From: Candidatus Bathyarchaeota archaeon | Lineage (GTDB): Archaea; Thermoproteota; Bathyarchaeia; 40CM-2-53-6 | Direction of reading: 5' to 3' | Length of the DNA: 64,000 nt | NCBI GenBank assembly: GCA_005888745.1 | Contig: VBBS01000027.1 | Location: 55,045 to 119,044, forward strand | Shown: positions 1 through 64,000 of the stretch, piece by piece | Layout of the letters: each line of letters begins with the position of its first letter | How positions within the stretch are numbered: the stretch's first letter is position 1 | Position numbers and translations under genes: made by a program | Notes under the pieces: generated by a model | Databases searched by the model: none | Told to the model about the DNA's origin: nothing | The model's input: only the letters and a program-made list of their open reading frames with translations

Positions 1-147
1 ATCGTCCAAGATAATGCACGGATACGGTATCTCCCTTCTGTGCTTTCAGATCCGTCGAGTTCAACTCGAATCTTGAGCCTGAACCGTTAGGCCTCGTAAA
101 TAGCTAACGGTGGTGCCGTAGTCAAGAAGGGCGCATCTTAATACGCG

Positions 148-453
148 ATGGGCATGTCTAGTTACCTCATGATGGCTGAGAGACAGAAGTACAAAGCAAG
201 GTTCACGAGCAAACTTCCCAACGGAGACTTTCTCGGCCTGACGGTATGGCCGGGAAAGAGCGACCCTAACGCTGAGGTGTTGACCATCCAGATTCGACGT
301 CAAGGAAGTGCCGGCTGGGAAACTGTTCATCGAATAGCAATCTATCGGACCTCCGATGGCAGATACTCTCTCCTGCCGGAGCGGACTCCAGCTTCGCAAC
401 CTGCGAAGGCCGAGCCGGTCGGCGCCGACGAATCGAGCGAGTCGTTCGAATAA
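148..453 (+). CDS. hypothetical protein
   Basis: 101-aa ORF with protein-like composition and no recognisable motif; overlaps the annotated 5' end of the next ORF. Confidence 0.3.
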   Translation: MGMSSYLMMAERQKYKARFTSKLPNGDFLGLTVWPGKSDPNAEVLTIQIRRQGSAGWETVHRIAIYRTSDGRYSLLPERTPASQPAKAEPVGADESSESFE

Positions 454-922
454 AAGGTCCCGAGAACCCTTCAGGGTTATAACGCAGGGTCAGATAACCG
501 TTGGCACGTCGGGAAGCACATTGGCTACAAGCGAGGTTATTCTAGAGGAAACGCCTTACCTCAACCTAACTACTAAGGGTCGACGGACCAGCTTGTCTCG
601 CACCGTCGAACTCTGGTTCGCTTTCGAAGATGGAAAGCTGTACTTCTTAGCTCATGAAAATTCTGATTGGTGGAAAAACGTGAAGAAGACCCCCAGGGTG
701 GAGATTGAAGTTGGGGAGATACTTTTCGAGGGAAGCGGAAGTCTTGCTCAGGAGAAGCTCGACTATGTATTCGACCTCTTTCGACGGAAATATGGTGACG
801 ATCAAGTAAACAGATGGTATGGCGGCCAACGGTCCAACCGTAGAGTTGTCTCAGTGGACCTTGGAAGAGTCCTGGGCAAACGACCATCTGAGAAGATGCG
901 GCCTATTGAACTGGCAGCGTGA
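356..922 (+). CDS. deazaflavin (F420)-dependent nitroreductase-family / PPOX-like protein (DUF385-like); true start probably downstream (~480-560)
   Basis: Motif TTKGRRTSLSRTVELWF...GKLYFLAHENSDWWKNV...PRVEIEV is typical of the F420H2-dependent reductase split-barrel family; the first ~60 codons overlap the upstream ORF and are low-complexity Arg/Ser. Confidence 0.5.
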   Translation: MADTLSCRSGLQLRNLRRPSRSAPTNRASRSNKRSREPFRVITQGQITVGTSGSTLATSEVILEETPYLNLTTKGRRTSLSRTVELWFAFEDGKLYFLAHENSDWWKNVKKTPRVEIEVGEILFEGSGSLAQEKLDYVFDLFRRKYGDDQVNRWYGGQRSNRRVVSVDLGRVLGKRPSEKMRPIELAA

Positions 923-1001
923 AAATCCTAGAGAACGAAGCCTCAACAGCTGACCCGATAGTCATATAGCAGGTTCACTCTAGAGAGCTGCTGGATTTAC
1001 G

Positions 1002-1265
1002 ATGGCTTACGGTTTAGCCGAAGGTTTCAGAAAGACCGCAATAAGGCTCGGTGGCAAAAAGAAGAACCGCGCGGTTATTGTTGCGACTTTTGGAAACCAT
1101 TTCACCTTGAACGATGCCCTAGAAAAGTTTCGCGCGGAAGGTTTGCGCTTCGAGACGGAGAAGGGCCATATTGTCAAGATTTTCCTGGACAAGAACACAG
1201 AAGAGAGAGCTGAGAAAGTGCGCAAGATCATACGCGAAGGTTTCGGCTACGTAGAACCTCTTTAG
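1002..1265 (+). CDS. hypothetical small protein
   Basis: 87-aa ORF, charged and protein-like, no motif recognised. Confidence 0.3.
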   Translation: MAYGLAEGFRKTAIRLGGKKKNRAVIVATFGNHFTLNDALEKFRAEGLRFETEKGHIVKIFLDKNTEERAEKVRKIIREGFGYVEPL

Positions 1266-1398
1266 CCCACCGCAATCTTCCACATCGTCACATCCATATT
1301 TTTGTTGAAGAAAGGAACCGGCAACAACGTGCTTAGACGTGACCGTCTACAAAACTTCAGCCTGAATATGTCTGGCTTGCCCAAGTTAGGGTTTTATC

Positions 1399-1614
1399 AT
1401 GGCCCGACCAGATGCGTTTCGCACCTCCATGTCTCTTCCCAAGCCCGGTGACAACGTCAAGGTGACATTGATGAGCGGCGAAACAATCGAGGGTATTGTA
1501 GAATGGATCGATGGAGCGGGCGCATGGGTCAAAGGTACCCAGAAGAGCCGATGGGTGCCCCTAGAAGCATTCCAACCGCAAACGCAGCAAGCAGATCCAA
1601 AAGACGATGAGTAA
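1399..1614 (+). CDS. hypothetical small protein
   Basis: 71-aa ORF, no motif recognised. Confidence 0.3.
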   Translation: MARPDAFRTSMSLPKPGDNVKVTLMSGETIEGIVEWIDGAGAWVKGTQKSRWVPLEAFQPQTQQADPKDDE

Positions 1615-1650
1615 CTAGTCCTGTGAAACTGTGTCCATGTGAGGACGAGG

Positions 1651-2997
1651 CTATTTTACGAAAACGAGCCCTTTCCCGGAGTCTATCTCGAAAGTCTCCG
1701 TGTCAAGCTTTGACGCGGACCCGTTCAGCTTCCGGACCTTCAATTCTCGCCCGTTCGGATCAGAATCGTCCTTGTCCAGATCGATAACGCACGAAGCCGT
1801 ATCCTCCAACCACTTCAACACATCCTTAGGAGCTTTCGAGAGATCCACCGTCAGGACCAGTGTCACACTCGAATCTCGCAGCTTGTCCAGCATCTCGCTC
1901 AATCGCTTGACAAGATCCTTGGGCGCAACCTTCGCAACAACCGGATCGATGGAGTCGAACAGAATCTTGGTCTTCTCGCCGATAAACATGGAACTATTCT
2001 TGACGAGGGCGTCCTGTATCGAATCGAAGTCAAACGCCTTCTCAACATAGTAAGGCTCAAAACTGAACGAGTCGGACTGCGACGAGAACCCGTCCACCAG
2101 TAAGAACCTGTATTGAGACTCGGCCTCCGAAGGATCCGCGCCCATCTTCTTCATCTGCTCCCTGAGCGCCGCCGGCGCCTTATCGTAAGTAACGAACATG
2201 CAAGGGTTTCCATGCTTCAGAAAACTGCTCGCGAGTCCGGAGCACAAAGTCGTTTTCCCAGAGCCTGGACTGCCATTCACAACCACGAGACCGGAAGATT
2301 CGAGGTTTCCTTGGGTAAGCTCGAAGATGTGGTCGAAACTCTGAGAGACCCTTGGAGCGCTGGGACGTTTCTGAGCCTCTTCTCGAGTCGGTTTCTCCGG
2401 CTTGTCGGCAGAGGGTGGGTAGAATTTCGGTTGGACAGTTTCCTTTGTAGGTTGCTCCACAGATTCGGGAGTTTTCATGGAGCGGACTGGAGTCGCTGGC
2501 TGTGGAGGTGCAACACTTGGCTTGTCTGGCTCAGGACCTTTCTTTCCGCCTGGAATGATCGTCATCGGCCTGCTTGTGGGGGTTGCTCTGGGTGGCACCC
2601 ATTCTGGACTGCTCTGCAGCGCGAACCCTCTCGGCTGCTCCCCGCCAAACGAGTTCGCATCGGGTGGCAAATCTTTGAGCAGAGATTGAAGCAGTCTACT
2701 GAGAGAACTATCCTCGTCTGCCTGGGTAGGAGCGGGGGAGCTTCTCGGAGGCTGATAGAAACTGGTGCTCATGGGTTGAGGGCTGGGAGGAGTAGGTGAG
2801 CTTGATGAAATAGGAGGAGCTTGGACCGGAGTCGACGTGACAGGAGGGGTAGGTGCCGACGTTGATACTGATGTGGACGCATCTTCCGTTCCCTGGCCTT
2901 CTTTCTCGTCTTTCTTCTTGCGTCCGAACATGGTGAGTATTCCTATAACAGTGAAAAGGGTCCAGATGGGATCCAGACTTGCAAGTTGGACTAGCAT
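1651..2997 (-). CDS. membrane-anchored KaiC/RecA-superfamily ATPase with long Pro/Ser/Thr-rich linker
   Basis: N-terminal hydrophobic helix followed by GRKKKDEK; ~200 aa P/S/T-rich low-complexity region; C-terminal domain has Walker A VVVNGSPGSGKTTL and KaiC-like architecture. Confidence 0.7.
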   Translation of the reverse strand: MLVQLASLDPIWTLFTVIGILTMFGRKKKDEKEGQGTEDASTSVSTSAPTPPVTSTPVQAPPISSSSPTPPSPQPMSTSFYQPPRSSPAPTQADEDSSLSRLLQSLLKDLPPDANSFGGEQPRGFALQSSPEWVPPRATPTSRPMTIIPGGKKGPEPDKPSVAPPQPATPVRSMKTPESVEQPTKETVQPKFYPPSADKPEKPTREEAQKRPSAPRVSQSFDHIFELTQGNLESSGLVVVNGSPGSGKTTLCSGLASSFLKHGNPCMFVTYDKAPAALREQMKKMGADPSEAESQYRFLLVDGFSSQSDSFSFEPYYVEKAFDFDSIQDALVKNSSMFIGEKTKILFDSIDPVVAKVAPKDLVKRLSEMLDKLRDSSVTLVLTVDLSKAPKDVLKWLEDTASCVIDLDKDDSDPNGRELKVRKLNGSASKLDTETFEIDSGKGLVFVK

Positions 2998-3178
2998 TCG
3001 TTCAACCCATACCTAGTGATCATTCACTCTCATCCAAGGATTCTTGTCTCTCAGGAAGTATCTCGAACAGGAGAACACAGCATGAGTTGTTCTTGGATAG
3101 GAGTGATGTTACCTTAGTGAATGGTCATCGGAAACAGCCTAGATACCACACGCACTCCAATATTATTCATCACTAGAA

Positions 3179-3751
3179 CTATCTCTTTGTCTTCAGAATA
3201 TCCGACTTTGTCAGAATGCCGACAAGGTTCTCACCCTTCGAAACGAGGACGCCGTAGTTGCTCTGCAAAAGTCCTAGAACCAGATCGAGTGGAGTATCGC
3301 TGTTGACCACTGGTAATGGCGAATCCATGATCTCGCGAACCTTGAGGCCCAGGACAGATTCTAAGGACTCACCCCGAGCAGCCCGATCAAGAATCGTTTT
3401 CTCCGAAATGCTTCCGACACATCTTCCGCTTTCGAAAACAGGAAGCTGCGAATAGCCCCTACGTCGCATCAAGTCAACAGCATCCCGTACAAGCTGTGTT
3501 CTGGCCACGGAAACGACGGGACGACTAATGAGCTCATCCACCCGACGCGCGGGGCTCTCGACCCCCGCCCTTTCCAAGGCGCCGAACAGTCTCTGAACGA
3601 TAGAATAAGATGGGTCCACGGAACCGGCTTCTATCTTTGCTATAATCGACTGACTTACTCCAGCGGATACAGCGAGTCTCGACTGTGTTAGTCCCAGCTC
3701 TTTCCTCTTCTTCGGAATCTCCCCCAACGACGGTAGCATGCCCCCGAACAT
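3179..3751 (-). CDS. HTH (XRE-type) transcriptional regulator with tandem CBS domains
   Basis: N-terminal LGLTQSRLAVSAGVSQSIIAKIE helix-turn-helix, followed by two CBS-like repeats. Confidence 0.8.
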   Translation of the reverse strand: MFGGMLPSLGEIPKKRKELGLTQSRLAVSAGVSQSIIAKIEAGSVDPSYSIVQRLFGALERAGVESPARRVDELISRPVVSVARTQLVRDAVDLMRRRGYSQLPVFESGRCVGSISEKTILDRAARGESLESVLGLKVREIMDSPLPVVNSDTPLDLVLGLLQSNYGVLVSKGENLVGILTKSDILKTKR

Positions 3752-3766
3752 GTTGGACCGTGCTCT

Positions 3767-3807
3767 TATTCCTATCGGAATACATTAGGGCTATTCCTAA
3801 CGGAATA
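3767..3807. promoter_or_regulatory. two 16-bp palindromic operator-like sites, TATTCCTATCGGAATA and TATTCCTAACGGAATA, in a divergent promoter
   Basis: Perfect inverted half-sites TATTCC/GGAATA at ~3767-3782 and ~3792-3807, 25 bp centre-to-centre, between the regulator start (3751) and the metE-N start (3858); a TATA-like TTATATAA sits at ~3824-3831. Confidence 0.5.
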
Positions 3808-3857
3808 TGAGTACGATAGAACTTATATAATTAGAATAACGAAACGGCAACGAAAAC

Positions 3858-4841
3858 ATGTCTCCGGAAATCCAGCTTGCGGGAATTCACCCGCGGTCAG
3901 AGAGGCTAATTGAACTCACCCGGTCGTATGAGCGGGCAAAAGCTAGCTGGAGCCAAGTAGAAGTCCAACTTGGGCAGGAGACAAGGGAAGTCATCAAGCT
4001 TCAGGAGAGCCTCGGCTTCAAGCACTTTTCCGACGGTTCCTTAGACTGGCAGGACCAACTTAGACCTGTCACGCGATCTCTGAAAGGAGTGGAGTCTGGA
4101 ACCCGATACTCAAGATGGTTTGACACTAATACATTCTACCAAAAACCCATCATCGTAGGCAAGATTTCCGCCGGCGACATCGACCCCAAGAACTTTCTTC
4201 GAGCCGAACTCTTGACAGAGAAAAGGGGTCGAAAAGTCACTCTCCCCGGACCGTACACATTCTCTCAACTGTCAGAAAACAAGCACTACAAGAATTATGC
4301 TGATTTGCTCTTCGACATTGCAATTGCCGAGCTCGAGATTATTCGGAGGCTCAAGAACGAGGGCGTTACCCTCTTCCAACTATCGGAGCCCTGTTTAGTC
4401 TATCAACCCTACAGGGAGAGCTTCAGGGACCATTCAGAAGTTGAGCAAGCCCTTGGAGCAATCCGTTCCCTAGTAAGAGAGAAGCCAGGAGACTTTCTGG
4501 TCCAGACCTATTTCGGCGACGCTGCCCCCTTACTCCCTGACCTTTTAGATCTGCCGGTCTTCGGTGTTGGAATTGACCTGTTCGAAACTGACGTTTCGTC
4601 GCTCAGCGAACAGGAAAAGACTTCGAAGGCACTCGTGTTGGGAGTTGTCGACTCACGTGAATCCTTCGTTGAAAATCCGAATTGGATCGCTGCCACGGCG
4701 AGGAAATTCTCCGAGAAAGTAGATGCCCGCGACCTGGTTTTTGCTTCCAATTCAGACCTGAAATTTGTGCCTCAAGGGATCGCGAACCAAAAGTTGGAGG
4801 CGCTGTCTAAGGCATCGGAACTGTTCGAGGAGAGCCGATAG
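3858..4841 (+). CDS. MetE-family (cobalamin-independent methionine synthase) N-terminal-like barrel domain protein
   Basis: UROD/MetE-like fold motifs (LPGPYTF, LFQLSEPCLV) but no Zn-binding His/Cys; stop TAG is immediately followed by the ATG of the catalytic-domain gene. Confidence 0.7.
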   Translation: MSPEIQLAGIHPRSERLIELTRSYERAKASWSQVEVQLGQETREVIKLQESLGFKHFSDGSLDWQDQLRPVTRSLKGVESGTRYSRWFDTNTFYQKPIIVGKISAGDIDPKNFLRAELLTEKRGRKVTLPGPYTFSQLSENKHYKNYADLLFDIAIAELEIIRRLKNEGVTLFQLSEPCLVYQPYRESFRDHSEVEQALGAIRSLVREKPGDFLVQTYFGDAAPLLPDLLDLPVFGVGIDLFETDVSSLSEQEKTSKALVLGVVDSRESFVENPNWIAATARKFSEKVDARDLVFASNSDLKFVPQGIANQKLEALSKASELFEESR

Positions 4842-6047
4842 ATGCCGAAGCTCTTCCCCGTTCAAGAGATAGGGAGTCTCGCAAAGCCCAAGTGGAGAAC
4901 GAAGGGGTTGCGACAACAACTCTCTTCGCAGGACCTCTCCGAGGCTGAAGAATGGGCTACGAAGCTGGGAATTCAGGACTTCCATGACCGAGCAAAGAGC
5001 ATTTTCAAGACCGGTGACGACAAGATGCGGGTCAAAGCGATTCTTGAACTCTCCACCTTGTATGGGCTGCGCCTCTTCGAAATCGCGGGTGTAGACAACG
5101 AAGGTGTCGGGGGAGAACAGCAACGAGTCGAAATGTACGAGCACGTAATCAAGGCCGTACAGGGAATGAACCTCCTCGGCCACGTCCACTCCTTTGACAA
5201 CAAGTACTTCAACAAGGGAGTTGCAGAGTCGAAGATCTCTAGAAAACATCCTATCTACGTGCCTGAATTTCTTGATGTCAAGAAATACGCCCACCGGGAC
5301 GTGAAGGTGCCGATTACCGGACCGTACACACTAGTAGACTGGTCCTTTAGCGGGTACTACATCCAGAAGCAACACGCCTCCTCTCCCAAGACACGGAGGA
5401 TCGAGGCAAAGCGCGAATTCCTCCTCGATATCGTAGAGCAAGTCATACGACCCGAGATCCGAGACCTAGTTGATGCGGGAGCCTCTTGGATACAGATAGA
5501 TGAGCCGGCGGTGACTACTCATCCAGAACCTCAGGAAATGGAGCTTTTCGTTGAGGCGTGGAATGAAACGGTCAAAGGGTTCAACTGCAAATTCAGTGAC
5601 CACACGTGCTACCCATCCGAGATAGGATACAAAGTGCTCTCGGAATACGCGCCGAAGCTAGACAAGTGCGACCAGCTCGCGTTGGAGTTCGCCAACCGAG
5701 ACACTTCGCGTCTTGGAGTCGACAAGGACTCGCGGGAAGGCTACGGCGACCTCAAACATTTCGTCGATGCTGGTTTCAGCGGAGAATTCGGGCTCGGTGT
5801 CGCCCACGTACACGATTTCACAGGAAACGTGTCCTCCGGTGCAGGAAAATCCGTGGGACGAGACTTTATCGAGTCTCCGGAGCTAGTGCGGGACCGTCTT
5901 CTGTTCGCTACCAGGATTGTAGGGGATCCGGCGAAAATCTGGGCGAACCCAGACTGTGGACTTCGGACCAGAACTTGGGATGTGGCCTTCGCGAAGCTCG
6001 CAAACGTCACGCATGGAGCCGAACTGGCAAGGGAGACATACCAGTGA
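4842..6047 (+). CDS. metE: cobalamin-independent methionine synthase, catalytic (C-terminal-type) domain
   Basis: ITGPYTL, WIQIDEPA, DHTCY and NPDCGL (Zn-ligand Cys) motifs. Confidence 0.8.
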   Translation: MPKLFPVQEIGSLAKPKWRTKGLRQQLSSQDLSEAEEWATKLGIQDFHDRAKSIFKTGDDKMRVKAILELSTLYGLRLFEIAGVDNEGVGGEQQRVEMYEHVIKAVQGMNLLGHVHSFDNKYFNKGVAESKISRKHPIYVPEFLDVKKYAHRDVKVPITGPYTLVDWSFSGYYIQKQHASSPKTRRIEAKREFLLDIVEQVIRPEIRDLVDAGASWIQIDEPAVTTHPEPQEMELFVEAWNETVKGFNCKFSDHTCYPSEIGYKVLSEYAPKLDKCDQLALEFANRDTSRLGVDKDSREGYGDLKHFVDAGFSGEFGLGVAHVHDFTGNVSSGAGKSVGRDFIESPELVRDRLLFATRIVGDPAKIWANPDCGLRTRTWDVAFAKLANVTHGAELARETYQ

Positions 6048-6949
6048 GACTAGGTGATCGGGCGAGGCGTCATAACCTCGTTACGGTTGAACTTATTCCG
6101 GACAGAGTGGTTACTAGCGATTTGGCTCTCCTTAGGGGAAGAGTTGACGCTATCACCGTTCCGGCCTTGCGGAATGGCCATAATGACCCAAGTTATCCAA
6201 AGTCTTTCGCGATAACGCCCCAACGCCGAAGTCTTGCTTCCGCATCTATCATCAATAAGGCTGGGATAACCGCTGTTCCCTCGCTAACATGTCGTGATTG
6301 CAGCAGGCTGGACTTGTCAACTGTCTCGAACCAAGTGGAACAAGGGCTTGAGAACGTACTGATAGTCTACGGGGACCCTTATCCAGAGCCTCGTCCCGGG
6401 ACCTATGAGTTCACCAAAACGAACGAGCTAATTCGGGAGGTCTCCTCCCTAAACGACGGAAACGACCCATGCATTGGGGCAGTGACAAACCAACACGCTG
6501 ACAACAGGGAAGGCGAAATCTCCCGAACGATATCACGAGTAGACGCGGGCGCGGACTTTATTGTCACAAACGTCGCCTTCGACTCGGAGAGTGTACTTGA
6601 CCACAGGGATTCCCTACTGGAAGCAGGGTTAGACGTGCCACTCTTCATTCAAGTCTCTATTCCGCTCAACCTAGACAATGTGTTGTTTGTGAGCCAGAAA
6701 TTCGACATACCCGTCCCGGCTCAGGTCAGGAGAAAACTTCTGGAGGATCCGACTGGAGGAAGTCTCGCTGTTGCCGCTGATGCCTACGAGGCCCTACGTG
6801 GAGAAGCGAATGGTATTCACTTCTCATACCTGTTCCGACAACGAAATCCGATTCCCACTTATCGCCATCTGCTGGAGATAATTGGGATAGCAGGCCCGAC
6901 ACTGGCTCCGCTAGCCACGTCTCCTGTGAAAACATATCCCGTTGTCTAG
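6044..6949 (+). CDS. metF: 5,10-methylenetetrahydrofolate reductase
   Basis: VELIPDR, ITAVPSLTCRD and DFIVTNVAFD motifs resemble MTHFR; probable GTG start at 6044 overlaps the metE stop (GTGA). The track ORF 5606.. extends out of frame through metE and is not believable upstream of ~6044. Confidence 0.7.
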   Translation: MRLGDRARRHNLVTVELIPDRVVTSDLALLRGRVDAITVPALRNGHNDPSYPKSFAITPQRRSLASASIINKAGITAVPSLTCRDCSRLDLSTVSNQVEQGLENVLIVYGDPYPEPRPGTYEFTKTNELIREVSSLNDGNDPCIGAVTNQHADNREGEISRTISRVDAGADFIVTNVAFDSESVLDHRDSLLEAGLDVPLFIQVSIPLNLDNVLFVSQKFDIPVPAQVRRKLLEDPTGGSLAVAADAYEALRGEANGIHFSYLFRQRNPIPTYRHLLEIIGIAGPTLAPLATSPVKTYPVV

Positions 6950-6983
6950 AGTTCTTCGAACGATCAGTGCAAGAATCAGAGTG

Positions 6984-7469
6984 TTAACTGTCTTGCTTGG
7001 CTGTCTCGACCGGTAGTGGAGCGTCTTCCCCAAGCTGGAGTACTTTCTTCAGTTCTTTTTTCATGAGTGATGGGTCATGGTTGAGATTGAAGTAGTCTGC
7101 GAACGTTGTAGTCGTCCTTAGCATTCTGGTTCTTCCGATCCTCTCGTCATTAATCAGGTCCATGTCCTTCAGCTGTTTCACATGGCCGTAGGCCAGTTTA
7201 CCGCGAACCCGTACCACGTAGGACTGGGTGACAGGCTGCTTCAGAGCTATGAATGATAACGTCCGAAGGGGTCCTGGTGTTAGAAGCGGTCTGTTCGCCA
7301 GTTTTCGAACGTGCTTAGCGAATTCTGCCTTTAGCTGCATGACAAAGCGTCCGTCGGGAAGTTCCACGACTTGAATCGGACTACTGGCGGTTTTGTAACG
7401 TTCAGAAACCGCCGTTGCGATTCCGCGTATCTTGTCCTCTGATCTAGCGCCTACGACAGACCCGATCAT
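6984..7469 (-). CDS. scpB: segregation and condensation protein B
   Basis: Winged-helix ScpB-like sequence; directly downstream of scpA and smc in the same orientation. Confidence 0.7.
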   Translation of the reverse strand: MIGSVVGARSEDKIRGIATAVSERYKTASSPIQVVELPDGRFVMQLKAEFAKHVRKLANRPLLTPGPLRTLSFIALKQPVTQSYVVRVRGKLAYGHVKQLKDMDLINDERIGRTRMLRTTTTFADYFNLNHDPSLMKKELKKVLQLGEDAPLPVETAKQDS

Positions 7470-7554
7470 CTTCAGGTCTAGTGGTCTTCCGGATACGTAC
7501 AGTGCAGCCTCGCAGAGCTGCTGCTGTAGGTCAGCAGTTTTCTGCTGAGCTGTG

Positions 7555-8232
7555 TTAGTCGAAACTTGTGTTTCCGTCGTCTCTCAGCTCGATTTCGATA
7601 TCACCGAACTCTAAAGGCTGGGCGAGGCCCACTCTTCCTTCTACTGCCAAGAATAGCAGCATGATGAACATTCTGACCGCTTCGAGAGGGTCTCCCTTTC
7701 CAAGGAGGGTTAGGAAGGACAATTTTGTTCGCGCGGATCCAGCTTTTGCTACTAGTCTCTGGAGAAACGCTTTGATATTCTCTTCAATCTTGACGAGGAA
7801 ATCGTCGACTTGTTCAAACACCTCGGGCGTCCTGAGAACCATCTGTGCGTTTGCCGGGAGCATTCTCTCCGCCGTCAACACCTCCAGTAATCCTTTGATG
7901 ACTTCCTCAACAGATGTGGTTGTCGACTCGTAGCGTAAGGGAAAGGATAGGGGAGGGGGAACGAAGTCTGTCGGCCTCTCGAGGGGGGGCTTCGGCGGTT
8001 CCTCCATCTTGAGGATTAGTTCTGATTTCATGCGCAGAAGGATTGCTGAAGAGAGAAGGGCTGTCCCAGAAACGGAGAAGTCGATGAACCCTCGACCCCT
8101 CATCTCATGAAGAAGCTCCTCCAGTATGTTTGCGAGGTTTACGTCCCACGGTTTGACGCGGTGAAGATGGATGAGGTCGAAGAGAACGGCATATGGTGCC
8201 TTCAGCCAGTACGCCTCTTCGTGAAGCGTCAA
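7555..8232 (-). CDS. scpA: segregation and condensation protein A (kleisin)
   Basis: ScpA-like N-terminus; overlaps the smc stop by 4 nt. Confidence 0.7.
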   Translation of the reverse strand: MTLHEEAYWLKAPYAVLFDLIHLHRVKPWDVNLANILEELLHEMRGRGFIDFSVSGTALLSSAILLRMKSELILKMEEPPKPPLERPTDFVPPPLSFPLRYESTTTSVEEVIKGLLEVLTAERMLPANAQMVLRTPEVFEQVDDFLVKIEENIKAFLQRLVAKAGSARTKLSFLTLLGKGDPLEAVRMFIMLLFLAVEGRVGLAQPLEFGDIEIELRDDGNTSFD

Positions 8233-11200
8233 TTGTTCTCCTCCCTCGAGGGCAGGGACACGATCTGACTGCTGCCCTTGTCGATGAAGACTCCGAACAC
8301 CCTCTCCGCCCTCGATATTGTCGTATCCTTGAGCGAGATTACTATGAACTGGGACATGATACTCCTCGTCCGAAGGAGGGTCGCTAGGCGTTTTGCGTTT
8401 AACACATCCAAGTGTGCGTCAATCTCGTCCATTACGTAGAATGGCATGGGATGGATTTGTTGGAGTGCTAGAAGGTAGCAGACCGTTGAGACAGACTTCT
8501 CTCCTCCACTCGCGCTCCCAATCGTAAGCTCTGTTTTTCCGGGGAACTGAAGCAGGACGTCGAGTCCGCCTTCAAACGGGTTTTCAGGATTGTCCAGGAC
8601 CATTCTTCCGTTTCCCTCACCAGTCATCTCGCGAAAAATGCTCTGGAATGTCTCGTTGACCTTGTGGTATGCGCTCATGAACGTGTCAAGCTTCTTCCTC
8701 TCGAGCTCGTTCATGAAGTCGAGGATAGCCAGCTTCTCTCTTTCGAGTTCTCCGATCCTAACTGAGAGATGTTTGTATCCTTCTTTCTGTGATTCGTATT
8801 GTTGGGCAGCGAGCTGGTTGATAGCACCTATCTCGTCCCGTTCCTGTTCGAGGACGCGTTTCATATCTTCAGCCTCCTTGATGAGATCCGGGTGAGTCTC
8901 GAGCGGCGTCTCGAATCCAAGGCCTCTAAGTTGTCCTTTGAAGATTGTTAGTTGAGCGTCGACTTCCCTTAGGCCCGCCTTTAGATCGGTCACGCTTGCA
9001 TTGAGTGGATCCATCATTTGCAGAAGTTTCCGAGTTGCTTTTTCGACTTCCACAAACTGTTCTTCGTACTTCTTCCTCTCATCCCCAACGCTGTCCAAAT
9101 TTCGGACCAGCCGCTGCTTTTCCTCGTTGAACTTTTTCATCTCTTTCTCCAATGTTTCGAGTCGTTCGTGCGCTTCTTTGGCTCGGGCCTCTTCGCGATG
9201 AATCTCAGAGTCAAGCGAGCGCAGTTGTATTCGGATCTGGTCGATTCCCGGCCTCAGGGTCTCGAGAGTAGACTGTTGGGAGGAGAGACGTGTTTCTAGC
9301 TCGAGCTTCTCTCGGAGAATGAGTTGGTTCTCGGTGGTGGCTTGGTCTCGCTCCGTTTCGAGTTGAGAGAGCGCTGACCTTCTGGAATCAATCCTCAGCC
9401 TCGTTCTTTCCTCTTCTATGACCGCGAGCCGCCTCTTCATCTCCGCTTGTTTCTCCGCGGTCTCCTTCAACAAGACTTGTTCTTTCGCCATGGAGTTCTG
9501 GAGGCTGTCAATTCGCCGGGTCGTCTGTTGCAAGAATGTTCTTGTTCTCTCGAAACTCTTCTTGGCAAGTTCTACGTCCCTTGCCAAGGCCTCTCGGGTC
9601 TTGCTCGCGGATACTCGGTCTTCCAACAGCTCGTTTAGCTCAATCTCGATACGGTCAACGTCGGACCGTGAGCGTTGCACAACGGTCTCCAGCGATTTCA
9701 CTGTTTTCTCGAGGCTTTCAAGTGCAGTGGATCGGGGAACTAGGTTTGAGATCTCGAGCGGGGCTCTATAGTAGCCGCTCTCGAGGCCTCCTCCTGGCTC
9801 GTAAAGGTCTCCGCTGGTTACGACGCATCTTTGTCCCTTGGATGCTGTCAGGAACGCTGCTCTTTGCGTCGTGGCGAGTACAGTATCGCCGAAGACGAAT
9901 TTGACAGCGGGGGCAACTGACTTGTCGGACCGTATTACCTTCGAAAGCGGACCAATTATTCCGGAGACGTTGCCAGCGTCGGGCTCCAGATCCGAGAGTT
10001 CAAGATCTTCTATCGGAACGATCTTGACGCGTCCAAGCTTAGTACGTTTCAGGCTTTCGACGCACCGGATTGCTACCTCGAGGTTTTTCACAACTAGGGC
10101 TTTCATCCAGCCGGCGCTGGCTGCCTGTATTGCCTTACGGTATTCTTCGGGAAACTTGACGAGATCTTCTAGACGGCCGTAGACGCCTTTCAGAGCGCCT
10201 TCATCAGCCATCTCTTCGATCTTCTCGATAGCTTTGTCTTCTGCTCCCATGCTGTCCGCTAGGATCATTTGTGTGTTGAATTCCACCACGGTGACTCTTG
10301 CCTTCTTTGCGACGTCGAGGGCTTCGTCGATCTCTTTTCTGCGCTGGTCCTTGAGTTCACTGTATTCTTTTGTTTTCTGCTCGATTGATTCGAGCCGTTT
10401 TTCCTCTTCCTTCTGAAGTTTCTCCATTTCGCGGATTCTATTCTTCAGCTCTTCTGAGAGCTGGGCGAACTCTTTCTGGCGGGCTTCGAGGGTTTGCAGA
10501 TGGCTGGCGGTTAGGTCGAGTTTTGTCGAACTGCCCTTGCTTTGAGCGGTTAGGTTTGAAAGTTCCTTTCCCAGGCCGTCGATCTCGTCCTGGACTTCAC
10601 GCAGTTTCTTGGCGTCGAGGTTGAGAGACGATCGGGTGTCGGTAAGCTTTTGGCCGATTTTTTCGACCTTGAATGTGGAATCCTCTAGCTTGTCCTCTAG
10701 GATTTTCTTGTGTGAATGGAGACTTTTGATCGAGCTGGCAAGTGGTTTGACTGAGGTTTCCATCTCTTCCGCCTGTTTTGTGAAGGCTTCGCGCTGTCTT
10801 GCGCGGGTTGTGACCAGGTTCTTCGTTGTTTCCGCGGCGGATTTTGCTTCGACGATGCCCTTGCTGGCTTCTGCGATAAGTCTTTCGAGATCGAAGAGTT
10901 CTTGGTTTCCCTGGGTGACTATTTTCTCTTCGAAGCTTCGTCGGTCTTGTTCGATCTTTGCTCGCTGTTGAGTTAGGTCTTCTCTTTCGTGTCTCACCTG
11001 AGAGAGCTTGACCTGTTCCTGCTCGAGGGTCTGTGACATTTCCTGATGCCGGTTTTCGAGTGCAAGGATCTGGGCGGAGAGGATGCGCGCTTGCTGGCTG
11101 TTTATCTCGGTCTTGAGAAGATTGAACCTGAGAAGGTCGTTTCTTTCTCGTTCCAGCTGTTCTATTCTCTGTCTCACCTCATCAACTCTCGCAGCGGCGA

Positions 11201-11765
11201 CTTTGAGGTTCAGATCGGCCTCTTGTAATTGCACTCTTGCCTCGGCCTTCTTTGTCTCGAAGGTTCCGATTCCGATTAGGCTTTCAAGAATCCTTCTTCG
11301 TTCTTCTGTACTGATCTCCGCGAGGCGAGTGATGGCGTGTTGTGAAATAAGGTTGAAGCCGGTGACTTGGATGTCGGCTGAGCTCATTATGTCCTGGACT
11401 TGTTTTCTGGAGAGGCGTCGTCCGTTAAGGCGGTAGATTCCTTCTCCGCCTTTCGAGAACTCTCTGGATATAGTTACGAGGTCAGAATCTACGGGCAGCT
11501 TTCGGTCACTGTTGTCGAACTGCACTGCCACGTAAGCGGATCGTGCTCCTTCGCCCTGTGACTTGTGGACTAGGTCGGATAGGCTTCTGCCTCGGAGTTC
11601 TCTGGGGCTTAGCTCACCGAGCGCGAACTTGAGACTGTCCAGGATATTGGACTTGCCCGATCCGTTGGGTCCGGTTATGACTGTGAATCCTGTTCCGAGG
11701 TTGATGGAGACCTTCTTGTTGAAGGTCTTGAATCCTCGGATGTCGATTCTCTTGATGAACACCAA
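8229..11765 (-). CDS. smc: chromosome segregation protein SMC
   Basis: 1178 aa; N-terminal Walker A GPNGSGKSN, long coiled coils, hinge, C-terminal signature LSGGEKS and Walker B; TTG start. Confidence 0.9.
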   Translation of the reverse strand: MVFIKRIDIRGFKTFNKKVSINLGTGFTVITGPNGSGKSNILDSLKFALGELSPRELRGRSLSDLVHKSQGEGARSAYVAVQFDNSDRKLPVDSDLVTISREFSKGGEGIYRLNGRRLSRKQVQDIMSSADIQVTGFNLISQHAITRLAEISTEERRRILESLIGIGTFETKKAEARVQLQEADLNLKVAAARVDEVRQRIEQLERERNDLLRFNLLKTEINSQQARILSAQILALENRHQEMSQTLEQEQVKLSQVRHEREDLTQQRAKIEQDRRSFEEKIVTQGNQELFDLERLIAEASKGIVEAKSAAETTKNLVTTRARQREAFTKQAEEMETSVKPLASSIKSLHSHKKILEDKLEDSTFKVEKIGQKLTDTRSSLNLDAKKLREVQDEIDGLGKELSNLTAQSKGSSTKLDLTASHLQTLEARQKEFAQLSEELKNRIREMEKLQKEEEKRLESIEQKTKEYSELKDQRRKEIDEALDVAKKARVTVVEFNTQMILADSMGAEDKAIEKIEEMADEGALKGVYGRLEDLVKFPEEYRKAIQAASAGWMKALVVKNLEVAIRCVESLKRTKLGRVKIVPIEDLELSDLEPDAGNVSGIIGPLSKVIRSDKSVAPAVKFVFGDTVLATTQRAAFLTASKGQRCVVTSGDLYEPGGGLESGYYRAPLEISNLVPRSTALESLEKTVKSLETVVQRSRSDVDRIEIELNELLEDRVSASKTREALARDVELAKKSFERTRTFLQQTTRRIDSLQNSMAKEQVLLKETAEKQAEMKRRLAVIEEERTRLRIDSRRSALSQLETERDQATTENQLILREKLELETRLSSQQSTLETLRPGIDQIRIQLRSLDSEIHREEARAKEAHERLETLEKEMKKFNEEKQRLVRNLDSVGDERKKYEEQFVEVEKATRKLLQMMDPLNASVTDLKAGLREVDAQLTIFKGQLRGLGFETPLETHPDLIKEAEDMKRVLEQERDEIGAINQLAAQQYESQKEGYKHLSVRIGELEREKLAILDFMNELERKKLDTFMSAYHKVNETFQSIFREMTGEGNGRMVLDNPENPFEGGLDVLLQFPGKTELTIGSASGGEKSVSTVCYLLALQQIHPMPFYVMDEIDAHLDVLNAKRLATLLRTRSIMSQFIVISLKDTTISRAERVFGVFIDKGSSQIVSLPSREENN

Positions 11766-11806
11766 GGCTGGGGCCCTGGACTCTCACTCGCAGGTGGGAC
11801 GTGTTC

Positions 11807-12589
11807 TCATCGGCCGTATCTTCTGTAGCGCCTCTGGTAGAGTCTGATGGCCCTTAAGAAATCGATTCTTCGAAACTCGGGCCAATAAACGTCTACGAAG
11901 ACCAGTTCGCTGTATGCGGATTGCCATAGGAGGAAGCCGCTTAGGCGCTCTTCGCCTGACGTCCGTATAACCAGGTCCGGGTTTGGGTTGGGGAGGTGTG
12001 CGGTGTAGAGGTATTTGTGGAATATTCCCTCATCGATGTCTTGGGGTCTCAGGTTTCCTTGGTAGACATCGTCAACGATCTTTTTGGTGGCGTCGACGAT
12101 TTCCGCTCGTCCTGTGTATGCGATTGCGATGTTTAGGAAGTGTCCTGTGTACTCGCTCGTGTCGTCTTCAAGTTTCTTCAGCGCGTCTTGGAGGCTTTCT
12201 GGGAGGAGGTCTGTTCTGCCGAGGGCTTTGACCCTGACCTTTTGTGTGTGGAGACGATTGTCTCTCCCAAGTTTTCGGGCTTCTTCCTCGACGAGTTTGA
12301 GGACGGCGTTTACTTCTTCGGCGGGCCGGTCGAAGTTTTCGGTTGAGAACGTGTAGAGGGTTAGGGTCTTGATTCCGTATTCGAGGCACCAGTCCAGCAC
12401 TTCTTCTCCAACCTTCGCGCCAATAGTGTGTCCGTCGTTGGGCCGGAGAGCTTTTTCCACGGCCCATCTTCTGTTACCGTCTAGTATTATTCCAATATGT
12501 TCAGGTAGCGGTTTTCCCTTGACCTGCTCGGTGAGCCATTTTTCATAGGCGGTGTATACTCCTGCTATTCTGAGTAGGCTGTCTAACAC
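11807..12589 (-). CDS. uppS: cis-prenyltransferase (undecaprenyl/tritrans,polycis-undecaprenyl-diphosphate synthase)
   Basis: HIGIILDGNRRWA motif and UPP synthase fold. Confidence 0.85.
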   Translation of the reverse strand: MLDSLLRIAGVYTAYEKWLTEQVKGKPLPEHIGIILDGNRRWAVEKALRPNDGHTIGAKVGEEVLDWCLEYGIKTLTLYTFSTENFDRPAEEVNAVLKLVEEEARKLGRDNRLHTQKVRVKALGRTDLLPESLQDALKKLEDDTSEYTGHFLNIAIAYTGRAEIVDATKKIVDDVYQGNLRPQDIDEGIFHKYLYTAHLPNPNPDLVIRTSGEERLSGFLLWQSAYSELVFVDVYWPEFRRIDFLRAIRLYQRRYRRYGR

Positions 12590-13389
12590 GTTTGTTCTTT
12601 GACCTCCGGTTTGTTGAGTTGGGCTTGGGCGAGCGCTCTTGCGCAGGAGCAGCCGTCTCTCGTGTCAGGTATCTTGCCTATAGCTTCTATGAGAATCTTG
12701 TTCAGGATCTGGCTGGTCTCTTTTCCCTTCTCTTCCACCTCTCTTGCTGAGAGTGTTCTCTGGAGGCCGGCTGCCATGTTAGAGACGAAGCTGATTGATG
12801 CATAGCATATCTGGAGCTCTCTGGCGAGGAAGGCTTCTGGGGCGCCTGTCATTCCCACGATCGCGCCGCCGAGTGTCTTGAGCATGCGTATCTCCGCTGG
12901 TGTCTCGTATCTTGGGCCTTCGGTGGCGGCCATTACGATGTCGTTTCGAATGGTTTTCTTGCTGTCAGAGCCGGCGCTGGTTATCGCGTTTCTCAGGGTT
13001 GGGCAGTATGGTTCGGATACGTCGACATGTGTGACCGGGGAGTCGTCGTAGAAGGTTCCTTGTCGAGATTTCGTAAAATCGATCAGGTCTGAGGGTACGA
13101 CTATCTCTCCTGGTGTGAGAGTGGTGTCTATTGCACCGACGGCGTTTGTAGCGATTATTCTTTCAACCCCGAGACTTTTGAGTCCCCATATGTTGGCTCG
13201 ATAATTTACCTTGTGGGGTGGAGCGGTGTGTCCTTCGCCGTGTCGTGGTAGATAGACTGCTTCTCGTCCTTTAACTTGTCCGATGGTCAGGGTTGGGGTT
13301 GGACCGTATGGTGTGCCGAGGATCTTTTCTTCGCCTTTGACGAGGGATTTGACTCCTGAGCCACCGATTATTGCGATGGGCGGTTTCAT
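12583..13389 (-). CDS. mtnP: S-methyl-5'-thioadenosine phosphorylase / purine nucleoside phosphorylase
   Basis: MKPPIAIIGGSG N-terminus and PNP-family motifs. Confidence 0.8.
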   Translation of the reverse strand: MKPPIAIIGGSGVKSLVKGEEKILGTPYGPTPTLTIGQVKGREAVYLPRHGEGHTAPPHKVNYRANIWGLKSLGVERIIATNAVGAIDTTLTPGEIVVPSDLIDFTKSRQGTFYDDSPVTHVDVSEPYCPTLRNAITSAGSDSKKTIRNDIVMAATEGPRYETPAEIRMLKTLGGAIVGMTGAPEAFLARELQICYASISFVSNMAAGLQRTLSAREVEEKGKETSQILNKILIEAIGKIPDTRDGCSCARALAQAQLNKPEVKEQTC

Positions 13390-14150
13390 TCCTCTTCCTC
13401 GTAGAGTGCGCTCAGCTCGTGGAGGGAGAGCTTTGCGCCCTGGCTGAGCTTCTTCTTCGCAGCCTCTTTCAAGTTCTGCTTGTGAGTTTCTTCTTTTTGG
13501 CGCTGACTCATTTTCTCAGCTAGATCAATCGATTTTCTGACTACTTGGTATTGCTCGTCTGCGTCCTTGTATTCTCCGCGGAGCTGGTTGAGGGATTTTC
13601 TAACATCTTCCTGTTTTATCTTGAGTGCTTCGAACCGTTCGGATAGTATTACGATCTCCTCGTGATGCTTCTGGCTTTCCTCCGCGAGCTCCTGGACCTT
13701 CGCGTGTAGCTCGTCTGCTTCTTGGTTGGCTTTTGTGACCTCATCTCGTAGTCGGTTGATCTTCTTGGCCGCGTTTACTTGGGTTTCGAGAGCTCGGATC
13801 TTTATCATCAGACGCTTTTCTTCTTCCTTGCCTAGTGGTGCGGTTTGTACTTGCCATTCGAGCTGTTGTAGCTCGTGCTCGGCTGTTACAGACTGGAGGA
13901 GCTTGGGCGCTGTTTTCTGGAGAATCTTCAGTTTTGTGATGTTCTGTTTTGCTTTGTCTCGAAGGTTGTCTCGGGTTTTCTTGAGGGCTCTGACTGTCTC
14001 GTTGAGTTCGTCGCGGGTCTTCCGGCTTGCTTGGAGTTCTGTGCGTGTAGTGTCGAGTTTGCTTCTTACCTCGGATAGTGCTCCTAGGAGTTTGCGTTCG
14101 TCGGTTTTGATCCGCTGCCGCTCGTCGGCGAGCATTTCGAGATTGGTCAT
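13386..14150 (-). CDS. coiled-coil protein (archaeal COG1340-like)
   Basis: 254 aa, almost entirely heptad-repeat, charged. Confidence 0.5.
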   Translation of the reverse strand: MTNLEMLADERQRIKTDERKLLGALSEVRSKLDTTRTELQASRKTRDELNETVRALKKTRDNLRDKAKQNITKLKILQKTAPKLLQSVTAEHELQQLEWQVQTAPLGKEEEKRLMIKIRALETQVNAAKKINRLRDEVTKANQEADELHAKVQELAEESQKHHEEIVILSERFEALKIKQEDVRKSLNQLRGEYKDADEQYQVVRKSIDLAEKMSQRQKEETHKQNLKEAAKKKLSQGAKLSLHELSALYEEEE

Positions 14151-14248
14151 AGCTGGATCCCCGTTTGTAACTGACGGGTCTGATTGTTGGAATATGGGGA
14201 AGCCGCCTTATAGACGTTCAACTCACTCCCTTCCAGAAGGGAGGTCAG

Positions 14249-14938
14249 TTGGGGCTGGAAAGGGTTGGGAGTCGTCTGTCCCTGATCGGGACGGTGCACG
14301 TGGACCCTGCCAGCGCTACGAACGTTCGAGGCACTATTGTAGCGATGAAACCGGAGGTCGTGGCCTTGGAGCTGGATGAGGCCCGGATGATGGCGCTGGA
14401 GAATCCGAAGGCTCAGAGCGGACGCGGAGCTGGAGTGTCATTTCTGACCTTGGCTTTGTTGGAGAGGTTTGCTGGACAGATGACCGGGTCGCCTCCCGGA
14501 ACAGAGATGTTGGAGGCAGCTAGGACGGCGAAGGCTGTCGGGTCCAGAGTGGAATTCATCGATCTGCCTATCACGAGTACGGGCGCCGCGTTGAGGGGGC
14601 TGCCTCGGAAGGAGAAAGCGAAACTGGTGGTTGACGCGCTCGTCAGCCTTGTCGTCTTGCCGTTCAGCAGGATAAACTGGTCGAAGGTGACGGAGGACTT
14701 GGATTCGCAGATCGGGGCTTTCCGGAAAAGATATCCAGTTTTGAGCAAGATATTGATCGATACGCGCGAGGAGCACATGATCAACCGTTTGAAGATGGTG
14801 ATGGACTCGACGACCGGGCAGGTCTTGGCCGTTGTAGGTTTTGGACACCGGGCTTCGCTGGCGCGGGCGTTGGCTGGGTATATGGAAGGACCGGGGTTCA
14901 GTACTAGTATTTCCTGGAACGTGTCGACCGGCAGCTGA
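14249..14938 (+). CDS. TraB/PrgY-family protein
   Basis: GTVHVDPAS...VVALELDEAR motif characteristic of TraB family. Confidence 0.55.
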   Translation: MGLERVGSRLSLIGTVHVDPASATNVRGTIVAMKPEVVALELDEARMMALENPKAQSGRGAGVSFLTLALLERFAGQMTGSPPGTEMLEAARTAKAVGSRVEFIDLPITSTGAALRGLPRKEKAKLVVDALVSLVVLPFSRINWSKVTEDLDSQIGAFRKRYPVLSKILIDTREEHMINRLKMVMDSTTGQVLAVVGFGHRASLARALAGYMEGPGFSTSISWNVSTGS

Positions 14939-15116
14939 TGGCTGGATTCAGCCATGGAGGAAGGAGGGAGTGGCATGGGTAAGTGAACGTGGGTTCTAAG
15001 CGTTTTCACGAAGAGCGGGGCGCGGGAAAACAGACCACTCCGGGGTCACATAATAGTTAACGGAAAAAATAGTTACAAGAAAAGTTAGGATACTCAGAAC
15101 TCTCGTACCGTGCCCT

Positions 15117-15917
15117 TCACGGATCTTTCTGACGCGAGCGGGCTGACTTCGCGAGTTCGCGTAGGAGGTATGCGATGGCGTTGTCCAGCCTTGCGTGAGA
15201 GTTGGGGTCTACGCTGTAGACATGAAGCTGGATTAGGGTCCGGATTCCACCCTCGCGGCCGCGGGGATGGGACTTGAAGTATAGTCCTGGAAAGGCCTTC
15301 CGCGTGCGGTCTAGGGCCGGCGCGAGTGCTGACTCAATAATTCCAACCAGGCCAATGGACACTTCCTTGGGAGCTTCTGTCTTCGAGGATCTCAGCATCG
15401 GAGTAACGGACCCTTGGAAGATGGCTTTCATCTCTGAGGGAACCCCTGGAAGAGAAACAAGCCTCGTCTTGCCAACTTTGATCGTGACTCCCGGAGCAGT
15501 TCCAACGGGATTGGGAAGAGGCTTAGCGCCCTCAGGCAAGGTGGCCATCTTTCTACGAAATCGGGTTAGACCTGTAGAAGCTTCCAGCATACTGTACCGG
15601 GCCTTGACCATCGCGAAAGCTTCCGAATCCAGCACGAGCCGCTTGTTCAGAGCGAGGGCGACTCCTTTGAGAGTCATGTCATCATGGGTCGGACCAAGAC
15701 CGCCGAGAGTGATCAGAACGTCAGGTCTTCTTCGAAGAGCGCCTCCAACTCCATCCTTTAACGCCGCAAGCGAGTCGCGAAGGACAGTGATCCTCTGAAG
15801 GGTCCAACCGAAACTTGTGAGACGTCTTGCGATCCAGTGAGAATTGGTATCAAGTGTGTGTCCGATCAGTAGTTCATCGCCGACAGAGATTATCTCTGCT
15901 GTCGGAGACTTCCTCAC
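15117..15917 (-). CDS. CinA-like molybdopterin-binding (MoCF_BD) domain protein
   Basis: N-terminus AEIISVGDELLIGHTLDTNSHWIARRL matches the CinA N-terminal domain. Confidence 0.7.
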   Translation of the reverse strand: MRKSPTAEIISVGDELLIGHTLDTNSHWIARRLTSFGWTLQRITVLRDSLAALKDGVGGALRRRPDVLITLGGLGPTHDDMTLKGVALALNKRLVLDSEAFAMVKARYSMLEASTGLTRFRRKMATLPEGAKPLPNPVGTAPGVTIKVGKTRLVSLPGVPSEMKAIFQGSVTPMLRSSKTEAPKEVSIGLVGIIESALAPALDRTRKAFPGLYFKSHPRGREGGIRTLIQLHVYSVDPNSHARLDNAIAYLLRELAKSARSRQKDP

Positions 15918-15943
15918 TCAGCAAGACCCCGAAAAAGCCCTGA

Positions 15944-16570
15944 CTAGTGTCTCTCCAACGAGACGACAGCTGCCAGTGCGCCTGAAAGAGCTCGGTTCGC
16001 GTCTTTCCCAAACCCAATGATCACGAGGTCGTTCTCAGAGGGATGGAAGAGTTCTCGAATCCGAGCATCTTCACGTGGCGACAGTTCGGCAACTTTCTTG
16101 TTATCGGGCGGTATCGAGAGCTTCCCGTTAACGACCGCTATAGTTAGGGTCCCTTCCGCGCCGACCTTGATCGCTTCGTCCCTTTGTAACACCCCTGTGA
16201 TTCCGGGCTTGTACCTCTTGGACAAGTGGACTCCTACCGACACTTTGCCGGGGACCAGTTCCATCTCATCTAGTGTCCTGATCTTGCGCACGGCTATCTG
16301 CTTAAGATACCGTTGCAATGTTTCCCGTCCTTGCCTAGAAAGCTTGGCACCCGTTCCCTCGCCAACTTCAACCAAGCCCTGTTCCGCGAGCCTTTCCAAC
16401 AAGCCCCGGGTAACGCCATCATTGATTTGAAGAGCTTGAGCCAAGGCACGGCGTCCAACCGGGCCCTCAAGGTCAATGAGGACTAGGGCGCTCAGAAGCT
16501 GGACTGGAGTAAGCTGGGGAAGCGGACCCCTGGCTCCGCGACGCCACTTCTCAAGCATTTCCTCAAGCAT
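15944..16570 (-). CDS. winged-helix DNA-binding domain protein with uncharacterised C-terminal domain (possibly DUF120/riboflavin-kinase-like)
   Basis: N-terminal wHTH-like LSALVLIDLEGPVGRRALAQAL; C-terminal EGTLTI-containing beta-rich domain; assignment tentative. Confidence 0.4.
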   Translation of the reverse strand: MLEEMLEKWRRGARGPLPQLTPVQLLSALVLIDLEGPVGRRALAQALQINDGVTRGLLERLAEQGLVEVGEGTGAKLSRQGRETLQRYLKQIAVRKIRTLDEMELVPGKVSVGVHLSKRYKPGITGVLQRDEAIKVGAEGTLTIAVVNGKLSIPPDNKKVAELSPREDARIRELFHPSENDLVIIGFGKDANRALSGALAAVVSLERH

Positions 16571-16687
16571 CGAATCCGACAGCCAGTGTGATCATGCCAC
16601 TGGAAAGTTAACTCTTCCCAAGAAACGCGCAATTGCTTAGTCCTGCTTTCACCAGACAGAAATTATAGAGGAAGCTGTGAGGAGTCA

Positions 16688-17194
16688 GTGAGGTACAGAC
16701 TTCGTGAACGAGTTTCTAGTCAGGTCAATTCAGGCATCGGATCGCGGTTGGGTGGAGGCTTTCATCAAGTCCCATTGGGTTCAGAGATTGTTGTCGCAAA
16801 GGGCCGGGTCATTCGTCCCGCGGAACTTGGCGGTTTTGCAGCCTTCAGGGGAAAAGACGCCGTCGGTCTGCTGACTTATCAAATAGAGGGACGTGACTGT
16901 GAGATTGTCACACTCGACAGCATCACTGAACGCGAGGGAATTGGGATGTCGCTTGTTGAAGCTGTCAAGGAAAGAGCGAAGGCGAAGGGTTGTAGGAGAA
17001 TTTGGCTCATAACTACCAACGACAACCTGAACGCTTTAGGATTCTATCAAAAGAGATGTTTCCGTCTGATAGCTCTCTACCCTAATGCTTTGGAAGCTTC
17101 TAGGAAGCTGAAGCCTCAGATCTCCATGAAGGCCGCCAATGGCATTCCGATTAGAGATGAACTTGAACTCGAACTTGAGCTGTCAAGCCGGTAG
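16688..17194 (+). CDS. GNAT-family N-acetyltransferase
   Basis: CRRIWLITTNDNLNALGFYQKRCF acetyl-CoA-binding motif. Confidence 0.7.
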   Translation: MRYRLRERVSSQVNSGIGSRLGGGFHQVPLGSEIVVAKGRVIRPAELGGFAAFRGKDAVGLLTYQIEGRDCEIVTLDSITEREGIGMSLVEAVKERAKAKGCRRIWLITTNDNLNALGFYQKRCFRLIALYPNALEASRKLKPQISMKAANGIPIRDELELELELSSR

Positions 17195-17246
17195 CCACAC
17201 ATTGTAGGAGAACAACGTCAACGAGATTTTGGGAAAACGTAGCTGA

Positions 17247-17459
17247 CTACTTTTTCTTGTCGCTCAGCCACCATTTCAGATAGTCCTTGTGGCGGCGTTT
17301 CTTCTCTTCGTCTGCCGACTCTTCGGTGCGAAGCATCTTTTCTCGTCCTTCTAGAAGGTTTTGCTGGGTGAAGGTTAGGCCGCAGCTCTTACAGGCATAT
17401 TGCTTGATTGCAGGGTCATAACTTAGGTTTCCACCGCACTCCAAGCAATAATTAGGCAA
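17247..17459 (-). CDS. small zinc-ribbon protein with basic C-terminal tail
   Basis: CLECGG...CKSCG four-Cys ribbon, then Lys/Arg/Glu-rich tail. Confidence 0.5.
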   Translation of the reverse strand: MPNYCLECGGNLSYDPAIKQYACKSCGLTFTQQNLLEGREKMLRTEESADEEKKRRHKDYLKWWLSDKKK

Positions 17460-17613
17460 ACTTCTCCTCGAGAAGAAATTTGGCTCGCGAACCAGATAAA
17501 GATTCGGTTACTCAAAAGGGCCAAAGGATGAAAAATTCGGCCGTAGGCGACGAAATTGGGTGTTGGCGGAGAACGGTTAATATGCCGACTCTGTCAGTCG
17601 GAATTCGATTCGA

Positions 17614-18012
17614 TTGCCTCGATATCATGGCAACCAGCACAAGAAGAAACCCACTGGTGGGGTCAAGCGTAACTGGCGGGGAAAACGCGCCTTCGAGGCC
17701 GGCGGAGAACCGGTCGAGACGACCCTTGGCAAGGTTAAGCAGAGAAGAGTTGGAATCCGAGGCGGGGCTACGAAAATAAAACTGGCGTCGGCTGACTGGG
17801 CTGTTGTCACCGACAAGTCGACGGGTAAGTCGTCGAAATCGAAGCTTCTGCGAGTTGTTAAGAATCCGGCGAACGTTGACTATCAGAGGCGGGGAGTAAT
17901 CACGAAGGGTGCGATCGTCGATACGGAACTCGGTCAGGCGCGAGTGACCTCTCGTCCCGGACAAGACGGGGTCATCAACGCAGTCCTCGTATCCCAAGCC
18001 AGCAAGTCCTAA
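17614..18012 (+). CDS. rps8e: 30S ribosomal protein S8e
   Basis: RYHGNQHKKKPTGG N-terminal signature. Confidence 0.85.
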   Translation: MPRYHGNQHKKKPTGGVKRNWRGKRAFEAGGEPVETTLGKVKQRRVGIRGGATKIKLASADWAVVTDKSTGKSSKSKLLRVVKNPANVDYQRRGVITKGAIVDTELGQARVTSRPGQDGVINAVLVSQASKS

Positions 18013-18032
18013 GATAGAACGGTGAAACCAGG

Positions 18033-18356
18033 GTGAAAAACCCGGGTCACGTCATCATCTGGCCATTCCACATAGACAGTACGAAGACCAGGGGCCAGGG
18101 AAGAAAACTTCCGATAGCGCGAGCGATAAAACAGCCAAACCTCAGAGAAATTGTGCAGGCGGCGACAATCCTAGGTTATGTTCCGGAACCGAAGGAAAAA
18201 TCGGCGATGCCCAGCCTTCACTGGGAGAAGGCAGGAAATGTTACGGTGAAGAAGACGGCTCCCAAGGTTACAATGCTGAAATCGATTGCCGGGGAGATCG
18301 TGAAGATACGGCAAAAAGAGGCCCAGGCTGTCGAGCCGAAGAAAGACCGACGATAG
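18033..18356 (+). CDS. srp19: signal recognition particle SRP19 protein
   Basis: IIWPFHIDSTKTRGQGRKLP... SRP19 family motif. Confidence 0.8.
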   Translation: MKNPGHVIIWPFHIDSTKTRGQGRKLPIARAIKQPNLREIVQAATILGYVPEPKEKSAMPSLHWEKAGNVTVKKTAPKVTMLKSIAGEIVKIRQKEAQAVEPKKDRR

Positions 18357-18363
18357 ACCCGAC

Positions 18364-19419
18364 CTATCCGTGTTTCTTGTTCGGATACATTATGATCTTT
18401 CCCGAACGTCCAGACTTCATCAATGCAAATGCCTTGGAGAACTCTTCGAGATCGAATCGGTGAGTTATGAGCTTCGACAGGTCGACTTGGCCCGCTTTCA
18501 ATACCTCAGCTGTCTTGTACCATGTTCCGAAGAGCCGACGGCCAAAGACACCTCGAACGTGGGCGTCTTTGAAGACAATCCAGTTGGCTACGTCTAGCTC
18601 GACCTTTTTCGAAGGCAGACCGAAGAGGATGACGGTCCCTCCTGGGCGAAGAGCTTTGAATCCTTCTTCGAAAGAGGGTTGCGCTCCTGACATCTCAAAA
18701 AACACATCAACTCCGCGCCCGTCTGTCAAGCGCATGATCTCCTTCACAGGGTCCTGTTGAGACCCATCGATCAGGACGTCTCCACCCATATCCTTCGCCA
18801 GCTTCAACCGGTAGTCGACAATATCGATGCCGAAAATCTTAGTCGCGCCAAACGACTTGCAGAGCCCGATCAAGCAAGCACCGATTGGACCGCACCCAAA
18901 AACGGCGACACTATTCCCCGAGATCTCTGCAGCGGAGGCTGCATGAACAGCGTTACCCAACGGCTCTTGAGCTGACGCAACCTCTATCGGAATCTTCCGA
19001 TCGTTCAACCATGCATGCTGCTCGTTTAGAACATGATATTCCGCGAAACAACCGTCCGTGTCTACGCCTCTGAGAAGCATTCGCTCGCAGATGTGAGCGT
19101 TACCAGTCCGACACTGGAAGCACTTGCCGCAGAAGATGTGAGTCTCGCCGGAGACAATATCGCCCTCGCGGAGGTCCGAGACCTCCTTGCCAACTTCCAT
19201 GATTTTTCCGGCGAACTCGTGTCCCATGACCATTGGAGGCTTGACTTTGTCTCTGATGGATTCGTGCCAGTCGTAGATGTGCATGTCTGTTCCACAGATC
19301 GAAGTGGCCTCGATCCGGACGAGAATGTCTCGCAGACCGAGTTTGGGTGTCGGCCATGGTTCGAAGACTGCGCCGGGACCCGGCGACGCCTTCACAACAG
19401 CGTGCATCTTTTCTTTCAA
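18364..19419 (-). CDS. tdh: L-threonine 3-dehydrogenase (Zn-dependent MDR family)
   Basis: ATSICGTDMHIYDWHE catalytic-zinc motif, GxGxxG Rossmann motif, 351 aa. Confidence 0.85.
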   Translation of the reverse strand: MKEKMHAVVKASPGPGAVFEPWPTPKLGLRDILVRIEATSICGTDMHIYDWHESIRDKVKPPMVMGHEFAGKIMEVGKEVSDLREGDIVSGETHIFCGKCFQCRTGNAHICERMLLRGVDTDGCFAEYHVLNEQHAWLNDRKIPIEVASAQEPLGNAVHAASAAEISGNSVAVFGCGPIGACLIGLCKSFGATKIFGIDIVDYRLKLAKDMGGDVLIDGSQQDPVKEIMRLTDGRGVDVFFEMSGAQPSFEEGFKALRPGGTVILFGLPSKKVELDVANWIVFKDAHVRGVFGRRLFGTWYKTAEVLKAGQVDLSKLITHRFDLEEFSKAFALMKSGRSGKIIMYPNKKHG

Positions 19420-19504
19420 CAGATTTCCTCGAAACTGGATGTTAGCCGCACAAAGAGCGCTGTAAAACGTTTTAGATTAGGAACAAATTATCGATCTTGA
19501 GAGT

Positions 19505-20707
19505 ATGAGCCAAGAGTCCGGTTTGCAGAGAGCACCGCTTCTAGATGCATTGAGGGAAGAGCTTAGAGGACTGGATCAGCAGGATTTACTGTGGCGCATC
19601 AAGACCCTTCAAAGTCCATCTGCGCCGCACGCCAAAGTGGATGGCAAGAACGTCATTGTTCTCTGTTCGAACAACTATCTTGGACTGGCAAACCATCCCA
19701 AGCTCAAGAAAGCAGCTATCGCTGCAACTAGAAAGTACGGAGCGGGGAGCGGGTCGGTTCGAGTTATCGCCGGGACTATGGACTTACACGCTAAGCTGGA
19801 AAAGGAACTAGCGGCTTACAGAGGAACCGAGTCCTCGATTACCTTCCAATCTGGTTACGCAACGAATCTTGGGACGATCATGTCCTTGGTCGATGAACGT
19901 GATCTGATCATCAGCGATGAACTGAACCACGGCAGCATTATCGATGGCTGTCGCTTGACGAGAGCGGAGAGACGAGTCTACAAGCACAAAGACATGGGCG
20001 ATCTCGAGAAACAGCTCCAGGGAACAGAACGGTTTCGGAGGATTCTAGTCATAACTGACGGAGTCTTCAGCATGGACGGAGACATAGCACCACTGAAAGA
20101 CATTGTAAAGCTGGCGCAAGAACATAATGCGATGACCTATGTTGATGATGCTCACGGAGACGGTGTTCTCGGTAAGAACGGCCGTGGAATAACGAATCAC
20201 TTCCATCTTGAAGGGAAGGTGGACGTTGACATGGGAACCTTCTCGAAGGCCTTCGGATGCGTCGGAGGATACGTGGTCGGCTCGAAAGACCTCTGCGTAT
20301 ATCTCCAGAACAAGGTCCGAAGCTACCTACTCTCCGGGTCCCATCCACCAGCTGTCGCAGGCGCATGCATTGCAGCGCTTCAGCTCGTCCAGAAACAACC
20401 GTCCTTGGTCAAGAAGCTCTGGGACAACACCCACTACTTCAAGAAAGGCCTGAAAGACATAGGCTTCGATACCGGGAATAGCGAGACCCCTATTACTCCA
20501 GTAATAGTCGGAGAGGCCGGGAAGGCTCGCGAACTAGCAGACAATCTCTTCAAACTAGGAATATTCGTCCTTCCGATCGTCTTTCCGATGGTCGCTCGGG
20601 ACAAAGCTAGGGTCAGGACCATAGTGACAAGTGCTCACACGAGAAAAGATCTCTACACAGCATTGAGAGCCTTTGAGAAGGTTGGCAAACAACTAGCACT
20701 AATCTAA
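19505..20707 (+). CDS. kbl: 2-amino-3-ketobutyrate CoA ligase / glycine C-acetyltransferase (AONS family)
   Basis: PLP-dependent class-II aminotransferase fold; Lys motif TFSKAFG; adjacent and divergent to tdh. Confidence 0.85.
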   Translation: MSQESGLQRAPLLDALREELRGLDQQDLLWRIKTLQSPSAPHAKVDGKNVIVLCSNNYLGLANHPKLKKAAIAATRKYGAGSGSVRVIAGTMDLHAKLEKELAAYRGTESSITFQSGYATNLGTIMSLVDERDLIISDELNHGSIIDGCRLTRAERRVYKHKDMGDLEKQLQGTERFRRILVITDGVFSMDGDIAPLKDIVKLAQEHNAMTYVDDAHGDGVLGKNGRGITNHFHLEGKVDVDMGTFSKAFGCVGGYVVGSKDLCVYLQNKVRSYLLSGSHPPAVAGACIAALQLVQKQPSLVKKLWDNTHYFKKGLKDIGFDTGNSETPITPVIVGEAGKARELADNLFKLGIFVLPIVFPMVARDKARVRTIVTSAHTRKDLYTALRAFEKVGKQLALI

Positions 20708-20735
20708 CTACGACAATCCTTGCTCGGGATCAGAG

Positions 20736-21257
20736 TTGGCAACCCAGAAAAAGAAACGAGCGAAGAAGCCCCGAAGGCCGGCGTTCACTGTCCGTAAGGC
20801 CACCTTGAAGGATCTTCCGATCCTGGTTCACCAGCGCAGGGCGATGTGGCGTGATCTCGGGGCGAGAGAACAGAGAGAGTTGGATAGAGCCGACAAGATC
20901 TACGCGCGATGGGCAAGGTCGAGAATGAAGAGTGGGAGTCTGATGGGCTGGGTGGCGGAGAACGGAGGTAAGGTTCTCGGTGGAGGATGCGTGTGGCTGC
21001 AGCCTGTCCAACCGAGGCCAGGATACAATCTCATGATCCAGCCATACTTGCTGTCAATGTACACGGAGCCTCGCTCCAGAGGACTTGGCGTCGCCTCAGG
21101 TATTGTAGAGAAAGCGTTAGAGTGGTGCAGAAAGAACCAGTTTCTCCAGCTTCGCCTGCATGCTAGCGAGATGGGACGCAAGGTCTACCTCAAACACGGG
21201 TTCGAGCGGACATGGGAAATGAGGCGCAGAATCAAGAAGCTCAGAGAAGACAGCTAA
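20736..21257 (+). CDS. GNAT-family N-acetyltransferase
   Basis: Basic N-terminal tail then a GNAT core (RSRGLGVASGIVEKALEW). Confidence 0.65.
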   Translation: MATQKKKRAKKPRRPAFTVRKATLKDLPILVHQRRAMWRDLGAREQRELDRADKIYARWARSRMKSGSLMGWVAENGGKVLGGGCVWLQPVQPRPGYNLMIQPYLLSMYTEPRSRGLGVASGIVEKALEWCRKNQFLQLRLHASEMGRKVYLKHGFERTWEMRRRIKKLREDS

Positions 21258-21309
21258 CAGGTCAGCTTAGAAAGAAGCTTAGTTATCCAGATTTACCGCG
21301 ATTCGAATC

Positions 21310-21477
21310 TTGTCACGCCTGGTTCCGAGATGCTCCTGCGGTGGAGAGCTAGTAATCATAGGTGAGAATAGGAGTGCGGAAGGCTGGCGGACAGGCTTCA
21401 AGCTTCAATGCAAGAAATGCAACAAGCGATGGATCTACACTGGCGGAACCTACCACGCGGACCCAACCTCGGGCTGA
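21310..21477 (+). CDS. unannotated small zinc-ribbon ORF (55 aa, TTG start), possibly an InsA-like remnant
   Basis: Frame not in the ORF track (<60 aa): ...PRCSCGGELVIIGENRSAEGWRTGFKLQCKKCNKRWIY...; CxC...CxxC spacing resembles IS1 InsA-type zinc fingers. Confidence 0.3.
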   Translation: MSRLVPRCSCGGELVIIGENRSAEGWRTGFKLQCKKCNKRWIYTGGTYHADPTSG

Positions 21478-21486
21478 GAACGAAAT

Positions 21487-22425
21487 ATGTCCGTCCTCGC
21501 AATGGCAGAAGAGATCTCGAACCAGACGCAGGACCTTCCAAGGTTCGCTTCTCAACTTCGAAAAAAGCACCTGCCAAAGATCCAACCTTCCAGATTGATC
21601 TTCGCAGGGTCAGGCGATTCATACGCAGCAGCCGTCTTTGCCCAAGAACTCTCCCAGGGAGAGTCTACAGCCTCGGACCCTTACGAGCTGCTGACGAACA
21701 TTAGGCGAATCCGAGGAAAGAATCTCGTAATTATCTCGGTCAGCGGCCGAACGAAAACCAACATCGAGCTAGCCAGAAAGGCAAAAAGAATCTCAACAAA
21801 CACGTTAGCAATCACTGCCAACCTGGAGAGCCCACTAGCTGGAGAATGTGACGAGACCCTTCAACTACAATATCGAACTACCGGAACACCCACCTCTGGG
21901 ACAATCAGTTTTACGACTAGCTTGTTGGCTTGTGCGTTCCTTCTTAGGAATCTGCCAAGGACTGTCCAAGTGAAGACCGCTCCCATCGACACTGCCGGGT
22001 TGGCAACGAAATTGAACCAAGCTGGGAAAGGAGCATTTGTCTTTGCAGGATCGGGAGCAGACTACGCCCTCTCCCTCTACGGCGCAGCAAAAATCAACGA
22101 GGTATTGGGTGCAAAGGCAGAGGTCGTATACCCTGAACAGCTTGGGCACGCGAAACTGTTCACAATAGACAAGAAACGGGACTTTGTTGTGTGCATTTCA
22201 TCAGGACGAGACAAGGCCAGGGAGACGTATCAATTGCTCATCAAGGAAGGCTTCCAGGGCTCAATCATTGCCTTTCCAGATAGTCACGTGGTCAATCGAA
22301 GCTTGAAGATTGCAATCTACCTTCAACGACTCGCACTCTCTCTTGCCCGGATAAGGGGAATCGAAGAGTGCGCGTTCCTCTATGACAAGAGTAGGTTGAG
22401 TCTCAGCAACCGTATGATCTATTGA
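21487..22425 (+). CDS. SIS-domain sugar-phosphate isomerase/aminotransferase-like protein (two SIS domains)
   Basis: IFAGSGDSYAAAVFA and FVFAGSGADYALSLY SIS motifs. Confidence 0.7.
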   Translation: MSVLAMAEEISNQTQDLPRFASQLRKKHLPKIQPSRLIFAGSGDSYAAAVFAQELSQGESTASDPYELLTNIRRIRGKNLVIISVSGRTKTNIELARKAKRISTNTLAITANLESPLAGECDETLQLQYRTTGTPTSGTISFTTSLLACAFLLRNLPRTVQVKTAPIDTAGLATKLNQAGKGAFVFAGSGADYALSLYGAAKINEVLGAKAEVVYPEQLGHAKLFTIDKKRDFVVCISSGRDKARETYQLLIKEGFQGSIIAFPDSHVVNRSLKIAIYLQRLALSLARIRGIEECAFLYDKSRLSLSNRMIY

Positions 22426-22440
22426 ACGACCGGCGACTTC

Positions 22441-23088
22441 CTAGGGAACAGTTTGAAGATACTTGTATACGTCAAGAAGATCATCAGTATCCATGCTGTG
22501 GGACGCAGCGGCTTTCACTTTGGGGACCTTCGCGTTCAAAGCCACAGAATAACGCACAATCCTGAAGACAGGGACATCGTTCACCCAATCTCCCACGTGA
22601 GCACATCTTGATGGGGGTATGCCTGTCCATGCACAATATTTTCGCAAACCAAGTCGCTTGTCCGGCAGAGTTTCTATCTCGTCCGTGACGATTCCATCCT
22701 TGATGCCAACTTTAGATCCAACGTAGCCTTCGAACCCGAACCTTTCAATCAAGTACGCACAGAGAAAATCTGGATTATCAGTCAGGAGAACAACCCGAAT
22801 TCCATGACCTTGCAACTTCTCAACTGTTTCCCGGACATTCCTGATAACCTCGACCTTTGAGACCTCTCGAAGAACGTCTGCCAGCTTCATTCCCTGGAGG
22901 AGCTTGTATTCAGAAGCAAGGCATTCTCTAAGGGTGATTCTCTGATGATGATACCTTTGGTCGAGAGCGTCCCATTTCTCTCCAATTCCTAGAGATCGGG
23001 CCACTTGGGTGAGAGCTGCCTTTCGGAAGATGGTCCCGTCAACATCGAAGGAAACCATCGAGAGGGAAGAGAGCGGCAGGATCTTCAC
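22441..23088 (-). CDS. HAD-superfamily phosphatase (phosphoserine phosphatase-like)
   Basis: VSFDVDGTI motif I and HAD-IB topology. Confidence 0.7.
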   Translation of the reverse strand: MKILPLSSLSMVSFDVDGTIFRKAALTQVARSLGIGEKWDALDQRYHHQRITLRECLASEYKLLQGMKLADVLREVSKVEVIRNVRETVEKLQGHGIRVVLLTDNPDFLCAYLIERFGFEGYVGSKVGIKDGIVTDEIETLPDKRLGLRKYCAWTGIPPSRCAHVGDWVNDVPVFRIVRYSVALNAKVPKVKAAASHSMDTDDLLDVYKYLQTVP

Positions 23089-23100
23089 TCCTCTTTGAAG

Positions 23101-24288
23101 TCAAGTGTATTCGATTGTCTTGAACTCTTTCCGCAGTCTTGTCGCCGATCTGCGTACGCTGCTCGGTTCTTCGCCCTTGTAGATTCTAATGATCAGTTCT
23201 GCAATTCTCTCCATATCTCTCGCTTTCATTCCGCGTCGAGTAGACTCGTTTGTTCCGAGCCGGATTCCATGATCCACTATCATGTTTGCTTCTTCCAGCT
23301 TCTCGGAAAACCGGTTCACATTCTCTTCGCCGTTGATGTCGAGGAAAACCTGGTGCGACTCAGTAAATCCATAGTCTGGGCATCTGACAGGTAGACCTCC
23401 TTCGTGAAGCGCCTCGGCCAAGGCTTTCGCGTTCGCAATTACTTGAGGCGCATATTTCGTTCCTCTTCTCCGAACCTCGTCCAGCGCCCATGTTAGAGCT
23501 GCGATCCTGTTCCAGTGGGCGTTATCGACTAAGCCTGGGAACTGTTGGTCCTTGACCCGCGTTTTCAGTCGGGCCGTTCCGAGGATTATTCCTCCTTGAG
23601 GCCCGAAGAAGCTCTTGTGAGTAGAGCCTAGCATGAGGTCCGCTCCCTCCTTCAGGGGACGCTGGAACTCGCCGCCTCCGATCAGGCCCAAGACATGGGA
23701 AGCGTCGAAGGCAACTTGAGACTCAGCTGCTCGGCAGGTCTCGGACAATTCCTTGACGGGGTGAGGGAAGAGGAAATAGGACTGGCCAAAGACTACGAGA
23801 GATGGTTTTTCGTCCTCAATTAGCGTCTTGGCCTTTTCTACGTCAATATTCATTCGTTCAGAATCGTATGGGAAAAAGAGATTTTTCACATTGACGAACG
23901 GGGGATAGCCACGGTTCCCAAGTCCATCATACCCACCGTTCGAAGGATTGACGGTGAGGATCGAGCCTCCGGGCTTCGTCAGGGTGGATACCATTATCGT
24001 GTCGGCAATGTGCCCGGAGAGTGGTCGGAGGCTTGCCCAGTCAGATCCGAAGACCTCGCACGCTAGCTTCTCTCCCAGGCTCTCAAGCTCGTCGATGAAA
24101 CGTGTCCCCTTGTAGAACCCATCCCAAGCAGTATAACGATGGCCCATATCGCCAGAGAGAAGTTGGCGAACAGTGTGACTGGTTACGTTCTCAGATGGGA
24201 TGAGGTTGAGGCATTCTTCTGCACGCCAGCGTTGATGCTTGTCAACGATCTTTCTGATCTCGGACGCGTAGGACGTTGTGGTCGACAT
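23101..24288 (-). CDS. glyA: serine hydroxymethyltransferase
   Basis: LIPSENVTSHTV and PLP-Lys region; track start 24342 overlaps rps11 by 44 nt; the internal ATG at 24288 gives a typical SHMT N-terminus MSTTTSYASEIRK. Confidence 0.85.
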   Translation of the reverse strand: MSTTTSYASEIRKIVDKHQRWRAEECLNLIPSENVTSHTVRQLLSGDMGHRYTAWDGFYKGTRFIDELESLGEKLACEVFGSDWASLRPLSGHIADTIMVSTLTKPGGSILTVNPSNGGYDGLGNRGYPPFVNVKNLFFPYDSERMNIDVEKAKTLIEDEKPSLVVFGQSYFLFPHPVKELSETCRAAESQVAFDASHVLGLIGGGEFQRPLKEGADLMLGSTHKSFFGPQGGIILGTARLKTRVKDQQFPGLVDNAHWNRIAALTWALDEVRRRGTKYAPQVIANAKALAEALHEGGLPVRCPDYGFTESHQVFLDINGEENVNRFSEKLEEANMIVDHGIRLGTNESTRRGMKARDMERIAELIIRIYKGEEPSSVRRSATRLRKEFKTIEYT

Positions 24289-24298
24289 TAGTTGAGAA

Positions 24299-24706
24299 CT
24301 AGACTCTTCGACCGCGTCGACCGCCGGGTCTTCGGGTCCCATCGTGAGGGACTGGTGTCACGTCTTCTATTCGGCCGATTCTGAAACCGTGACGGGCAAG
24401 CATTCTGATGGCTGCTTGCGCCCCCGGACCAGGAGTCCTGGCACCGTGTCCACCCGGAGCTCGTACTCGAATGTGAAGGGAGGTAATTCCCTTGTCCTTT
24501 GCGGTCTTGGCGGCGGCCGCAGCGGCCTGCATCGCGGCGTATGGTGTCCCCTGGAGTCTGTCGGCTTTGACGTGTTGCCCGCCGGCGCTTCGAGATATTG
24601 TCTCGGCGCCTGTGAGGTCTGTTATGTGGACCATGGTGTTGTTGAAGGATGAGTAGATGTGGGCTATTCCCCATCTGTCCGCCGGTGCTTTCGTCTTCTC
24701 CGCCAT
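24299..24706 (-). CDS. rps11: 30S ribosomal protein S11
   Basis: [24 protein letters not shown]11 signature. Confidence 0.9.
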
Positions 24707-24779
24707 GCAGAATTACCTGATAGATTGCGGCTTGACCCTCACGCGAATTTAAACTCTCCTTGGAGGATATCGTCCCAAG

Positions 24780-27119
24780 TTGAAACTAGACTTCTGGCTC
24801 CTAGACCTCAACCACGATGCCCATGAGGGCAAGTCTGCGATCTGGCTGTGGGGAGTCACACGTGACAACAAACGAGTCCTAGTTATCGACGCCAACTTTC
24901 AGACGTCCTTCTATCTCCTGCCTAAGAAAGGGCAGGACATCGACCAATTGAAAGAGAGGATAGAGAGAGAAAAACCACATCCCTCAGTTGAAAGAGCCGA
25001 TATCGAACAGAAGAAACGCCTCGGGGAAGATAGACAAGTTCTCAAGGTGTCTTGCAAAGATCCTGACAATTTGGAGAAGTGTGCGAGAGACTGCGTAAAG
25101 CAGCTCGGTGTGGAGGCGAGCTTTGAGGACAAGCTTCGTTATTCGATAAAATACCAGATCGAGTTCGAGATCAGACCCTGCCAATGGTACAAAGTCGAGG
25201 GAACAGAATCCTCTATTGATCCTCGAAAGTATCATGTTGACAGGGTCTTTGAGACCAGTGGGCATCCAACTTCCATCCCAAGGGAAAATGCTCCCAAACT
25301 TCGACTGCTCTCCTTTTCTATCCTATCTGTCAGTCCCACAGGTTCTCCGAGCCCAATCCGCGACCCCGTATGTCTTGTCGCATGGAAAAAAAAGGATGGC
25401 CAGGCAAATACCATCCAGTCAGAAAAAACCTCTGACAATGAACTAATCGAAGAATTCTCGCAGGCTCACCAGAAATTTGACCCCGATGTTGTCTTCTCGT
25501 TTGGCGGCAACACATTCGACTGGCCCTACCTGATCAAGCGAGCCGATAGGACCAAGGCAAAGCTTTCCGTTGGAAGGGACGATGGTCCAGCCCGCCAGAG
25601 CCTCTATGGCCACTTCTCCCTCACCGGACGAGCAAACGTGGATCTGCAGGACTTCTCAGGAGACCTCTATGATGTAAAGATCAAGACCGTGGAGAATGTC
25701 GCTAGGTTTCTCGGAGTCGAAGCATCTACTCCAACAATCGACGAGACAGAATACTACGATCACTGGATCGGCAAGGATCGCCCGGCATTAGTAGAACAGA
25801 TGAAAGCGCGCGCGATTTCAATATTCAATGTCGGAGACGACGCACTTGATTACACCCTACAACTCTCGAATCTCTCAGCGCTCCCACCCGACCAAGTTCT
25901 TGCAGCTGCGGTCGGGTTCAGGGTCGATAGTTACTTGTTGATGGAGGCGCGCAAGCTCGGCGAGCTGATCCCTGCCAGATCAGAACTGAACATCATCCCC
26001 TACAAGGGTGCAATTGTCCTAGAACCCAGTGTAGGACTTCACGACAATGTTGCAGTGCTCGACTTCTCCGCGATGTATCCTAGTCTCATGGTGAAGTACA
26101 ACATTTCCCCTGACACTCTCGTCGATGAGGGAGGCGATGATGCCCTTGAGGTTCCCGAGGTCGGGCATCATTTCCGGAAGAACCCTCCAGGATTCTACAA
26201 GATCGTTCTAAGTCAGCTCATCGCAAGTCGACAGGCGGCGAAGAAAGAGGCCGCTAAGACACCGCGCGGAACTCCCGAACACAAGATCCTGAAAGCACGT
26301 GAAAAGGCGACCAAGGTCATTACCAATGCCACCTACGGGTATGCGGGTTGGGCCGGGTCCAGATGGTACTCTCGTGAGGTCGCAGAATCAGCCGCCGCAC
26401 TCGGAAGAGACACAATCAACAAATCCATTGATATCGCCAAGAATCTCGGACTCCATGTTCTCTACGGAGACACAGACAGCCTCTTCGTCGAATACGAGGA
26501 AAAACTCGTCAACCAATTCATCAAAGAGATCGACAAGAATCTAGGTCTTGAAATCAACCTGGGACAATTGTACAAGCGAATCCTGTTCACCGAGGCCAAG
26601 AAGAAGTACGCTGGACTACTGGAAGATGGCGAGCTCGATATTGTCGGAATGGAAGCAATCAGAGGAGACTGGTCTAACCTCGCGAGAAGTATCCAGAACG
26701 AAGTTCTCAAACTTGTCCTTCAAGGTGGCAATCCAACTGAAGCAAAGTCATACGTGCAGAGCCTAGTCAAGGACCTGGAATCCTTCAAGGTTCCGAAGTC
26801 TTCGCTGGTGATATGGAAGACCCTTACCAAACGTCCTGATGAGTACGAGGTAAATGCTCCACATGTGGAGGTTGCTCGGAAGATGGCAAAGGAAGGCTGG
26901 CCCGTGACTGTGGGAGACAAGGTTGGTTTCATAGTCACAAAGAAACCCGGCAAGCTCTACCAAAAGGCAGAGCCGCACTTCAAGGTCTCCCTTGGGCAGG
27001 TGGATTACGACTATTATGTTCACAATCAGATTGTCCCGGCTGCGGCTAGAGTTCTAGAGGTCTTTGGGATACATGAGGAAGATCTTCTTGAACCGAGTCG
27101 CGGTCAAGTCAATTTGTAA
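24780..27119 (+). CDS. polB: family-B DNA polymerase
   Basis: Pol motifs DFSAMYPSLM (A), KVITNATYGY (B) and YGDTDS (C) are intact; exonuclease motif I reads LLSFSILSV instead of FDIE. Confidence 0.9.
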   Translation: MKLDFWLLDLNHDAHEGKSAIWLWGVTRDNKRVLVIDANFQTSFYLLPKKGQDIDQLKERIEREKPHPSVERADIEQKKRLGEDRQVLKVSCKDPDNLEKCARDCVKQLGVEASFEDKLRYSIKYQIEFEIRPCQWYKVEGTESSIDPRKYHVDRVFETSGHPTSIPRENAPKLRLLSFSILSVSPTGSPSPIRDPVCLVAWKKKDGQANTIQSEKTSDNELIEEFSQAHQKFDPDVVFSFGGNTFDWPYLIKRADRTKAKLSVGRDDGPARQSLYGHFSLTGRANVDLQDFSGDLYDVKIKTVENVARFLGVEASTPTIDETEYYDHWIGKDRPALVEQMKARAISIFNVGDDALDYTLQLSNLSALPPDQVLAAAVGFRVDSYLLMEARKLGELIPARSELNIIPYKGAIVLEPSVGLHDNVAVLDFSAMYPSLMVKYNISPDTLVDEGGDDALEVPEVGHHFRKNPPGFYKIVLSQLIASRQAAKKEAAKTPRGTPEHKILKAREKATKVITNATYGYAGWAGSRWYSREVAESAAALGRDTINKSIDIAKNLGLHVLYGDTDSLFVEYEEKLVNQFIKEIDKNLGLEINLGQLYKRILFTEAKKKYAGLLEDGELDIVGMEAIRGDWSNLARSIQNEVLKLVLQGGNPTEAKSYVQSLVKDLESFKVPKSSLVIWKTLTKRPDEYEVNAPHVEVARKMAKEGWPVTVGDKVGFIVTKKPGKLYQKAEPHFKVSLGQVDYDYYVHNQIVPAAARVLEVFGIHEEDLLEPSRGQVNL

Positions 27120-28386
27120 TCGTAGGGCCCGGACTGAACGAAGAGAGATCGCTCAGAGTCATCACGTTCACGTTGGGTGGCTTCTTGGCGCCGTCGGATA
27201 TCCTGTCGCCAATGACGAATCGGATGTTCTTTCCGGCGGCAATGTCCAACAATCTCTGAGTGACAACTCCATCGAAGAGGATCAAATGCGCGTTCTCTAC
27301 GCTTGGAATCTTCTCCGCAAGCTCGCTGACAGGCATTCGGGATAGCTCCTTTCCTGCTTCGTCGAATATCACTGCCTCCAGAGTTCCGCGCAGGTCTTTT
27401 GCTGCGTCGAACACCGTTGGCGAGAGACTGGGTCTTGGGATGGGCGGTGCTTCTACGCGAGGTTCAGATGGGCCGTATCCTCTTTCGTAGGGTCGCTCGT
27501 ATCGTTCCTGTCTCTCAGGTCTTTCCTGGCGGGCGAACTGAACTCTTTCTGGTCTCTCGATAGGTCGAGCTAGATTGATTGGGACCTTTTCTCTGAGGGC
27601 TTTCATTAGCTCCTTAGGAGTGAGCTCCTCTACCTCTTTGCCGAAGGGTGCACGTGCAACGTAGTCTATGTCTGCGACCTGTTGTAGTTCTTTGAGGATC
27701 AGGTCTCCTGCCCTGTCACCGTCCAGGAAGGCTGTGACTTCCTTGTCCTTGGTGAGTTTGATGATGGTATCAGGTACCTTGGTGCCGTTGAGCGCGATGA
27801 CGTTCTTTATCCCCACCTTCATGAGGAGAATGACGTCGGCTCTGCCTTCAACGACAATTAGTGAGCCGCTCTCGACCTCCGGACCCGCAGGGAGCTTCTC
27901 GGGACCGTACTCGATAAGATCGACACCCCTTAGGGAGGAAGCGACTTCTTTGACGACCTCTTCAGTGCTGGGAGATGATTCGACTACCCATTTGCGGAGA
28001 ATGTCCTTCGCCTTGGTTAGGATGGCGTTTCTTTTTTCTTCGCGGACATCCTCTACCTTCTCCAGTGTAATCTTGGCTTCGCAGGGGCCGATTCTGTCGA
28101 CGCTCTCGATCGCGGCGGCAATAATGGCTGTAGAGACCTTGTCTAGGCTTGAGGGTATTACGATTGATCCTGTTGTCTTGTCGCGTTTGGAGTCGAGGTT
28201 GATCTCGATTCGTCCTATTCTTCCTGATTTTTGTAGTTCTCTAAGGTCTAGATCGGGTCCGAAGAGTCCTTCTGTTTGTCCGAAGACCGCACCCACAACA
28301 TCAGGTTTCTCGACGACGCCTTGAACGTCGAAGTGTGCTTTTACTATGTATTTTGTAGTCGTAGCGTACTGAGACTGTTCAACCAT
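27109..28386 (-). CDS. dnaG: archaeal DnaG-type primase (Toprim)
   Basis: N-terminal KYIVKAHFDVQGVVEKPDVVGAVFGQTEGL and a Toprim core typical of archaeal DnaG. Confidence 0.85.
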   Translation of the reverse strand: MVEQSQYATTTKYIVKAHFDVQGVVEKPDVVGAVFGQTEGLFGPDLDLRELQKSGRIGRIEINLDSKRDKTTGSIVIPSSLDKVSTAIIAAAIESVDRIGPCEAKITLEKVEDVREEKRNAILTKAKDILRKWVVESSPSTEEVVKEVASSLRGVDLIEYGPEKLPAGPEVESGSLIVVEGRADVILLMKVGIKNVIALNGTKVPDTIIKLTKDKEVTAFLDGDRAGDLILKELQQVADIDYVARAPFGKEVEELTPKELMKALREKVPINLARPIERPERVQFARQERPERQERYERPYERGYGPSEPRVEAPPIPRPSLSPTVFDAAKDLRGTLEAVIFDEAGKELSRMPVSELAEKIPSVENAHLILFDGVVTQRLLDIAAGKNIRFVIGDRISDGAKKPPNVNVMTLSDLSSFSPGPTITN

Positions 28387-28553
28387 GAAAGTTTAACCTC
28401 CATAATTCAATACCTTCTTTCTGATACCTTCTCTTTTCGATTTGTAAGCGGTAAAGCTTGAGAGCGTAAAGGGTCCAGCCCTAGTATTAAAGCCCGTCTC
28501 CAATCCTCACGATTATCGGTATTGCTGGCTATTTCGAAAGCAATCATCACAAT

Positions 28554-28931
28554 TTACGCTTTACAATCAGCCTGAGGAACCACGGGAGGGCGTCGATCCA
28601 TCTTACTCGTTTGGGGCGCATGATCCGCAACCGTGTTTGTTTCCATCGCTGGTTCCATGCGTCTGGCAAGGATAATCAATAGGATTCCTAGAACAATGAA
28701 GGTTATGCTCGAGAAGAACGCTGCATTACGGACAACATCGTACCAAAAAAACACTCCTGGAACGCAGCCGGTTGCTGGGCAGGATTCTGGTCCGCCGGTG
28801 AGAAGGCTGATGAAGAACAAGACTAGACCGATCAGTGTAAGGCCGAATCCGAGAGTCTGAATGGCATACTTGTCAAATCGTGGCAAACGAACCCACCCTG
28901 CAAAAGAAACGTAGGCATCTCTAAAAAGCAA
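28554..28931 (-). CDS. small membrane protein, hypothetical
   Basis: Three predicted TM helices. Confidence 0.4.
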   Translation of the reverse strand: MLFRDAYVSFAGWVRLPRFDKYAIQTLGFGLTLIGLVLFFISLLTGGPESCPATGCVPGVFFWYDVVRNAAFFSSITFIVLGILLIILARRMEPAMETNTVADHAPQTSKMDRRPPVVPQADCKA

Positions 28932-29110
28932 GATGGTCTTTCCGTAAGCACTTCCTAGTCCATGTCATACCTCTTCCTGTTCTTCTTCCGCGGTCGCTCA
29001 CCAGATCAACGCTCGATGCTCAACATGAAAATCTCTAGCCAAAAAAAGACCCTGACAAGGACGGTTATGTCTATTAGAAACCATCAGGCCCATAACCCTG
29101 ATGTGTTTGT

Positions 29111-30148
29111 ATGCCTAAGCCGGCGGCCAAGGTTGGAGTAAACGGTTTTGGAGTCATCGGCAAGCGTGTTGCCGAGGCTGTGTCGAAGCAGAAGGACATG
29201 AAACTCATCGGCGTCTCCGACGTCGTCGCAGATTATCGCGTGAAGATGGGGCAGAAGAAGAATTTCGCGATATACAGTTCCATTCCCGAGAAACTTCCCG
29301 ATATGAAAAAGGCGGGAATAGAGGTGTCAGGGGTTCTAGAGGACCTAATCAAAAAGGTCGACGTCATGATCGACTGCACTCCAGCAGGCCTCGGCGCAAA
29401 GAACAAGGAACAATACGACAAGCTCGGCATCAAATCCGTCTTTCAGGGCGGCGAGAAACACGATCTCACGGGATCGTCATTCGTTGCCCAGTGCAACTAT
29501 GAAGAGAATCTGAACAAGAACGCCACGCGGGTCGTGAGCTGCAACACAACCGGAATCTGCAGAACCATCGGGGCGCTACAGAGCGGGTTAGGAGTGAGAA
29601 AAGCGAGAGTAGTCGTGTTTCGAAGAGGAACAGATCCGTGGGAGAGTCACAAGAATGGGCTCATCAATACTGTGGTCCCGGAAGCGCATATTCCATCTCA
29701 TCAGGGACCCGACGCACAGACCGTCTTGCCCAAGCTAGACATTACAACAATGGCCGCGAAGGGACCTTTCAACATCGGCCACCTCCACTTCGCCATGGTA
29801 CAATTGAAGAACAAACCGGAGAGAAAGGACGTTCTGAAAGTATTGAAGAACGCGCCCAGGCTGGCCCCTGTCAGGACGACTGATGGAGTTGACAGCATGA
29901 ACGCTGTAGCCGAGATGATGCGAGACATGCACAGAGCCAGGGCCGACATGTGGGAGGTCGCGTACTGGGAAGACATACTCAACGTCACTGACGGCGAGGC
30001 GAACCTCGTCTACCAGGTCCATAACGAGAGCGTAGTGGTTCCAGAGAACGTTGACGCCATAAGGGCACTCACGGGCTTGGAAAGTGAAGGACGGAGGTCT
30101 ATTGCGAAGACTGACGAGGCTCTCGGAATCACAAACAAGTTCCTCTAA
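29111..30148 (+). CDS. gap: glyceraldehyde-3-phosphate dehydrogenase, archaeal type II
   Basis: VGVNGFGVIGKRV Rossmann motif and active-site SCNTTG. Confidence 0.9.
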   Translation: MPKPAAKVGVNGFGVIGKRVAEAVSKQKDMKLIGVSDVVADYRVKMGQKKNFAIYSSIPEKLPDMKKAGIEVSGVLEDLIKKVDVMIDCTPAGLGAKNKEQYDKLGIKSVFQGGEKHDLTGSSFVAQCNYEENLNKNATRVVSCNTTGICRTIGALQSGLGVRKARVVVFRRGTDPWESHKNGLINTVVPEAHIPSHQGPDAQTVLPKLDITTMAAKGPFNIGHLHFAMVQLKNKPERKDVLKVLKNAPRLAPVRTTDGVDSMNAVAEMMRDMHRARADMWEVAYWEDILNVTDGEANLVYQVHNESVVVPENVDAIRALTGLESEGRRSIAKTDEALGITNKFL

Positions 30149-30181
30149 GATAGACTGCACGAAAAAACTCTAGGTTTTTCT

Positions 30182-31042
30182 TCAGGTGACAACAAGGTCG
30201 ATGTTTGCGCTACTGTCAGGGACGCGCCCCCCGTATCCGTAAACAGAGTATCGGATCGTTGCGGGACTAATACTGGGATCGGTCGCGAAAGTAACCACCG
30301 TGTAATTCGATCCACCGGGCTTCAGAAATACGCTCGCGGGACTAATCGTTACTGTCGGAGTGAGTCCGCAGTGATTGCATGAGCTTTGCCATGTGAAATT
30401 GATCATCCCGCCGAATGTTCCAAGACTAGTGACTGTGATCGTTGAGGTGGCTGATTGCCCCTTGGGAATGGAGAGCTGGGTGGGGGAAGCTGAGAGTTTG
30501 AATGCGGGTGGGGTAGGTCGTGGTGGAGCGTACTGCCCATTTCGCCACGACACAGTGAAACCAATAGGACGGGTCGAAGAGTTGAGGACCGCAATGTAAT
30601 CATAACCCCCCCAGGAACTCAAGTAAACTGTATTTCCACTCTTTAGCGGAATGGTTTGACCAGCCAGACAGTTGACCGGACAGGTGAGCGAGAGAGTTAG
30701 GTACCCACGGGGAAGGGTAAAGATGGGAACGAGGGGGAAGTATTGAGGGTCACGACACATGAAACAAGTTAACGTGTCGAGCGGAAAAATCTTCAGAGCA
30801 TAATTTCCGGAGCAGCTGAACTCGACAGTGTGATTGCCTCCTCCCGTTGCGATTGTCGTCACGCTTAGAGTTGGACACTGGGGTTCCGCGTAACGAATTA
30901 TAGAGACCGCAGGGAAATTCTGGTTCCCTAAATAGGACTCAACCAGGATGATGATCAGCAAGGATGACTCCAGGATTAGAGCCAAGATTAGGAGAGCCAG
31001 GAACCACTTCTTCTGAAGAAGACCCTTGATGCCTGCCCGCAT
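30182..31042 (-). CDS. secreted/membrane-anchored hypothetical protein
   Basis: N-terminal hydrophobic anchor, Thr/Ser/Gly-rich beta-type body, multiple Cys. Confidence 0.45.
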   Translation of the reverse strand: MRAGIKGLLQKKWFLALLILALILESSLLIIILVESYLGNQNFPAVSIIRYAEPQCPTLSVTTIATGGGNHTVEFSCSGNYALKIFPLDTLTCFMCRDPQYFPLVPIFTLPRGYLTLSLTCPVNCLAGQTIPLKSGNTVYLSSWGGYDYIAVLNSSTRPIGFTVSWRNGQYAPPRPTPPAFKLSASPTQLSIPKGQSATSTITVTSLGTFGGMINFTWQSSCNHCGLTPTVTISPASVFLKPGGSNYTVVTFATDPSISPATIRYSVYGYGGRVPDSSANIDLVVT

Positions 31043-31226
31043 TTAGTACGACAACGACCTGAACCGAGCCAAGTAGAAAGGAATTGTGTCGAGACTATCT
31101 GACCAACTCGACCAACCCCCGCCACCACGAGAGCTGATCGAATATGGCCGAGTGGTTTAGAATCTCCAAACCAAATATAGCGGTTGGAAGGCTGACCTGA
31201 GTTTCTATACTCGGAGAGAATTACAA

Positions 31227-32735
31227 GTGGAGTTGCGTGAGAATGATGTTAAAGTCCTGAGAACTCTCCGGGACGCGGGCGGAATCGCTTCAGCTGAAGA
31301 TATAATCCGGAAAGCCGGCATAGTCGACGCGGCTGTTGCCCGCGCGTCACTCACACTGTCAGAACTAGGCCTAGTCAAGGAACAGACAACAAGGACCACC
31401 GAAATATTTTGTACCGAGGAAGGACATGATTATCTGGCTAATGGACTACCCGAGCGAAGGGTCGCCACGGTAGTTCACGATGCCGGGGGAAAACTCTCGG
31501 TCAGCGAAGCGGTCCAGCAAGCGGGTCTGCCACAAGACTTTGTCTCAATAGTCACAGGCTGGATTGCCCGCAAACGCTGGGGAAAGATCGAGAAAACAAG
31601 TTCAGGCAATATTCTACTGATCTCGAAAAACCCGCCCAAAGACGAAGATGAAGAGGTTCTCGAGAGAATTGGCCATGTCAGCATTCCAATAGAAGAATTG
31701 CCGAGCAACCTGAGACAAGCAGCCGATAGACTCCTCAAGAGAAACATCCTGGCCTCGAAGGAACGAGTACAGCGGAAACTACAGATCACCCCTCAAGGGT
31801 TGGACGCGATTCCGGCCCAAGCATCTGTCGATGAGATTAGCAGTCTAACAAGCGAGATGATTCTCTCTGGAGACTGGAAGAGAGTCCACCTTCGATCGTA
31901 CAATGTTTCTTCACCTGTCCCTTCGCTCAGTCCTGGAAAGTATCATCCTTACTTGCGATTCTTGCGGAGGGTCAAACGGAAGCTTGTTGCGCTCGGGTTC
32001 AGAGAGGCTGTCGGACCCCTGGTCGAAACCGCCTTCATCAACGACGACTGCCTCTACATGCCGCAAGATCATCCAGCGAGAGAAATCCACGATCTCTACT
32101 ACCTGAAACACCCGTCCAAAGCGAGCCTGGAATCATGGAAGGAAATCGTGGAGAAGGTAGCGCAGACCCACGAGAACGGCTGGAAGACAGGGTCCACCGG
32201 ATGGGGCTACAAGTACTCGAGAGAAGAAGCCTCCAAACTAGTCCTTCGGAGCCACGGCACCGCTCTAAGTGTCCGGTCAATGATTTCCAAGGACCTTCAG
32301 ATTCCAGGCAAATACTTTGCTATCGCGAGGTGCTTCCGGCCCGAACTCCTCGACAGAACTCACTTGACAGAATTCAACCAGGCGGAAGGGATCGTTCTCG
32401 ATCCCAGCCTCAACCTACGCAATCTCCTCGGGGTCTTGGAGATGTTCGCTCGCGAGGTCGCGGGGGCCGACAGGGTCCGTTTCAAACCCGACTACTTTCC
32501 ATTTACAGAACCCAGTGTCGAGTTGCAAGCCTACAAGGAAGGATACGGATGGATGGAGTTCGGCGGCAGCGGAATATTTAGACCCGAAGTCACAGAACCC
32601 CTCGGCATCAAAGTACCCGTGATCGCGTGGGGGCTCGGAATAGACAGGCTGTTCATGATGAACCAGCAGATCCAGGATATCAGACAGCTCTTCACAACTG
32701 ACCTCGAATGGATAAGGCAACAGAAGGTCGGCTAG
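31227..32735 (+). CDS. pheS: phenylalanine--tRNA ligase alpha subunit (archaeal type)
   Basis: 502 aa; class-II motifs incl. FRPDYFPFTEPS; GTG start. Confidence 0.9.
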   Translation: MELRENDVKVLRTLRDAGGIASAEDIIRKAGIVDAAVARASLTLSELGLVKEQTTRTTEIFCTEEGHDYLANGLPERRVATVVHDAGGKLSVSEAVQQAGLPQDFVSIVTGWIARKRWGKIEKTSSGNILLISKNPPKDEDEEVLERIGHVSIPIEELPSNLRQAADRLLKRNILASKERVQRKLQITPQGLDAIPAQASVDEISSLTSEMILSGDWKRVHLRSYNVSSPVPSLSPGKYHPYLRFLRRVKRKLVALGFREAVGPLVETAFINDDCLYMPQDHPAREIHDLYYLKHPSKASLESWKEIVEKVAQTHENGWKTGSTGWGYKYSREEASKLVLRSHGTALSVRSMISKDLQIPGKYFAIARCFRPELLDRTHLTEFNQAEGIVLDPSLNLRNLLGVLEMFAREVAGADRVRFKPDYFPFTEPSVELQAYKEGYGWMEFGGSGIFRPEVTEPLGIKVPVIAWGLGIDRLFMMNQQIQDIRQLFTTDLEWIRQQKVG

Positions 32736-32844
32736 AACGCCCTCAGTCCAATTCTCTCTGGCGGATCTGGAAGATCTCCTTGGACAGAAGGTTCCCCGAG
32801 ACGAAGACGGGCTCAACCAGCTCCTCGCCTACGTCAAGGGCGAC

Positions 32845-34422
32845 GTGGAATCCCTCGACGAACAGAATGACAGCGTCAGCATCGAGGTCAAAGACAGCAA
32901 CCATCCCGACATCTGGTCGGTAGAGGGAATCGCACGCGCTCTCCGCACTCATCTCGGTCTTACCAAGCCCAAGGCTCCAATCCTTACCGGAAAATCCGGT
33001 CTGAGAGTCACAATAGATCGTAGACTAGGTGCAGTCCGGCCTTTCATCGCAACCTCCATCGTGAGAAACGTCAAGCCAAGCGAGGACGCCCTGAAGAGCT
33101 GGATAAGCCTACAAGAAAAAATGGACCTCACGTACGGTAGAAAGAGAAAACGTGCCTCAATCGGGTTCTACCAAGCCGACCTGATCAAGTCACCTCTTCG
33201 CTACACTGTTGGCAATCCTGAAGACACAGGGTTCGTCCCCCTAGGCTCAACAGAGAAGATGTCTCTCCGAGAGATTGTAGAGAAGCATCCTAAGGGAATT
33301 GAGTATGGAGGAACAATCTCATCTTTCAAAGACTGGCCGCTCCTGGAGAACGGCGACGGCAAGATTCTCTCTCTTCCACCAATCATCAACTCCAACGATC
33401 TGGGCAAGATCGCCTCAGATACGAAGAACATCCTGGTAGAGGTCACAGGGACGAATATCGAAACCGTAGGCAATACGCTGAAGATAGTCGTAGCCGCTCT
33501 CGCCGAAAGAGGAGGCAAGATCTACAGCTGTACTCAAACCTACACGGACAAGTACTCCAAGCCGATAACTACGCCAGACCTGAAATCCAGCATCAAGGAA
33601 TTATCAGTCAACTATGCTAACAGACTTCTTGGATCCACGTTCAAACCAGCAGAGATGATACGATCCTTAGTGAGAGCCGGCCATCCTGCTCGACAGGTGA
33701 GTAAGGACATCTTGCGCGTGGAGAGCCTCTGCTACCGTATCGACATCATGCATCAAGTTGACCTCGTCGAGGATCTCGCGATCGCACTTGACATTAACAG
33801 GCTAGATCCTGAATGGCCGAGAATCTGGACTCTCGGGGGACTAGCGCCTGAAACAGATAGACACGAGACTCTTGCCGAAATCATGATCGGGCTAGGATAC
33901 CAGGAGCTTCTGACCTACAGTCTGACATCCCCTGAAGTCTTCGTTGACAAGATGGGCATAAAACGCGAAAAATACGCGGAGCTGATGAATCCTAAGATGT
34001 CAACCCATACCGCATTGAGAACCTGGCTTCTACCCAGCATTCTCAATTTGCTCAAGGACAATACTCATGTCGATTATCCTCAGAGAGTCTTCGAGATCGG
34101 ACCTTGCGTAGTTGTCAAAGAAAATGGCGAAGGTCAGACGGAAACTCGATACAAGATCGCTGCGGCGACAGTTCACACAGCAGCCGGCTTCACTGAGATT
34201 CGATCTTGCCTCGACACACTCCTCGCAAGCATCGGGGTCAAGTTCGAGGTCGTGCCCACGGTTCAACCGAGCTTTCTCGAGGGACGCACTGGGGAGGTGA
34301 TGTCAGGGCAAGAGCGACTAGGAGTAGTTGGAGAGTTGCACCCGAAGATAATCCGTGCTTGGAGTCTCAGCCTCCCCGTCGCAGCTTTCGAACTAGAGAT
34401 TCCACCAATGGAGGCTGGTTAG
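32845..34422 (+). CDS. pheT: phenylalanine--tRNA ligase beta subunit (archaeal type); true N-terminus likely begins ~32737
   Basis: B3/4 and B5 domains; the conserved N-terminus ...PSVQFSLADLEDLLGQKVP is encoded in frame upstream of the first GTG with no ATG/GTG/TTG available. Confidence 0.85.
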   Translation: MESLDEQNDSVSIEVKDSNHPDIWSVEGIARALRTHLGLTKPKAPILTGKSGLRVTIDRRLGAVRPFIATSIVRNVKPSEDALKSWISLQEKMDLTYGRKRKRASIGFYQADLIKSPLRYTVGNPEDTGFVPLGSTEKMSLREIVEKHPKGIEYGGTISSFKDWPLLENGDGKILSLPPIINSNDLGKIASDTKNILVEVTGTNIETVGNTLKIVVAALAERGGKIYSCTQTYTDKYSKPITTPDLKSSIKELSVNYANRLLGSTFKPAEMIRSLVRAGHPARQVSKDILRVESLCYRIDIMHQVDLVEDLAIALDINRLDPEWPRIWTLGGLAPETDRHETLAEIMIGLGYQELLTYSLTSPEVFVDKMGIKREKYAELMNPKMSTHTALRTWLLPSILNLLKDNTHVDYPQRVFEIGPCVVVKENGEGQTETRYKIAAATVHTAAGFTEIRSCLDTLLASIGVKFEVVPTVQPSFLEGRTGEVMSGQERLGVVGELHPKIIRAWSLSLPVAAFELEIPPMEAG

Positions 34423-34423
34423 G

Positions 34424-35578
34424 ATGGTCGAGGAGAAGTTCGTCGTAACCCCTTGGGAGGTCAAGGGGGCGGTCGATTATGACCGACTGATCCGGGACTT
34501 CGGAACCCAACCGATAGCCGGCCTGCTGACCAAGAGGATGGAGGAGATTATGGGTGATGCTGGCTACCTCATCCGCCGGCACATCTTCTTCTCACACCGA
34601 GACCTCAACCTTGTTCTCGACGACTACTCGAAGGGCAAGGGATTATTCCTGTATACTGGTCGTGGACCTAGCGGTCCGATGCACATTGGCCACATACTCA
34701 GCTTCTACTTCACAAAGTGGCTGCAAGACAAATTTCATTCAAACGTCTACATTCAGATAACGGATGACGAAAAATTCCTTGAGGAGAAGCGGAACCTAAC
34801 CTACGAAGATACTCAACGATGGGCTGTAGATAATATTCGTGAAATTGCCGCGGTTGGCTTCGACCCTGATCGGACTTTCATTCTCCAAGACACGGAGTTC
34901 ATCGGACACGCGTATCCTCTAATTCTGAAAATAGCCCGGCGAGTCAATTTCAGCCTCGCCAAGTCAGTTTTCGGGTTTACTGGCGAGACAAACATCGGTT
35001 TCGCTTTCTACCCATCGATCCAGATTCTTCCAACCCTTCTCGAAAAAAGGCGCTGCCTCATCCCGTCGGCCATAGACCAGGACCCATACTGGAGGATACA
35101 ACGCGACATTGCCGAATCCATGGGATACTACAAGGCTGCTGCCGTTCACAGCAAGTTCCTGCCCCCGCTAACAGGGATGAAAGACAAGATGAGCTCATCA
35201 AAACCCGAGACTGCAATCTACCTCAGCGATGATGACAAGACGGTTCGGAACAAGGTATACCGGTACGCTTTTTCTGGTGGACAAGCGACCAAGGAGGAAC
35301 ATCGGAAGAAGGGTGGAGACCCCGATGTTGATGTTCCCTTCCAGTGGCTCTACATGTTCTTTGAGCCCGATGACAAGAGAATAGAGCAGATACGCGTCGA
35401 GTACAAAAGCGGCCGAATGCTTACAGGGGACCTCAAAGACATACTCATTGAAAAGGTGACAACATTTCTCAACCAGCACCGACAACGTAGAGAGAAAGCT
35501 GGCGACCTCATACATTTCTACAAGAAAGACGGGACGCTTGCACAGGAAATGTGGACTCGTGACTTCAGTAAATCGTAG
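34424..35578 (+). CDS. trpS: tryptophan--tRNA ligase (archaeal/eukaryotic type)
   Basis: Class-I GPSGPMHIGH (HIGH) motif and KMSSS. Confidence 0.9.
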   Translation: MVEEKFVVTPWEVKGAVDYDRLIRDFGTQPIAGLLTKRMEEIMGDAGYLIRRHIFFSHRDLNLVLDDYSKGKGLFLYTGRGPSGPMHIGHILSFYFTKWLQDKFHSNVYIQITDDEKFLEEKRNLTYEDTQRWAVDNIREIAAVGFDPDRTFILQDTEFIGHAYPLILKIARRVNFSLAKSVFGFTGETNIGFAFYPSIQILPTLLEKRRCLIPSAIDQDPYWRIQRDIAESMGYYKAAAVHSKFLPPLTGMKDKMSSSKPETAIYLSDDDKTVRNKVYRYAFSGGQATKEEHRKKGGDPDVDVPFQWLYMFFEPDDKRIEQIRVEYKSGRMLTGDLKDILIEKVTTFLNQHRQRREKAGDLIHFYKKDGTLAQEMWTRDFSKS

Positions 35579-35583
35579 TTCAT

Positions 35584-36543
35584 ATGTCAGAGGAGTATCC
35601 TTTCAAGCATAGCAAACTTAGGAGTATGGTGGATTCAGTGTACGATTCGGAAGCCCTGAACTCTTTCCGGAAATCAGGCCAGATCATCGCAAAGCTCCGG
35701 AAGGAAATAGCCTCCATCGTCAAGCCGGGAAAACCCGCGCTGAAGATATGCGTGGAAATCGAAAGCCGGATTCGGGAGCTCGGAGGCAAGCCGGCCTTCC
35801 CCGTCAATATCGGGATCAATGAGATTGCCGCACACTACACGTCGCCGCCCGGCGACACTCTAACCATTCCCTCCGGGTCAATGGTGAAAGTTGACTTCGG
35901 GGTCCACGTGAACGGTTACGTGACGGACACGGCTGTGACCGTTTTCTATGATCCGAAATTCGAACCGATGGTGAAGGCTGCTGACGATGCATTGCAGAAC
36001 GCAATCAAAACATTCAGAGGAGGAGTCAAACTATCAGATATCGGACGAGTCATCCAGACAACGATAGGAAAGTATGGGTTCCGACCCATTAGCAATCTCA
36101 CAGGTCACAGCATCGAAAGGTACAGCATTCACGCAGGTAAATCCGTGCCAAACGTTCCAGTGCTTGCCGCAGGGAAGGCAAACGAAGGCGAAGTGTTCGC
36201 CATCGAACCTTTCGTAACCCTGCCCGACGCCGCAGGCTCCGTCACAAACATGCTGCCGGCCCAGATCTACCGCTACATAAAATCCAAAGGCGTTAAAAAC
36301 GACGAGTCCAAGAAAGTCCTCGACGACATATACGCAAGATTCTCAACCCTGCCCTTCGCACCCCGCTGGCTGGAAGACAAGTTCCCTAGAGAGACCGCTA
36401 AGCGCGCGATGCTAGACCTGACACACAACAAGTGTGTAGGCGGATATCCTGTCTTAGTGGAGGAGACTCGGAGACCCGTTGCCCAGTCAGAACATACGGT
36501 TCTGGTCGGACGGGATGACTGTACCGTACTTACAACAGACTGA
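35584..36543 (+). CDS. map: methionine aminopeptidase, type 2 (archaeal)
   Basis: M24 pita-bread fold, metal ligands D/D/H/E/E in the expected order. Confidence 0.85.
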   Translation: MSEEYPFKHSKLRSMVDSVYDSEALNSFRKSGQIIAKLRKEIASIVKPGKPALKICVEIESRIRELGGKPAFPVNIGINEIAAHYTSPPGDTLTIPSGSMVKVDFGVHVNGYVTDTAVTVFYDPKFEPMVKAADDALQNAIKTFRGGVKLSDIGRVIQTTIGKYGFRPISNLTGHSIERYSIHAGKSVPNVPVLAAGKANEGEVFAIEPFVTLPDAAGSVTNMLPAQIYRYIKSKGVKNDESKKVLDDIYARFSTLPFAPRWLEDKFPRETAKRAMLDLTHNKCVGGYPVLVEETRRPVAQSEHTVLVGRDDCTVLTTD

Positions 36544-36548
36544 CAGGG

Positions 36549-36935
36549 CTACTTTTTCGGCGACCCTTCGGTGTAGATCCCGTTGATACTGAGGTCTCCA
36601 GTAGTACACTGGGTGCACTTGCCGAGCGTCTTGAAAACAAAATCTCCCAAAGCGAAGTTCTTGATCTGTTTGAAGCTGCACTGGCCGCACTTGACTACGG
36701 AAAGCACTTTTGGCGGTGTGAATGCGCCTATCCGGACTCCTCTCCTCATCCTCGTGAAAGACAGGACAACGAACGTGAAGGCGAGAACCGCGATTGTGAA
36801 ATAGAGAATCTGAATTGTCGGATCCAGATTACCGTTCAGAGCGAGACCGATAGTGTAGAGGCCGACTACCGCCATGACGGCGGCTACTATGGTTATGACT
36901 ATTGATGAGCCGCTACGTGGCTTAGGCTGCGACAC
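36549..36935 (-). CDS. membrane protein with C-terminal zinc-ribbon
   Basis: Two TM helices then CGQCSF...CTQC. Confidence 0.45.
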   Translation of the reverse strand: MSQPKPRSGSSIVITIVAAVMAVVGLYTIGLALNGNLDPTIQILYFTIAVLAFTFVVLSFTRMRRGVRIGAFTPPKVLSVVKCGQCSFKQIKNFALGDFVFKTLGKCTQCTTGDLSINGIYTEGSPKK

Positions 36936-36948
36936 CCCCGATATCCTT

Positions 36949-38061
36949 CTATTGACCGATACCGATGGTGTTGCCGATACCGGCGACTATTATAGTATCG
37001 CCCGGCTTGCTCCGTTCCAGAATGAGGCTCTTGATCCTCTCGATAACTTTCTCTCCAGCCTCCATTATCTCCTTCTTCATCGGCGTAATCGCTTCCTGAA
37101 TACTCTCCTTTACGATAACAGCGTAGACCGGAATCTTGTGGACTGTTGCTTCCTGTTCGATCTTGAACCGTTCCGTGCCGACGCCGCCGATAGCCGCCCC
37201 AATTCCTTCGCTGATCTCGCCTGAAGTCTCGCCCTCGAACTTCACCGCCGCATCCACCATGACCACCATCGAAACCTTACCAACATTTTCTTCGATGATC
37301 GTCTTGATGGCGTCCCCCGGTTTCCCAACGTTTCCGCCAGGACCCTCCGCCTTCAAAGCGATCACTCTACGGTCCTCCATCATCGTCTCCGCAACAACAA
37401 CGTCCTTCTCGACCTTCCGCTTCTCCTTGTCCTTCATCAGCCTCGAAGCAACAAGTGGTCCGATTCCATCCCCGATAGGCTGGCCCTCAGCGAACGCCTT
37501 CGCGGCGCCCAAGTAGGCCTCAGCCTCTTGGATAATCAGTGGAAGCAACGCTTGAAGCTGGATAATGATGAAGATACTGTTAGTCTTCTTCCCCATCAAG
37601 TAGAAGTGTCGGATAATCCTGTAGATCGTGTTAAGAGCCCAAGAGGCCTCCACCAAGTTCTCCAGGTTCATAACCTGAGAAGAGTCCGCGCCGGGCGCGA
37701 TCCTTCGAACATCCTCCTTGAACTTCGCATCTCGAACATCCAGCAAATGATCGATCTTGCCGACGATTCCAGCTGGGTCCATATCGACCGGCGAGATTAG
37801 GAATTGCTCCATCAACACATTGATTTGTGGACCGGGATCAGTTGAAGGTTTTCCGATTTCCTTGACGGTCTTGAGCGTTAGATCCTTCGCTGAGTTTCGG
37901 AACATGTCCAGTCTCCGCAATCCCTTGTCGATCTCCCAAAGGAACTGGCGCATCTGCAGCTTCTGACCAAACCCGAAGAACAGTGCGATGAAGAGAACAG
38001 TAAAGAGTAATTGACTGATGGTGCCCAGATTTCCCAGGATCGCATCGAAAGGTGTAGCCAA
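36949..38061 (-). CDS. membrane-anchored hypothetical protein (archaeal DUF1512-like)
   Basis: N-terminal TM, 370 aa, conserved-looking globular domain; no catalytic motif recognised. Confidence 0.45.
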   Translation of the reverse strand: MATPFDAILGNLGTISQLLFTVLFIALFFGFGQKLQMRQFLWEIDKGLRRLDMFRNSAKDLTLKTVKEIGKPSTDPGPQINVLMEQFLISPVDMDPAGIVGKIDHLLDVRDAKFKEDVRRIAPGADSSQVMNLENLVEASWALNTIYRIIRHFYLMGKKTNSIFIIIQLQALLPLIIQEAEAYLGAAKAFAEGQPIGDGIGPLVASRLMKDKEKRKVEKDVVVAETMMEDRRVIALKAEGPGGNVGKPGDAIKTIIEENVGKVSMVVMVDAAVKFEGETSGEISEGIGAAIGGVGTERFKIEQEATVHKIPVYAVIVKESIQEAITPMKKEIMEAGEKVIERIKSLILERSKPGDTIIVAGIGNTIGIGQ

Positions 38062-38236
38062 TTAGCCAGGGCTCCGAAATCTAACCGATTATTCCCGTCT
38101 GAATGTTATAAACGTTGATCCCTAAGACTAGCCCAAAGTAATCCGAAAGATATCCGACAGGAAAACCGTTACTTCTTGTTGAAACAGAAAATGAGGTTGG
38201 CAGCGGTCTAAGCTTCGCGTGGGCTTTCGCACCACA

Positions 38237-38503
38237 CTACCACATAGATCGCCTGGGAGATTCACTTCCGTGCTTCCGGTACGAGTCAAGCATCGCCCTA
38301 AGTGTTCCTGCCTTGCCAACATCACTGAATCCGATCCTATCACAGAATCGGAGCAAGTTGTCCCTGCCAAGGATGGCTAACTTCCAACTTGTAATCGTGC
38401 TCCTTCGAACGCCAGCCTTGGTGTCCAAGTACAACTTGGAGTCGATGCCCATTTCGGTGAGCATCCCGCCGATGTTTTCTAGGAGCATACTATTTGTGTC
38501 CAT
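38237..38503 (-). pseudogene. C-terminal remnant of an HTH-LAGLIDADG homing-endonuclease-like gene (third copy of the family in this window)
   Basis: MLTEMGIDSKLYLDTKAG...NLLRFCDRIGFSDVGKAGTL aligns with the C-terminal halves of ORFs 41264..41956 and 49282..50208 (LRECLGLKATLVYKGK...VKRFSRVVGFELARK); lacks the LAGLIDADG motifs themselves. Confidence 0.45.
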
Positions 38504-38539
38504 GATGCTTTTCTCGTTCTTTCGGAATGGGTACGGGTC

Positions 38540-40552
38540 CTAGCTCCCAGCTATGGCCGCCAACCCCGTGAGCAATGCCCCCCGGAGTCGGCTAGATAAG
38601 CCTTGTCCGAAATCAGGCCTAGAAGCATACGCGGGCGGTGCTTCAACCGGATGGTAATATTGCGACGCTGGCTCGCGCCTTCGCCTTGATACTAGAGCTA
38701 TCAGAACTACGAGGAACAAGAGGGCTAACCCCGCAATGAGGTAGATGAAGGGAATCCCCACGACCTTCAGATTAGTCAGGTTTGGAATCCCATTTATCGT
38801 AACGGTCAAAGTGTTTTGCCCTGAGGCGAACCCGGGCTTCGAGGCCTGAACGGTGACAGTTGGGTTCGAGGCCTGGAGAGGCGTAGTGTAGACGGCCGTG
38901 TAGTTACCGTTACCGCCATCAGTTGGGCTTGAGAAGCTTCCACCAGCCGAGGATGAGAGAAAGATCGTGGCCCCTGTTACGGGGCTGGTTCCGTTTGTGA
39001 CTCGAATCATCAGGACAATCTCACCTCCCGGAGTGATCGAAGCAACGCTAGGAACGGCAGCTACGGTCAAAGGCGGAAACGGATTCAGAGTGATCGTCGT
39101 CAGAGCAGATCCACTTATGAAACCATTTTCACTCGCAATTACCTGAATTATCGAGCTGACAAGAGAGTTCACAAGCGGTGCTGTGAAATTGGACGAATAT
39201 ACACCGATGCTGCCCATGATAGGTTGAGTGAACCCGCCGCCAGCCGATGAGCTAAGAGCAAGAGTCACACCGGCCTGAGGAGTCGACCCATTCGTAACCG
39301 TGATGGTCAGAATCGAAACCTGTCCAGGCTTCAAGCTCGTCACGCTTGGAAATATCGTCGCCTGCAACCTAGGTGCGATTACGCCCAACGCGTAGACCTT
39401 CGTATCCCATGACCCGAAGAAGGCCCTAGAATCCGCGATGGCAGGGGACGAAGATATGCCGGCACCAGTCGTGTACTTCCAGAGCAAAGCCCCCCCAGTC
39501 GCGTTCAGCGCGTAAATGCTGTGGTCACTCGAGCCGAACAGTAGAGTATTCGAGCCGAGCGCCAGGGCTGGAGAAGATGAAATTCCCCCGATCGTACCTG
39601 CTTTGGGATACGTCCAGAGCTGGGCACCGGTCGTGGCGTTGAGCGCGTATAGAATGCCTCTGCCTGTTCCAAAATAAACTGCTCCATTGCTGACCGCTGC
39701 AGAAGTAGCGTTGAATGCTCCGATGTTGAACGTCCAGATAATGGCACCAGAAGTCTGGTTCATCGCGAGAAACCTATTGCTGTCAGCTCCAACGTACACC
39801 CTACCGTAAGCAAGAGCTGGAGCCGTGCTTATCGACGCCGCCACTCCAATAGGAACCTTCCATAGCTGAACACCCGTGGTCTCGTTAACCGCAACAACAT
39901 AGCCATTGTTTTGTCCGAAGACAACTCGACCATTATTGACCGAGGGAGATGACTTGATCGTGTCATCTCCAACATACTGCCAGGCGACCGTGTTGTTTGT
40001 ATAGACTGCCAAGAGAACTGAGTTGAACCTGACAAACCAGGTTCCGTAGAAGATCTTCCCACCAGCATAGACTGGCGAGGATGTGATCGGACTGATGTTC
40101 GCCCTCTGCCAGATCACCGATCCTGTCTGCTCATTGAGAGCATAGACCATCGAGTTTCTTGAGGCGAGATAGACTACGCCGTTCGCGACTGCAGGTGTCG
40201 CGTAGATCGGAGCTGAAGTGCTGAAGACCCACCTCTGAGCCCCGTTGTACTCGTCGAGCGCGTAGAGGTTTCCATCCCAAGATGGGATCAAAACCAGCCC
40301 GTCAACAACGACGGGGGAGGGATACACGTAGGATCCAGTTGTGAAAGTCCACATGAGGTTTGGCCCACTGGGCGAGGATGCTGGAGTAGTTCCGGTTCTC
40401 AGAGCGTCGTGATGGAACATCGTCCAGGGATAATCTGTAGGACCCGGAGAAGCGGCGGGAAAATGTTGCGGAGTCGCTGGTGTTTTGCTAGCGGGTATTC
40501 CTATGCTGAGAAGGAAGAGGGAAAGGATCAGAATAACAACTGCCCATCTCAA
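38540..40552 (-). CDS. cell-surface PQQ-like beta-propeller repeat protein with C-terminal TM anchor
   Basis: Signal peptide, eight-fold PQQ/BamB-like repeats (LYALDxxTGxxxW), Ig-like Thr-rich domains, C-terminal hydrophobic helix + RRRRE. Confidence 0.75.
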   Translation of the reverse strand: MRWAVVILILSLFLLSIGIPASKTPATPQHFPAASPGPTDYPWTMFHHDALRTGTTPASSPSGPNLMWTFTTGSYVYPSPVVVDGLVLIPSWDGNLYALDEYNGAQRWVFSTSAPIYATPAVANGVVYLASRNSMVYALNEQTGSVIWQRANISPITSSPVYAGGKIFYGTWFVRFNSVLLAVYTNNTVAWQYVGDDTIKSSPSVNNGRVVFGQNNGYVVAVNETTGVQLWKVPIGVAASISTAPALAYGRVYVGADSNRFLAMNQTSGAIIWTFNIGAFNATSAAVSNGAVYFGTGRGILYALNATTGAQLWTYPKAGTIGGISSSPALALGSNTLLFGSSDHSIYALNATGGALLWKYTTGAGISSSPAIADSRAFFGSWDTKVYALGVIAPRLQATIFPSVTSLKPGQVSILTITVTNGSTPQAGVTLALSSSAGGGFTQPIMGSIGVYSSNFTAPLVNSLVSSIIQVIASENGFISGSALTTITLNPFPPLTVAAVPSVASITPGGEIVLMIRVTNGTSPVTGATIFLSSSAGGSFSSPTDGGNGNYTAVYTTPLQASNPTVTVQASKPGFASGQNTLTVTINGIPNLTNLKVVGIPFIYLIAGLALLFLVVLIALVSRRRREPASQYYHPVEAPPAYASRPDFGQGLSSRLRGALLTGLAAIAGS

Positions 40553-40741
40553 TGGAATCCCCTAGCTGAACCCGAACACCTTGCTCCAAGAGAGATTTGG
40601 AGAATCCACAACTAAAGAGACATGTAACTCACGCTTCCACAATCGCGGATGCGACAATCGGAGCAAAGCCGAAAACTAGATTAATCTAGACACGGCACAA
40701 CGCCCGAACAAGGTGCAACCTGTCTGATATTCGCCTTCTTA

Positions 40742-41002
40742 ATCTTCTACCGGGTTAGACCGCTGTCTGAGGCAGATAAGAAGAAAGCCACAGCCGACTG
40801 GGCACGGTTCAAGAAAACACTGTCCAAAGAACTCGCGATAGTAGCGGAGTACGCGCACATCTGGGGAACAACCTACAACGGCATGATCCTCGTCGAGTCA
40901 CGTGACCTCTCCACATTCCACGACTTCTGGCACCGTTTCCGCGAAACTACAAGATGGTACGTGCCAGAGACAAGAACATACATCGCCCAGAAAGAAGAAT
41001 AG
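40742..41002 (+). CDS. unannotated small ORF, DUF3303-like, without a canonical start codon
   Basis: Frame translates as IFYRVRPLSEADKKKATADWARFKKTL...GMILVESRDLSTFHDFWHRF...; begins immediately after a TAA stop with ATC; absent from the track because no ATG/GTG/TTG opens it. Confidence 0.3.
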   Translation: MFYRVRPLSEADKKKATADWARFKKTLSKELAIVAEYAHIWGTTYNGMILVESRDLSTFHDFWHRFRETTRWYVPETRTYIAQKEE

Positions 41003-41263
41003 GCCAGAACTATCCCGAGTATTTCGACTAGGCTCTATACCAAGAATTTCCGACACCCGCATCTCAGTGGGGCACTCAACTCTCCGTCGGATTAGGAGAG
41101 ATTGTGCCACTGTTCCGGAAGGATTCTTAGCTTCGGCACCTTTCTCTCTGTCTTTTGACTGGAAACGCGCTCACTTGCCAGGGGTCTGGCCAGTGAAAAC
41201 GGTCAATAGGAAAATTCGCCCCCTAAGCGACCTTCTAAGCCCGTAGCCCTAGGATGTTACGAA

Positions 41264-41956
41264 TTGCTCACCGAGTCGCAGTCAGAGATGCTTGGGATAC
41301 TGTTCGGAGATGGGTCGATGTCTGAGAATCACAACTCCGTTCAGATCGTCATAACCGGTCACAAATTCGATGACGTAGAGTACCTAATTGGCCGCGTAGG
41401 TCCGATGTTCGCGGAACTCTTTGAAATGCCCCTCAAGGTACATCTAGTGAAAGATGAAAATACGATGATCCTCTACGCTTACTCCAAACGAATTGCCCTG
41501 ACCCTTCACGAATGGGGAATGCCTTTTGGCCGAAAAAAACTGGCCTGGCTCACACCGCACGTCGCATTGGATGAAGTATCTTTCGTCAGAGGCTTATTCG
41601 ACACAGATGGCTGTGTCTATCGCAAGTATGGCCCTTATTTGCAAATCCAGTTTAAGTTCGCTTCCCTTTCGCTCCTTGAGTACGCGAGGGAGTGTCTGGT
41701 AAGACTCGGCCTGAATCCCACATCGATCAGGTGCGACGATACGAAGTTCAGGTTCTATCTCAGCAGACAAGCCGAGGTAGACCATTTCTTTAGGGTCGTA
41801 GAACCCAAGAACCCAAAGCATCTTAATCGTTTCCAAAATGCTTCTCGGAATCGGTCCTACCGCCCATACACACATCGTCCTGAAGCACTCAGAAGAATTG
41901 GAAACCAACCAAGCCTTATAGGACCAATTCTGTGGAAAACACACTCGGTGGGGTAA
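41264..41956 (+). CDS. LAGLIDADG-family homing endonuclease-like protein
   Basis: Two dodecapeptide motifs, LGILFGDGSM and VRGLFDTDGCV, ~100 aa apart; TTG start; ends 27 nt before the tRNA-like locus. Confidence 0.7.
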   Translation: MLTESQSEMLGILFGDGSMSENHNSVQIVITGHKFDDVEYLIGRVGPMFAELFEMPLKVHLVKDENTMILYAYSKRIALTLHEWGMPFGRKKLAWLTPHVALDEVSFVRGLFDTDGCVYRKYGPYLQIQFKFASLSLLEYARECLVRLGLNPTSIRCDDTKFRFYLSRQAEVDHFFRVVEPKNPKHLNRFQNASRNRSYRPYTHRPEALRRIGNQPSLIGPILWKTHSVG

Positions 41957-41983
41957 CTAAGGAAACCTTTCGACATAGGGCTT

Positions 41984-42164
41984 GGGGCCGTAGTCTAGCC
42001 AGACCCACTCCGGGTCCTAGTAAGGGACGACGACGGGCTCCAGAATCTATGAAACATGCACACCGACCAATATCGAGGGATGAGGAAATTCGGGAGCGCG
42101 TGAAGATACCCGTAGACGAGGGACTCGGCGGATGTCGTGGGTTCAAATCCCACCGGCCCCACCA
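41984..42164 (+). tRNA. putative intron-containing tRNA (Pro-like acceptor stem); fold of the internal part unresolved
   Basis: 5' GGGGCCG-TA-GTCT-AGCC... and 3' GTGGG-TTCAAAT-CCCAC-CGGCCCC-A-CCA give a perfect 7-bp acceptor stem, canonical T-arm, discriminator A and encoded CCA; the span is ~178 nt, so ~100 nt of intron(s) is implied; coordinates +/-2. Confidence 0.45.
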
Positions 42165-42619
42165 GTGTAGGGCAAATCGTCAGGGACTGGAAAGATCAGG
42201 ATCTCCTCAGCACAGACTTTGGGTCTAACCATGGCTCTTCAATCCGCCTTCGAGTCTGTTGAGGAATGAATCAATGTACTGCCGTGCGATCCCCCAATCA
42301 AAACGGCTGAGAGAGTCCGATCCGGCCCCGTGAGGACGCGTGTCGCATTGTCATCGATTCTAAGCTAGGTTCACGTAGAATGTCTCGGTCCACGTAAGCG
42401 AGTCCATGATGATTTTCAACTCAATACTGCCCGTTGTCTTGTCTGCTTTTGTGGCGTTCCATCTAGCATTCTGAACCACGAGCAGGAGTGCGTCCCAAAC
42501 CTTCTCAAAGGCGTGGGCAAATCTACCTTCTTTTCTAAAGGCAACTTCTCACATTGGGCCTGCAACCTGGCAATAAACTCACACCCCATCGTCTCCTCAA
42601 TGCTCGGGGCAAATTGAAC

Positions 42620-43081
42620 CTACTTCTCTGTTCGATGGAGATGTTTCGCGTCTAACGCCTTGGCGCGCTGTATTAGTTTGGCGTCAATTCCAGTAGTTAC
42701 TGCACTGCTCGAAAACCAGGAGTCGAGTATCTCTTTTGCGATGGCGGTCGAGGTGCTTCTGAGGCTCATAGCCAATACGTTGGCGTCGTCCCACATTCGA
42801 GCACCTTTCGCGGTTTCCGCGTCCCAGCACAAGGCGGCTCGGACCTCTCGGACCTTGTTGGCGGCAATCGTAACCCCGGTTCCAGTCCAACAGAACAGAA
42901 CACCCTGGTCCGCTCTCCCGCTGCTCACGTCTAGTCCTACTTTCTCTCCAACATCAGGCCAGCCCATCGCCTCTCCTTTCAAGGGACCAAAGAGGGTGAC
43001 AGTGTGACCCCTCTTCTTCAACTCCTCGACGACATAGTCTGTCAGAACAGTTTTCTCGTCGCTTCCAACAGCGATCTTCAA
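42620..43081 (-). CDS. rpiB: ribose-5-phosphate isomerase B (RpiB/LacAB family)
   Basis: MKIAVGSDEKTVLTDYVVEELKKRGHTV N-terminus typical of RpiB. Confidence 0.8.
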   Translation of the reverse strand: MKIAVGSDEKTVLTDYVVEELKKRGHTVTLFGPLKGEAMGWPDVGEKVGLDVSSGRADQGVLFCWTGTGVTIAANKVREVRAALCWDAETAKGARMWDDANVLAMSLRSTSTAIAKEILDSWFSSSAVTTGIDAKLIQRAKALDAKHLHRTEK

Positions 43082-43170
43082 GTCTCGATCGAGAACCCCG
43101 TATACCTCAACATAGGTTTTGTGCCGGGAAAGCTAAAGTCTCTCTAGATCACGCTGTGAACTGACACATC

Positions 43171-43665
43171 TTGAGTAGGCCTTCAAAGCAGGTAAGCACT
43201 TCCAAGACCACTCTCTCCAGTCAGATGATGCCTGTGGACGCCAATCCGATGGGAAACGTGCACGGGGGCACAATTCTCAAACTTGTCGATGTCGCCGCCG
43301 GAGTCACGGCCCTGCGACATGCGAGAACTATTGTGGTCACCGCAAGCATCGACCGTATGGACTTTTACCATCCAGTCTATGTCGGCAACCTTCTCAACTT
43401 CAAGGCCTCAGTCAACTACGCTGGAACAACCTCGATGGAAGTCGGAGTAAGGATAGAAGCTGAGGACCTGAAGACTGGTAGAATAACACACACCGGCTCA
43501 TCCTACCTCACCTATGTTGCTATAGATGAGAACGGACAACCAGTCGAGATTCCCGACGTCATCCCGGAGACACTTGACGAAAAACGACGCTGGAGAGAAG
43601 GAAAAAAGCGAAGGGCCGAACGCCTCAAGATCCTACAAGATCGAAGGAGCAAGGGCAAGGCCTAG
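43171..43665 (+). CDS. acyl-CoA thioesterase (hotdog fold)
   Basis: PVDANPMGNVHGGTILKLVD motif. Confidence 0.75.
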   Translation: MSRPSKQVSTSKTTLSSQMMPVDANPMGNVHGGTILKLVDVAAGVTALRHARTIVVTASIDRMDFYHPVYVGNLLNFKASVNYAGTTSMEVGVRIEAEDLKTGRITHTGSSYLTYVAIDENGQPVEIPDVIPETLDEKRRWREGKKRRAERLKILQDRRSKGKA

Positions 43666-43704
43666 GGTCGACAAAGAACGAAAGTCGCAATTGTAGGGTT
43701 CGGC

Positions 43705-44562
43705 ATGATGGGCCGGCAGATAGCCCAAGTATTCGCCCAAAATGGCCACGAGGTCGAGGCCACGGATGAGGATCAGCAAGCACTGAAGGCGGGGCTCAAC
43801 GAAATAGCAGACGGGCCCTACGGATTGCACGCGGCTGTTTCAAAAGGAAAACTGGCTGCAGAGCAAGCTCACAGGACTCTAGCAGCCATCAAGACAAGAC
43901 CCGAGCTAGCGGATGTTTGCAAGAACTCGACTCTTGTGATCGAGGCAGCCTTCGAGGAGCTGCAACTCAAACAGAATCTGTTTCACAGAATTGAATCTGC
44001 TGCGCCACCAACTGCGATCATAGCATCAAACACTTCAACCTTGAGCCTGGACAAGATCACCCAAAGAATCTCAAGGAAGGACAGAACGATTGGAATGCAC
44101 TTCTTTAATCCAGCCCAGCTCACAAAACTCGTCGAGATCGTCCGAGGAACGTCGACATCACCTGAAACACTAGAGAAAGCGTCCCAAATCGTCCGGGAGA
44201 TCGGTAAGACCCCTATCCTCGCCCAAGATGAGCCTGGTTTCATCGCCAACCGTCTCGGACTCACCCTCTACATGGAGGCTTCAAGACTGCTAGAGGATCG
44301 TGTCGCAAGTCTCTCTGACATCGACACGTGCATGAGACTCGGATACAACCATCCAATGGGACCCTTCGAACTAGCCGACTTCGTCGGACTTGACACCAGA
44401 CTTCGGAATCTAGAATCACTCTACAAGTCAACGAATGAAAGTAAATGGATACCACCTCAGATTCTAAGAGAGATGGTCCAACAAGGATACCTCGGCGACC
44501 CTGCTAGAAAGAAGACGAGCAAGGGCGGATACTACGAGTATCTCCGGATAAAGCGAGGATAA
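43705..44562 (+). CDS. hbd: 3-hydroxyacyl-CoA (3-hydroxybutyryl-CoA) dehydrogenase; likely starts ~43678
   Basis: NAD-binding plus C-terminal dimerisation domain; the beta1 strand of the Rossmann fold, KVAIVGFG, lies upstream of the first ATG, in frame after the thioesterase TAG. Confidence 0.85.
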   Translation: MMGRQIAQVFAQNGHEVEATDEDQQALKAGLNEIADGPYGLHAAVSKGKLAAEQAHRTLAAIKTRPELADVCKNSTLVIEAAFEELQLKQNLFHRIESAAPPTAIIASNTSTLSLDKITQRISRKDRTIGMHFFNPAQLTKLVEIVRGTSTSPETLEKASQIVREIGKTPILAQDEPGFIANRLGLTLYMEASRLLEDRVASLSDIDTCMRLGYNHPMGPFELADFVGLDTRLRNLESLYKSTNESKWIPPQILREMVQQGYLGDPARKKTSKGGYYEYLRIKRG

Positions 44563-45019
44563 GAAAATCCCAACCCTTTATACAGAACATAAGCCGTGTC
44601 AACTCCACTGGTTGTTATTTGGTGTGTTAACTTCGTTCGTCTCCAGCCGTTACCTTCGAAGTATGACTCTTCACATGTTAGGCGGTCGTCGCATGAACCT
44701 GTCACGTTGGGATGAGGGGGATGACTCCGATCAGGTGACGGGTCAGAAATGGGATAGCCGGTTGGCTGGCCACCGTAAAATCCTTGCTTGGCAATCGGCC
44801 AAGTTACCACGCTATGGGCGTGAGGGGGCGGTTGAGGTTCGACCGTTCCCTGCCAAAAAGAGACTACATGTCTCTGAGGCGCAAGGGCTCGCAGGTGAAG
44901 CAGTGAAGAGGAACCCGCCGACGACGGTAATCCTCCGAGCAGATGAGAGCAAGTCTAGTCCCCCAGCAACGGAAGACTCGACAGAACCCAGAACACAACC
45001 CACAAACCATCGATGATGA

Positions 45020-45793
45020 TTGCTGTACACACACATTCTAGTTGAGACTGAGCCGCCTATCGGAATCATCCGACTGAACCGTCCGAAAGCTCTCAACGCC
45101 CTCAACTTCGAACTTATCCAAGAAACAGTGGAGGCACTCGAAGGCTTCGACAAAGACGACAGGATCAAAGCGACGATCTTGACAGGGGGAGACGACGCCT
45201 TCTCTGCTGGAGCAGACATCAAGGAACTAGCGGAAGCGACTCCTGTCACCTTGATCGAGGAGAACAAGTTCGCCCTCTGGGATCGCTTGAAGAAGATCGC
45301 AAAGCCGATCATAGGAGCGGTCAGCGGCTACATCTACGGAGGAGGATGCGAACTGGCAATGAATTGCGATATCATCATTGCATCCGAGACCGCACGATTC
45401 GCACAGCCTGAAATCAACATCGGAATAATGCCCGGAGCTGGCGGGACACAGCGTCTCACAAGAACCATCGGAAAGTATAGGACAATGGAGATGGTTCTAA
45501 CCGGACAACCCATGACCGCGCGAGAGATGGAGAAACACGGTCTCGTCAACAGAATCGTCCCCGTCGAGGCCTACTTCGATGAGGCACGCAAACTCGCCAT
45601 GCAAATCGCCCAGAAAGCCCCCATAGCCACACGGCTAGCGAAAGAGGCGGTGCTGAAAGCTCTCGACACACCGCTCGAGGAAGGGCTACAATTCGAGAGG
45701 AAGAATTTCTACCTCCTCTTCTCAACAGAGGACATGAAAGAGGGAATGAAAGCCTTCACGGAAAAACGGCCCCCCAGATTCAAAGGACGATAG
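45020..45793 (+). CDS. enoyl-CoA hydratase (crotonase family)
   Basis: Crotonase fold with catalytic Glu pair (GGGCELAMNCD...E). Confidence 0.85.
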   Translation: MLYTHILVETEPPIGIIRLNRPKALNALNFELIQETVEALEGFDKDDRIKATILTGGDDAFSAGADIKELAEATPVTLIEENKFALWDRLKKIAKPIIGAVSGYIYGGGCELAMNCDIIIASETARFAQPEINIGIMPGAGGTQRLTRTIGKYRTMEMVLTGQPMTAREMEKHGLVNRIVPVEAYFDEARKLAMQIAQKAPIATRLAKEAVLKALDTPLEEGLQFERKNFYLLFSTEDMKEGMKAFTEKRPPRFKGR

Positions 45794-45796
45794 TTC

Positions 45797-46591
45797 TTGG
45801 CACCTGAAACACTCATCGTCGAAGAACACGACCACATCACAAAGATCACACTGAACAGGCCGAGCGCCCTAAATGCGATAAACGACAAGATGGGCGAAGA
45901 ACTACTCGCGACTCTCAAAGAGACAGAGAAGAGCGACACTACCAGATGTCTTGTCATAACAGGGGCAGGAAGAGCTTTCTCAGCAGGAGAAGACATATCA
46001 GCTCTGAAAGACCGCTCTGGGACAGGAGACCATCCCTCACTCGGGGATCATCTCCGGAAGAAGTATCATCCAATCATAACCCGGATCCGAAACATCGAGA
46101 AACCAGTAATCGCCCGTCTGAACGGCATAGCAGCCGGAAGCGGGGCAAGCTTGGCCCTCGCCTGCGACATCCGAGTAGCCTCAGAGGAGGCGGGCCTCAA
46201 ACAGGCCTTCATCGGGGTAGGCTTGATACCGGATTCTGGAAGCAGCTACTTCCTAACACGAATGATCGGTCCCGGAAGGGCCCTCGAACTCATCATGACA
46301 GGAAAAACAATACCAGCGAAAGAAGCTGAACAACTTGGCCTCATCAACAAAGTCGTCCCCGCCGCCGAGCTTGACAAGCATACAGACGAGCTTGCCCATC
46401 AGCTCGCAACCGGCCCGACCAAAGCACTAGGACTCTCCAAGCGAATCGTGAACAAAGTCATAAGCCTCGAACTTCCAGAAGCCCTGGAGTATGAAGCCTA
46501 CAACCAGGACATCGCTGGACGAACCAGCGACCATCTAGAAGCCGTCAAAGCCTTTCTAGAAAAACGACAGCCGAAGTTCTTAGGGAAATGA
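45797..46591 (+). CDS. enoyl-CoA hydratase/isomerase (second crotonase paralogue)
   Basis: Crotonase-fold motifs; 4 nt after the previous gene. Confidence 0.8.
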   Translation: MAPETLIVEEHDHITKITLNRPSALNAINDKMGEELLATLKETEKSDTTRCLVITGAGRAFSAGEDISALKDRSGTGDHPSLGDHLRKKYHPIITRIRNIEKPVIARLNGIAAGSGASLALACDIRVASEEAGLKQAFIGVGLIPDSGSSYFLTRMIGPGRALELIMTGKTIPAKEAEQLGLINKVVPAAELDKHTDELAHQLATGPTKALGLSKRIVNKVISLELPEALEYEAYNQDIAGRTSDHLEAVKAFLEKRQPKFLGK

Positions 46592-46658
46592 GACACGGTG
46601 TGTTTTCCAGGTTTCACGTTTAAGTAACAAGCTCCTCAATCGCGAGAGTTGAATAACC

Positions 46659-47660
46659 GTGCCGGGAAGGAACAAGAAACGGCCGAAATTGGACCTCAAC
46701 ATCTTCCCCGGAAACTGGACTGTCACGAATGACCGGATGTTCAAGGCCTTCGACCTGTCCTTCGCCCAGAACTGGAACCCTGCTACTTTTCCTTGGGATG
46801 AACTTGACCAGAAGAATTTCGACTCGAAGGAGAGAATAGCGCAAGCCTACTGGATGTCCAAACTGGCTCTCTTCGAGAAATCTGGAATTGGAGCCTTCGG
46901 CTTTGGGGCCGTAAGAGCCGCAGAACTGAACATGGAAGACCCCACGAAGAAGATGCTTGCCTCCATCACATACGATGAATGCCGGCATGACGAAGTCTGC
47001 CGAAGAGCCTGCGACAAGCTCTGTCCCAACTGGCCATACGGATACAAGCCACAATCAGATTTCGAATCAAGGGCCCTCCGAAACATCAAGGCACTCTACG
47101 ATGACGGCAGACGCTACTGGGAAGGATTCCTAAAGGCGTGGGAATATTTGCCGCCTGAGATTCTGTTCGCTGGCTTCTTTTTTGCGGAAATAGGCGCAGA
47201 AACGATCTTCAACGCGATGCGCCAGACCAGCAAACTCGGAATCTACCAACAAACCTTCCGAAATATTACACGAGACGAGACTCGCCATCTCGTTGCGACA
47301 ATGGCCCTGCTCCGGGCCATGGCCGAGAAGTTCTCGGAGGAACAGAAGATGACTATTACCCGGCAGATGAAGCAGGGCTTCATCTTTCTCTCACCCCTCC
47401 TCTACCAGCACAAGCCCGAGTTCTGGCATCTCCCCGCAGACTTTGACAAGGTCGACCAGGAGATGGAGGAAGCGGCCAGGGACGCGGGACTGGGAGTGCT
47501 CACCCTTGAAGAGAAGGTGAAGTTCTGGAAGGAAGCGATTGAGAAGAAACGGTCCGAGATAGAAGAGATGGGAATCAAGGTACCCGCCATCCCAGAGCTG
47601 GGAGTTGAGGGCGAAGAGGTTCAGGTTAAGAAGAACGAGACTATAGCCACGAGCTTCTAG
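46659..47660 (+). CDS. ferritin-like diiron-carboxylate protein (PaaA/BoxB-like acyl-CoA oxygenase family)
   Basis: Two ExxH motifs (DECRH, DETRH) ~95 aa apart, each preceded by a conserved Glu, matching PaaA DEAGH/EESFH. Confidence 0.55.
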   Translation: MPGRNKKRPKLDLNIFPGNWTVTNDRMFKAFDLSFAQNWNPATFPWDELDQKNFDSKERIAQAYWMSKLALFEKSGIGAFGFGAVRAAELNMEDPTKKMLASITYDECRHDEVCRRACDKLCPNWPYGYKPQSDFESRALRNIKALYDDGRRYWEGFLKAWEYLPPEILFAGFFFAEIGAETIFNAMRQTSKLGIYQQTFRNITRDETRHLVATMALLRAMAEKFSEEQKMTITRQMKQGFIFLSPLLYQHKPEFWHLPADFDKVDQEMEEAARDAGLGVLTLEEKVKFWKEAIEKKRSEIEEMGIKVPAIPELGVEGEEVQVKKNETIATSF

Positions 47661-47667
47661 GAAGTGG

Positions 47668-47985
47668 TTGAAGATCACGAAGATCATAGTCCTGTTCGGA
47701 CAACCGAAAGACCCCGAACTATTCGATGAGCAATACTGGAAAGACCATGTTCCAATAGCGAAGGCGATGCCAGGTTTGAAGAAATACACAGTTCACAAGA
47801 TCGTTGGGGCACCACGAGGAGAACCGGCATACTACCAGGTTGTCGAACTGGAATTCGAGAATATGGACAGCCTGAAGAAAGCATTGGAAAGCCCGGCCGG
47901 ACGCGAATCAGGCCGGCACGGCGTAAAGATTGCTACTGGTGGCATAACTTTCCTTTACGCGGAATCAAGAGAAGCGATGCCGTAG
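47668..47985 (+). CDS. EthD/Dabb-like dimeric alpha+beta barrel protein
   Basis: 105 aa, EthD-like pattern (KYTVHKIVG...YYQVVELEFENMDS). Confidence 0.5.
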   Translation: MKITKIIVLFGQPKDPELFDEQYWKDHVPIAKAMPGLKKYTVHKIVGAPRGEPAYYQVVELEFENMDSLKKALESPAGRESGRHGVKIATGGITFLYAESREAMP

Positions 47986-48389
47986 AACAACAACAGTCTA
48001 GCCCGGTTCCATCTGACATATTCCTCGGAAAACGTTCTTCTAATCAGACCCGTCAGTTCTAGGACAGGAGCGGGGAAGTCTTAGGCCGCATCGGAATCGT
48101 TGGAGTTGGACATTCAAAGTTCGGAAAAAGGAGCGACGCCTCCCTCCGAGAGCTAGCATTCGAAGCGTACAGTTCCGCCCTAGATGACGCCGACATCGAC
48201 TCTTCAAAAATAGACGGTTCAATAGTTTGCTCCGCCACTCACTACGACAAGCAACGATCGCCTGCAGGTGTTGTTGCGGAATATCTCGGACTCAATCCCC
48301 AACCAACATTCAACGTTGAGGCAGCCTGCGCCTCCAGCGCTGTTGGCCTTCGGACCGCGTGGGCGCTTGTCTCATCAAAACTTCATGAT

Positions 48390-49235
48390 GTGGTGGCCGT
48401 TGTGGGGGTGCAGAAGATGACCGAACTCTCCTCGGAGGAGATCCAGGAGCTCATGGGCAGAGCAGGGGACGTCATGTGGGAGTCTCCCTTCGGAACAACA
48501 ATGCCCGCATACTACGCCTCCTATGCTAACGCCCACATGGCCAAGTACGGAACTACAGAGGAACAAATGGCGCTCGTGTCGGTGAAGAACCGAAAATACG
48601 GATCCAAGAATCCTAACGCCATGTTTCAAAAACCCATCCAATTGGAAGAGGTCCTAAAATCGCGAATGGTATCTTATCCTCTAAAACTATACGATTGCTG
48701 CGCCAATGCTGACGGGGCGGCATGTCTGCTCATTACTAGTGCCGAAAAAGCAAAGAAAATTTCTGATAGACCCGTATGGATCTCCGGGCTTGGCCTGGCT
48801 TCGAGTCCCATGTCGCTTGCTGGAAGAAAAGGTCCATTGACGAGTTTCGATGCCACAAGAAATGCGGCGAGAACGGCATACGAAATGGCCAATATCAAAC
48901 CACACGACGTACATGTGGCGGAGGTTCATGACTCTTTCTCGGTAACAGAAATCATCAATTATGAAGACCTCGGATTCGCACGACCTGGAAGGGGTGCTAA
49001 GCTTCTGGAAAACCAAGGCACGGAGCTCGGCGGGAGAATCCCCGTCAACATCGACGGAGGCTTGATTTCCAAAGGCCATCCAGTCGGAGCCACAGGCGCG
49101 TCCCAGATCTTCGCATTGGTCAAACAACTACGGGGGGAAGCGGGTAGCGTTCAGGTCGACGGCGCTAAGATTGGTCTCGCACAGAACATAGGGGGAATAG
49201 GAATGTACTGCTCCGTTACGATCTTGCGCTCATGA
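48390..49235 (+). CDS. thiolase (SCP-x/archaeal acetyl-CoA C-acyltransferase type); the true gene most likely begins ~48078
   Basis: The track ORF lacks ~105 N-terminal residues; the same frame upstream encodes GRIGIVGVGHSKFGK...EAACASSAVGL (catalytic Cys) with no stop and no ATG/GTG/TTG. Confidence 0.85.
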   Translation: MVAVVGVQKMTELSSEEIQELMGRAGDVMWESPFGTTMPAYYASYANAHMAKYGTTEEQMALVSVKNRKYGSKNPNAMFQKPIQLEEVLKSRMVSYPLKLYDCCANADGAACLLITSAEKAKKISDRPVWISGLGLASSPMSLAGRKGPLTSFDATRNAARTAYEMANIKPHDVHVAEVHDSFSVTEIINYEDLGFARPGRGAKLLENQGTELGGRIPVNIDGGLISKGHPVGATGASQIFALVKQLRGEAGSVQVDGAKIGLAQNIGGIGMYCSVTILRS

Positions 49236-49281
49236 GTACATTCTCCAAGCTCTATGACGAAAAGCGAGGGCGAATCTAGGA

Positions 49282-50208
49282 TTGCAGGTGGACATTCAAG
49301 AGTTGACCCCCATTCAAAGCTTCGGCAGAAGAATTCGAGCCTATGATAAAGCCACACGCCTCGCAAAGGAAGGTCGCCCTGTCACTGAAATCTCGAAAGA
49401 GACGGGAACGCCTGACGCTACCATCAGGGGATGGCTCGTAAACGGTCGAAAACCTTGGACCCGCTGCGAACTCTTCAAACCAACGTACTCTGATCAATTA
49501 ACATATGTTATCGGTGTTTACATGGGAGACGGCTCGATTTCCCGATGGAGAAATCGTTTTTTACTGCGATTAGATGTCAAAGACAAAGAATTCGCCGATA
49601 AGTTTTCTTCAACATGCGCACATGTTCTGGGTAGGAAACCATATTCTGTGAGGCATGTCAGGGATAGGGACACATACGAGACTATCATTTCAAACGCGTC
49701 TTTCTGCAAGTTCCTCAACCGAGGCCTCACCCACCTGGATCGGTATGTACGGGAGCATCCCTCTGGCTTTGTTAGAGGTTTAGCTGATAGCGATGAGTGC
49801 CCCACTGTGACAACAACAAAAAAGCGGGGCAAACCCTGGTTCTTCGTCCAAGTTGTAGTAGCAACATCCAAGAGCATACGCTTACTGAGCTATACTCGGA
49901 CGATCCTGAGGGAATGCCTCGGACTCAAAGCGACGCTAGTGTACAAAGGCAAGCCAAGACCCAGTGTGTTCAAGAACAAGTTGCTCCGTTCAAGAAAGAG
50001 GGTCTTTGACCTTAGGATATCGCGCTTTGGTGACGTGAAACGATTCTCCCGGGTTGTTGGTTTCGAATTGGCTCGGAAACAAGAGAAGCTTGCCGCTGCT
50101 ATCTTCGTCCGTGAAGGATTTGGTTCTGGTCAGGATGCGGTGAAAGAGTGGACCCGTCGCTGGGAGCATGGCACCACTGAGTGGATTCTCAAGAAAGGAG
50201 TGGACTAG
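49282..50208 (+). CDS. HTH + LAGLIDADG homing endonuclease-like protein
   Basis: N-terminal HTH-like region (ISKETGTPDATIRGWL), then motifs IGVYMGDGSI and VRGLADSDEC; lies between thiolase and its DUF35 partner and overlaps the DUF35 start. Confidence 0.65.
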   Translation: MQVDIQELTPIQSFGRRIRAYDKATRLAKEGRPVTEISKETGTPDATIRGWLVNGRKPWTRCELFKPTYSDQLTYVIGVYMGDGSISRWRNRFLLRLDVKDKEFADKFSSTCAHVLGRKPYSVRHVRDRDTYETIISNASFCKFLNRGLTHLDRYVREHPSGFVRGLADSDECPTVTTTKKRGKPWFFVQVVVATSKSIRLLSYTRTILRECLGLKATLVYKGKPRPSVFKNKLLRSRKRVFDLRISRFGDVKRFSRVVGFELARKQEKLAAAIFVREGFGSGQDAVKEWTRRWEHGTTEWILKKGVD

Positions 50209-50620
50209 GCAATTGGGTTTTGAAAAGTTCGGGAGATTTGGTTATGTCTCCCAGACCAAGATCAACCCCTTGTTATCCTATCTGGAAAAGGGGCAGATTG
50301 CCGCGACCAAGTGCAAGAAGTGCGGGAGAACGTACTTTCCACCAAGAGCCGAGTGCCTGGACTGCCGCCACAGTACGATAGAATGGGTTGTAGTGGACGG
50401 GAGGAGCAAACTGATCACATTCACCCAGGTTTTCTTCGCACCACCCGCCTTTCAGCACGAAACCCCGTACATGCTAGGACTTGCGGAACTCACGAATGGG
50501 CTTCGCGTATTCGCGCCTGTCAGTCCTGCAGTGGAAAAGGAGCAACTCAAACCGGGCGTCGAGCTGACCTTGAAGGTTGCAAAAGGCTCACGTGACAACT
50601 TGTACTACTGGCTCGAATGA
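50168..50620 (+). CDS. DUF35 OB-fold/zinc-ribbon protein (thiolase partner)
   Basis: CKKCGRTYFPPRAECLDC ribbon plus an OB-fold. Confidence 0.75.
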   Translation: MAPLSGFSRKEWTRQLGFEKFGRFGYVSQTKINPLLSYLEKGQIAATKCKKCGRTYFPPRAECLDCRHSTIEWVVVDGRSKLITFTQVFFAPPAFQHETPYMLGLAELTNGLRVFAPVSPAVEKEQLKPGVELTLKVAKGSRDNLYYWLE

Positions 50621-50645
50621 AGAACATGTGAATCGTCTTTCGGAG

Positions 50646-51509
50646 CTATTCGAGCCGCGGTAATCGGAGATCATCGCCCGCTGTTCGATAGCCGAGCTTG
50701 AGGGCCAATGGTGGGCGTCTCTTGTGCTCTGACTTCAACCAGCGTTCTCGAACTCTCCTGACTAGTGCCAGCTTCAAGCTCGTTTCATCCACTATCTCTT
50801 CTGGTGTCATCCATCTTTCAAGGCCCCAAAGAATCCTGTCCAGCTTCTCATAGCTGAGGCCTAATTCTTTCTCCGCTGTCTGACCTGGCCATAGCTCAGG
50901 GCTAGAAGCTTTCACGCGAATCCTCTCCGGTATGTTCAAGTGTCTGGCCAGGTTCCGGACTGATGTCTTGTAGAGATCTGCGAGGGGGAGTATGTCGCAG
51001 GCTCCATCGCCAAACTTTGTGAAGTAGCCTAGCATAATCTCACTCTTATCGCCAGTTCCCACGACGAGACCGTGCTCCGTGTTAGCATAATAGTAGAGGA
51101 CTATTGCGCGAAGCCGCGCCTTGACGTTTCCCCAAGGAATTCCCTTCGCGCTCTTTGCGTCTAGAGCGTTTCGAGAGGTTTTGACAATGGGCGTAATGTC
51201 AATTAGCTTGAAGCCTATTCTATGCTTCAACGCCACAAGTCTCGCATCTTCCACGGCCTGATCATTCCTCGTCTCATTCTCCGGCAGAGTTATCCCAAGA
51301 ACCCGCCTGCCCCCGACCGCGCGGGCGCATAGCGCCGCGGCAACACTAGAATCTAGACCACCAGACATGCCAAGGACGAGGCAGCGTGCACCGGCTTCTT
51401 CCAGGTGAGTCGTAAGAAATCGTTCAAGCCGACTTACTGTTTCCTCTGGGTCCCGAATGGCGAAAGGATCCTCGCCGTATCTAGAGGACATGGTGTCCTC
51501 GACTTTCAA
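50646..51509 (-). CDS. nadE: NAD+ synthetase (ammonia-dependent)
   Basis: PP-loop LGMSGGLDSS. Confidence 0.85.
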   Translation of the reverse strand: MKVEDTMSSRYGEDPFAIRDPEETVSRLERFLTTHLEEAGARCLVLGMSGGLDSSVAAALCARAVGGRRVLGITLPENETRNDQAVEDARLVALKHRIGFKLIDITPIVKTSRNALDAKSAKGIPWGNVKARLRAIVLYYYANTEHGLVVGTGDKSEIMLGYFTKFGDGACDILPLADLYKTSVRNLARHLNIPERIRVKASSPELWPGQTAEKELGLSYEKLDRILWGLERWMTPEEIVDETSLKLALVRRVRERWLKSEHKRRPPLALKLGYRTAGDDLRLPRLE

Positions 51510-51537
51510 GCCAGTGTAATAAGCCGAGAGTCCTTGT

Positions 51538-52797
51538 CTAGCTGATGATGCGTGAGCCGCGATCTTCTGAGGCGAGGTTCTTGAACAATGGCAGCATCCT
51601 GTCCATCGTCACCCAGCGCTCACTCGCGAACGAAGCCTCGCTCGCCGCTTCCTGAACAATATTCTTCAAGTCCCGAGGCGTCACAACGTACTGCTCGCGA
51701 ACTGTAACCCCTCGTTCAGGGATCGATGCTTCGTACAATTGTTTCCTAGACCTAATCGTCCTCCAGATATCCGCGAAGGCCTCGTCAGTCAATCCTCCAC
51801 GATAGTTCGAGACTGACGGATCCAGCTCTACCTTGGAGCAGTAAAAGTCCAATAATCTCTTGACTTCATCCATCGACCTTGGAGGCGGAACATAGATGAT
51901 CCGCTTGATCCGATCCAGAAGCGCTTGATCTATGACACTGGGATAGTTGGTGGCGAATATCACGGACACGTTTCTGTTAACGTGGAAGCCTTCTCCGAGC
52001 TCTGTAAGAATCTGGTTAAGCATTCCCTGAACATCCCTTCCCGCGTCAGTCGTCGCTTCCATCCTCGCGCGTCCAATAGCATCAGCCTCATCTATGAAGA
52101 GAACTGTAGGAGCAGATTCTCGCGCGAGCTTGAAGACCTCCTTGACGTTCTTCGCAGACTCGCCCAGCCATTTTGACACTATCTCGTAGCTCTCTATTTT
52201 GAGGAAGCTTGTCTCCTGACCCCTCTGCCCGATCGTCCCCGCAACAGCCTTCGCCATGTACGTCTTCCCAGTCCCGGGTGGACCGAAGAGAAGTATCGAC
52301 CCGGCTTCTTCAAGCATCCGTGGGTCTCGGATGATCTGCTCGCGTCGAGCTCGGACCTGAGGATCAAGTATCCACTCGACCGCCTGCCGCAGGCTGTGCA
52401 GCTCTTTTTCGAGGCCAACGACGTCTTCATAGAAGACCTTGGGCGACTTTTCCACCTGATATTCTAAGAGTGAACGCTCGCGTAAACGGTCAATCACGTC
52501 GACAATGACTCCCTTCGTCGGAGAGAGAACCGCGTCCACGTCGGTGGACACTTTTTCCCTTATCTCGGGAGGGATGCTAACCTGAAACGCTTGGCCGCCT
52601 GATAGCCGAACCAGCGCCATATCCCCCTTGACATCTTCTATGGTCCCGATGGGACGCATACCTTGCTTGAGCTCTTCCATCAGGTTGTGGTATCTGCGGA
52701 GCTCGGTCTGGAGATACTCTATCTGTCTCTCCTTTCTTGTCAGTTCTCTTTCGAGGTCAAGTGCAGGAGGATATTCTGGCGAGTTCTGCTCGGCCAT
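51538..52797 (-). CDS. PAN-like AAA+ ATPase (coiled-coil + OB N-domain), atypical C-terminus
   Basis: N-terminal coiled coil and an OB-like segment (PIGTIEDVKGDMALVRLSGG); Walker A GPPGTGKT, Walker B DEADAI; second region ALLDRIKRIIYVPPP; ends ...RIIS, i.e. no HbYX motif. Confidence 0.7.
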   Translation of the reverse strand: MAEQNSPEYPPALDLERELTRKERQIEYLQTELRRYHNLMEELKQGMRPIGTIEDVKGDMALVRLSGGQAFQVSIPPEIREKVSTDVDAVLSPTKGVIVDVIDRLRERSLLEYQVEKSPKVFYEDVVGLEKELHSLRQAVEWILDPQVRARREQIIRDPRMLEEAGSILLFGPPGTGKTYMAKAVAGTIGQRGQETSFLKIESYEIVSKWLGESAKNVKEVFKLARESAPTVLFIDEADAIGRARMEATTDAGRDVQGMLNQILTELGEGFHVNRNVSVIFATNYPSVIDQALLDRIKRIIYVPPPRSMDEVKRLLDFYCSKVELDPSVSNYRGGLTDEAFADIWRTIRSRKQLYEASIPERGVTVREQYVVTPRDLKNIVQEAASEASFASERWVTMDRMLPLFKNLASEDRGSRIIS

Positions 52798-52990
52798 GCA
52801 GCTTCTGAACTATGATACCCGTTCGGGGAATAAATAGATATGGGCTTGCCCGAGCTGCCAACTTTGTGGTCTTTCACGTAGAGACCGAGTTCGAGACTCA
52901 ACAAAGTCCCGTTTTCAAGAACTCGAGAATGGCGAACAGTTCGAGAAAAAAGTGATTGATCTATTGCAATGAATCGAGAACGCGGTCCGG

Positions 52991-53758
52991 CTAGGTGCCA
53001 ACCATCGTGCCCATGCTCGGTCTCTTTCGCAAGAACCCGAACCGCGGAAGCTGAAGCTGAATCCCTATCCCGTTTATGATATCGAACCGTACGAGCCGCG
53101 GTATAATCTGGCGACGATCCATTTTCCTGACGAGCAAGTATCGACGTAGCACCTGGTGCTCTTCTACCATTCGCAGTTCTACCACGCCGTCCACGAGACT
53201 CTCGACCTTGTGAAACAGTTCCGGCTGGACACTGCCCGTTGAGAGGGTGGCTATCATTTTTCCTCCCACCTTCTTGACTTTCGCGGCAATACTCTGGATG
53301 AAACTGACGGCATGTTTCGGCTCAGCTTCGCTAAAGATCGGCATCAACGAGTCAAGTATGATGGTCACCTGGTGATTGCCCATCTTTTCCATTACGGAGG
53401 TCAAATGAATGCTGACATTGGTCAGGTCGAATGGTTGAGGAACCACTCCCTCGGTAACTCCAGCGGTTGCAGAGTAACAATCAATGATGCCAAGTTTGTT
53501 GAGCAACTGGTACTTCCTCGGGTCCCAGCCAAACTGGCTCATTCTCTCGAGAATGTTCGAAGGAAACGTGTCGTATGTGACTATGATACAGGGTCTCGAT
53601 CTCTGAAGCTCCTCGTAGAGGATCTGTTGTGCAAGAGTCGTCTTTCCACTACCTGGGTCGCCTGTGATCAGCACAGACGAGGAATCGGGCAGACTGCCCC
53701 CTATGAGCGCGTAAAATCCCTTGAAGGGCGCGGACCTAGTCTCCAGTTGTGAGTTCAC
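52991..53758 (-). CDS. KaiC/RecA-superfamily single-domain ATPase
   Basis: Walker A ITGDPGSGKTTLAQQ, KaiC-like topology. Confidence 0.7.
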   Translation of the reverse strand: MNSQLETRSAPFKGFYALIGGSLPDSSSVLITGDPGSGKTTLAQQILYEELQRSRPCIIVTYDTFPSNILERMSQFGWDPRKYQLLNKLGIIDCYSATAGVTEGVVPQPFDLTNVSIHLTSVMEKMGNHQVTIILDSLMPIFSEAEPKHAVSFIQSIAAKVKKVGGKMIATLSTGSVQPELFHKVESLVDGVVELRMVEEHQVLRRYLLVRKMDRRQIIPRLVRFDIINGIGIQLQLPRFGFLRKRPSMGTMVGT

Positions 53759-54336
53759 CTAAGGCAAGCTAAACGTCGAAAGCTACTATTTTCCAACAGG
53801 ACCGTTCAGGCGTATGAATGGGAATTGTAACCTATCCATCCATCAAGGAGTGACCGAGCTCGTGAGGCAGCGAGAAAGCGCCCCCGCAGAACGTCGAATA
53901 AGTCAATAATGCTGAAGTGTGTCGCAAGAGGGCACTGCGAAAGGCTCGGACTGGGAACTTCGACTAGTCTAGCTGGCCTTCAAAATGGCTCGTTTCGACC
54001 CTTAGACGGAAATGAAGCTCCAGCAGATTCATCAACGTCGCAATCTCGTCGAGGTCTTCGGCATTGTCCATCCGCCTGAGGGGTTTCCCCTTTCAAGCCA
54101 CCGACGCATACGATTTCCAATCAGCTGCCGCTAGCACAGGGATTATGGTTCTGCTTAGTTTTGGTTGGATAGTTGTTGTTGGCTTGTTGACTTAGCTTGC
54201 CTCCATCGTCATCAGGGAGAGTGACCTAACCCCTCTCAATCCGACGAAGAGTTAACAGTGCCTCATTTTCTCATGCATTGTTCTCTACCAACACGAAATT
54301 ACGTGAACGGAAGACAGAAAAAAGGAGATGATCGAA

Positions 54337-55353
54337 CTAAATCTTTGGAGGCGGTAGCGGCCTTCGCACCTTGATCGCCAAAAGAATTAGGAAAAGCGCC
54401 ACACCGAAGATCGTCAATAATACGATTGCTGAGACGACAGGAGCAGAAGAAGTACCACCCGCATTCAGTGTTACGGTGCTGACCGGAGCGACTGAAGCAT
54501 CTTCCGACCATGTTCCCTGGTCTTGACCCTGGTAGAGAACGTGCGCTGAATAGGGTCCGATTGGAATATCGCCGAGTTGAACTGTTCCCTGACTGTCGGT
54601 CGTGAAAGTTCTGCTTGTTGCGTTGGCGAAGGTGATTGTTACCGATGCGCCCTGAATCGGACTGTTCAGCTTGTCGACAACTTTGACGGACGCCGGGTAC
54701 GCGCTCACCCCGACAATGGCAGAGGCTGAACCCAAGGCGAGGTCAAGGGGTACTGGGGCAGGCAGAGCTCCTTGGTAGCCTTCCCAGGTCGCCGAAGTAA
54801 CCGTCCAAGAAGTCGCGGCCAGCCACTGGCCAGAATAGGACGAGGTTGTAACACTCGAACCTGCACTCGACAATACGACAGACGTTGGACTCGGAACGAG
54901 TGATTGCCCTGCAGCATCTTTGAAGGTCAACGTATACTGGAACTGCTTATCGAACTTGGCGGTGAAGGGTCCTCCATCCAATGATCCTGTGTAATTGTAG
55001 AGCATGATCGGAGTCTGCATCATCAGAGTGGGGGTCCACTGCAAACTGGAACGGACCCATTCGTTCCATACATAACGTGCTCCTGAGGACGCTGACAAGG
55101 TTGTGTTCAGAACGGTAAGAGTATGTCGACTATTGTTTGCGAATGAGAACGTGTGTGGTAGAGGATAAACTAAGCCAGTATTGTTGTCGAGCTCAACGTA
55201 CACTGTTCCATCCGCACCAGGCACGGTTGTGTCTGCTTTGAGAAGACAGCTTGTGATGCACCCGCTGGTCGCATGAACATCTGCCAGGAAGAGCGGGACA
55301 ACCATGATTGAAAGTGCCAGAATCAGCAATGAGGCACGAGCCGTCTTCCTCAA
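54337..55353 (-). CDS. cell-surface (probably glycosylated) protein with C-terminal TM anchor
   Basis: Signal peptide, Thr/Ser-rich beta-type body with many N-x-S/T sequons, C-terminal hydrophobic helix + KVRRP. Confidence 0.5.
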   Translation of the reverse strand: MRKTARASLLILALSIMVVPLFLADVHATSGCITSCLLKADTTVPGADGTVYVELDNNTGLVYPLPHTFSFANNSRHTLTVLNTTLSASSGARYVWNEWVRSSLQWTPTLMMQTPIMLYNYTGSLDGGPFTAKFDKQFQYTLTFKDAAGQSLVPSPTSVVLSSAGSSVTTSSYSGQWLAATSWTVTSATWEGYQGALPAPVPLDLALGSASAIVGVSAYPASVKVVDKLNSPIQGASVTITFANATSRTFTTDSQGTVQLGDIPIGPYSAHVLYQGQDQGTWSEDASVAPVSTVTLNAGGTSSAPVVSAIVLLTIFGVALFLILLAIKVRRPLPPPKI

Positions 55354-55643
55354 CAGAGATGCTCACTAACGGTTGAGGAAATTGGAACTCTATGCCTTAG
55401 GACATCTTTAACCACAGTCAATCGGTGTAGGGAACAACCAGGCTTTTGAATTGAACTCATTGGGAAGCCGGTCTAAACGGTGCTCGCACGAGAAATGCAT
55501 AGTGCAATCCACATAGTGGAGCCGTTCTTGAGCCTCAACTCTTACATTGAGCATCCTTCTCCCGGATTCCCGGTCCTACGGATAGTGATGTTTCTCCGGA
55601 CATTCGAAGACTTCTAGCTCCGACCGGAATAGAAAGTTACATA

Positions 55644-56051
55644 TTGTGGCAGGCGTATGACAAGTCAGCTTTGGAACTTGGAGATCTCGAGGCAGCTGTC
55701 CTCGGGACAGTTGTTCGGCTTGGCAACGCTTCTGCCCGCCAAGTCGCTCAGGACCTGCATGCTACCCGTGGACTCGCATACACTACAATCAGTACAACGC
55801 TGGATCGTCTTTACAGGAAGGGGATCTTGGCCCGTGATGAGGCTGTTGGCAGAGGAGGGTCCAGATACGTGTATCGCCTTCACTCCGAGGACAAGGTCAA
55901 GGGTCGAGTCGTGAAAGGATTCGTTGACAGGTTGCTCACAGCCTTTGGACCCAGCATTATCTCGACGTTGCATGACTACATGGATGAGATTCCAAAGGAG
56001 GACCTGAAGAAGCTGGAAGAAAGAGTTCGTAGGGAGTCCGGGCAACGATAA
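55644..56051 (+). CDS. BlaI/MecI/CopY-family winged-helix transcriptional repressor
   Basis: LGDLEAAVLGTVVRLGNASARQVAQDL...TTISTTLDRLYRKGIL. Confidence 0.7.
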   Translation: MWQAYDKSALELGDLEAAVLGTVVRLGNASARQVAQDLHATRGLAYTTISTTLDRLYRKGILARDEAVGRGGSRYVYRLHSEDKVKGRVVKGFVDRLLTAFGPSIISTLHDYMDEIPKEDLKKLEERVRRESGQR

Positions 56052-56155
56052 GCCTGGAACTGTACTCGCTCTACTTCCTTTCGACAGCTACCCTGGGAAT
56101 TGTAGCAACAGTTCTGATAGTCCAAATTGCTTCCTATATCGCCTACCGATCAAGT

Positions 56156-56956
56156 GTGGGAAATCCCTCTCGCAGATCCAGCCTCCTATATCCGATACTA
56201 TCCTCTTCTGTTTTCTTCTGGTCGTTTCTTGGAACTAGCCTTGTAGTGTGCACGCTCTTCCTCAATATGTACGAGTGGCAATCACAACGAGTGATAAGAC
56301 TCGTGTTTGGAAGTTCGCTGGTAGCATCTATCGGAATCTCCTCTCTCATGTCCCTTATTGCTCGAAGATACGCGTTCCCTAGAATGCTTGGGGGAATGAT
56401 CGCAGGAACATTCTCGAGCTCTAGACTGAGCGAAACATGTGCGGAGCTATGCAACAAGATGGGTATCAAAGGAGTCGACCTTAGAGAAGCTAGGGTGGGA
56501 AACGCGTTTTCTTTGGACAATGGGAGTTGGAAGGTCGTTGCCGTATCTCCCGAGCTGGTGAGTTCCATGTCACCGGCGGAAGTCGAGGCGGTCATTGCTC
56601 ACGAGATCTCTCACTTGAAGAACAAGGATTCTCGAGAGAAGGGACTTGCAAGGCTGGCTAAACTGGCCTTCGTTTTTGACCCCGTGCTGCATCTTGTTGA
56701 GGCTGCGGTCCACAGAGAACGTGAACTCCTCGCCGACCAGTTGTCAGTGGAATACACTCAGAAGCCGTTGGCACTCGCATCAGCTTTGCTGAAGGTTCAT
56801 TCAGCCTTCCACGCCCCATTGCCTGGGCCTGGAGCCGGATTGTTTGTAGGTCGAAAGACAAGAGGTCTCTTGAGCAGGTATCCCGACCTTGATCGAAGAG
56901 TCCAGCTGCTAATTGACATGGACCGAGAGATGAAGACTCAGACGATCCCCGCCTGA
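56156..56956 (+). CDS. BlaR1-like M56/M48 zinc metalloprotease, membrane-embedded, no sensor domain
   Basis: N-terminal TM helices; HEISHL (HExxH) motif; directly downstream of the BlaI-like gene. Confidence 0.65.
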   Translation: MGNPSRRSSLLYPILSSSVFFWSFLGTSLVVCTLFLNMYEWQSQRVIRLVFGSSLVASIGISSLMSLIARRYAFPRMLGGMIAGTFSSSRLSETCAELCNKMGIKGVDLREARVGNAFSLDNGSWKVVAVSPELVSSMSPAEVEAVIAHEISHLKNKDSREKGLARLAKLAFVFDPVLHLVEAAVHRERELLADQLSVEYTQKPLALASALLKVHSAFHAPLPGPGAGLFVGRKTRGLLSRYPDLDRRVQLLIDMDREMKTQTIPA

Positions 56957-57126
56957 AGGAACGCTCTTTTATAGCCTCACCAGGTTTGGATTGCGGACTT
57001 GACAGTTCAAATTCAGAAATACAAAATGCTGATCGGGGGAGAGTGGAAGGACAGCGCAAATGGCGCTGTTTCATCAGTTCTTGATCCTTCAAACAACGTA
57101 CAAGACAGGACGCGAAAGCTGCAGTC

Positions 57127-58431
57127 GTGAGTGCGAAGATCGCGCTGGAGTCGGCCGGCTGGGTCGACATTGATCCCAGCAAGAGAGGGCGTCTCCTAAC
57201 TAAGCTCACAACTCTGGTCAGGGAGAATTCAGAGCAGCTGGCAAAGCTTGAAACCATGAGTGAGGGGAAGACTCTCCGAGAGTCTAAGGGTGATGTTGCC
57301 TGGGCGGCCAGGGCGTTCGAGTACTGGGCAGGACTGGCGGACAAGGTTGAAGGAGAAACCATACCTGTTCCGCCGAGACGTCTGAACTACACTCTTCGTG
57401 AGCCGCTAGGCGTAACGGTCCATATTGTTCCTTGGAATTATCCGATCGCGCTTGCTGCTAGAAGTTTGGCACCGGCAATTGCAGCAGGGAATACTGTTGT
57501 CGTGAAACCGTCTGAGATTACTCCTCTTACAGCGATTATGCTGGGAGATCTAGCGCTTAAGGCCGGCATCCCCAAAGGTGTTATCAACGTTGTAACTGGA
57601 TCAGGTGCTGAAGTAGGCGAAGCACTTGTGTCGGACCCGCGAGTGGACGGGATAGTTTTCACAGGGTCCGCTGAGACAGGAACGCAGGTGATGGAGTCAG
57701 CCGCGAAAAATGTTACAAGGGTACTTCTGGAGTTAGGCGGTAAGAACCCGCATATTGTCTTCCCTGACGCCGACTTGGCGAAGGCCGCTAAGAGCGTGAA
57801 GGAAGGCATTTTCACCAATGCTGGACAAATGTGCTGGGCCGGATCTAGGGCATTCATTCACGAGAGCATATACGATGATTTCGTAAAGGACCTCGTCGCC
57901 AAGACCCGAGCGATAAAGGTCGGGCCTGGAAGAGATGATACCAGCGAGATGGGACCCTTAGCCTCAAAGGCTCGGCAAGACGTGGTTCTCGGGTTTGTCA
58001 AGGACGGCCTCGAAGAAGGGGCAAGTCTTCTCTGCGGGGGGAAGAAACCATCTGACCCAGGACTGCAGAAGGGAAATTTCGTCGAGCCCACCATTTTCGA
58101 GAACGTCAACGGGAAGATGAAAATCGGGTGCGACGAGATTTTCGGACCTGTTCTGGGCCTTACCCAGTTCAAGACTCTCGACGAGGTTGTTGCTATGGCC
58201 AATGAGACAGATTATGGACTATACGGGGGAGTCTGGACGAGCAATTTGAAAGTCGCTCATGAACTCGCTGTTCGTCTCCAGGTCGGTGGACTAGCCGTGA
58301 ACGAGTATTTGGTGACCTTTCCGCAGACCCCGTTCGGCGGCTACAAGGACAGCGGAATAGGACATGAAAACGGCATACGCTCGTTAGAATTCTACACACG
58401 AACCAAGAATGTCTCGATAAACCTTTCCTAG
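57127..58431 (+). CDS. NAD(P)+-dependent aldehyde dehydrogenase (N-terminal ~35 residues encoded in another frame: frameshifted or pseudogene)
   Basis: ALDH catalytic region with Cys in GQMCWAGSR, Glu in LELGGKNP and Gly-rich NAD motif; an ATG at ~57026 opens MLIGGEWKDSANGAVSSVLDPSNN..., which is the ALDH N-terminus, in the +1-shifted frame ending in TGA at ~57128. Confidence 0.7.
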   Translation: MSAKIALESAGWVDIDPSKRGRLLTKLTTLVRENSEQLAKLETMSEGKTLRESKGDVAWAARAFEYWAGLADKVEGETIPVPPRRLNYTLREPLGVTVHIVPWNYPIALAARSLAPAIAAGNTVVVKPSEITPLTAIMLGDLALKAGIPKGVINVVTGSGAEVGEALVSDPRVDGIVFTGSAETGTQVMESAAKNVTRVLLELGGKNPHIVFPDADLAKAAKSVKEGIFTNAGQMCWAGSRAFIHESIYDDFVKDLVAKTRAIKVGPGRDDTSEMGPLASKARQDVVLGFVKDGLEEGASLLCGGKKPSDPGLQKGNFVEPTIFENVNGKMKIGCDEIFGPVLGLTQFKTLDEVVAMANETDYGLYGGVWTSNLKVAHELAVRLQVGGLAVNEYLVTFPQTPFGGYKDSGIGHENGIRSLEFYTRTKNVSINLS

Positions 58432-58767
58432 ACACTATCGCCAGCTCCCTACAATTATCCTCTGAAGAGGCATGCGGAGAGCATTGCCACGAAAAATAGC
58501 CCATTTTCAGACCCCTGATATCGAGTCTGGGGCCCTTCTCTACACTGACTAGGAAAATCGTTCTTGACACCGCATTTAGAACCGCAGGAACCATCATGTC
58601 GTTTAGGCCAAATGCCAAGCTCTGAATCGCGAGACTCGCCCGGAATCAGTGCCAGACACGGAGCGACCTCTCAGGAGCGTGTCTTACACAGAGCATCTCG
58701 TGACGCCAGAGTGTTTGAGAGCGCGAAATCCACTGCCGAGCTTGGGAACAGTGGAGGTTCTTTCGAA

Positions 58768-59694
58768 CTAGGTAAGCTCGTCCAGCAACGGCGTAATATC
58801 ACGGTTGTAAATATCCTGCTCGACAAAGGGCTTTTCTTTCAGGGCGGGCATTCGAAGAGCCAGCTGGTCCTCGAAGGTAGGAACCTCCATCTTGAAGAAA
58901 ACCCCGATCGGTATCTTGTCGCCCCACTCGAAAGACTTCACCAGGGCATTTCCCTTCTTTGTGTTAACCTCGTCCGTCGTGGGATCGGCAACCGTACCAT
59001 TGTACCCTGAATCCTCCAGCTTGTAGAGCCTCGGTGCCTTGACCGGAAGATCTTCGCCACCATACCATTCTTTCGTGTTGATGTCGTTATAGGTCGGGCA
59101 TGTTTGCAGAACATCTACGAACGCGCTTCCCCGATGTTCTATTGCCGCTCGAAGGGTTTGCTTCAAGTGGCGAACGTCAAGAGCATAACTCCGCGCAACG
59201 AACGTATAGCCCGAAGCGACTGCCATAGCGATCGGATTCACACGCTCAATGATCGCGGGGGCAGGCATCGATTTCGTTTTCACACCCTTCGGCAGGGTCG
59301 GAGATGCCTGACCTTTTGTCAAGCCGTAGACTCCATTATCGTAGAGCACGTATGTGAAATCCAGGTTCCTTCGACCAGTATTGACGAAGTGGCCTGCTCC
59401 TATTCCCAGTCCGTCTCCGTCGCCACCAACAGCGACAACGGTCAGTCCTGGGTTAGAAAGACGGGCACCAGTAGCGATTGGAAGGACACGGCCATGGAGA
59501 GTATGGAACCCGTACGCGTTAACAAAATGAGGTGTCTTGCCTGAGCATCCGATTCCCGAGAAGATCGCGACCCTGTGGGGTTCAAGCTGCATTTCTAGAA
59601 GGGTCATCTGAATCGCGTTGACGATTCCGAAGTCTCCGCAACCAGGGCACCAGTCGTTGTGAACCTGTGTCCGGTAGGTCTTTAGCTCAAGCAT
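58768..59694 (-). CDS. korB: 2-oxoacid:ferredoxin oxidoreductase beta subunit (TPP-binding)
   Basis: WCPGCGDFGI and TPP-binding GDG...N motifs. Confidence 0.85.
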   Translation of the reverse strand: MLELKTYRTQVHNDWCPGCGDFGIVNAIQMTLLEMQLEPHRVAIFSGIGCSGKTPHFVNAYGFHTLHGRVLPIATGARLSNPGLTVVAVGGDGDGLGIGAGHFVNTGRRNLDFTYVLYDNGVYGLTKGQASPTLPKGVKTKSMPAPAIIERVNPIAMAVASGYTFVARSYALDVRHLKQTLRAAIEHRGSAFVDVLQTCPTYNDINTKEWYGGEDLPVKAPRLYKLEDSGYNGTVADPTTDEVNTKKGNALVKSFEWGDKIPIGVFFKMEVPTFEDQLALRMPALKEKPFVEQDIYNRDITPLLDELT

Positions 59695-60121
59695 GAGATA
59701 CGGTTACCTCTTTGATTCCGTTCTTTATTATGTCTTTGACACCCTCGTAGATTTCGTTCTGGGAAAACGGTCTTCCGTCGAACTTTACAATAGTATTGTC
59801 CATTGCAATACCGGTTTTCTCACGGATCAACCCTGCCATCTGTGCGGAGTAATTGTTTTCGATCGCGATCTTCCGCCGGGCCGAACCAAGTGCCTGCTGA
59901 ACGAAGCTTGTTGGGAACGGGCTAACGTATCGCACCTGTAGAAAGTTTGTTTCTATCCCGTCGCTCTTGAGGTCTTCCATGCCGTCGAGTATCGCTCCCT
60001 TCGATGACCCCCAGCCAACGAGTGTAATCAGAGCCGATGTTGGTCCGTGCAAGGTTGCCTTCTTTGAGTCCGGTATTACTTGTCCAGCAAGCTCGATCTT
60101 TCTCATTCTCTTCCTCATCAT
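59687..60121 (-). CDS. korA: 2-oxoacid:ferredoxin oxidoreductase alpha subunit, C-terminal domain III fragment (split from the upstream ORF by a frameshift)
   Basis: ALITLVGWGSSKG... domain III; in frame upstream reads TGDEHDEYGHITEAPDIRIK, which belongs to alpha. Confidence 0.75.
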   Translation of the reverse strand: MMRKRMRKIELAGQVIPDSKKATLHGPTSALITLVGWGSSKGAILDGMEDLKSDGIETNFLQVRYVSPFPTSFVQQALGSARRKIAIENNYSAQMAGLIREKTGIAMDNTIVKFDGRPFSQNEIYEGVKDIIKNGIKEVTVSHA

Positions 60122-61536
60122 CTTGATCCGGATATCCGGCGCCTCCGTGATATGACCATACTCGTCATGCTCATCTCCAGTTGTCCAGAAGATCCCCCCT
60201 TTCTGACCAGGAATTGCTCGGGGGGAAATTCCCAGTTCTGTCCAACGGTAGCGTCGATGCTTATGGCGAGATCTGATTCTCGAACCAAGTCTCCCCGATC
60301 GACCTTCAGGTTGTCGCCGTTGAAAGGAGGAATATCTTGGTAGGTGCTCGCCAGGAACTTGTCGGTCAGAAGTATGACGGGCACTTGGTAGCGTTCCGCG
60401 TAGTTGAACGCGTCGAACGTGTCGTAGTAAGTTTCGACCACATCTCCGGGTGCAATAATTATCCGAGGAAATTCTCCATGGGCAGCGTGAAGAGCAAATC
60501 TTAGGTCTGCTTGCTCCGTCCGAGTCGGCAGCCCAGTTGCAGGACCTGCCCGCTGATATAGCACGACAACTGGTCCAGGGGCTTCAGTTATCCCGGCCCA
60601 CCCCAAGCCTTCGGCCATAAGAGAAAAGCCCGGTCCAGATGTAGAGGTAGAAGATCTGAGACCAGCGTGAGCCGCACCGGTGGCCATGTTGATCGCGGAA
60701 ATCTCGTCCTCTGCTTGTACGACTATCATATTGTAGTCCTTCTGGTGGGACTCCAAGTACTCGCTCTCGTCCGTTGCTGGTGTAATGGGATAGTAGGTTT
60801 GGAATCCACATCCGGCCTTGAGTTTCGCGATAGCCACGGCTTGTACACCTCTGATCATCATTCGCTTTCCAGACAGCGGTTGCTTTCGCAGCTTTATCGG
60901 AAACGCATCTTCGCCGAAACCCGCCTTTGCATAATCGTATCCGCGTTTCGCGGCGCTGACGTTTAGGTCGCCGAGAGCTGCCTTGCGTCCGGTGAACCCT
61001 TCTCTAATGGCCTCGGTTGCGAGGTCAAAGTCGTAATCGGCGAGGCCAAGGGAAGCCCCTAGAGCAATCGTGTTGACCATAACCTGGTACTTGCTCAGTT
61101 CCTTGTCCTTTCCAAACTCCTTCAGCGCCTCGACAAGGAGATCCATGTAGGGGATCGGAAAGAGTTTGATATCATCACGCCCGAAAGAGTCAGGTGACAG
61201 GTTCAAGCTGCGATCGTAGATTATTCCACCTCCAGGGCTGACCTCGTGTCTATGCCCTCGATGGGTAGGACGAAGCTTGTTCATGTCGCCGAAGATTGTT
61301 TCCCGGTCGAGGGCTACGAGTAAGTCTACCCAGTCCACGTGGGATCTGGGCGCCTTTGACTCTACTCTGAGCCTGTAGTAGCTATGTTCGCCCTTGATGT
61401 TGGAGTGATACTCGATGTTGGCAAATATGTGAAGTCCTCCACGAATGCATGCTTTTGCAAAGTTCTCTGCAACCGAGTTGATCCCGCTGCCTTGAGGACC
61501 GCCTATCATCCAGGTGAAACTGTTGGTTACTGTCAA
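60118..61536 (-). CDS. korA: 2-oxoacid:ferredoxin oxidoreductase alpha subunit (fused gamma+alpha type), N-terminal 472 aa
   Basis: Gamma-like N-domain MIGGPQGSGINS..., alpha core; last ~12 codons (ISRRRRISGSR) look out of frame after a C6 tract at 60193-60198. Confidence 0.8.
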   Translation of the reverse strand: MTVTNSFTWMIGGPQGSGINSVAENFAKACIRGGLHIFANIEYHSNIKGEHSYYRLRVESKAPRSHVDWVDLLVALDRETIFGDMNKLRPTHRGHRHEVSPGGGIIYDRSLNLSPDSFGRDDIKLFPIPYMDLLVEALKEFGKDKELSKYQVMVNTIALGASLGLADYDFDLATEAIREGFTGRKAALGDLNVSAAKRGYDYAKAGFGEDAFPIKLRKQPLSGKRMMIRGVQAVAIAKLKAGCGFQTYYPITPATDESEYLESHQKDYNMIVVQAEDEISAINMATGAAHAGLRSSTSTSGPGFSLMAEGLGWAGITEAPGPVVVLYQRAGPATGLPTRTEQADLRFALHAAHGEFPRIIIAPGDVVETYYDTFDAFNYAERYQVPVILLTDKFLASTYQDIPPFNGDNLKVDRGDLVRESDLAISIDATVGQNWEFPPEQFLVRKGGSSGQLEMSMTSMVISRRRRISGSR

Positions 61537-61630
61537 ATTCCCGCACCATTAGGGGATCTGCTAGCATAGAAAATTCTTTGCCCCGTCGAGGTCTTGGGTC
61601 CTAAGGCGGGGAACTTGCCTTGGTCTGAAG

Positions 61631-62407
61631 TTGGGTGTCAAGCAGGGCGCCTCAAAACAAGCGCTATATACGTATAGTCCAGCGAGAATTCGTTTCGCCA
61701 TGAATCAGATGGGACGAGTGGCACTGGCTGAGGCTTATGGGACCTTTCTTCTCACTATGATCGGCCCGGGGACAATCATGGCGGTCACGTTGCTCGATTT
61801 CGGGGGTACGGGTGCCGGACTCGGCTTTATCGGTCTCGCCCATGGGGTAGCCCTCCTGTTGGCGGTGTACACCATAGGCCGCGTGACGGGCGCCCACATC
61901 AATCCCGCGGTCACAATTGCTCATTGGGCTACGCGGAGGGTAGAGACAAAAAAAGTAGCACCGTACATTCTTGGACAGCTTGCAGGCGCATCCGTCGCGG
62001 GCTTCATCCAGCTCGCATTGTGGACGTCAAGCAACAGCCCAATACTTGTGCAGGCCGCTCGCTCGACCTTCTTTGGAGATACCATTCCAAACCTTGAATT
62101 CGGCATCGGTGCCGTACTTCTAGCTGAGGTGACTGGTACTGCCATCCTCGTCTTCACCGTGTTCGGGGCTACGGACAAGGCTGCTGACCCAAGCCGGGCA
62201 GGAGTCACGATAGGATTCGCTCTGGCAGCCATGGTCTGGATGTTCGGCCCGATTTCTGGGGCATCTCTTAACCCAGCTAGAACATGGGGGCCGACACTGG
62301 CTTCATCAATTTTCAGCCTGACCCCTCTGGGAAACTTATGGATCTATGTCGTTGGACCGGTCTTAGGAGGTTTGCTTGGAGCTTTCCTGTACGACGCGTT
62401 TAGGTAG
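61631..62407 (+). CDS. aqpM: aquaporin / MIP-family channel
   Basis: Two NPA boxes (HINPAVT, SLNPART), six TM helices. Confidence 0.85.
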   Translation: MGVKQGASKQALYTYSPARIRFAMNQMGRVALAEAYGTFLLTMIGPGTIMAVTLLDFGGTGAGLGFIGLAHGVALLLAVYTIGRVTGAHINPAVTIAHWATRRVETKKVAPYILGQLAGASVAGFIQLALWTSSNSPILVQAARSTFFGDTIPNLEFGIGAVLLAEVTGTAILVFTVFGATDKAADPSRAGVTIGFALAAMVWMFGPISGASLNPARTWGPTLASSIFSLTPLGNLWIYVVGPVLGGLLGAFLYDAFR

Positions 62408-62488
62408 GGCCTAGACGAGGAAATGAGTCAAAGATTCTTCAGGAATATTTCTGATTGAACACAGTCTGATGTTGAGGCGGTGGGTGGC

Positions 62489-62827
62489 TCAAGCCTTCGT
62501 CTGAGCTGGCGTCGCCGGCTGGACCGCCGGAGGAGTGTAGCCGGGGTTGACTCTCTGGTTGATCTCGTTGGCGAGAGCATGTCCGTGGAGAATAACCGTG
62601 ACCTTCTTTACACCTTCGAGCTTGGACGTAAGTGTCTTTATGCTCATTCCAATGTCTTCCGCGAAGATCGGGGGACAGAACGGTGCAGTAAGATGATATT
62701 TGATGAAAATCTCTCCATTCTCTTGGATGTTTATCTCGTCAACTAGGTGCATCTCTGTGATCGGAAGTCCGATCTCAGGATCCACAACCTTCTCAAGCTC
62801 CTTTTCGACTAGGTCTACGGTGATCAT
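62489..62827 (-). CDS. DUF59 (MIP18/SufT-like) Fe-S cluster assembly-related protein
   Basis: VVDPEIGLPITEMHLV... and conserved Cys in TAPFCP. Confidence 0.7.
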   Translation of the reverse strand: MITVDLVEKELEKVVDPEIGLPITEMHLVDEINIQENGEIFIKYHLTAPFCPPIFAEDIGMSIKTLTSKLEGVKKVTVILHGHALANEINQRVNPGYTPPAVQPATPAQTKA

Positions 62828-63006
62828 GCTCTTCGAGTAGATGAGTGTGACCGTTTTGATTTATAGGTTCCTTGGAGGTGTAAAAACGGATGTTCGTGTG
62901 GGGTAAGCTGATAATGGGCGACTTCGCATCGAAGCGAAGACTCTTCGGATTATGACATAAGTTATGTTTAAATAGATTTTGCGAACTATTAGTCAACGTC
63001 GTCTTA

Positions 63007-63456
63007 TTGATCATTCCTTGTGAAGTTGCAGCGAAATCCGTCATCCCCGCACTACGGGCAATGATAGCTCGAGAGCTGATAGAAGACTATGGAATGAAAC
63101 AGGAGCTCGTCGCAGAACGACTGGGAATTACACAAGCAGCAGTGAGCAAATACAGACACCAGGTTCGCGGAGAAGCAATAGATTTGGGAGCATCATCAGA
63201 GGTCCGTCAGATGAGTAGAGATATAGCCTCCACTCTTGCAAGCAACCCGAGCCCGCTGGAAGTGTCAAGAAAGCTGTGTCAAGCCTGCACAGATATCCGG
63301 GCTTTAGGCCTCATGTGCGAGACCTGCAGGAAGGTCGACCCTGGGTGGGATGTCGAGCATTGCACGATTTGCTTTGGACATCACAGCTGCGCAGAGATTG
63401 TGAGTATCGAAACCAGCAGCATTGCAAAGTACAGAAAGATACCGATTCGACAATAA
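63007..63456 (+). CDS. HTH transcriptional regulator with C-terminal Cys-rich metal-binding domain
   Basis: HTH LVAERLGITQAAVSKYRH; C-terminal CQAC...CETC...HCTICFGHHSC. Confidence 0.5.
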   Translation: MIIPCEVAAKSVIPALRAMIARELIEDYGMKQELVAERLGITQAAVSKYRHQVRGEAIDLGASSEVRQMSRDIASTLASNPSPLEVSRKLCQACTDIRALGLMCETCRKVDPGWDVEHCTICFGHHSCAEIVSIETSSIAKYRKIPIRQ

Positions 63457-63654
63457 CTCAGTTCCTACAAGTTTGACCCTAAGTCGCGGCCTAGTAATTC
63501 TCCTGGTTTTTCCAACCGAGTCGACGCATTACCGACCTGAGTTATGACTAGAGCTCTTGAATTCTCAACGATCGGTTCCAAGTTCTAGTACTTGATGATT
63601 CTTCCACTGGAGGACTTCCGATAAGGACCTCTCTTTCGACGCCGAGCCTTATCC

Positions 63655-63981
63655 TTGGACTCTCTTCTTCGAATTATCTTGTCTTCAACATTCAGAGACG
63701 TTTCCCTCCTACAGTCCTATCCTCGCAGGCTGCGCAAGTCAATTCTTAAATGCCTAATAAGAAAAGCTTACGTGCATCCCAGGGGACACGCGCAACACTT
63801 TGAGACTAGGCGTGGGCAAGTCAAAGCAAAAGGATCCGCCTCCGGGAGCAAACGTTCAGCCTTCAGCAACCAGCCGGCTGAGAGAGCTGTGCGGTGGGGA
63901 CGAGGAACTCTACATCGCCATGTCGCACCTGATGTTCCTGGATCCGAAGAAAATCACAATGCCTTTCGAAGGGGTGCTTAA
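63655..63981 (+). CDS. hypothetical protein (runs off window end)
   Basis: ORF only; basic composition. Confidence 0.2.
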   Translation: MDSLLRIILSSTFRDVSLLQSYPRRLRKSILKCLIRKAYVHPRGHAQHFETRRGQVKAKGSASGSKRSAFSNQPAERAVRWGRGTLHRHVAPDVPGSEENHNAFRRGA

Positions 63982-64000
63982 AGAGGCTCAAGACTACGAG

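Follow-up and report, generated by a model that had tools for sequence, protein, structure and literature searches.

Organization of the Divergent Locus

The stretch of DNA analyzed in this work (hereafter the window) comprises 64,000 nt from Candidatus Bathyarchaeota archaeon (assembly GCA_005888745.1, contig VBBS01000027.1, positions 55,045–119,044 of the forward strand). Near its beginning, the gene for a protein combining a helix-turn-helix (HTH) domain with a CBS pair diverges from a set of methionine synthesis genes, and the intergenic region between them carries three putative operators, designated O1, O2, and O3, for none of which binding data exist. The features of this locus are as follows.

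3179–3739, minus strand: regulator gene (186 aa), with an N-terminal Cro/C1-type (XRE) HTH and a C-terminal CBS pair (Bateman module)
3767–3782, no strand: O1, putative strong palindromic operator TATTCCTATCGGAATA, an exact match located 28–43 bp upstream of the regulator ATG
3792–3807, no strand: O2, putative strong palindromic operator TATTCCTAACGGAATA, 14 bp upstream of the metE TATA box
3808–3822, plus strand: 15 bp spacer between O2 and the TATA box, with GTAC at 3811–3814 and the BRE-like AGAAC at 3818–3822
3823–3838, plus strand: O3, putative weak hybrid operator TTATATAATTAGAATA, beginning exactly 31 bp after O2
3858–4841, plus strand: metE-N-like gene, product similar to the MetE N-terminal domain (327 aa; Pfam Meth_synt_1, 78.9 bits)
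4842–6047, plus strand: metE, cobalamin-independent methionine synthase of the catalytic (core MetE) type (401 aa; Pfam Meth_synt_2, 74.9 bits)
6053–6949, plus strand: metF, methylenetetrahydrofolate reductase (Pfam MTHFR, 59.8 bits)

The Pfam matches confirm the flanking gene order proposed in an initial annotation of this sequence, with the HTH-CBS gene on the left and metE-N/metE/metF on the right, and the metE-N/metE/metF order is conserved in the homologous loci L001–L023. The NCBIfam methionine synthase models match the product of the metE-N-like gene below their cut-offs, and the metE product matches the methionine synthase model PRK01207 with 232 bits, under the 399-bit cut-off of that model. 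The start of metF is probably the GTG at 6053; a longer open reading frame (ORF) from 5606 overlaps metE, and the MTHFR match begins only at residue 212 of this long ORF. The start codon of metE-N is located 35 nt after the start of its TATA box and the metE mRNA is hence inferred to be nearly leaderless. No further methionine genes were detected elsewhere in the window in tblastn searches using metK, sulfhydrylase, HcyBio, NIL-ferredoxin, hom, and PALP enzyme queries.

The first ATG of the regulator ORF is at 3751, and the alignment of its homologues indicates that most of them begin at the methionine of an MLPSL sequence, which corresponds to the ATG at 3739. The latter codon is thus most likely the start of the regulator, and the divergent promoter, to which the initial annotation had assigned a length of 106 bp, is accordingly corrected to 118 bp.

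The Regulator Protein and its Family

Pfam searches identify in the regulator an HTH_3 domain (PF01381; 40.4 bits against a cut-off of 23, residues 14–59) followed by two CBS domains (PF00571; 81 bits in total). In a PDB profile search, the N-terminal part matches 434 Cro, HigA, HipB, MBF1, and an immunity repressor. An AlphaFold2 model built from an alignment of 127 sequences has a pLDDT of 95.7, an earlier model from 22 close homologues having been poor (pLDDT 66.8), and it predicts helices at residues 7–14, 19–26, 30–38, and 45–61 that would form a helical bundle containing the helix-turn-helix. The recognition helix (S29-Q30-S31-x-I-A-K35-x-E37) is nearly invariant among 127 representatives of clusters formed at 50% identity. 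The CBS module of the model aligns to solved CBS pairs over ~125 residues with an rmsd of 2–3 Å (Foldseek E about 1e-10).

The family to which this protein belongs comprises at least 150 full-length clusters at 50% identity, with 876 matches in a representative library at E ≤ 1e-10, and it is found in Bathyarchaeia as well as in genomes labelled Aenigmatarchaeota and Micrarchaeota. We found no description of an HTH_3-CBS family, or of an archaeal regulator of methionine (Met) and S-adenosylmethionine (SAM) genes, in the full-text literature that was searched, the coverage of which is incomplete.

Palindromic Sites in the Divergent Promoter

The twin palindromes that the initial annotation had reported between the CBS-domain regulator and metE/metF are both present where it had placed them, and they are separated by 25 bp from start to start, leaving a gap of 9 bp. 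No other exact match to TATTCC-N4-GGAATA exists in the 64 kb window; none occurs in 100 dinucleotide-preserving shuffles, and 0.003 are expected from base composition. When two mismatches are allowed, only three matches are found elsewhere in the window, which is the level expected by chance (shuffle mean 1.7). One of these is at 38090, and another, at 20491, was rejected as a further operator as it lies inside an aminotransferase gene. Thus, beyond the divergent promoter, no other operator was found in the 64 kb window.

O1 overlaps a TATA-like element of the regulator promoter, which reads GAATAAGA on the minus strand at about 3764–3771. In 79 homologous loci, all from distinct species, a palindrome with ≤2 mismatches is present 24–55 bp upstream of the regulator ATG in 70, in 50 of them at −42/−43, compared with a rate of 0.65% for such palindromes at random positions. 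The regulators encoded by these palindrome-bearing loci range from 97% down to 43% identity. The TATA box of the regulator promoter follows GGAATA, reading GGAATAAGA in the window and GAATATAAA in distant homologues, where the right half of the site equivalent to O1 runs into GAATATAAA or GAATTTAAA. Four loci in which the regulator gene is adjacent to TiaS (L069, L074, L075, and L078) lack the motif and also lack a Met-gene neighbor. We propose that O1 is the autoregulatory site, an assignment that is inferred from sequence alone.

O2 is retained in all 22 metE-type intergenic regions, i.e., the window and 21 other loci, and the distance from its ATTCC to the TATA box CTTATATAA is invariant at 29 bp in 22/22. 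The TATA box of metE, which the initial annotation had noted as a TATA-like box upstream of metE-N/metE/metF, is confirmed as TTATATAA at 3823–3830, and the consensus CTTATATAA is matched in almost all 22 sequences (L019 has T for C). The spacer is also constrained, with the GTAC, the A.A, and the C preceding the TATA box being ≥90% conserved across the 22 loci. The spacing between O1 and O2 falls into two classes (25–28 bp or 34–36 bp) that differ by approximately one helical turn. Overall, O1, O2, the TATA box, and the O3 half-site are kept in these regions while the flanking sequences diverge. O2 is proposed to be the anchoring site for control of the metE promoter, although this role too is an inference.

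The third site, O3, was not part of the initial annotation, nor were the separate roles that we propose for the two palindromes, with O1 serving the regulator promoter and O2 the metE promoter. The left half of O3 is the metE TATA box itself, and its right half is an operator half-site, AGAATA (3833–3838), which begins 3 bp downstream of the TATA box. A half-site with ≤1 mismatch is found at the fixed 31 bp offset in all 22 metE-type loci, and the window contains the combined O2–O3 pattern a single time, with 100 shuffles yielding none. Since 31 bp corresponds to about three helical turns, O2 and O3 are placed on the same face of the DNA. The pairing of a strong site with TATTAA-N4-RGAAT at 31 bp is also present at HcyBio promoters, and a 31 bp strong/weak pairing is likewise found at metK promoters located away from the regulator gene (L062 and L040). 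At target promoters, the left half of the weak site is the TATA box, either TATTAA or TTATAT, followed by N4-RGAAT. The TATA half of O3 fits the operator consensus poorly, and some part of the conservation of O3 may reflect the requirements of the promoter. At both promoters of the window an operator therefore overlaps the TATA/BRE region, with O1 lying on the TATA-like element of the regulator and O3 containing the TATA box of metE; the transcription starts used in assessing this overlap are inferred and unmapped. We infer that O3 is the likely point of repression.

Met/SAM Genes Associated with the Regulator in Different Lineages

Comparison across genomes shows that the gene diverging from the regulator varies with lineage and that it is almost always a Met/SAM gene. 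The regulator is located beside metE-N/metE/metF in 21 loci, beside HcyBio-CBS with NIL-ferredoxin in 25, beside an archaeal SAM synthetase in 8 (with 2 additional loci where this gene is one gene away and has its own sites), and beside an O-acetylhomoserine sulfhydrylase-type enzyme in 8. In L058, a gene of the last type is found further along the divergent cluster behind its own site. Hence, the makeup of the Met/SAM regulon of this regulator, the positions of its sites, and their conservation are established by this comparison. In HcyBio-type loci, a motif-like sequence found ~1.9 kb downstream of the regulator (at 6926 in L039) is conserved coding sequence of an ABC-2 permease (…IIPVGIM…) and was rejected as an operator.

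A scan of metagenomes that used only the DNA layout (strong site, 31 bp, weak site) returned 121 matches, and for 90 of these a gene of the Met, SAM, or homoserine pathways is located 30–420 nt downstream. The downstream genes encode MetE-N (45), HcyBio (23), a ThrC-like protein (9), MetK (7), and, more rarely, sulfhydrylase (3), homoserine dehydrogenase (2), and MetA (1). No regulator gene is adjacent in 41 of the matches with a classified downstream gene. The scan is partly circular, as the pattern was derived from metE, HcyBio, and metK promoters. Two other observations from these data are that L155 contains two layout matches, the first of which is not followed by an ORF, and that the motif flags a 370 aa MetE-like protein without a Pfam match.

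The CBS Pair and its Possible Ligand

The second CBS domain contains the ribose-binding motif G-h-h-(T/S)-x-x-(D/N) in the form GILTKSD (G174-I-L-T177-K178-S-D180). Among the 127 representatives, G is present in 127, T/S in 126, and D180 in 121, with N in the remaining 6. The first CBS domain has T in place of D (GSISEKT). S97-Q98, which align to D444-Q445 of the SAM-binding module of human cystathionine beta-synthase, are near-invariant, and residue 113 is a near-invariant acidic residue (E/D113).

These features do not assign a ligand. By sequence, profile, and fold, the CBS pair matches AMP/ADP/ATP-, c-di-AMP-, and SAM-binding modules about equally, and the PDB hits informative on the ligand in all three kinds of search cover the CBS pair alone and are a mixture of AMP/ATP, SAM, and c-di-AMP binders. 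The match to MJ0100 has an E-value of about 5e-5 in the PDB profile search, and the CBS pair of the regulator shows no specific similarity to the SAM/methylthioadenosine-binding CBS pair of HcyBio/MJ0100, including HcyBio from the same lineage. We nevertheless consider SAM to be the probable ligand, because the regulon spans homocysteine synthesis and SAM synthetase and thus fits an end-product signal; this remains an inference made without binding data, which neither sequence nor fold can settle.

Proposed Mechanism of Regulation

The results presented here are best accounted for by a likely role of the HTH-CBS protein as a feedback regulator of Met/SAM synthesis genes, and of its own gene, in Bathyarchaeia and related uncultured archaea, with the binding, repression, cooperativity, ligand identity, and direction of the response all being inferred. 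In this view, the protein would bind (T)ATTCC-N4-GGAAT(A), probably as a dimer, through its Cro/C1-type HTH. Dimers of Cro/C1-type HTH proteins are expected to recognize 16 bp palindromes whose half-sites are spaced by 10 bp, and the half-site centers of the candidate operator are at this distance. Occupancy of O1 would cover the TATA element of the leaderless regulator promoter and result in negative autoregulation. Regulator bound at O2 would help a second dimer to load onto O3, where it would exclude TBP/TFB and switch off the metE-N/metE/metF operon, and the CBS pair would sense an adenosyl metabolite, most probably SAM acting as a co-repressor. Repression is proposed because the TATA box lies within the site at both kinds of promoter, and no activator need be postulated for metE since its TATA box is of the consensus type in nearly all sequences.

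Viewed against the initial annotation, most of the testable points are confirmed and no tested point is contradicted. Among the checks it had suggested, conservation of the sites in relatives was passed, with both palindromes being kept in 21/21 loci that share the metE gene order. Its claim of control over methionine synthesis is supported by the conserved sites, the Met/SAM neighbors, and the DNA-only scan, and that of autoregulation by the conserved site overlapping the regulator's own TATA box, without repression having been shown. Its description of the protein as a repressor rests on inference from the TATA overlap, and the SAM or AMP sensing that it suggested likewise remains inferred, as SAM, S-adenosylhomocysteine (SAH), methylthioadenosine, and AMP/ATP cannot be separated by sequence or fold.

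Alternative Explanations

The alternative that deserves the most weight leaves the DNA side unchanged and supposes that the CBS pair senses a different ligand, viz. SAH, methylthioadenosine, AMP/ADP/ATP, or c-di-AMP. In its favor, the closest solved CBS modules include the AMP/ADP/ATP-binding AcuB and MJ1225 and the c-di-AMP-binding DarB/CbpB, and there is a sub-threshold NCBIfam match to CbpB. CcpN and AcuB are reported to sense energy charge (AMP/ADP/ATP), and the CBS pair of MJ0100 reportedly binds both SAM and methylthioadenosine. However, an end-product signal accounts better than energy charge for a coherent Met/SAM regulon in which de novo homocysteine synthesis and SAM synthetase are represented, E/D113 and S97-Q98 argue weakly against a phosphate ligand, and a methyl-cycle regulon induced by SAH would be expected to center on SAH hydrolase, although this is an expectation only and that gene was not searched for. 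On balance we lean against this alternative without being able to set it aside. A second possibility is that the regulator activates its targets or acts both ways, with O2-bound protein recruiting TBP/TFB when Met/SAM is low, O1 still repressing the regulator gene, and the ligand releasing the protein. Archaeal activators bind upstream of the BRE/TATA region (PMC6737238), and O2 occupies such a position (PMC6737238), with its center about 53 bp upstream of the transcription start that is predicted and its end 14 bp ahead of the TATA box; stereospecific recruitment would likewise be compatible with the strictly fixed O2–TATA distance and with the conservation of the spacer. Against activation, promoters with a consensus TATA box, such as the metE box CTTATATAA in nearly all of the 22 regions, do not usually depend on an activator for their strength, the TATA box is itself part of the weak site, and the RGAAT half-site placed right after the TATA box and 31 bp from O2 at the metE, HcyBio, and metK promoters has no obvious activating role. 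We regard this explanation as unlikely, but the placement of O2 on the upstream side of BRE/TATA means that the regulator may still act at the target promoters as an activator or in both ways.

It could also be argued that the palindromes are bound by a different protein, or that they serve as promoter or structural elements without any connection to the regulator beside them, as adjacency by itself proves no binder and no binding experiment exists. However, the motif accompanies the regulator gene in different lineages, its offset being fixed and independent of which gene is the neighbor, the TiaS-adjacent loci without a Met neighbor are also without the motif, and the geometry of the palindrome fits a Cro/C1-type HTH dimer. 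A general promoter feature is also disfavored by the half-sites TATTCC plus GGAATA, which number 42 in 64 kb compared with about 31 expected, and we consider this explanation very improbable. An element acting at the RNA level (a hairpin, attenuator, or riboswitch in a leader) can be all but ruled out. A 131 nt region does fold better than its shuffles (z = −3.25), but this is expected of any pair of palindromes. Since O1 and O2 precede both TATA boxes, neither is expected to be transcribed; in addition, no Rfam family or riboswitch was matched in 3000–7200 at E ≤ 1, and the arms are kept as sequence without compensatory changes while the N4 center and the inter-site spacers vary. A scan for bacterial promoters and terminators was uninformative for an archaeon.

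Relationship to Known Regulatory Systems

In its domain composition the regulator resembles CcpN of Bacillus subtilis, a protein with an HTH and two CBS domains that represses gapB, pckA, and sr1 and is modulated by ATP/ADP. The likeness, which as to sensing and repression is inferred for the regulator, consists of an N-terminal HTH fused to an adenosyl-sensing CBS pair in a repressor acting at promoter-overlapping operators. However, CcpN is a bacterial protein that responds to adenine nucleotides and has gluconeogenic genes as its targets, whereas the family described here is archaeal, carries a Cro/C1-type HTH_3, is proposed to block TATA boxes, and is associated with Met/SAM genes. No chain named CcpN is found among 45 PDB profile matches (E ≤ 0.001) and no CcpN model among the NCBIfam matches, although the sequences were not compared directly.

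The proposed logic is similar to that of MetJ of Escherichia coli, in which the end product acts as co-repressor of metK and the met genes, the repressor controls its own gene, and adjacent repeated sites are occupied cooperatively. MetJ, which occurs only in gamma-proteobacteria (PMC1282579), differs in being a ribbon-helix-helix protein that recognizes tandem 8 bp metboxes (AGACGTCT) and binds SAM on its DNA-binding domain, and the two proteins are not homologous. Neither a MetJ-type fold nor a metbox is present here, the regulator being HTH_3 plus CBS and the operator TATTCC-N4-GGAATA. SahR, SAM riboswitches, and other bacterial Met regulons have overlapping targets (metE, metF, metK, and homocysteine-synthesis genes; PMC4239095), but SahR, of the ArsR type, is displaced from DNA by SAH (PMC4239095), and riboswitches act in RNA, whereas here there is no Rfam match and the sites are inferred to be outside the transcribed region.

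Access of TBP/TFB or polymerase is blocked by several archaeal repressors, among them MDR1, LrpA, Phr, TrmB/TrmBL1, SurR, and NrpR. Their operators similarly overlap or follow the BRE/TATA region, so that they compete with TBP/TFB or RNA polymerase, and some of them switch between repression and activation according to site position, but they have winged helix, Lrp, or TrmB folds and respond to other ligands. To our knowledge, no other case has been described in which a weak operator incorporates the TATA box at a fixed distance of 31 bp from a strong one. The CBS pairs of cystathionine beta-synthase (PDB 4UUU) and MJ0100/HcyBio (PDB 3KPB) share the fold of the regulator module (Foldseek E about 1e-8, TM about 0.7–0.8 on the target), and their T-x-x-D ribose motif is present in the regulator; however, these modules act as allosteric regulators of enzymes and have no DNA-binding domain attached, and the similarity is no greater than that to AMP/c-di-AMP CBS pairs. 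HcyBio-CBS is itself a predicted target of the regulator in many lineages.

Significance for Archaeal Methionine Metabolism

Regulon, ligand, and operator layout are known for very few archaeal transcription factors, and we found no such factor for methionine/SAM metabolism. A bolder reading of these results, which in our judgment could as readily prove wrong as right, is that the HTH_3-CBS family represents the first SAM-responsive master regulator of methionine/SAM metabolism known in archaea, with exactly three helical turns between a strong operator and a weak one in which a half-site has been turned into a TATA box, regulator and TBP competing for the same DNA, and, in some lineages, one strong operator serving two divergent promoters. 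If this reading is true, the family would fill in archaea the role played by MetJ, SahR, and SAM riboswitches in bacteria. On the same reading, the promoter design itself (a strong operator, a weak TATA-embedded operator, and regulator–TBP competition) would be unusual.

The present analysis yields a testable motif, a 31 bp spacing rule, a candidate ligand, and a list of target genes consisting of metE, HcyBio/NIL-ferredoxin, metK, sulfhydrylase, metA, hom, and a ThrC-like gene. The motif can be used as an annotation aid for Met-pathway genes of unknown family and may help in rebuilding the sulfur amino-acid metabolism of Bathyarchaeia, and the feedback control of the methyl-donor pathway in archaea is thereby opened to experiment in abundant uncultured lineages.

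Predicted Palindromic Operators Between the Regulator and metE

The initial annotation had placed twin palindromes between the regulator gene and metE, and our analyses have confirmed two exact matches to TATTCC-N4-GGAATA (O1 and O2). The features of this locus are as follows:

3179-3739, minus strand: the regulator (186 aa, HTH_3 domain and two CBS domains), left of the palindromes
3767-3782: O1, palindrome TATTCCTATCGGAATA
3792-3807: O2, palindrome TATTCCTAACGGAATA
3823-3830: metE TATA box TTATATAA
3823-3838: O3, putative third operator, TTATATAATTAGAATA as a 16-mer
3858-4841, right of the palindromes: MetE-N-like gene
4842-6047, right of the palindromes: core MetE gene
6053 (GTG, probable start), after core MetE: MTHFR gene

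O1 and O2 are the sole exact matches across the 64 kb, none of 100 dinucleotide-preserving shuffles of the window contains one, and 0.003 are expected from base composition. Beyond these two sites, 3 matches with 2 mismatches in the window represent chance level. Most regulator homologues start with MLPSL and, therefore, the regulator most probably begins at ATG 3739, leaving an intergenic region of 118 bp.

Methionine synthase is encoded here by two genes (3858-6047), one MetE-N-like and one for the catalytic domain, whose stop and start codons abut (TAG then ATG, 4839-4844). A 447-aa ORF from GTG 5606 overlaps metE by ~440 nt, and MTHFR corresponds only to its distal part. Immediately after metF, but in the opposite orientation, is a ScpB-ScpA-SMC chromosome-condensation cluster (6984-11765, minus strand), which accounts for the pronounced AT skew at 8-16 kb. 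The regulator stop codon is followed after 181 bp by the gene for a KaiC-like ATPase (448 aa; 1651-2997, minus strand), which is also found behind the regulator in most metE-type loci from other genomes (L001-L023). A match with 2 mismatches, TATTCCCGTCTGAATG (38090-38105), has one perfect half-site and is located ahead of a DUF1512 gene (36949-38061, minus strand), between the start of this gene and TATA-like TTTATAAC (minus strand, ~38106-38113), a placement typical of a repressor site; it is statistically at chance level.

A Conserved Predicted Operator Over the Regulator's Own TATA Box

Homologues of the regulator are found in Bathyarchaeia, chiefly in soil and sediment metagenomes. A protein-based scan, limited to one genome per species, recovered 80 loci with regulators 97% to 43% identical to that of the window, 79 of which had sufficient upstream DNA for a motif test allowing up to 2 mismatches. 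A palindrome is present 24-55 bp upstream of the regulator ATG in 70/79 loci (at -42 or -43 in 50 of them); 0.65% of random positions pass the same test. O1, located at -28 to -43, is the window's counterpart of this site. Among the distant homologues, the operator's right half-site leads directly into GAATATAAA or GAATTTAAA (the window equivalent being GGAATAAGA), where one would expect a TATA box, ~27 bp ahead of the point at which a leaderless mRNA would begin. What the family conserves is thus an operator that overlaps the TATA box of the regulator gene itself, and negative autoregulation is implied. This supports the earlier proposal of autoregulation, and repression of its own gene by the regulator is likely, in the absence of binding or transcription data. 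Among 127 representatives of 50%-identity clusters there is almost no variation in the recognition helix (S-Q-S-x-I-A-K-x-E) or in the T-Q just before it, consistent with a conserved DNA specificity, as inferred from sequence alone.

Target Genes in Different Lineages

All 21 loci whose flanks are intact and whose regulator has an identity of at least 62% share the order metF-metE-metE-N followed by the oppositely oriented regulator, and both palindromes are retained in every one of them, whereas the neighboring bases have diverged. In more distant loci the divergent neighbor differs, yet it remains a gene of the methionine/SAM pathway, viz. HcyBio (PF01837, itself carrying a CBS pair) and NIL-ferredoxin in 25 loci, archaeal SAM synthetase in 8 adjacent loci (and, one gene from the regulator with its own sites, in loci L040 and L062), and an O-acetylhomoserine sulfhydrylase-type enzyme in 8 adjacent loci (in locus L058 it is more distant within the divergent cluster and has a separate site). 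The TiaS-adjacent loci L069, L074, L075, and L078, which served as a negative control, have neither a methionine-related neighbor nor the motif. Across several lineages the regulon therefore consists of methionine and SAM genes, supporting the proposed control of methionine synthesis.

The sulfhydrylase genes adjoining the regulator (L055, L056, L061, L076, L079, L080) have promoters with a distinct conserved inverted repeat, ATAACG-N-CGTTAT(A), in the place of the weak half-site of other targets. This repeat is located toward the sulfhydrylase gene, ~16-31 bp upstream of the strong operator, and may represent either the TATA region, seen on both strands, or a second factor's binding site. In most HcyBio-type loci the regulator is followed by genes for an ABC ATPase and an ABC-2 permease (~580-2600 bp downstream of the regulator start in L039-type loci), which could form one unit with it, e.g., as a methionine-related transporter.

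A Third Site and a Fixed 31-bp Layout

In 22 metE-type intergenic regions aligned on the TATA box, O2 lies at an invariant distance from this box (29 bp, ATTCC to CTTATATAA), with a conserved GTAC and a BRE-like AGAAC in the spacer, and an (A/G)GAATA half-site follows the TATA box in 22/22 sequences. The resulting site, O3, combines the metE TATA box (left half) with an operator half-site (right half), and its start is exactly 31 bp past that of O2. In HcyBio promoters a strong palindrome is likewise 31 bp from N-ATTCY-N4-TTAATA on the regulator strand (TATTAA-N4-RGAAT on the target strand), and metK promoters separate from the regulator gene share the layout (L062 at 3945 and 3976, L040 at 3426 and 3457). 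The single strong operator of HcyBio-type loci also overlaps the regulator TATA box, and the site positions suggest that it serves both promoters, whereas in the metE clade these roles would be divided between O1 and O2. The O1-O2 spacing is either 25-28 bp (13 sequences) or 34-36 bp (9 sequences), two classes about one helical turn apart with none between. In the latter class (L012-L015) a degenerate third palindrome, TATTCGTTCAGGAATC, lies between O1 and O2 (e.g., L013, 3276-3291), giving three sites ~17-18 bp apart.

To look for the layout in public metagenomes, contigs were scanned with a pattern based on DNA alone, ATTCY-N4-RGAAT-N16-TWWTAW-N4-RGAAT, which occurs once in the window and in 0 of 100 shuffles, even with 2 mismatches permitted. 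At least 121 matches, in at least 120 stretches, were obtained.

Genes starting 30-420 nt after a layout match
MetE-N/MetE: 45 matches
HcyBio: 23 matches
Threonine-synthase-like PLP enzyme with zinc ribbon: 9 matches
Archaeal MetK: 6 matches
Bacterial-type MetK: 1 match
Sulfhydrylase: 3 matches
Homoserine dehydrogenase: 2 matches
MetA: 1 match
Probable members (solute-binding protein, weak PLP-enzyme match, MetE-like protein without Pfam match): 5 matches
Other or no gene: 21 matches
Too little downstream sequence: 5 matches

The recovery of metE, HcyBio, and metK is partly circular, since the pattern was derived from their promoters; the ThrC-like, MetA, homoserine dehydrogenase, sulfhydrylase, bacterial-type MetK, and distant MetE-N (33-43% identity) classes were outside pattern building. 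No regulator gene is adjacent at 41 matches with a classified downstream gene and, therefore, a regulator encoded elsewhere would have to serve these sites.

The threonine-synthase-like enzyme (410-415 aa, N-terminal zinc ribbon) is found behind the layout in stretches L083, L090, L106, L109, L114, L138, L148, L169, and L200, and also in L059; it may be an ordinary threonine synthase that shares in the control of the homoserine pathway, or else it may act in an O-phosphohomoserine route to homocysteine. A 358-370-aa family starting MV.SYDVGSLPL, without Pfam match, follows the layout in L115 (ORF start 61 nt after position 10780) and L187 (likewise relative to position 4466; both re-oriented). 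With core MetE it has only the IDEPA and P-x-CGL motifs in common (BLASTP E = 3e-4), and it is possibly a divergent methionine synthase. Stretch L155 has two full matches 1270 bp apart (2193 and 3463, re-oriented); the second precedes HcyBio, and the first is not followed within 400 nt by the start of any ORF >150 aa.

Proposed Mechanism and Ligand

Comparison across loci establishes the sites, their placement with respect to TATA boxes and start codons, and the composition of the regulon; the mechanism that follows is inferred. The half-site centers of the palindromes are 10 bp apart, the spacing expected for Cro/C1-type HTH proteins, and one dimer is inferred to bind per palindrome. Occupation of O1 would block the regulator's own TATA box, while a dimer at O2 would help a second one to occupy the weak site O3, three helical turns further along the same DNA face, and thereby keep TBP/TFB off the metE promoter.

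The AlphaFold2 model of the regulator is confident (pLDDT 95.7). No solved structure among its matches spans both domains; all are confined to the CBS pair and they mix binders of AMP/ADP/ATP, SAM, and c-di-AMP. CBS2 has the canonical ribose-binding T-x-x-D motif, and S97-Q98, E/D113, and K/R178 are nearly invariant. S97-Q98 align with D444-Q445 in the SAM-binding module of human cystathionine beta-synthase (sequence 100% identical to PDB 4L3V), residues which we take to line the SAM-binding site; this correspondence is a possible lead toward SAM, not a test. Since the regulon extends from homocysteine synthesis through methionine synthase to SAM synthetase, the likely co-repressor is the end product, SAM, ligand binding itself being inferred.

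Both the direction of regulation and the ligand admit other readings, and these parts of the initial annotation (a SAM- or AMP-sensing repressor) remain inferred. An activator or dual-function regulator is favored by the position of O2, where archaeal activators bind (PMC6737238); however, the metE TATA box is already consensus, so that an activator should be unnecessary, and we regard this model as unlikely. Repression is thus the probable mode of action, by inference and without binding or transcription data. SAH, MTA, or adenine nucleotides remain possible ligands in place of SAM, the CBS pair matching binders of several adenosyl compounds.

Relationship to Known Systems

The regulator belongs to the HTH_3 and CBS-pair families, and databases name its family just "predicted transcriptional regulator" or "CBS domain-containing protein"; NCBIfam has no model specific to it. 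It is similar in design to CcpN of Bacillus, although relatedness is not demonstrable, and its proposed regulatory logic is like that of MetJ, to which, as to SahR, it is not related. Its proposed mode of action resembles that of archaeal TATA-box-blocking repressors. An Rfam search of 3000-7200 gave no riboswitch at the locus. The literature searched, with incomplete coverage, describes neither this family nor any archaeal methionine/SAM regulator, and to our knowledge no methionine/SAM feedback repressor is known in archaea. Our analyses extend the initial reading by the division of roles between O1 and O2, the third site O3, and a regulon spanning several lineages. The regulator is probably a feedback repressor from an uncharacterized family with a distinctive weak operator embedded in the TATA box, its repressing action being inferred.

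Follow-up and report, generated by a model that had tools for sequence, protein, structure and literature searches.

The window, the whole stretch of 64 kb of DNA that was analysed, encodes a family-B DNA polymerase of the PolB3 type (window PolB) in which the polymerase motifs are intact, while three of the four metal-binding carboxylates of the exonuclease site are lost (the equivalents of Pfu D141, E143 and D315), together with the Exo III Tyr. As proposed in a previous reading of the letters alone (the sequence-only reading), window PolB is predicted to be competent in polymerization and deficient in proofreading. Its probable role is that of an accessory polymerase without proofreading, in a system based on PolD.

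Results

The window encodes a PolB3-type polymerase

The polymerase gene is located on the plus strand at positions 24780-27119. According to the list of open reading frames it starts with TTG, ends with a stop codon at 27117-27119 and codes for a protein of 779 aa, in which the Pfam domains PF00136 (E 2e-59) and PF03104 (exonuclease-fold, N-terminal; E 4e-15) were detected. The best solved relative found with HMMER is the Pyrobaculum calidifontis PolB 5MDN (E 4e-179, aa 4-770, ~42% identity), with which the exonuclease-fold domain is colinear in the alignment. Thermococcales PolB structures follow at ~1e-89, and the Sulfolobus solfataricus PolB1 structure 1S5J reaches just 2e-40 with a match confined to the polymerase domain. 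The Pyrobaculum and Thermococcales structures both belong to the B3 group (Kazlauskas et al., 2020, supplement), and neighbor-joining (NJ) trees place window PolB beside PolB3-like sequences of Sulfolobaceae and Korarchaeota. Judged by these comparisons, window PolB is closer to the B3-group enzymes than to B1 or B2.

A protein listed at NCBI as 'DNA polymerase II [Candidatus Bathyarchaeota archaeon]' and encoded on a contig of 133,960 bp is 100% identical to window PolB. In addition, an independent ENA assembly (ERZ28573795) shows 99.9% identity across 21 kb that include the PolB gene, and assembly GCA_035935655.1 encodes a PolB with 85% identity. An AlphaFold2 model based on a family alignment of 31 sequences was discarded, having a mean pLDDT of 61, a pTM of 0.49 and values below 50 in the exonuclease core (aa 235-303). 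The sole PADLOC match was to a homing-endonuclease model, presumably built on an intein-bearing polymerase, and was disregarded. The N-terminal uracil-sensing pocket of PolB3, which we take to consist of Tyr7, Pro36, Tyr37 and Val93 (Pfu/KOD numbering), corresponds in the KOD alignment to H12, T42, S43 and L98 of window PolB; the family consensus at position 43 is Tyr.

Polymerase motifs are intact and the exonuclease site is degenerate

The three polymerase motifs were found intact on the plus strand, in agreement with the sequence-only reading. Motif A (DFSAMYPS, 26061-26084) contains the catalytic D428, motif B reads KVITNATYGY (26313-26342), and motif C (YGDTDS, 26463-26480) contains D564 and D566; the Asp residues of motifs A and C are present in all 113 full-length homologues. 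From these residues, window PolB is predicted to be active as a polymerase.

In a MAFFT alignment of 113 sequences, the six exonuclease columns read D-E-N-D-Y-D in 71 of the 113 aligned relatives. The same columns are occupied in window PolB by S180, L182, G242, D247, Q340 and R344 (SLGDQR), leaving the Exo II Asp as sole survivor. Because SLGDQR replaces DENDYD, window PolB appears to be a derived, exonuclease-inactivated offshoot of PolB3 and not a typical member.

Positions 25302-25331 translate as RLLSFSILSV within the 779-aa reading frame, in accord with the coordinates of the sequence-only reading, and the degenerate Exo I (LLSFSILSV) occupies 25305-25331 of the plus strand. Both the 5MDN alignment and the MAFFT columns confirmed that the catalytic Asp is replaced by S180 and the catalytic Glu by L182. 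The HMMER alignment, which sets 5MDN 'LRVLAFDIEV' against 'LRLLSFSILSV', is gap-free in this region, and no intact Exo I block was found elsewhere in window PolB. The only DxE-like string noticed nearby, D219-N-E221 in 'SDNELIEEF', was rejected as a shifted motif; it lies opposite KOD 'TEREMIKRF', where no exonuclease motif is located in the KOD alignment. A comparison of the KOD exo-minus enzyme (PDB 4K8Z, 'LAFAIAT') with the wild type ('LAFDIET') shows a difference at the two Exo I positions only.

Exo II (FGGNTFDWPYL, 25500-25532, plus strand; 5MDN 'YNSNGFDWPYL') is partly degenerate. Its Asp is kept (D247 in 'NTFDWPYL'), as had been recognized before, and the replacement of the upstream conserved Asn by Gly (G242) had been missed. 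The earlier assignment of Exo III to FNVGD, with Phe for Tyr, proved to be misplaced: this string (25824-25838, plus strand, aa 349-353) lies opposite KOD 'YELGK', just downstream of 'YSMED'. The true Exo III position is QMKAR (25797-25811, plus strand, aa 340-344), which aligns with 5MDN 'YVLDD' and KOD 'YSMED', the helix being present without a gap. Since this block lacks both the Tyr (Q340) and the Asp (R344), the loss of Exo III is worse than was stated. The exonuclease loss claimed by the sequence-only reading is thus real and larger than claimed, while its Exo III block was misassigned. With one of the four carboxylates left and the Exo III Tyr gone, the site would be unable to bind two catalytic metals, and window PolB is expected to be without 3'-5' exonuclease activity.

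Loss of exonuclease residues is shared by the relatives of window PolB

All 113 full-length family homologues (60-100% identity) are without DxE at Exo I and keep the polymerase Asp triad. Because all of them are exonuclease-degenerate and the ENA assembly agrees, a sequencing artefact is ruled out. The ~17 nearest 50%-identity representatives are likewise exonuclease-degenerate, with residues that differ among them and with polymerase motifs that are all intact. Across the exo-dead lineages the residues in these columns vary freely (S/K/D/W/G/H and others), the pattern to be expected of sites free of constraint. The nearest lineages, where named, are Bathyarchaeia or Bathyarchaeota, and a single exo-dead clade has moderate support (NJ bootstrap 63%). 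An old loss, common to the nearest relatives labelled Bathyarchaeia where these are named, is the best explanation of the sequence comparisons. The degeneration is a trait of the entire lineage and not of this single gene, which corrects the sequence-only reading. No description of an exonuclease-inactivated PolB3 in Bathyarchaeia was found in the open-access literature, which is not proof of novelty.

Compared to an orthologue with 85% identity, dN/dS is 0.08 in the N-terminal part, 0.16 in the exonuclease domain, 0.07 in the polymerase domain and 0.095 for the whole gene. The value of 0.16 indicates that the exonuclease domain persists as a scaffold. Identity in the exonuclease domain divided by that in the polymerase domain amounts to 0.67 for the exo-dead group and to 0.72 for canonical PolB3.

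The C-terminus of window PolB, GQVNL (27102-27116, plus strand), is a PIP-box-like Q-x-x-L with the stop codon directly after it and without the aromatic pair. QxxLxxFF-like tails are seen in canonical relatives and in other Bathyarchaeia lineages that are exo-dead. Of the ~113 full-length homologues, nearly all terminate in ...Q(V/A)SL, in some cases followed by a small number of non-aromatic residues, and the aromatic pair is present in none. The PCNA-binding motif is thus cut back in the soil family of window PolB, which suggests short-patch, weakly PCNA-dependent synthesis.

The polymerase gene has housekeeping neighbors

The gene for ribosomal protein S11 (24299-24706, minus strand) is the divergent upstream neighbor of the PolB gene, with synteny kept. 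On the other side, a gene for a DnaG-type Toprim protein (Pfam Toprim; 27109-28386, minus strand) is convergent and overlaps the 3' end of the PolB gene by 11 nt. Together with SHMT and GAPDH these genes form housekeeping flanks, and no damage-response genes were found among the neighbors. The order S11-PolB-DnaG-GAPDH is the same in four related loci and, extended to PheRS, is kept in five related contigs; S11, SHMT, DnaG and GAPDH recur as neighbors in four related contigs, and the DnaG neighbor is kept in all related loci. An origin from a mobile element (casposon, virus or plasmid) was rejected on the basis of the housekeeping flanks, the synteny across families and the GC content, which is flat across the window (0.51-0.54). 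Rfam and tRNA scans of the window gave no matches.

PolD genes are found in related genomes

Neither DP1 nor DP2 nor any second polymerase was found within the 64-kb window. Gene lists of two other Bathyarchaeia loci and tblastx showed that nadE heads a nadE-Elf1-PcrB-DP2 cluster there. In the window this cluster is broken at nadE (50646-51509, minus strand; assigned by Pfam), with no DP2 adjoining it. DP2 with an intact catalytic motif was detected in eight Bathyarchaeia species genomes and DP1 with all phosphoesterase motifs in two; the first DP2 genome scan used the pattern RRNCDGDED, which does not cover RRDCDGDED, the motif of the soil lineage.

The metagenome-assembled genome (MAG) GCA_030157145.1, which is from a sister family and not from the family of window PolB, contains both an exo-dead PolB (P0119, 61% identical, same synteny) and a DP2 (P0526), a pairing that rests on binning. 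The DP2 tree mirrors that of PolB, with P0526 as the sister of a large soil clade. The tetranucleotide profiles of the soil-clade DP2 loci correlate with that of the window at r ~0.95, like the window's own chunks, versus 0.37-0.54 for other Bathyarchaeia DP2 loci. The sister-family pairing and the shared tetranucleotide signature lend indirect support to the corollary of the sequence-only reading, that window PolB may not be the main replicase or that proofreading may be supplied in trans; PolD would probably be present in the genome from which the window derives. A Y-family polymerase gene adjoins DP2 in four loci of the soil lineage, where no DP1 turned up within 10 kb of DP2. Two further pairings as one genome were rejected, P0550 (1.05-Mb contig) with P0078 coming from different MAGs and P0534 with P0081 from different JGI samples. 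Pairing PolB with DP2 by proximity of NCBI accessions gave no match.

Discussion

The preferred explanation is that a chromosomal PolB3-derived polymerase with an intact polymerase active site works beside PolD. Like the corresponding domains of eukaryotic Pol alpha and Pol zeta, its exonuclease domain would be a structural module maintained by purifying selection. The tasks of the enzyme could be gap filling, repair, or extending primers or mismatched termini. PolD would account for the bulk of replication, with proofreading, DP2 serving as polymerase and DP1 as Mre11-like exonuclease, and in the soil family the PIP truncation would lead to short-patch synthesis with weak PCNA dependence. Bathyarchaeia PolD, the presumed partner replicase, has an unrelated fold and is not encoded in the window. 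The accessory role thereby proposed is one that we infer.

Known exonuclease-inactivated B-family polymerases are the eukaryotic Pol alpha and Pol zeta as well as archaeal PolB2, whereas PolB3 is generally regarded as the proofreading archaeal PolB. Window PolB resembles PolB3 (5MDN, Pfu/KOD/Tgo) in its full-length colinearity, in the order of N-terminal, exonuclease, palm-fingers and thumb regions, in motifs A, B and C and in being encoded by a single-subunit chromosomal gene. It differs in lacking the Exo I Asp and Glu, the Exo II Asn and the Exo III Tyr and Asp, and its family lacks the PIP aromatics. With PolB2/Dpo2 it shares being an archaeal B-family enzyme with no functional exonuclease site, and PolB2 coexists with other replicative polymerases. 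In PolB2, motif C has one Asp, a D(K/R) motif is present and the Exo III region is missing (Kazlauskas et al., 2020); its gene shares an operon with those for arCOG07300 and an inactivated RadA paralogue (Makarova et al., 2014). Window PolB, in contrast, has YGDTDS, retains the Exo III helix and has S11 and DnaG as neighbors. In Pol alpha and Pol zeta the exonuclease domain survives as a scaffold stripped of its catalytic residues, and these enzymes work beside proofreading replicases. They form a separate clade and are multisubunit enzymes with a Cys-rich C-terminal domain that binds the B-subunit, whereas window PolB ends ~10 residues past the thumb without a Cys cluster; its likeness to them is functional only. 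The engineered KOD/Pfu D141A/E143A enzymes are neutralised at the two Exo I positions that are also affected in window PolB. Such exo-minus PolBs were made in the laboratory and have an intact Exo II and Exo III, while the loss in window PolB is natural, broader and ancient.

A narrower role, which we regard as possible and clearly less probable than a general accessory function, is that of a dedicated translesion (TLS) or mismatch extender, a counterpart of Pol zeta or PolB2/Dpo2 that extends termini left by a Y-family polymerase. In such a role the loss of proofreading would be adaptive, since the bypass would otherwise be undone by editing. PolB2/Dpo2 provides the precedent of an exonuclease-less B-family TLS extender (PMC8764526; Kazlauskas et al., 2020), the Y-family gene adjoins DP2 in the soil lineage, and the cut-back PIP tail suggests non-processive synthesis. 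However, the polymerase site of window PolB is fully canonical (YGDTDS), which that of PolB2 is not, and the housekeeping neighborhood holds no damage-response genes beside PolB. An extender role moreover overlaps the accessory explanation and does not compete with it. It is improbable that window PolB is the main or only replicase, with a separate exonuclease or repair after replication securing fidelity, or with replication that is simply error-prone. The missing PolD gene and nadE-DP2 linkage in the window would fit such a role, as would the Nitrosocaldales and Thermoprotei, which replicate by PolB alone. Yet DP2 is present in the sister-family MAG, the soil DP2 loci share the compositional signature of the window, the PIP-box truncation speaks against a processive enzyme, and PolD-less relatives (Sulfolobaceae) retain DENDYD. 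That an abundant soil Bathyarchaeia family replicates without any polymerase-intrinsic proofreading is similarly doubtful; this idea takes the exo-dead PolB as the family's only B-family polymerase and draws on the lost PIP aromatics and the broken nadE-DP2 cluster. If PolD or a functional DP1 were truly missing, fidelity would rest entirely on nucleases acting in trans or on mismatch repair.

Even less likely is an exonuclease that is still active via shifted or non-canonical residues, or whose motifs have been misaligned. D247 is kept and the family has other invariant acidic residues (D195, D236, D288, D295), but D236 and D288 are not replacement residues, since the canonical enzymes aligned with window PolB carry both. 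The alignment with 5MDN has no gaps over Exo I and Exo III at ~42% identity, and the six columns are near-invariant in canonical relatives and differ freely between exo-dead lineages. A decaying pseudogene, of which the loss of catalytic residues would be typical, or an assembly error is already refuted by the intact frame of 779 codons, the whole-gene dN/dS, the nearly identical independent assembly, the 113 full-length homologues and the kept synteny.

With an accessory polymerase beside PolD as the preferred reading, it seems on balance likely that relatives labelled Bathyarchaeia early turned PolB3 into a non-editing enzyme of the Pol alpha/zeta kind. Archaea would thereby have arrived independently at a split of tasks between a PolD that proofreads and a B-family enzyme that does not edit, in a large group that is abundant in the environment, bears the label Bathyarchaeia and has a canonical PolB3 core with a silenced editing site. 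Such a case would bear on the possible evolution of the eukaryotic polymerase set and on the mutation rates predicted for a globally important uncultured group. For enzyme mining, window PolB is a candidate for a natural mesophilic exo-minus PolB. The labels 'DNA polymerase II' or 'DNA polymerase I' call for caution in annotation, as they imply proofreading that is probably absent.

The polymerase gene and its active sites

The PolB gene is located at positions 24780-27119 on the plus strand (779 codons), and its product matches the Pfam families for family-B polymerases (PF00136, E = 2e-59) and the PolB exonuclease (PF03104, E = 4e-15). An identical protein (100%) is encoded on a 133,960-bp contig and annotated at NCBI as 'DNA polymerase II [Candidatus Bathyarchaeota archaeon]'. 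Since CRIT18-1 scaffold_26 from an independent ENA assembly agrees at 99.9% identity across 21 kb, including the PolB gene, the sequence is not an assembly artefact.

The closest solved structure is Pyrobaculum calidifontis PolB (5MDN, E = 4e-179, colinear over aa 4-770), followed by Thermococcales PolBs (about 1e-89); the match to Sulfolobus PolB1 (1S5J) is confined to the polymerase domain (2e-40). Both the Pyrobaculum and the Thermococcales structures belong to the B3 group (Kazlauskas et al., 2020), and on sequence grounds we classify the protein as a PolB3 derivative. According to the published definitions, motif C of PolB2 contains only one Asp, the Exo III region is missing, and the gene shares an operon with arCOG07300 and an inactivated RadA; in contrast, the query has the motif C YGDTDS, an Exo III helix, and S11 and DnaG as neighbours, and so does not match PolB2.

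Translation of positions 25302-25331 within this reading frame yields RLLSFSILSV. In the gap-free alignment to 5MDN, Exo I (LRVLAFDIEV) is opposite LRLLSFSILSV and Exo II (YNSNGFDWPYL) opposite FGGNTFDWPYL; in the same alignments, Exo III of 5MDN (YVLDD) and KOD (YSMED) is opposite QMKAR. The sequence-only reading had proposed a degenerate Exo I, a retained Exo II Asp and intact polymerase motifs, all of which were borne out: S180 and L182 replace Asp and Glu, D247 is kept, and motifs A (DFSAMYPS), B (KVITNATYGY) and C are intact. Exo III had been misplaced at FNVGD (aa 349-353), which aligns with KOD YELGK, shortly after the KOD Exo III block. The six catalytic columns read exactly D-E-N-D-Y-D in 71 of 113 full-length sequences (family members together with representatives of the nearest relatives, clustered at 50% identity); the query has S180, L182, G242, D247, Q340 and R344. 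Of the metal-binding carboxylates, three out of four have been lost, as has the Tyr of Exo III; the Exo II Asp is the sole survivor. An engineered exo-minus KOD polymerase in the PDB differs from the wild type at two Exo I positions only (LAFAIAT versus LAFDIET).

Canonical relatives and other exo-dead Bathyarchaeia lineages carry PIP-like QxxLxxFF tails, for example QVSLMDFLGR and GLESFF. The query ends with GQVNL and a stop codon (27102-27119, plus strand), which leaves a PIP-like Q-x-x-L but no aromatic pair. Almost all of about 113 full-length family homologues share this ending, as GQVSL or GQVNL followed at once by the stop codon, and none has the aromatic pair; in the sister family the tail runs on with non-aromatic residues. 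The canonical aromatic pair for binding PCNA is thus missing. The stop codon falls where the gene overlaps the convergent DnaG gene (27109-28386) by 11 nt.

Opposite Tyr7, Pro36 and Tyr37 of the KOD uracil pocket, the query has His12, Thr42 and Ser43 (24793-24815 and 24900-24911; aa 12 and 42-43), and uracil read-ahead sensing may be altered. The family consensus at position 43 is Tyr, unlike the Ser of the query.

Conservation and distribution of the exonuclease-site loss

The 120 closest clusters (60-100% identity) included 113 full-length proteins; all 113 lack the DxE and all 113 keep the three polymerase aspartates, SLGDQQ being the most frequent exo pattern. Comparison with the 85% identical orthologue of GCA_035935655.1 gave dN/dS values of 0.08 for the N-terminal, 0.16 for the exonuclease and 0.07 for the polymerase domain, which are rough at a dS of about 1. 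The gene is under purifying selection. Over deeper pairs, the exo/polymerase identity ratio was 0.67 for exo-dead and 0.72 for canonical sequences. By this ratio and the dN/dS of 0.16, the exonuclease domain is only slightly relaxed and is kept for its structure, whereas the positions that were once catalytic are free to drift; the first exo column varies among exo-dead lineages (S/K/D/W/G/H and others). The exo-dead condition is thus a stable state and not ongoing decay.

We searched 1.84 billion representatives and examined the best matches. The exo columns are degenerate and the polymerase motifs intact in about 17 of the closest full-length representatives (35-54% identity) and in two intein-bearing ones; the exo-degenerate state is thus common to the window's family and the lineages nearest to it. 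Members that carry a name are Bathyarchaeia/Bathyarchaeota or 'Nitrososphaerota archaeon'; the few labelled 'bacterium HR11' or 'Aciduliprofundum sp.' are taken to be mis-binned. Their neighbours with a canonical site come from Sulfolobaceae (PolB3-like) and Korarchaeota. The exo-dead sequences cluster together in neighbour-joining trees, with an only moderate all-domain bootstrap of 63%. A single ancient loss is the simplest reading, and several independent losses are compatible with these trees. A PolB3-like protein of Candidatus Culexarchaeum nevadense (P0124/P0272) is also degenerate (WTGIYN) and joins the exo-dead group at 32% in the polymerase-domain-only tree; the trees disagree on whether it represents a second loss or shares the first. 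Another Culexarchaeia genome, Culexmicrobium cathedralense (L045), has a DP2. Another small PolB3-like cluster (P0179, P0180, P0184, P0187), likewise degenerate at the exo columns (EVDVVG, AEGLDE, AEDE-R, AEGIDE), was placed among canonical sequences in the neighbour-joining tree, beside P0148.

Family-D polymerase in Bathyarchaeia

PolD occurs elsewhere in Bathyarchaeia: a search with a degenerate pattern of the DP2 catalytic motif found eight Bathyarchaeia species genomes among the 120 matches listed. Two annotated MAGs (L127, L128) show the gene order NucS/EndoMS-DP1 ... nadE-Elf1-PcrB-DP2, with all phosphoesterase motifs of DP1 intact; nadE likewise lies upstream of DP2 in L048, L067 and L101. 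The NucS/EndoMS-type endonuclease gene (PF01949; L127 1791-2396, L128 1-412) adjoining DP1 may reflect a linkage of mismatch repair and replicase.

When metagenomes were searched with an alignment of Bathyarchaeia DP2, 80 DP2 loci were obtained. The tetranucleotide profiles of six soil loci correlate with the window at r = 0.87-0.95, compared with 0.93-0.96 for the window's own 16-kb chunks against its remainder and 0.37-0.54 for other Bathyarchaeia DP2 loci. Their motif is KRRDCDGDED (L199, L200, L201, L202, L203, L204, P0526) instead of the KRRNCDGDED of P. abyssi and other Bathyarchaeia, so that the first scan did not pick them up. This DP2 lineage is about 45% identical to other Bathyarchaeia DP2 and about 43% to Pyrococcus DP2, and its named relatives are Bathyarchaeia. 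MAG GCA_030157145.1 encodes both DP2 P0526 (JASDBE010000053.1) and PolB P0119 (JASDBE010000004.1), the latter 61% identical to the window PolB, with the same S11-PolB-DnaG-GAPDH synteny and the exo columns SLGYLK; PolD DP2 and an exo-dead PolB thus co-occur in the sister-family genome. In the DP2 tree a large soil clade (L199, L201, L202, P0534 and others) is sister to P0526, mirrored in the PolB tree by the window's family as sister to the P0119 family. DP1 was not found within 10 kb of DP2 in the soil-lineage loci.

Within the soil DP2 lineage, a Y-family polymerase gene (PF00817, IMS) lies beside DP2 in L209 (8231-9325), L210 (1233-2120), L213 (8765-9847) and L214 (7676-8758), in L213 with a 5'-3' exonuclease gene (PF02739/PF01367) within about 2 kb. 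The 6,320-bp L003 (IMGVR_UViG_3300001598_000765) from a viral collection encodes a PolD DP2 whose catalytic motif is canonical and is probably a misfiled cellular fragment.

Putative role of the polymerase

The window PolB is a chromosomally encoded PolB3-type protein whose polymerase site is intact, whose exonuclease site is gutted and whose PIP tail is truncated; it is predicted to polymerise but not to edit. Bulk proofread replication would be carried out by PolD with DP1, both presumably present in the cell, and PolB would be an accessory enzyme that fills gaps, takes part in repair, or extends primers or mismatched termini. In Methanococcus maripaludis, PolD is essential and PolB is not. 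Bulk replication by PolD is consistent with this, with the same finding in Thermococcus kodakarensis (cited in Kazlauskas et al., 2020) and with the statement that PolD is encoded by all archaea except Crenarchaeota (Makarova, 2014).

A more specific function as a Pol-zeta/Dpo2-like extender is a live rival, possible if rather doubtful. That PolB is the sole replicase is improbable, as the sister-family genome encodes DP2. Cryptic exonuclease activity and pseudogenisation are both very unlikely.

Exo-inactivated B-family polymerases are already known (Pol alpha, Pol zeta, and PolB2; for PolB2 see Kazlauskas et al., 2020). For an exo-inactivated PolB3 branch that extends through an entire Bathyarchaeia-labelled lineage, we found no description in the searchable literature; Kazlauskas et al. 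(2020), in their section on B3, mention no inactivated exonuclease for the group.

Genomic context

The window is ordinary chromosome with flat GC, encoding SMC, MetE-like proteins, SHMT, S11, DnaG, GAPDH, PheRS alpha and beta, beta-oxidation enzymes, NadE, POR and an aquaporin; tRNA and Rfam scans gave no match. The polymerase inventory suggested by the sequence-only reading was taken for the window: no second DNA polymerase was found in the 64 kb, and the P. abyssi DP1 and DP2 sequences, essentially those of PDB 5IHE and 6HMS, gave no match by tblastn. Elf1, PcrB and DP2 are absent beside the window's nadE (50646-51509); the next genes there are a DUF35-like Zn-ribbon ORF, then a LAGLIDADG_3 ORF that stands alone (49282-50208), then a thiolase fragment. 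In L001 and L124, the DUF1512 gene likewise has LAGLIDADG_3 ORFs at its flanks.

The 73-nt divergent intergenic region between S11 and PolB contains TTTAAA (24746-24751), about 30 nt 5' of the TTG start, and GGAGGA 12-17 nt 5' of it, an arrangement that would fit an archaeal TATA box and a short leader. Strong AT skew at 8001-16000 (-0.29 and -0.24) and 44001-48000 (+0.24) overlaps same-strand gene runs, namely, on the minus strand, SMC (8229-11765) with its neighbours and, on the plus strand, the beta-oxidation genes, and looks like coding-strand purine bias and not a replication signal.

Follow-up and report, generated by a model that had tools for sequence, protein, structure and literature searches.

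Homing endonuclease genes are known from several genomic settings. In Thermoproteota, enzymes such as I-DmoI, I-Tsp061I, I-PorI and I-ApeI are encoded within bulge-helix-bulge (BHB) introns of 16S and 23S rRNA genes, and decay of the open reading frame after fixation has been described for such introns (PMC4496867). In T4-like phages, free-standing endonuclease genes of the seg and mob types underlie the concept of 'intronless homing' (PMC3984707). Group I introns carrying homing endonuclease genes occur in bacterial tRNA genes, e.g. cyanobacterial tRNA-fMet and tRNA-Arg (PMC13011429), while expansion segments that remain unspliced occur in the 5S rRNAs of other prokaryotes (PMC7812874).

The DNA analysed here, referred to as the window, is a 64,000-nt stretch of a soil Bathyarchaeia genome (Candidatus Bathyarchaeota archaeon, GCA_005888745.1, contig VBBS01000027.1, positions 55,045-119,044, forward strand). 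It encodes three LAGLIDADG proteins, copies A, B and C, and we consider it likely that their loci represent mobile homing-endonuclease genes at different stages of a life cycle of invasion, fixation, decay and loss; this confidence applies to the explanation as a whole, i.e. three independent genes, each with its own homing site, at different stages.

The three open reading frames (ORFs) proposed by a first-pass annotation are present where it placed them, and no fourth LAGLIDADG ORF was found within the window. All three match the Pfam profile LAGLIDADG_3 (A 6e-9, B 2.7e-8, C 2e-5), C only along the C-terminal half of the profile. A and B each contain both dodecapeptide motifs, as first read, and structure prediction (AlphaFold2, Foldseek) gave a LAGLIDADG fold for both. 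The grouping of the three into a single family of two intact copies and one remnant had to be abandoned, as A and B share 26% identity (E 6e-7) and C gives no significant BLASTP alignment to either. Sequence comparison separates them into three lineages, each presumably associated with a target site of its own. The helix-turn-helix (HTH) module ascribed to the whole group was recovered for B only, as a sub-threshold Pfam HTH_28 match and three predicted N-terminal helices, and not for A or C.

Copy C inside a 5S rRNA gene

The first-pass annotation regarded all three genes as free-standing and outside any rRNA intron, which fails for C and holds only superficially for A. Copy C lies within a split 5S rRNA gene:

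38195..38565, minus strand: split 5S rRNA gene (uninterrupted genes of relatives, Rfam, BHB motif)
38565..38521, minus strand: 5S exon 1 (boundary from relatives' uninterrupted 5S genes)
38520..38273, minus strand: intervening sequence (IVS), 248 nt (boundaries from the same genes)
38272..38195, minus strand: 5S exon 2 (boundary from the same genes)
38237..38503, minus strand: copy C, remnant single-motif LAGLIDADG gene in the IVS (Pfam, orthologue alignment)

The exon ends abut in seven relatives with an uninterrupted 5S gene. The predicted spliced product of 123 nt folds as a three-way junction and is identical to the uninterrupted genes at 115-121 of its 123 positions (93-98%). Rfam 5S_rRNA scores 21.6 bits on the window gene against 69-81 bits on the uninterrupted genes of L015, L011 and L099. 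Among the relatives, the window included, IVSs at this same position measure 410, 410, 248, 56, 36 and 26 nt; the 410-nt state has an intact ORF, and the deletions that shrank the IVS, down to 26 nt, always spare both termini.

The orthologues of C in L007 and L024 have 142 aa and the motif YIRGFVDGEGW, and the 142-aa form matches LAGLIDADG_3 with 4e-11. The window copy has lost 54 codons, motif included, to an in-frame deletion of 162 nt, and its final 36 nt (11 codons and the stop) extend into exon 2. Thus C is indeed a remnant, but its proposed origin as a decayed A/B-type copy is ruled out, since the C family (42 clusters, nearly all of 142 aa) consists of single-motif proteins. Two further lineages (L173, L175) have ORF-bearing IVSs at the same position; in L176, a C-type ORF directly precedes a 5S gene whose mini-IVS measures 32 nt.

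A BHB motif was located at the exon/IVS junctions, and it is also formed by an unconstrained MFE fold. Its helix H is paired at 4/4 bp in nine loci, including a compensatory change from TCCG/CGGA to TTCG/CGAA, and helix h' forms from four different sequences; the outer helix h is weak (HBh'-type motif). Copy C would be the former endonuclease of a BHB intron that interrupts loop C of the 5S rRNA. In the window, the deletion would have taken out its active-site motif, and the 248-nt intron would persist because it still carries the splice motif at which the archaeal splicing endonuclease could excise it.

It is improbable that the insert is instead an unspliced expansion segment, or that this 5S copy is a pseudogene. 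Insertions retained in the 5S rRNAs of Halococcus morrhuae and Thermoanaerobacteria, loop C included, give this reading a precedent (PMC7812874), and the weak outer helix would agree with it. However, the 4-bp helix H and two 3-nt bulges fall exactly at junctions set independently from uninterrupted genes, compensatory changes have preserved H in four lineages, shrinkage never touches the two termini, and the exons have kept their high identity to intact genes. Moreover, the Halococcus morrhuae insertion is 108 nt long, far exceeded by the ORF-carrying inserts of 248-410 nt.

Copy A and the tRNA-Trp gene

Copy A and its surroundings comprise the following features:

41020..41263, plus strand: upstream block of copy A (sequence reading)
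41264..41956, plus strand: copy A, two-domain LAGLIDADG endonuclease gene (Pfam, AlphaFold2, Foldseek)
41984..42164, plus strand: tRNA-Trp(CCA) gene with three intervening sequences (ARAGORN after removal of the three segments)
42001..42022, plus strand: D-loop BHB intron (BHB motif)
~42044..42107, plus strand: canonical 37/38 intron
~42114..42133, plus strand: variable-region intron, ~20 nt (boundaries approximate)

The AlphaFold2 model of A has a pLDDT of 87, and its top PDB match by Foldseek is I-Tsp061I (E 8.8e-12). The conserved core spans approximately residues 1-195 and retains the family invariants, whereas the tail, which runs through the promoter-like block of the tRNA, is predicted to be disordered (pLDDT below 50 at residues 199-230). 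Purifying selection is indicated by a dN/dS of ~0.15-0.2.

As first described, 27 nt separate the end of A from a tRNA-like locus, which proved to be a genuine three-intron tRNA-Trp(CCA) gene: ARAGORN and Rfam miss it in its unspliced form, and with the three segments removed ARAGORN calls tRNA-Trp(cca). The 37/38 intron contains a box C/D-like segment antisense to the anticodon loop. This tRNA gene is conserved at the same spot in all relatives.

Free-standing in the window, A has orthologues in other Bathyarchaeia that sit inside tRNA-Trp, in a BHB intron of 620 nt that separates the D-stem from the anticodon stem; such ORFs are present in L011/L103, L099 and L100, with helix H TATG/CATA and an h' of 6-9 bp. 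In L007, L016, L018 and L020, orphaned tRNA 5' fragments adjoin the A-type ORF, and L101 shows the mirror image of this arrangement. In the window, ~41020-41075 is promoter-like and homologous to the stretch upstream of tRNA-Trp in empty alleles, and the rest of the upstream block occupies the spot of the relatives' orphaned 5' fragment, here decayed beyond recognition. A tRNA gene lies within ~150 nt of the ORF in at least 52 of 80 metagenomic members of the family, many of which are pseudogenes, and A can be viewed as part of a large endonuclease family living at tRNA genes. It may be derived from a tRNA intron, or the move may have gone the other way, from the upstream position into the intron. 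In the window lineage it lies directly upstream of a complete, intron-protected tRNA-Trp, and the dead duplicate of the tRNA 5' part, present upstream of A in relatives, is no longer recognisable.

Copy B and the evidence for movement

Copy B lies between a thiolase and a DUF35 gene:

48081..49235, plus strand: thiolase gene, left flank of the site (sliding identity, dS, junction alignment)
49236..50212, plus strand: 977-nt insertion carrying B (17 empty versus nine occupied alleles)
49282..50208, plus strand: copy B, two-domain LAGLIDADG endonuclease with a probable N-terminal HTH (Pfam, AlphaFold2, Foldseek, alignment)
50213..50620, plus strand: DUF35 (ChsH2-like) gene, right flank of the site (Pfam, empty alleles)

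The suspicion that B is an insertion was borne out by 17 close relatives without it, in which thiolase and DUF35 are separated by 6-11 nt, a spacer that the insertion replaces at nine occupied loci. The 41-nt overlap between B and DUF35 turned out to be an artefact of an ORF call that took the first ATG; the empty alleles place the true start at TTG 50213 (MGFEKFG...), 4 nt after the stop of B. The model of B (pLDDT 82) resembles PI-PfuI, E-DreI and I-DmoI most closely. Its second motif (LADSDEC) carries G172E, a substitution unique to it in a position almost always occupied by glycine; the window copy may be inactive. At the position of the relatives' start codon the window thiolase reads TTA, and the operon itself may thus be compromised.

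B is a free-standing gene in what is elsewhere a spacer of a few bases, and we propose that it spreads by 'intronless homing': its product would cleave the thiolase/DUF35 junction where no B separates the two genes, and repair would copy the gene into the break together with some of the flanking sequence. Consistent with this, the flanks are recombination mosaics. The 3' part of the thiolase gene (~48500..49150) is a foreign mosaic tract by sliding identity and dS, and occupied and empty alleles show consistent differences in the last thiolase codons. The B allele of L004 is itself recombinant, and in L004 and L005 the HTH region has been replaced.

Each of the three genes is presence/absence polymorphic among relatives, with precise empty-site alleles in close ones, which upholds the view of them as selfish mobile genes; the closest relative found, L032, lacks all three. 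In the thiolase tree, the alleles that carry B are dispersed among at least five clades. Between the window and L002, dS is 0.12-0.18 for B and 0.43-0.66 for its flanks, between the window and L024 it is 0.54-0.75 for B with saturated flanks, and between the window and L009 it is 0.71 for A with saturated flanks, values that come from short genes on MAG contigs possibly chimeric or mixed from several strains. Hosts with a flank dS of 0.5-1.3 carry, at the locus of A, a different A allele (55% aa identity).

A single ancestral entry of each gene, followed by vertical inheritance and repeated precise loss, is an unlikely account. The decay series of C, the numerous pseudogenised copies of A and the finding of B at one and the same position wherever it occurs (nine loci, with identity as low as 53%) could be read in this way, and conserved synteny had been named beforehand as an argument against mobility. 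However, homing to one site predicts exactly such synteny, and it is the empty alleles that decide: they are scar-free and identical to the sites of distant outgroups, bacteria included. Strictly vertical inheritance also sits poorly with the scatter of B over clades, its recombinant alleles and mosaic flanks, two divergent A alleles at one locus, and a synonymous divergence of A and B below that of their flanks.

Least likely of all is that A and/or B have been domesticated for a host role in the manner of WhiA or intron maturases, A for example in tRNA-Trp processing and B in regulating the beta-oxidation-like operon through its HTH. The intactness of B in all nine loci, its fixed position in a tight, operon-like gene order and its dN/dS of 0.10-0.39 would fit a host-beneficial protein, as would its probable HTH and the appearance of WhiA among the weaker structural matches of A and B. 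Purifying selection acts on both A and B (dN/dS 0.1-0.4), but a homing endonuclease gene that stays mobile should experience it as well. Moreover, active homing endonucleases, and not WhiA, head the structural matches, both families have kept the catalytic Asp in each of the two motifs, the HTH region is replaced in some alleles, and the closest relatives retain operon and tRNA intact without these genes.

Mobile homing-endonuclease genes thus remain our preferred reading. In the window, C is dead, B has an unusual motif-2 residue and only A looks fully intact, so that 'actively spreading' fits the population and not necessarily these copies; spread of one family within the genome, as first suggested, does not hold.

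Comparison with known systems

LAGLIDADG-bearing BHB introns in 5S rRNA and tRNA genes appear to be unreported: the searchable literature has archaeal introns with homing endonucleases for 16S and 23S only, and a survey of 5S insertions makes no mention of ORFs. The Thermoproteota rRNA introns are of the same type, their BHB motif presumably being cut by the splicing endonuclease; the protein fold is alike, and the decay of C matches their post-fixation decay. In contrast, the introns described here reside in 5S rRNA and tRNA-Trp genes, and C belongs to a 142-aa single-motif type whose ORF runs into the 3' exon.

B resembles the seg and mob genes in its placement between two conserved genes and in having endonuclease-less alleles, co-converted mosaic flanks and altered codons beside the insertion. 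It differs in that its product, with a putative cleavage activity, is a LAGLIDADG and not a GIY-YIG or HNH enzyme, and in residing in a metabolic operon of an archaeal chromosome. B also shares a LAGLIDADG fold and an HTH module with WhiA and other domesticated proteins, but its catalytic residues are kept, its HTH is N-terminal and dispensable, and its distribution is patchy.

The cyanobacterial group I introns likewise place an endonuclease gene within a tRNA intron, but they are self-splicing and lie in the anticodon loop, whereas the archaeal BHB intron lies between positions 25 and 26. Finally, collaborative (trans) homing, or the endonuclease-invasion route (F-CphI with the psbA intron; mobE with the I-TevIII intron), links two states seen here. 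In the first, a free-standing endonuclease gene lies directly beside a gene with an ORF-less intron, as for the 31-46-nt tRNA-Trp introns of L016, L018, L024, L013 and L009 and for the 32-nt IVS in the 5S gene of L176; in the second, the same endonuclease is inside the intron (L011, L099, L100; L007, L024, L173, L175). Unlike those systems, the introns here would be protein-spliced BHB introns and not group I ribozymes (an Rfam search of the 5S loci gave no group I match), and orphaned gene fragments flank the endonuclease gene.

The three LAGLIDADG-type ORFs

Three ORFs of the LAGLIDADG type, designated A, B and C, are present in the window as the first-pass annotation had described them, and their coordinates are correct.

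LAGLIDADG-type ORFs of the window
41264..41956, plus strand: A, ORF of 230 aa
49282..50208, plus strand: B, ORF of 308 aa
38237..38503, minus strand: C, ORF of 88 aa

All of them exceed the gathering score of Pfam LAGLIDADG_3 (A, 6.2e-9; B, 2.7e-8, in two stretches; C, 2.1e-5), the match of C being confined to profile positions 32-82. A contains the motifs LGILFGDGS and VRGLFDTDG, B contains IGVYMGDGS and VRGLADSDE, and the catalytic Asp is conserved in both families. Pfam also gives a sub-threshold HTH_28 match (1.6e-3) at the N-terminus of B, and no HTH match in A or C. The LAGLIDADG fold expected for A and B is borne out by confident AlphaFold2 models (A, pLDDT 87 and pTM 0.80; B, pLDDT 82 and pTM 0.72), whose best Foldseek matches are LAGLIDADG homing endonucleases. 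In the PDB, A is closest to I-Tsp061I (E 8.8e-12, TM 0.69/0.77), followed by I-PanMI, PI-PfuI and I-DmoI, and B matches PI-PfuI (8e-9), E-DreI and I-DmoI (1e-6 to 1e-8), and I-Tsp061I, with WhiA ranking far down both lists. Both proteins are thus predicted to adopt the LAGLIDADG core fold (alpha-beta-beta-alpha-beta-beta-alpha), with two domains per monomer.

The three genes had been taken for a single family, with C as a decayed copy of A or B. This grouping does not hold, given that A and B share only 26% identity (E 6e-7). The derivation of C from A or B was dropped because BLASTP gives no significant alignment of C with either; C belongs to a family of 142-aa, single-motif proteins. A six-frame hmmsearch of the 64-kb window with the A and B family profiles detected no fourth copy. 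Pfam scans of the ORFs revealed no Hint domain, and A, B and C are stop-bounded and lie outside host ORFs, so that they do not fit intein-encoded endonucleases. The relatives recovered for comparison are soil and sediment Bathyarchaeia MAGs; their loci and contigs, and those of metagenomes, are designated by handles such as L001.

Occupied and empty alleles between thiolase and DUF35

B is flanked on the left by a thiolase gene (48081..49235) and on the right by a DUF35 gene (from 50213), and B-family proteins are found between these same two genes in six metagenomic contigs, with identity down to 53%. Such conserved synteny, which had been named beforehand as a sign against mobility, hinted that B was an ancient resident, and B does occupy the same spot in all carriers; ancient residence was abandoned once a genome scan (thiolase query, one genome per species, followed by tblastn of window genes against all loci) yielded empty alleles. 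Of the alleles compared, 17 are empty and 9 are occupied, B being found by tblastn over all loci only in L001-L006, L014, L024 and L026. In the 17 close relatives with an empty site (thiolase 77-87% identical) the thiolase stop is followed by 6-11 nt and then by the DUF35 start, the junction reading ...GATCTTGAGGGCGTAGCCTGGTTGGGTTTCGAAAAG..., and every more distant genome, bacteria included, is empty as well. Alignment of the junctions delimits an insert of 977 nt (49236..50212) carrying B, in agreement with the insertion originally proposed, and places the DUF35 start at the TTG at 50213 (MGFEKFG...), 4 nt past the B stop. The 41-nt overlap reported between B and DUF35 is therefore not real, and arose because an upstream in-frame ATG had been picked as the start.

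The last codons of the thiolase differ between occupied (MYCSVTILRS*) and empty (MYSAVTILRA*) alleles, and an NJ tree of the thiolases has both allele types intermixed in five clades or more. None of the nine B ORFs is disrupted (dN/dS 0.10-0.39). Residue 172 of motif 2, a nearly invariant G, is uniquely E in the window copy (LADSDEC vs LADSDGC), and this G172E change may have crippled the copy; in the L004 allele the second Asp of motif 2 is replaced by N (LADSNGS).

Exchange around this site is indicated by several lines of comparison. The 3' part of the thiolase (~48500-49150) is 63-75% identical to L002 in sliding windows, against a background of 85-92%, and reaches 90-100% identity only with L004, which shows it to be a foreign mosaic tract. 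A comparison of B with the dS of the whole thiolase overstated the contrast, being confounded by the foreign 3' part, and was replaced by one with ten flanking genes. On this basis, dS between the window and L002 is 0.12-0.18 for B and 0.43-0.66 for the flanks, and between the window and L024 it is 0.54-0.75 for B and 1.8 to saturated for the flanks. The B gene of L004 is itself a recombinant, its 5' half resembling that of L005 and its 3' half that of the window. Low dS in B, the mosaic flank and the recombinant allele are the signatures that repeated gene conversion at a homing site would leave.

Both flanking genes have further peculiarities. At 48081..48083 the thiolase has TTA, where relatives have TTG, ATG or CTG (L004, L017, L032), and from the upstream stop (48060..48062) to 48390 the frame is free of ATG, GTG and TTG; a sequencing error, loss of the start codon or initiation at an unusual codon could account for this. 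In DUF35 (50213..50620), two allele classes (82-93% vs 52-64% aa identity, with the adjacent thiolase at 80-88%) are seen in close relatives, as noted across the window and L003, L005, L021-L026 and L028-L031, and this split may mark another recombination boundary on the right flank of the B site.

Intervening sequences of the 5S rRNA and tRNA-Trp genes

ARAGORN and Rfam (gathering score) call no tRNA or rRNA in the window, missing a tRNA-Trp gene and a 5S rRNA gene because both are interrupted. In relatives, Rfam detects a 5S rRNA gene between the DUF1512 gene and the PQQ-repeat gene (80.9 bits in L015, 72.3 bits in L011); the L016 gene scores 47 bits and has an insertion precisely at the map position of a C remnant, and the window gene reaches only 21.6 bits. 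C is located within an intervening sequence (IVS) of this gene.

Interrupted 5S rRNA gene of the window, minus-strand reading
38565..38521, minus strand: exon 1, GGTTGGCGGCCATAGCTGGGAGCTAGGACCCGTACCCATTCCGAA
38520..38273, minus strand: IVS, 248 nt
38272..38195, minus strand: exon 2

The two exon ends abut directly in the uninterrupted genes of seven relatives, and inserts are found at the same position in others, with lengths of 410 nt (L007, L024), 56 nt (L016), 36 nt (L018) and 26 nt (L025). Each 410-nt insert contains the gene of a 142-aa protein (Pfam 4e-11) whose single LAGLIDADG motif is YIRGFVDGEGW and whose final codons extend into exon 2. C of the window corresponds to this gene minus an in-frame 162 nt, a deletion that took out the motif. 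The C family comprises 42 clusters at 90% identity, nearly all of exactly 142 aa; in a set of 1.84 billion proteins, only six representatives (50% identity) reach E<=1e-10, and the PDB yielded no meaningful sequence match to the 142-aa protein. In L176, a C-like ORF (212..772) immediately precedes a 5S gene whose mini-IVS has 32 nt. An independent soil contig, L177 (Ga0066658_10003119), carries exactly the same 88-aa deletion variant of C, and a variant of 88 aa, P0162 (E6H34_02420), is annotated in an NCBI Bathyarchaeota MAG; the deleted allele is therefore established in a population and does not stem from misassembly.

All 5S inserts retain the termini AGAAYGAG...CTCGTACCGGAAG. With boundaries set independently, from the uninterrupted genes, the junctions fall in the 3-nt bulges AA^A and AG^C of a motif of the bulge-helix-bulge (BHB) type, with a central helix H of UCCG/CGGA and an inner helix h' of 6-7 pairs. 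Cleavage of a BHB is placed after the second bulge nucleotide. The motif is present in 9 loci and recurs in three other lineages (L173, L175, L176) with a compensatory H of UUCG/CGAA and wholly different h' sequences, and in 5S genes with a mini-IVS it forms in the unconstrained MFE fold. Without the IVS, the window 5S rRNA has 123 nt, 115-121 of them identical to uninterrupted genes, and adopts the 5S three-way junction fold in silico. Between the window and L024, dS of C is 1.11 and the flanks are saturated, a weak signal of horizontal spread, from only 76 codons.

Two observations concern the neighbourhood. A weak Rfam match to SNORD116 (C/D box; 37975..38067, minus strand, E 9.4) overlaps the DUF1512 start and is almost certainly due to chance. 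The PQQ/beta-propeller surface protein (38540..40552, minus strand) is hypervariable, with 51-65% aa identity in L007, L015, L016 and L019, where the adjacent DUF1512 has 95-98%, and L013 and L032 alone reach 88-92%, a pattern suggestive of diversifying selection or an exchange of alleles between the two RNA-gene homing sites.

Downstream of A, ARAGORN calls a tRNA-Trp(cca) once three segments are removed from the gene.

tRNA-Trp(CCA) gene of the window
41984..42164: interrupted gene
42001..42022: D-loop intron, perfect BHB with H CUAG/CUAG
~42044..42107: canonical 37/38 intron, ~64 nt
~20 nt: variable-region segment, with approximate boundaries, since ARAGORN accepts many alternatives

The 37/38 intron contains box C/D-like elements, GATGAGGA ... 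GTGA (CTGA in L011), kept by all relatives, and the stretch between them at 42088..42101 is complementary to the anticodon stem-loop; this intron is similar to the box C/D guide RNA known from pre-tRNA-Trp introns of Euryarchaeota.

The tRNA-Trp gene is conserved at this locus in all relatives, including all eight covered loci that lack A (L015, L019, L023, L025, L029, L031-L033), and is found with A in four arrangements. In the first (L011/L103, L099, L100), the A ORF lies inside the tRNA gene, within an intron of 620-622 nt between D-stem and anticodon-stem (25/26), which has a textbook BHB (H UAUG/CAUA) whose h' of up to 9 bp closes the ORF-bearing loop. These A orthologues, together with C inside its 5S intron, contradict the initial view that all the genes are free-standing. 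In the second (L007, L016, L018, L020), a decaying orphan tRNA promoter and 5' part is followed by the A ORF, after which comes a complete tRNA; the orphans of L016 and L018 belong to the resident type, D-loop intron included, and the downstream tRNA of both has a different 5' half and a 46-nt ORF-less intron at 25/26. In the third (window, L009, L013, L024), the A ORF precedes a complete tRNA and the orphan is past recognition, the window retaining an upstream promoter-like block (~41020-41075). The fourth (L101, 1206..2236) mirrors L016, its A-like ORF having a complete tRNA-Trp on the upstream side and a degenerate orphan 3' half on the downstream side. The BHB of the 25/26 intron is found in 10 loci and that of the D-loop intron in 7; the window tRNA has only the latter, 9 nt upstream of the 25/26 position. 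The last ~20 codons of A run through the tRNA promoter-like block, and the model shows this tail as disordered. In an NJ tree of the A proteins, neither the intron-borne nor the upstream state stands out as ancestral.

In at least 52 of 80 metagenomic A-like loci (27-93% identity), no more than ~150 nt separate the ORF from a tRNA gene, which usually starts on the same strand 10-25 nt past the stop; the tRNAs concerned are of many kinds, and in two distant members (L138, L158) the tRNA 5' part is duplicated on both sides of the ORF. A second, convergent arrangement is seen in L114, L109, L111, L115, L116, L128, L142 and L172, where an A-like ORF ends against the tRNA 3' end on the opposite strand and its C-terminal tail, '...GDAGIRTQ', is translated antisense T-arm.

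A evolves under purifying selection (dN/dS ~0.15-0.2), and several of its copies in metagenomes have become pseudogenes. When the window is compared with L009, dS of A is 0.71 and the flanks are saturated, and a different A allele (51-56% identity) is located at the same locus in L016, L018 and L013, with flanks at dS 0.5-1.3 from the window. The relative closest to the window by flanking-gene dS (L032, 0.4-0.6) is empty at all three sites. The description of these genes as mobile and selfish is upheld by empty alleles in relatives and by dS of B and A below that of the flanks in several pairs.

Two other features were seen at the tRNA-Trp locus. L007 has a TnpB-like gene (7492..8691, Pfam Cas12f1-like_TNB, 399 aa), absent from the window, between tRNA-Trp and 4HBT, which is another mobile element at this locus; L007 still has an RpiB match. 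The tRNA promoter-like block is immediately preceded by a conserved small ORF (40742..41002, plus strand; ...ADKKKATADWARFKKTLSKELAIVAEYAHIWGTTYNGMILVESRDLSTFHDFWHRFRETTRWYVPETRTYIAQKEE*), the 3' end of which can be recognised in L015, L016 and L032. Pfam gives no match for this ORF, and no canonical start codon comes ahead of its internal ATG.

Proposed homing stages and comparison with known systems

These sequences are most economically read as three homing-endonuclease lineages, separate from one another and each at a stage of its own in the homing cycle. B would be a free-standing gene that moves by intronless homing, with a presumed cleavage activity and target; C would be a dead endonuclease in a 5S intron that is probably still spliceable and heading to a mini-intron; and A would be an intact gene beside its putative target gene. 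A group I intron was considered for the 620-nt tRNA intron and dropped, as Rfam gave no match; no group I family was detected in L007, L011, L015 and L016 (gathering score), in L099, L100, L101, L173 and L175 (E<=0.01), or in the window. The 5S IVS and the 25/26 and D-loop introns of tRNA-Trp have the 4-bp helix and two 3-nt bulges of archaeal BHB introns, and as putative members of that class they would be excised in vivo by the splicing endonuclease, with ligation of the exons. We give an even chance to the broader proposal that 5S rRNA and tRNA-Trp of archaea have BHB introns able to carry a LAGLIDADG gene of their own, and that the same lineages also occur just upstream of targets keeping an ORF-less mini-intron, sometimes beside an orphan target fragment.

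The origin, movement and multiplication of archaeal tRNA introns form a long-standing question, especially in Thermoproteota, whose tRNA introns are short and ORF-less, so that no mobility agent has been evident. Here, a tRNA intron and a 5S intron are caught with endonuclease genes, together with a decay series down to mini-introns of 26-46 nt and empty alleles in near relatives, which makes directly testable the idea that mini-introns are relics of homing endonuclease invasions. If true, a series would link free-standing endonucleases, collaborative homing, endonuclease-bearing introns and the short ORF-less tRNA and rRNA introns of Thermoproteota; homing-endonuclease footprints would include some archaeal tRNA introns at least, perhaps along with split or fragmented tRNA genes; and the sampled metagenomic A-like members would belong to a large unrecognised family of tRNA-gene-associated LAGLIDADG endonucleases. 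The endonucleases are candidates for new specificities, with targets guessable from the empty sites, and the thiolase/DUF35 case would document intronless homing, with a presumed cleavage step, by a LAGLIDADG gene in an archaeal chromosome. Since Rfam and ARAGORN miss the interrupted 5S and tRNA-Trp genes of these genomes, MAG completeness and tRNA counts are affected.

Archaeal BHB introns with endonuclease genes have been described for 16S and 23S rRNA, and little is known about intron transmission (PMC4496867). Reports of group I introns in archaea have so far been confined to rRNA (PMC6125680), endonuclease genes are rare in the group I introns of bacterial tRNAs (PMC13011429), and a survey of 5S rRNA insertions does not mention an ORF or endonuclease (PMC7812874). 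A literature search that covered few subscription journals turned up no LAGLIDADG gene described from a tRNA intron of archaea or from a 5S rRNA intron, a provisional result, and intron-type elements of this sort in 5S rRNA and tRNA-Trp appear undescribed before.

At both the tRNA and the 5S genes two states are found, with the endonuclease gene either beside a gene that has an ORF-less intron or inside that intron. These are the states linked by the model of collaborative homing and endonuclease invasion proposed for phage group I introns (PMC3984707), here in BHB introns. Domesticated regulators of the WhiA type, in contrast, have lost the catalytic residues, have a C-terminal HTH and are uniformly present in a lineage, whereas the A and B families keep the catalytic Asp, the probable HTH of B is N-terminal and replaced in some alleles, and the genes are absent from the closest relatives.
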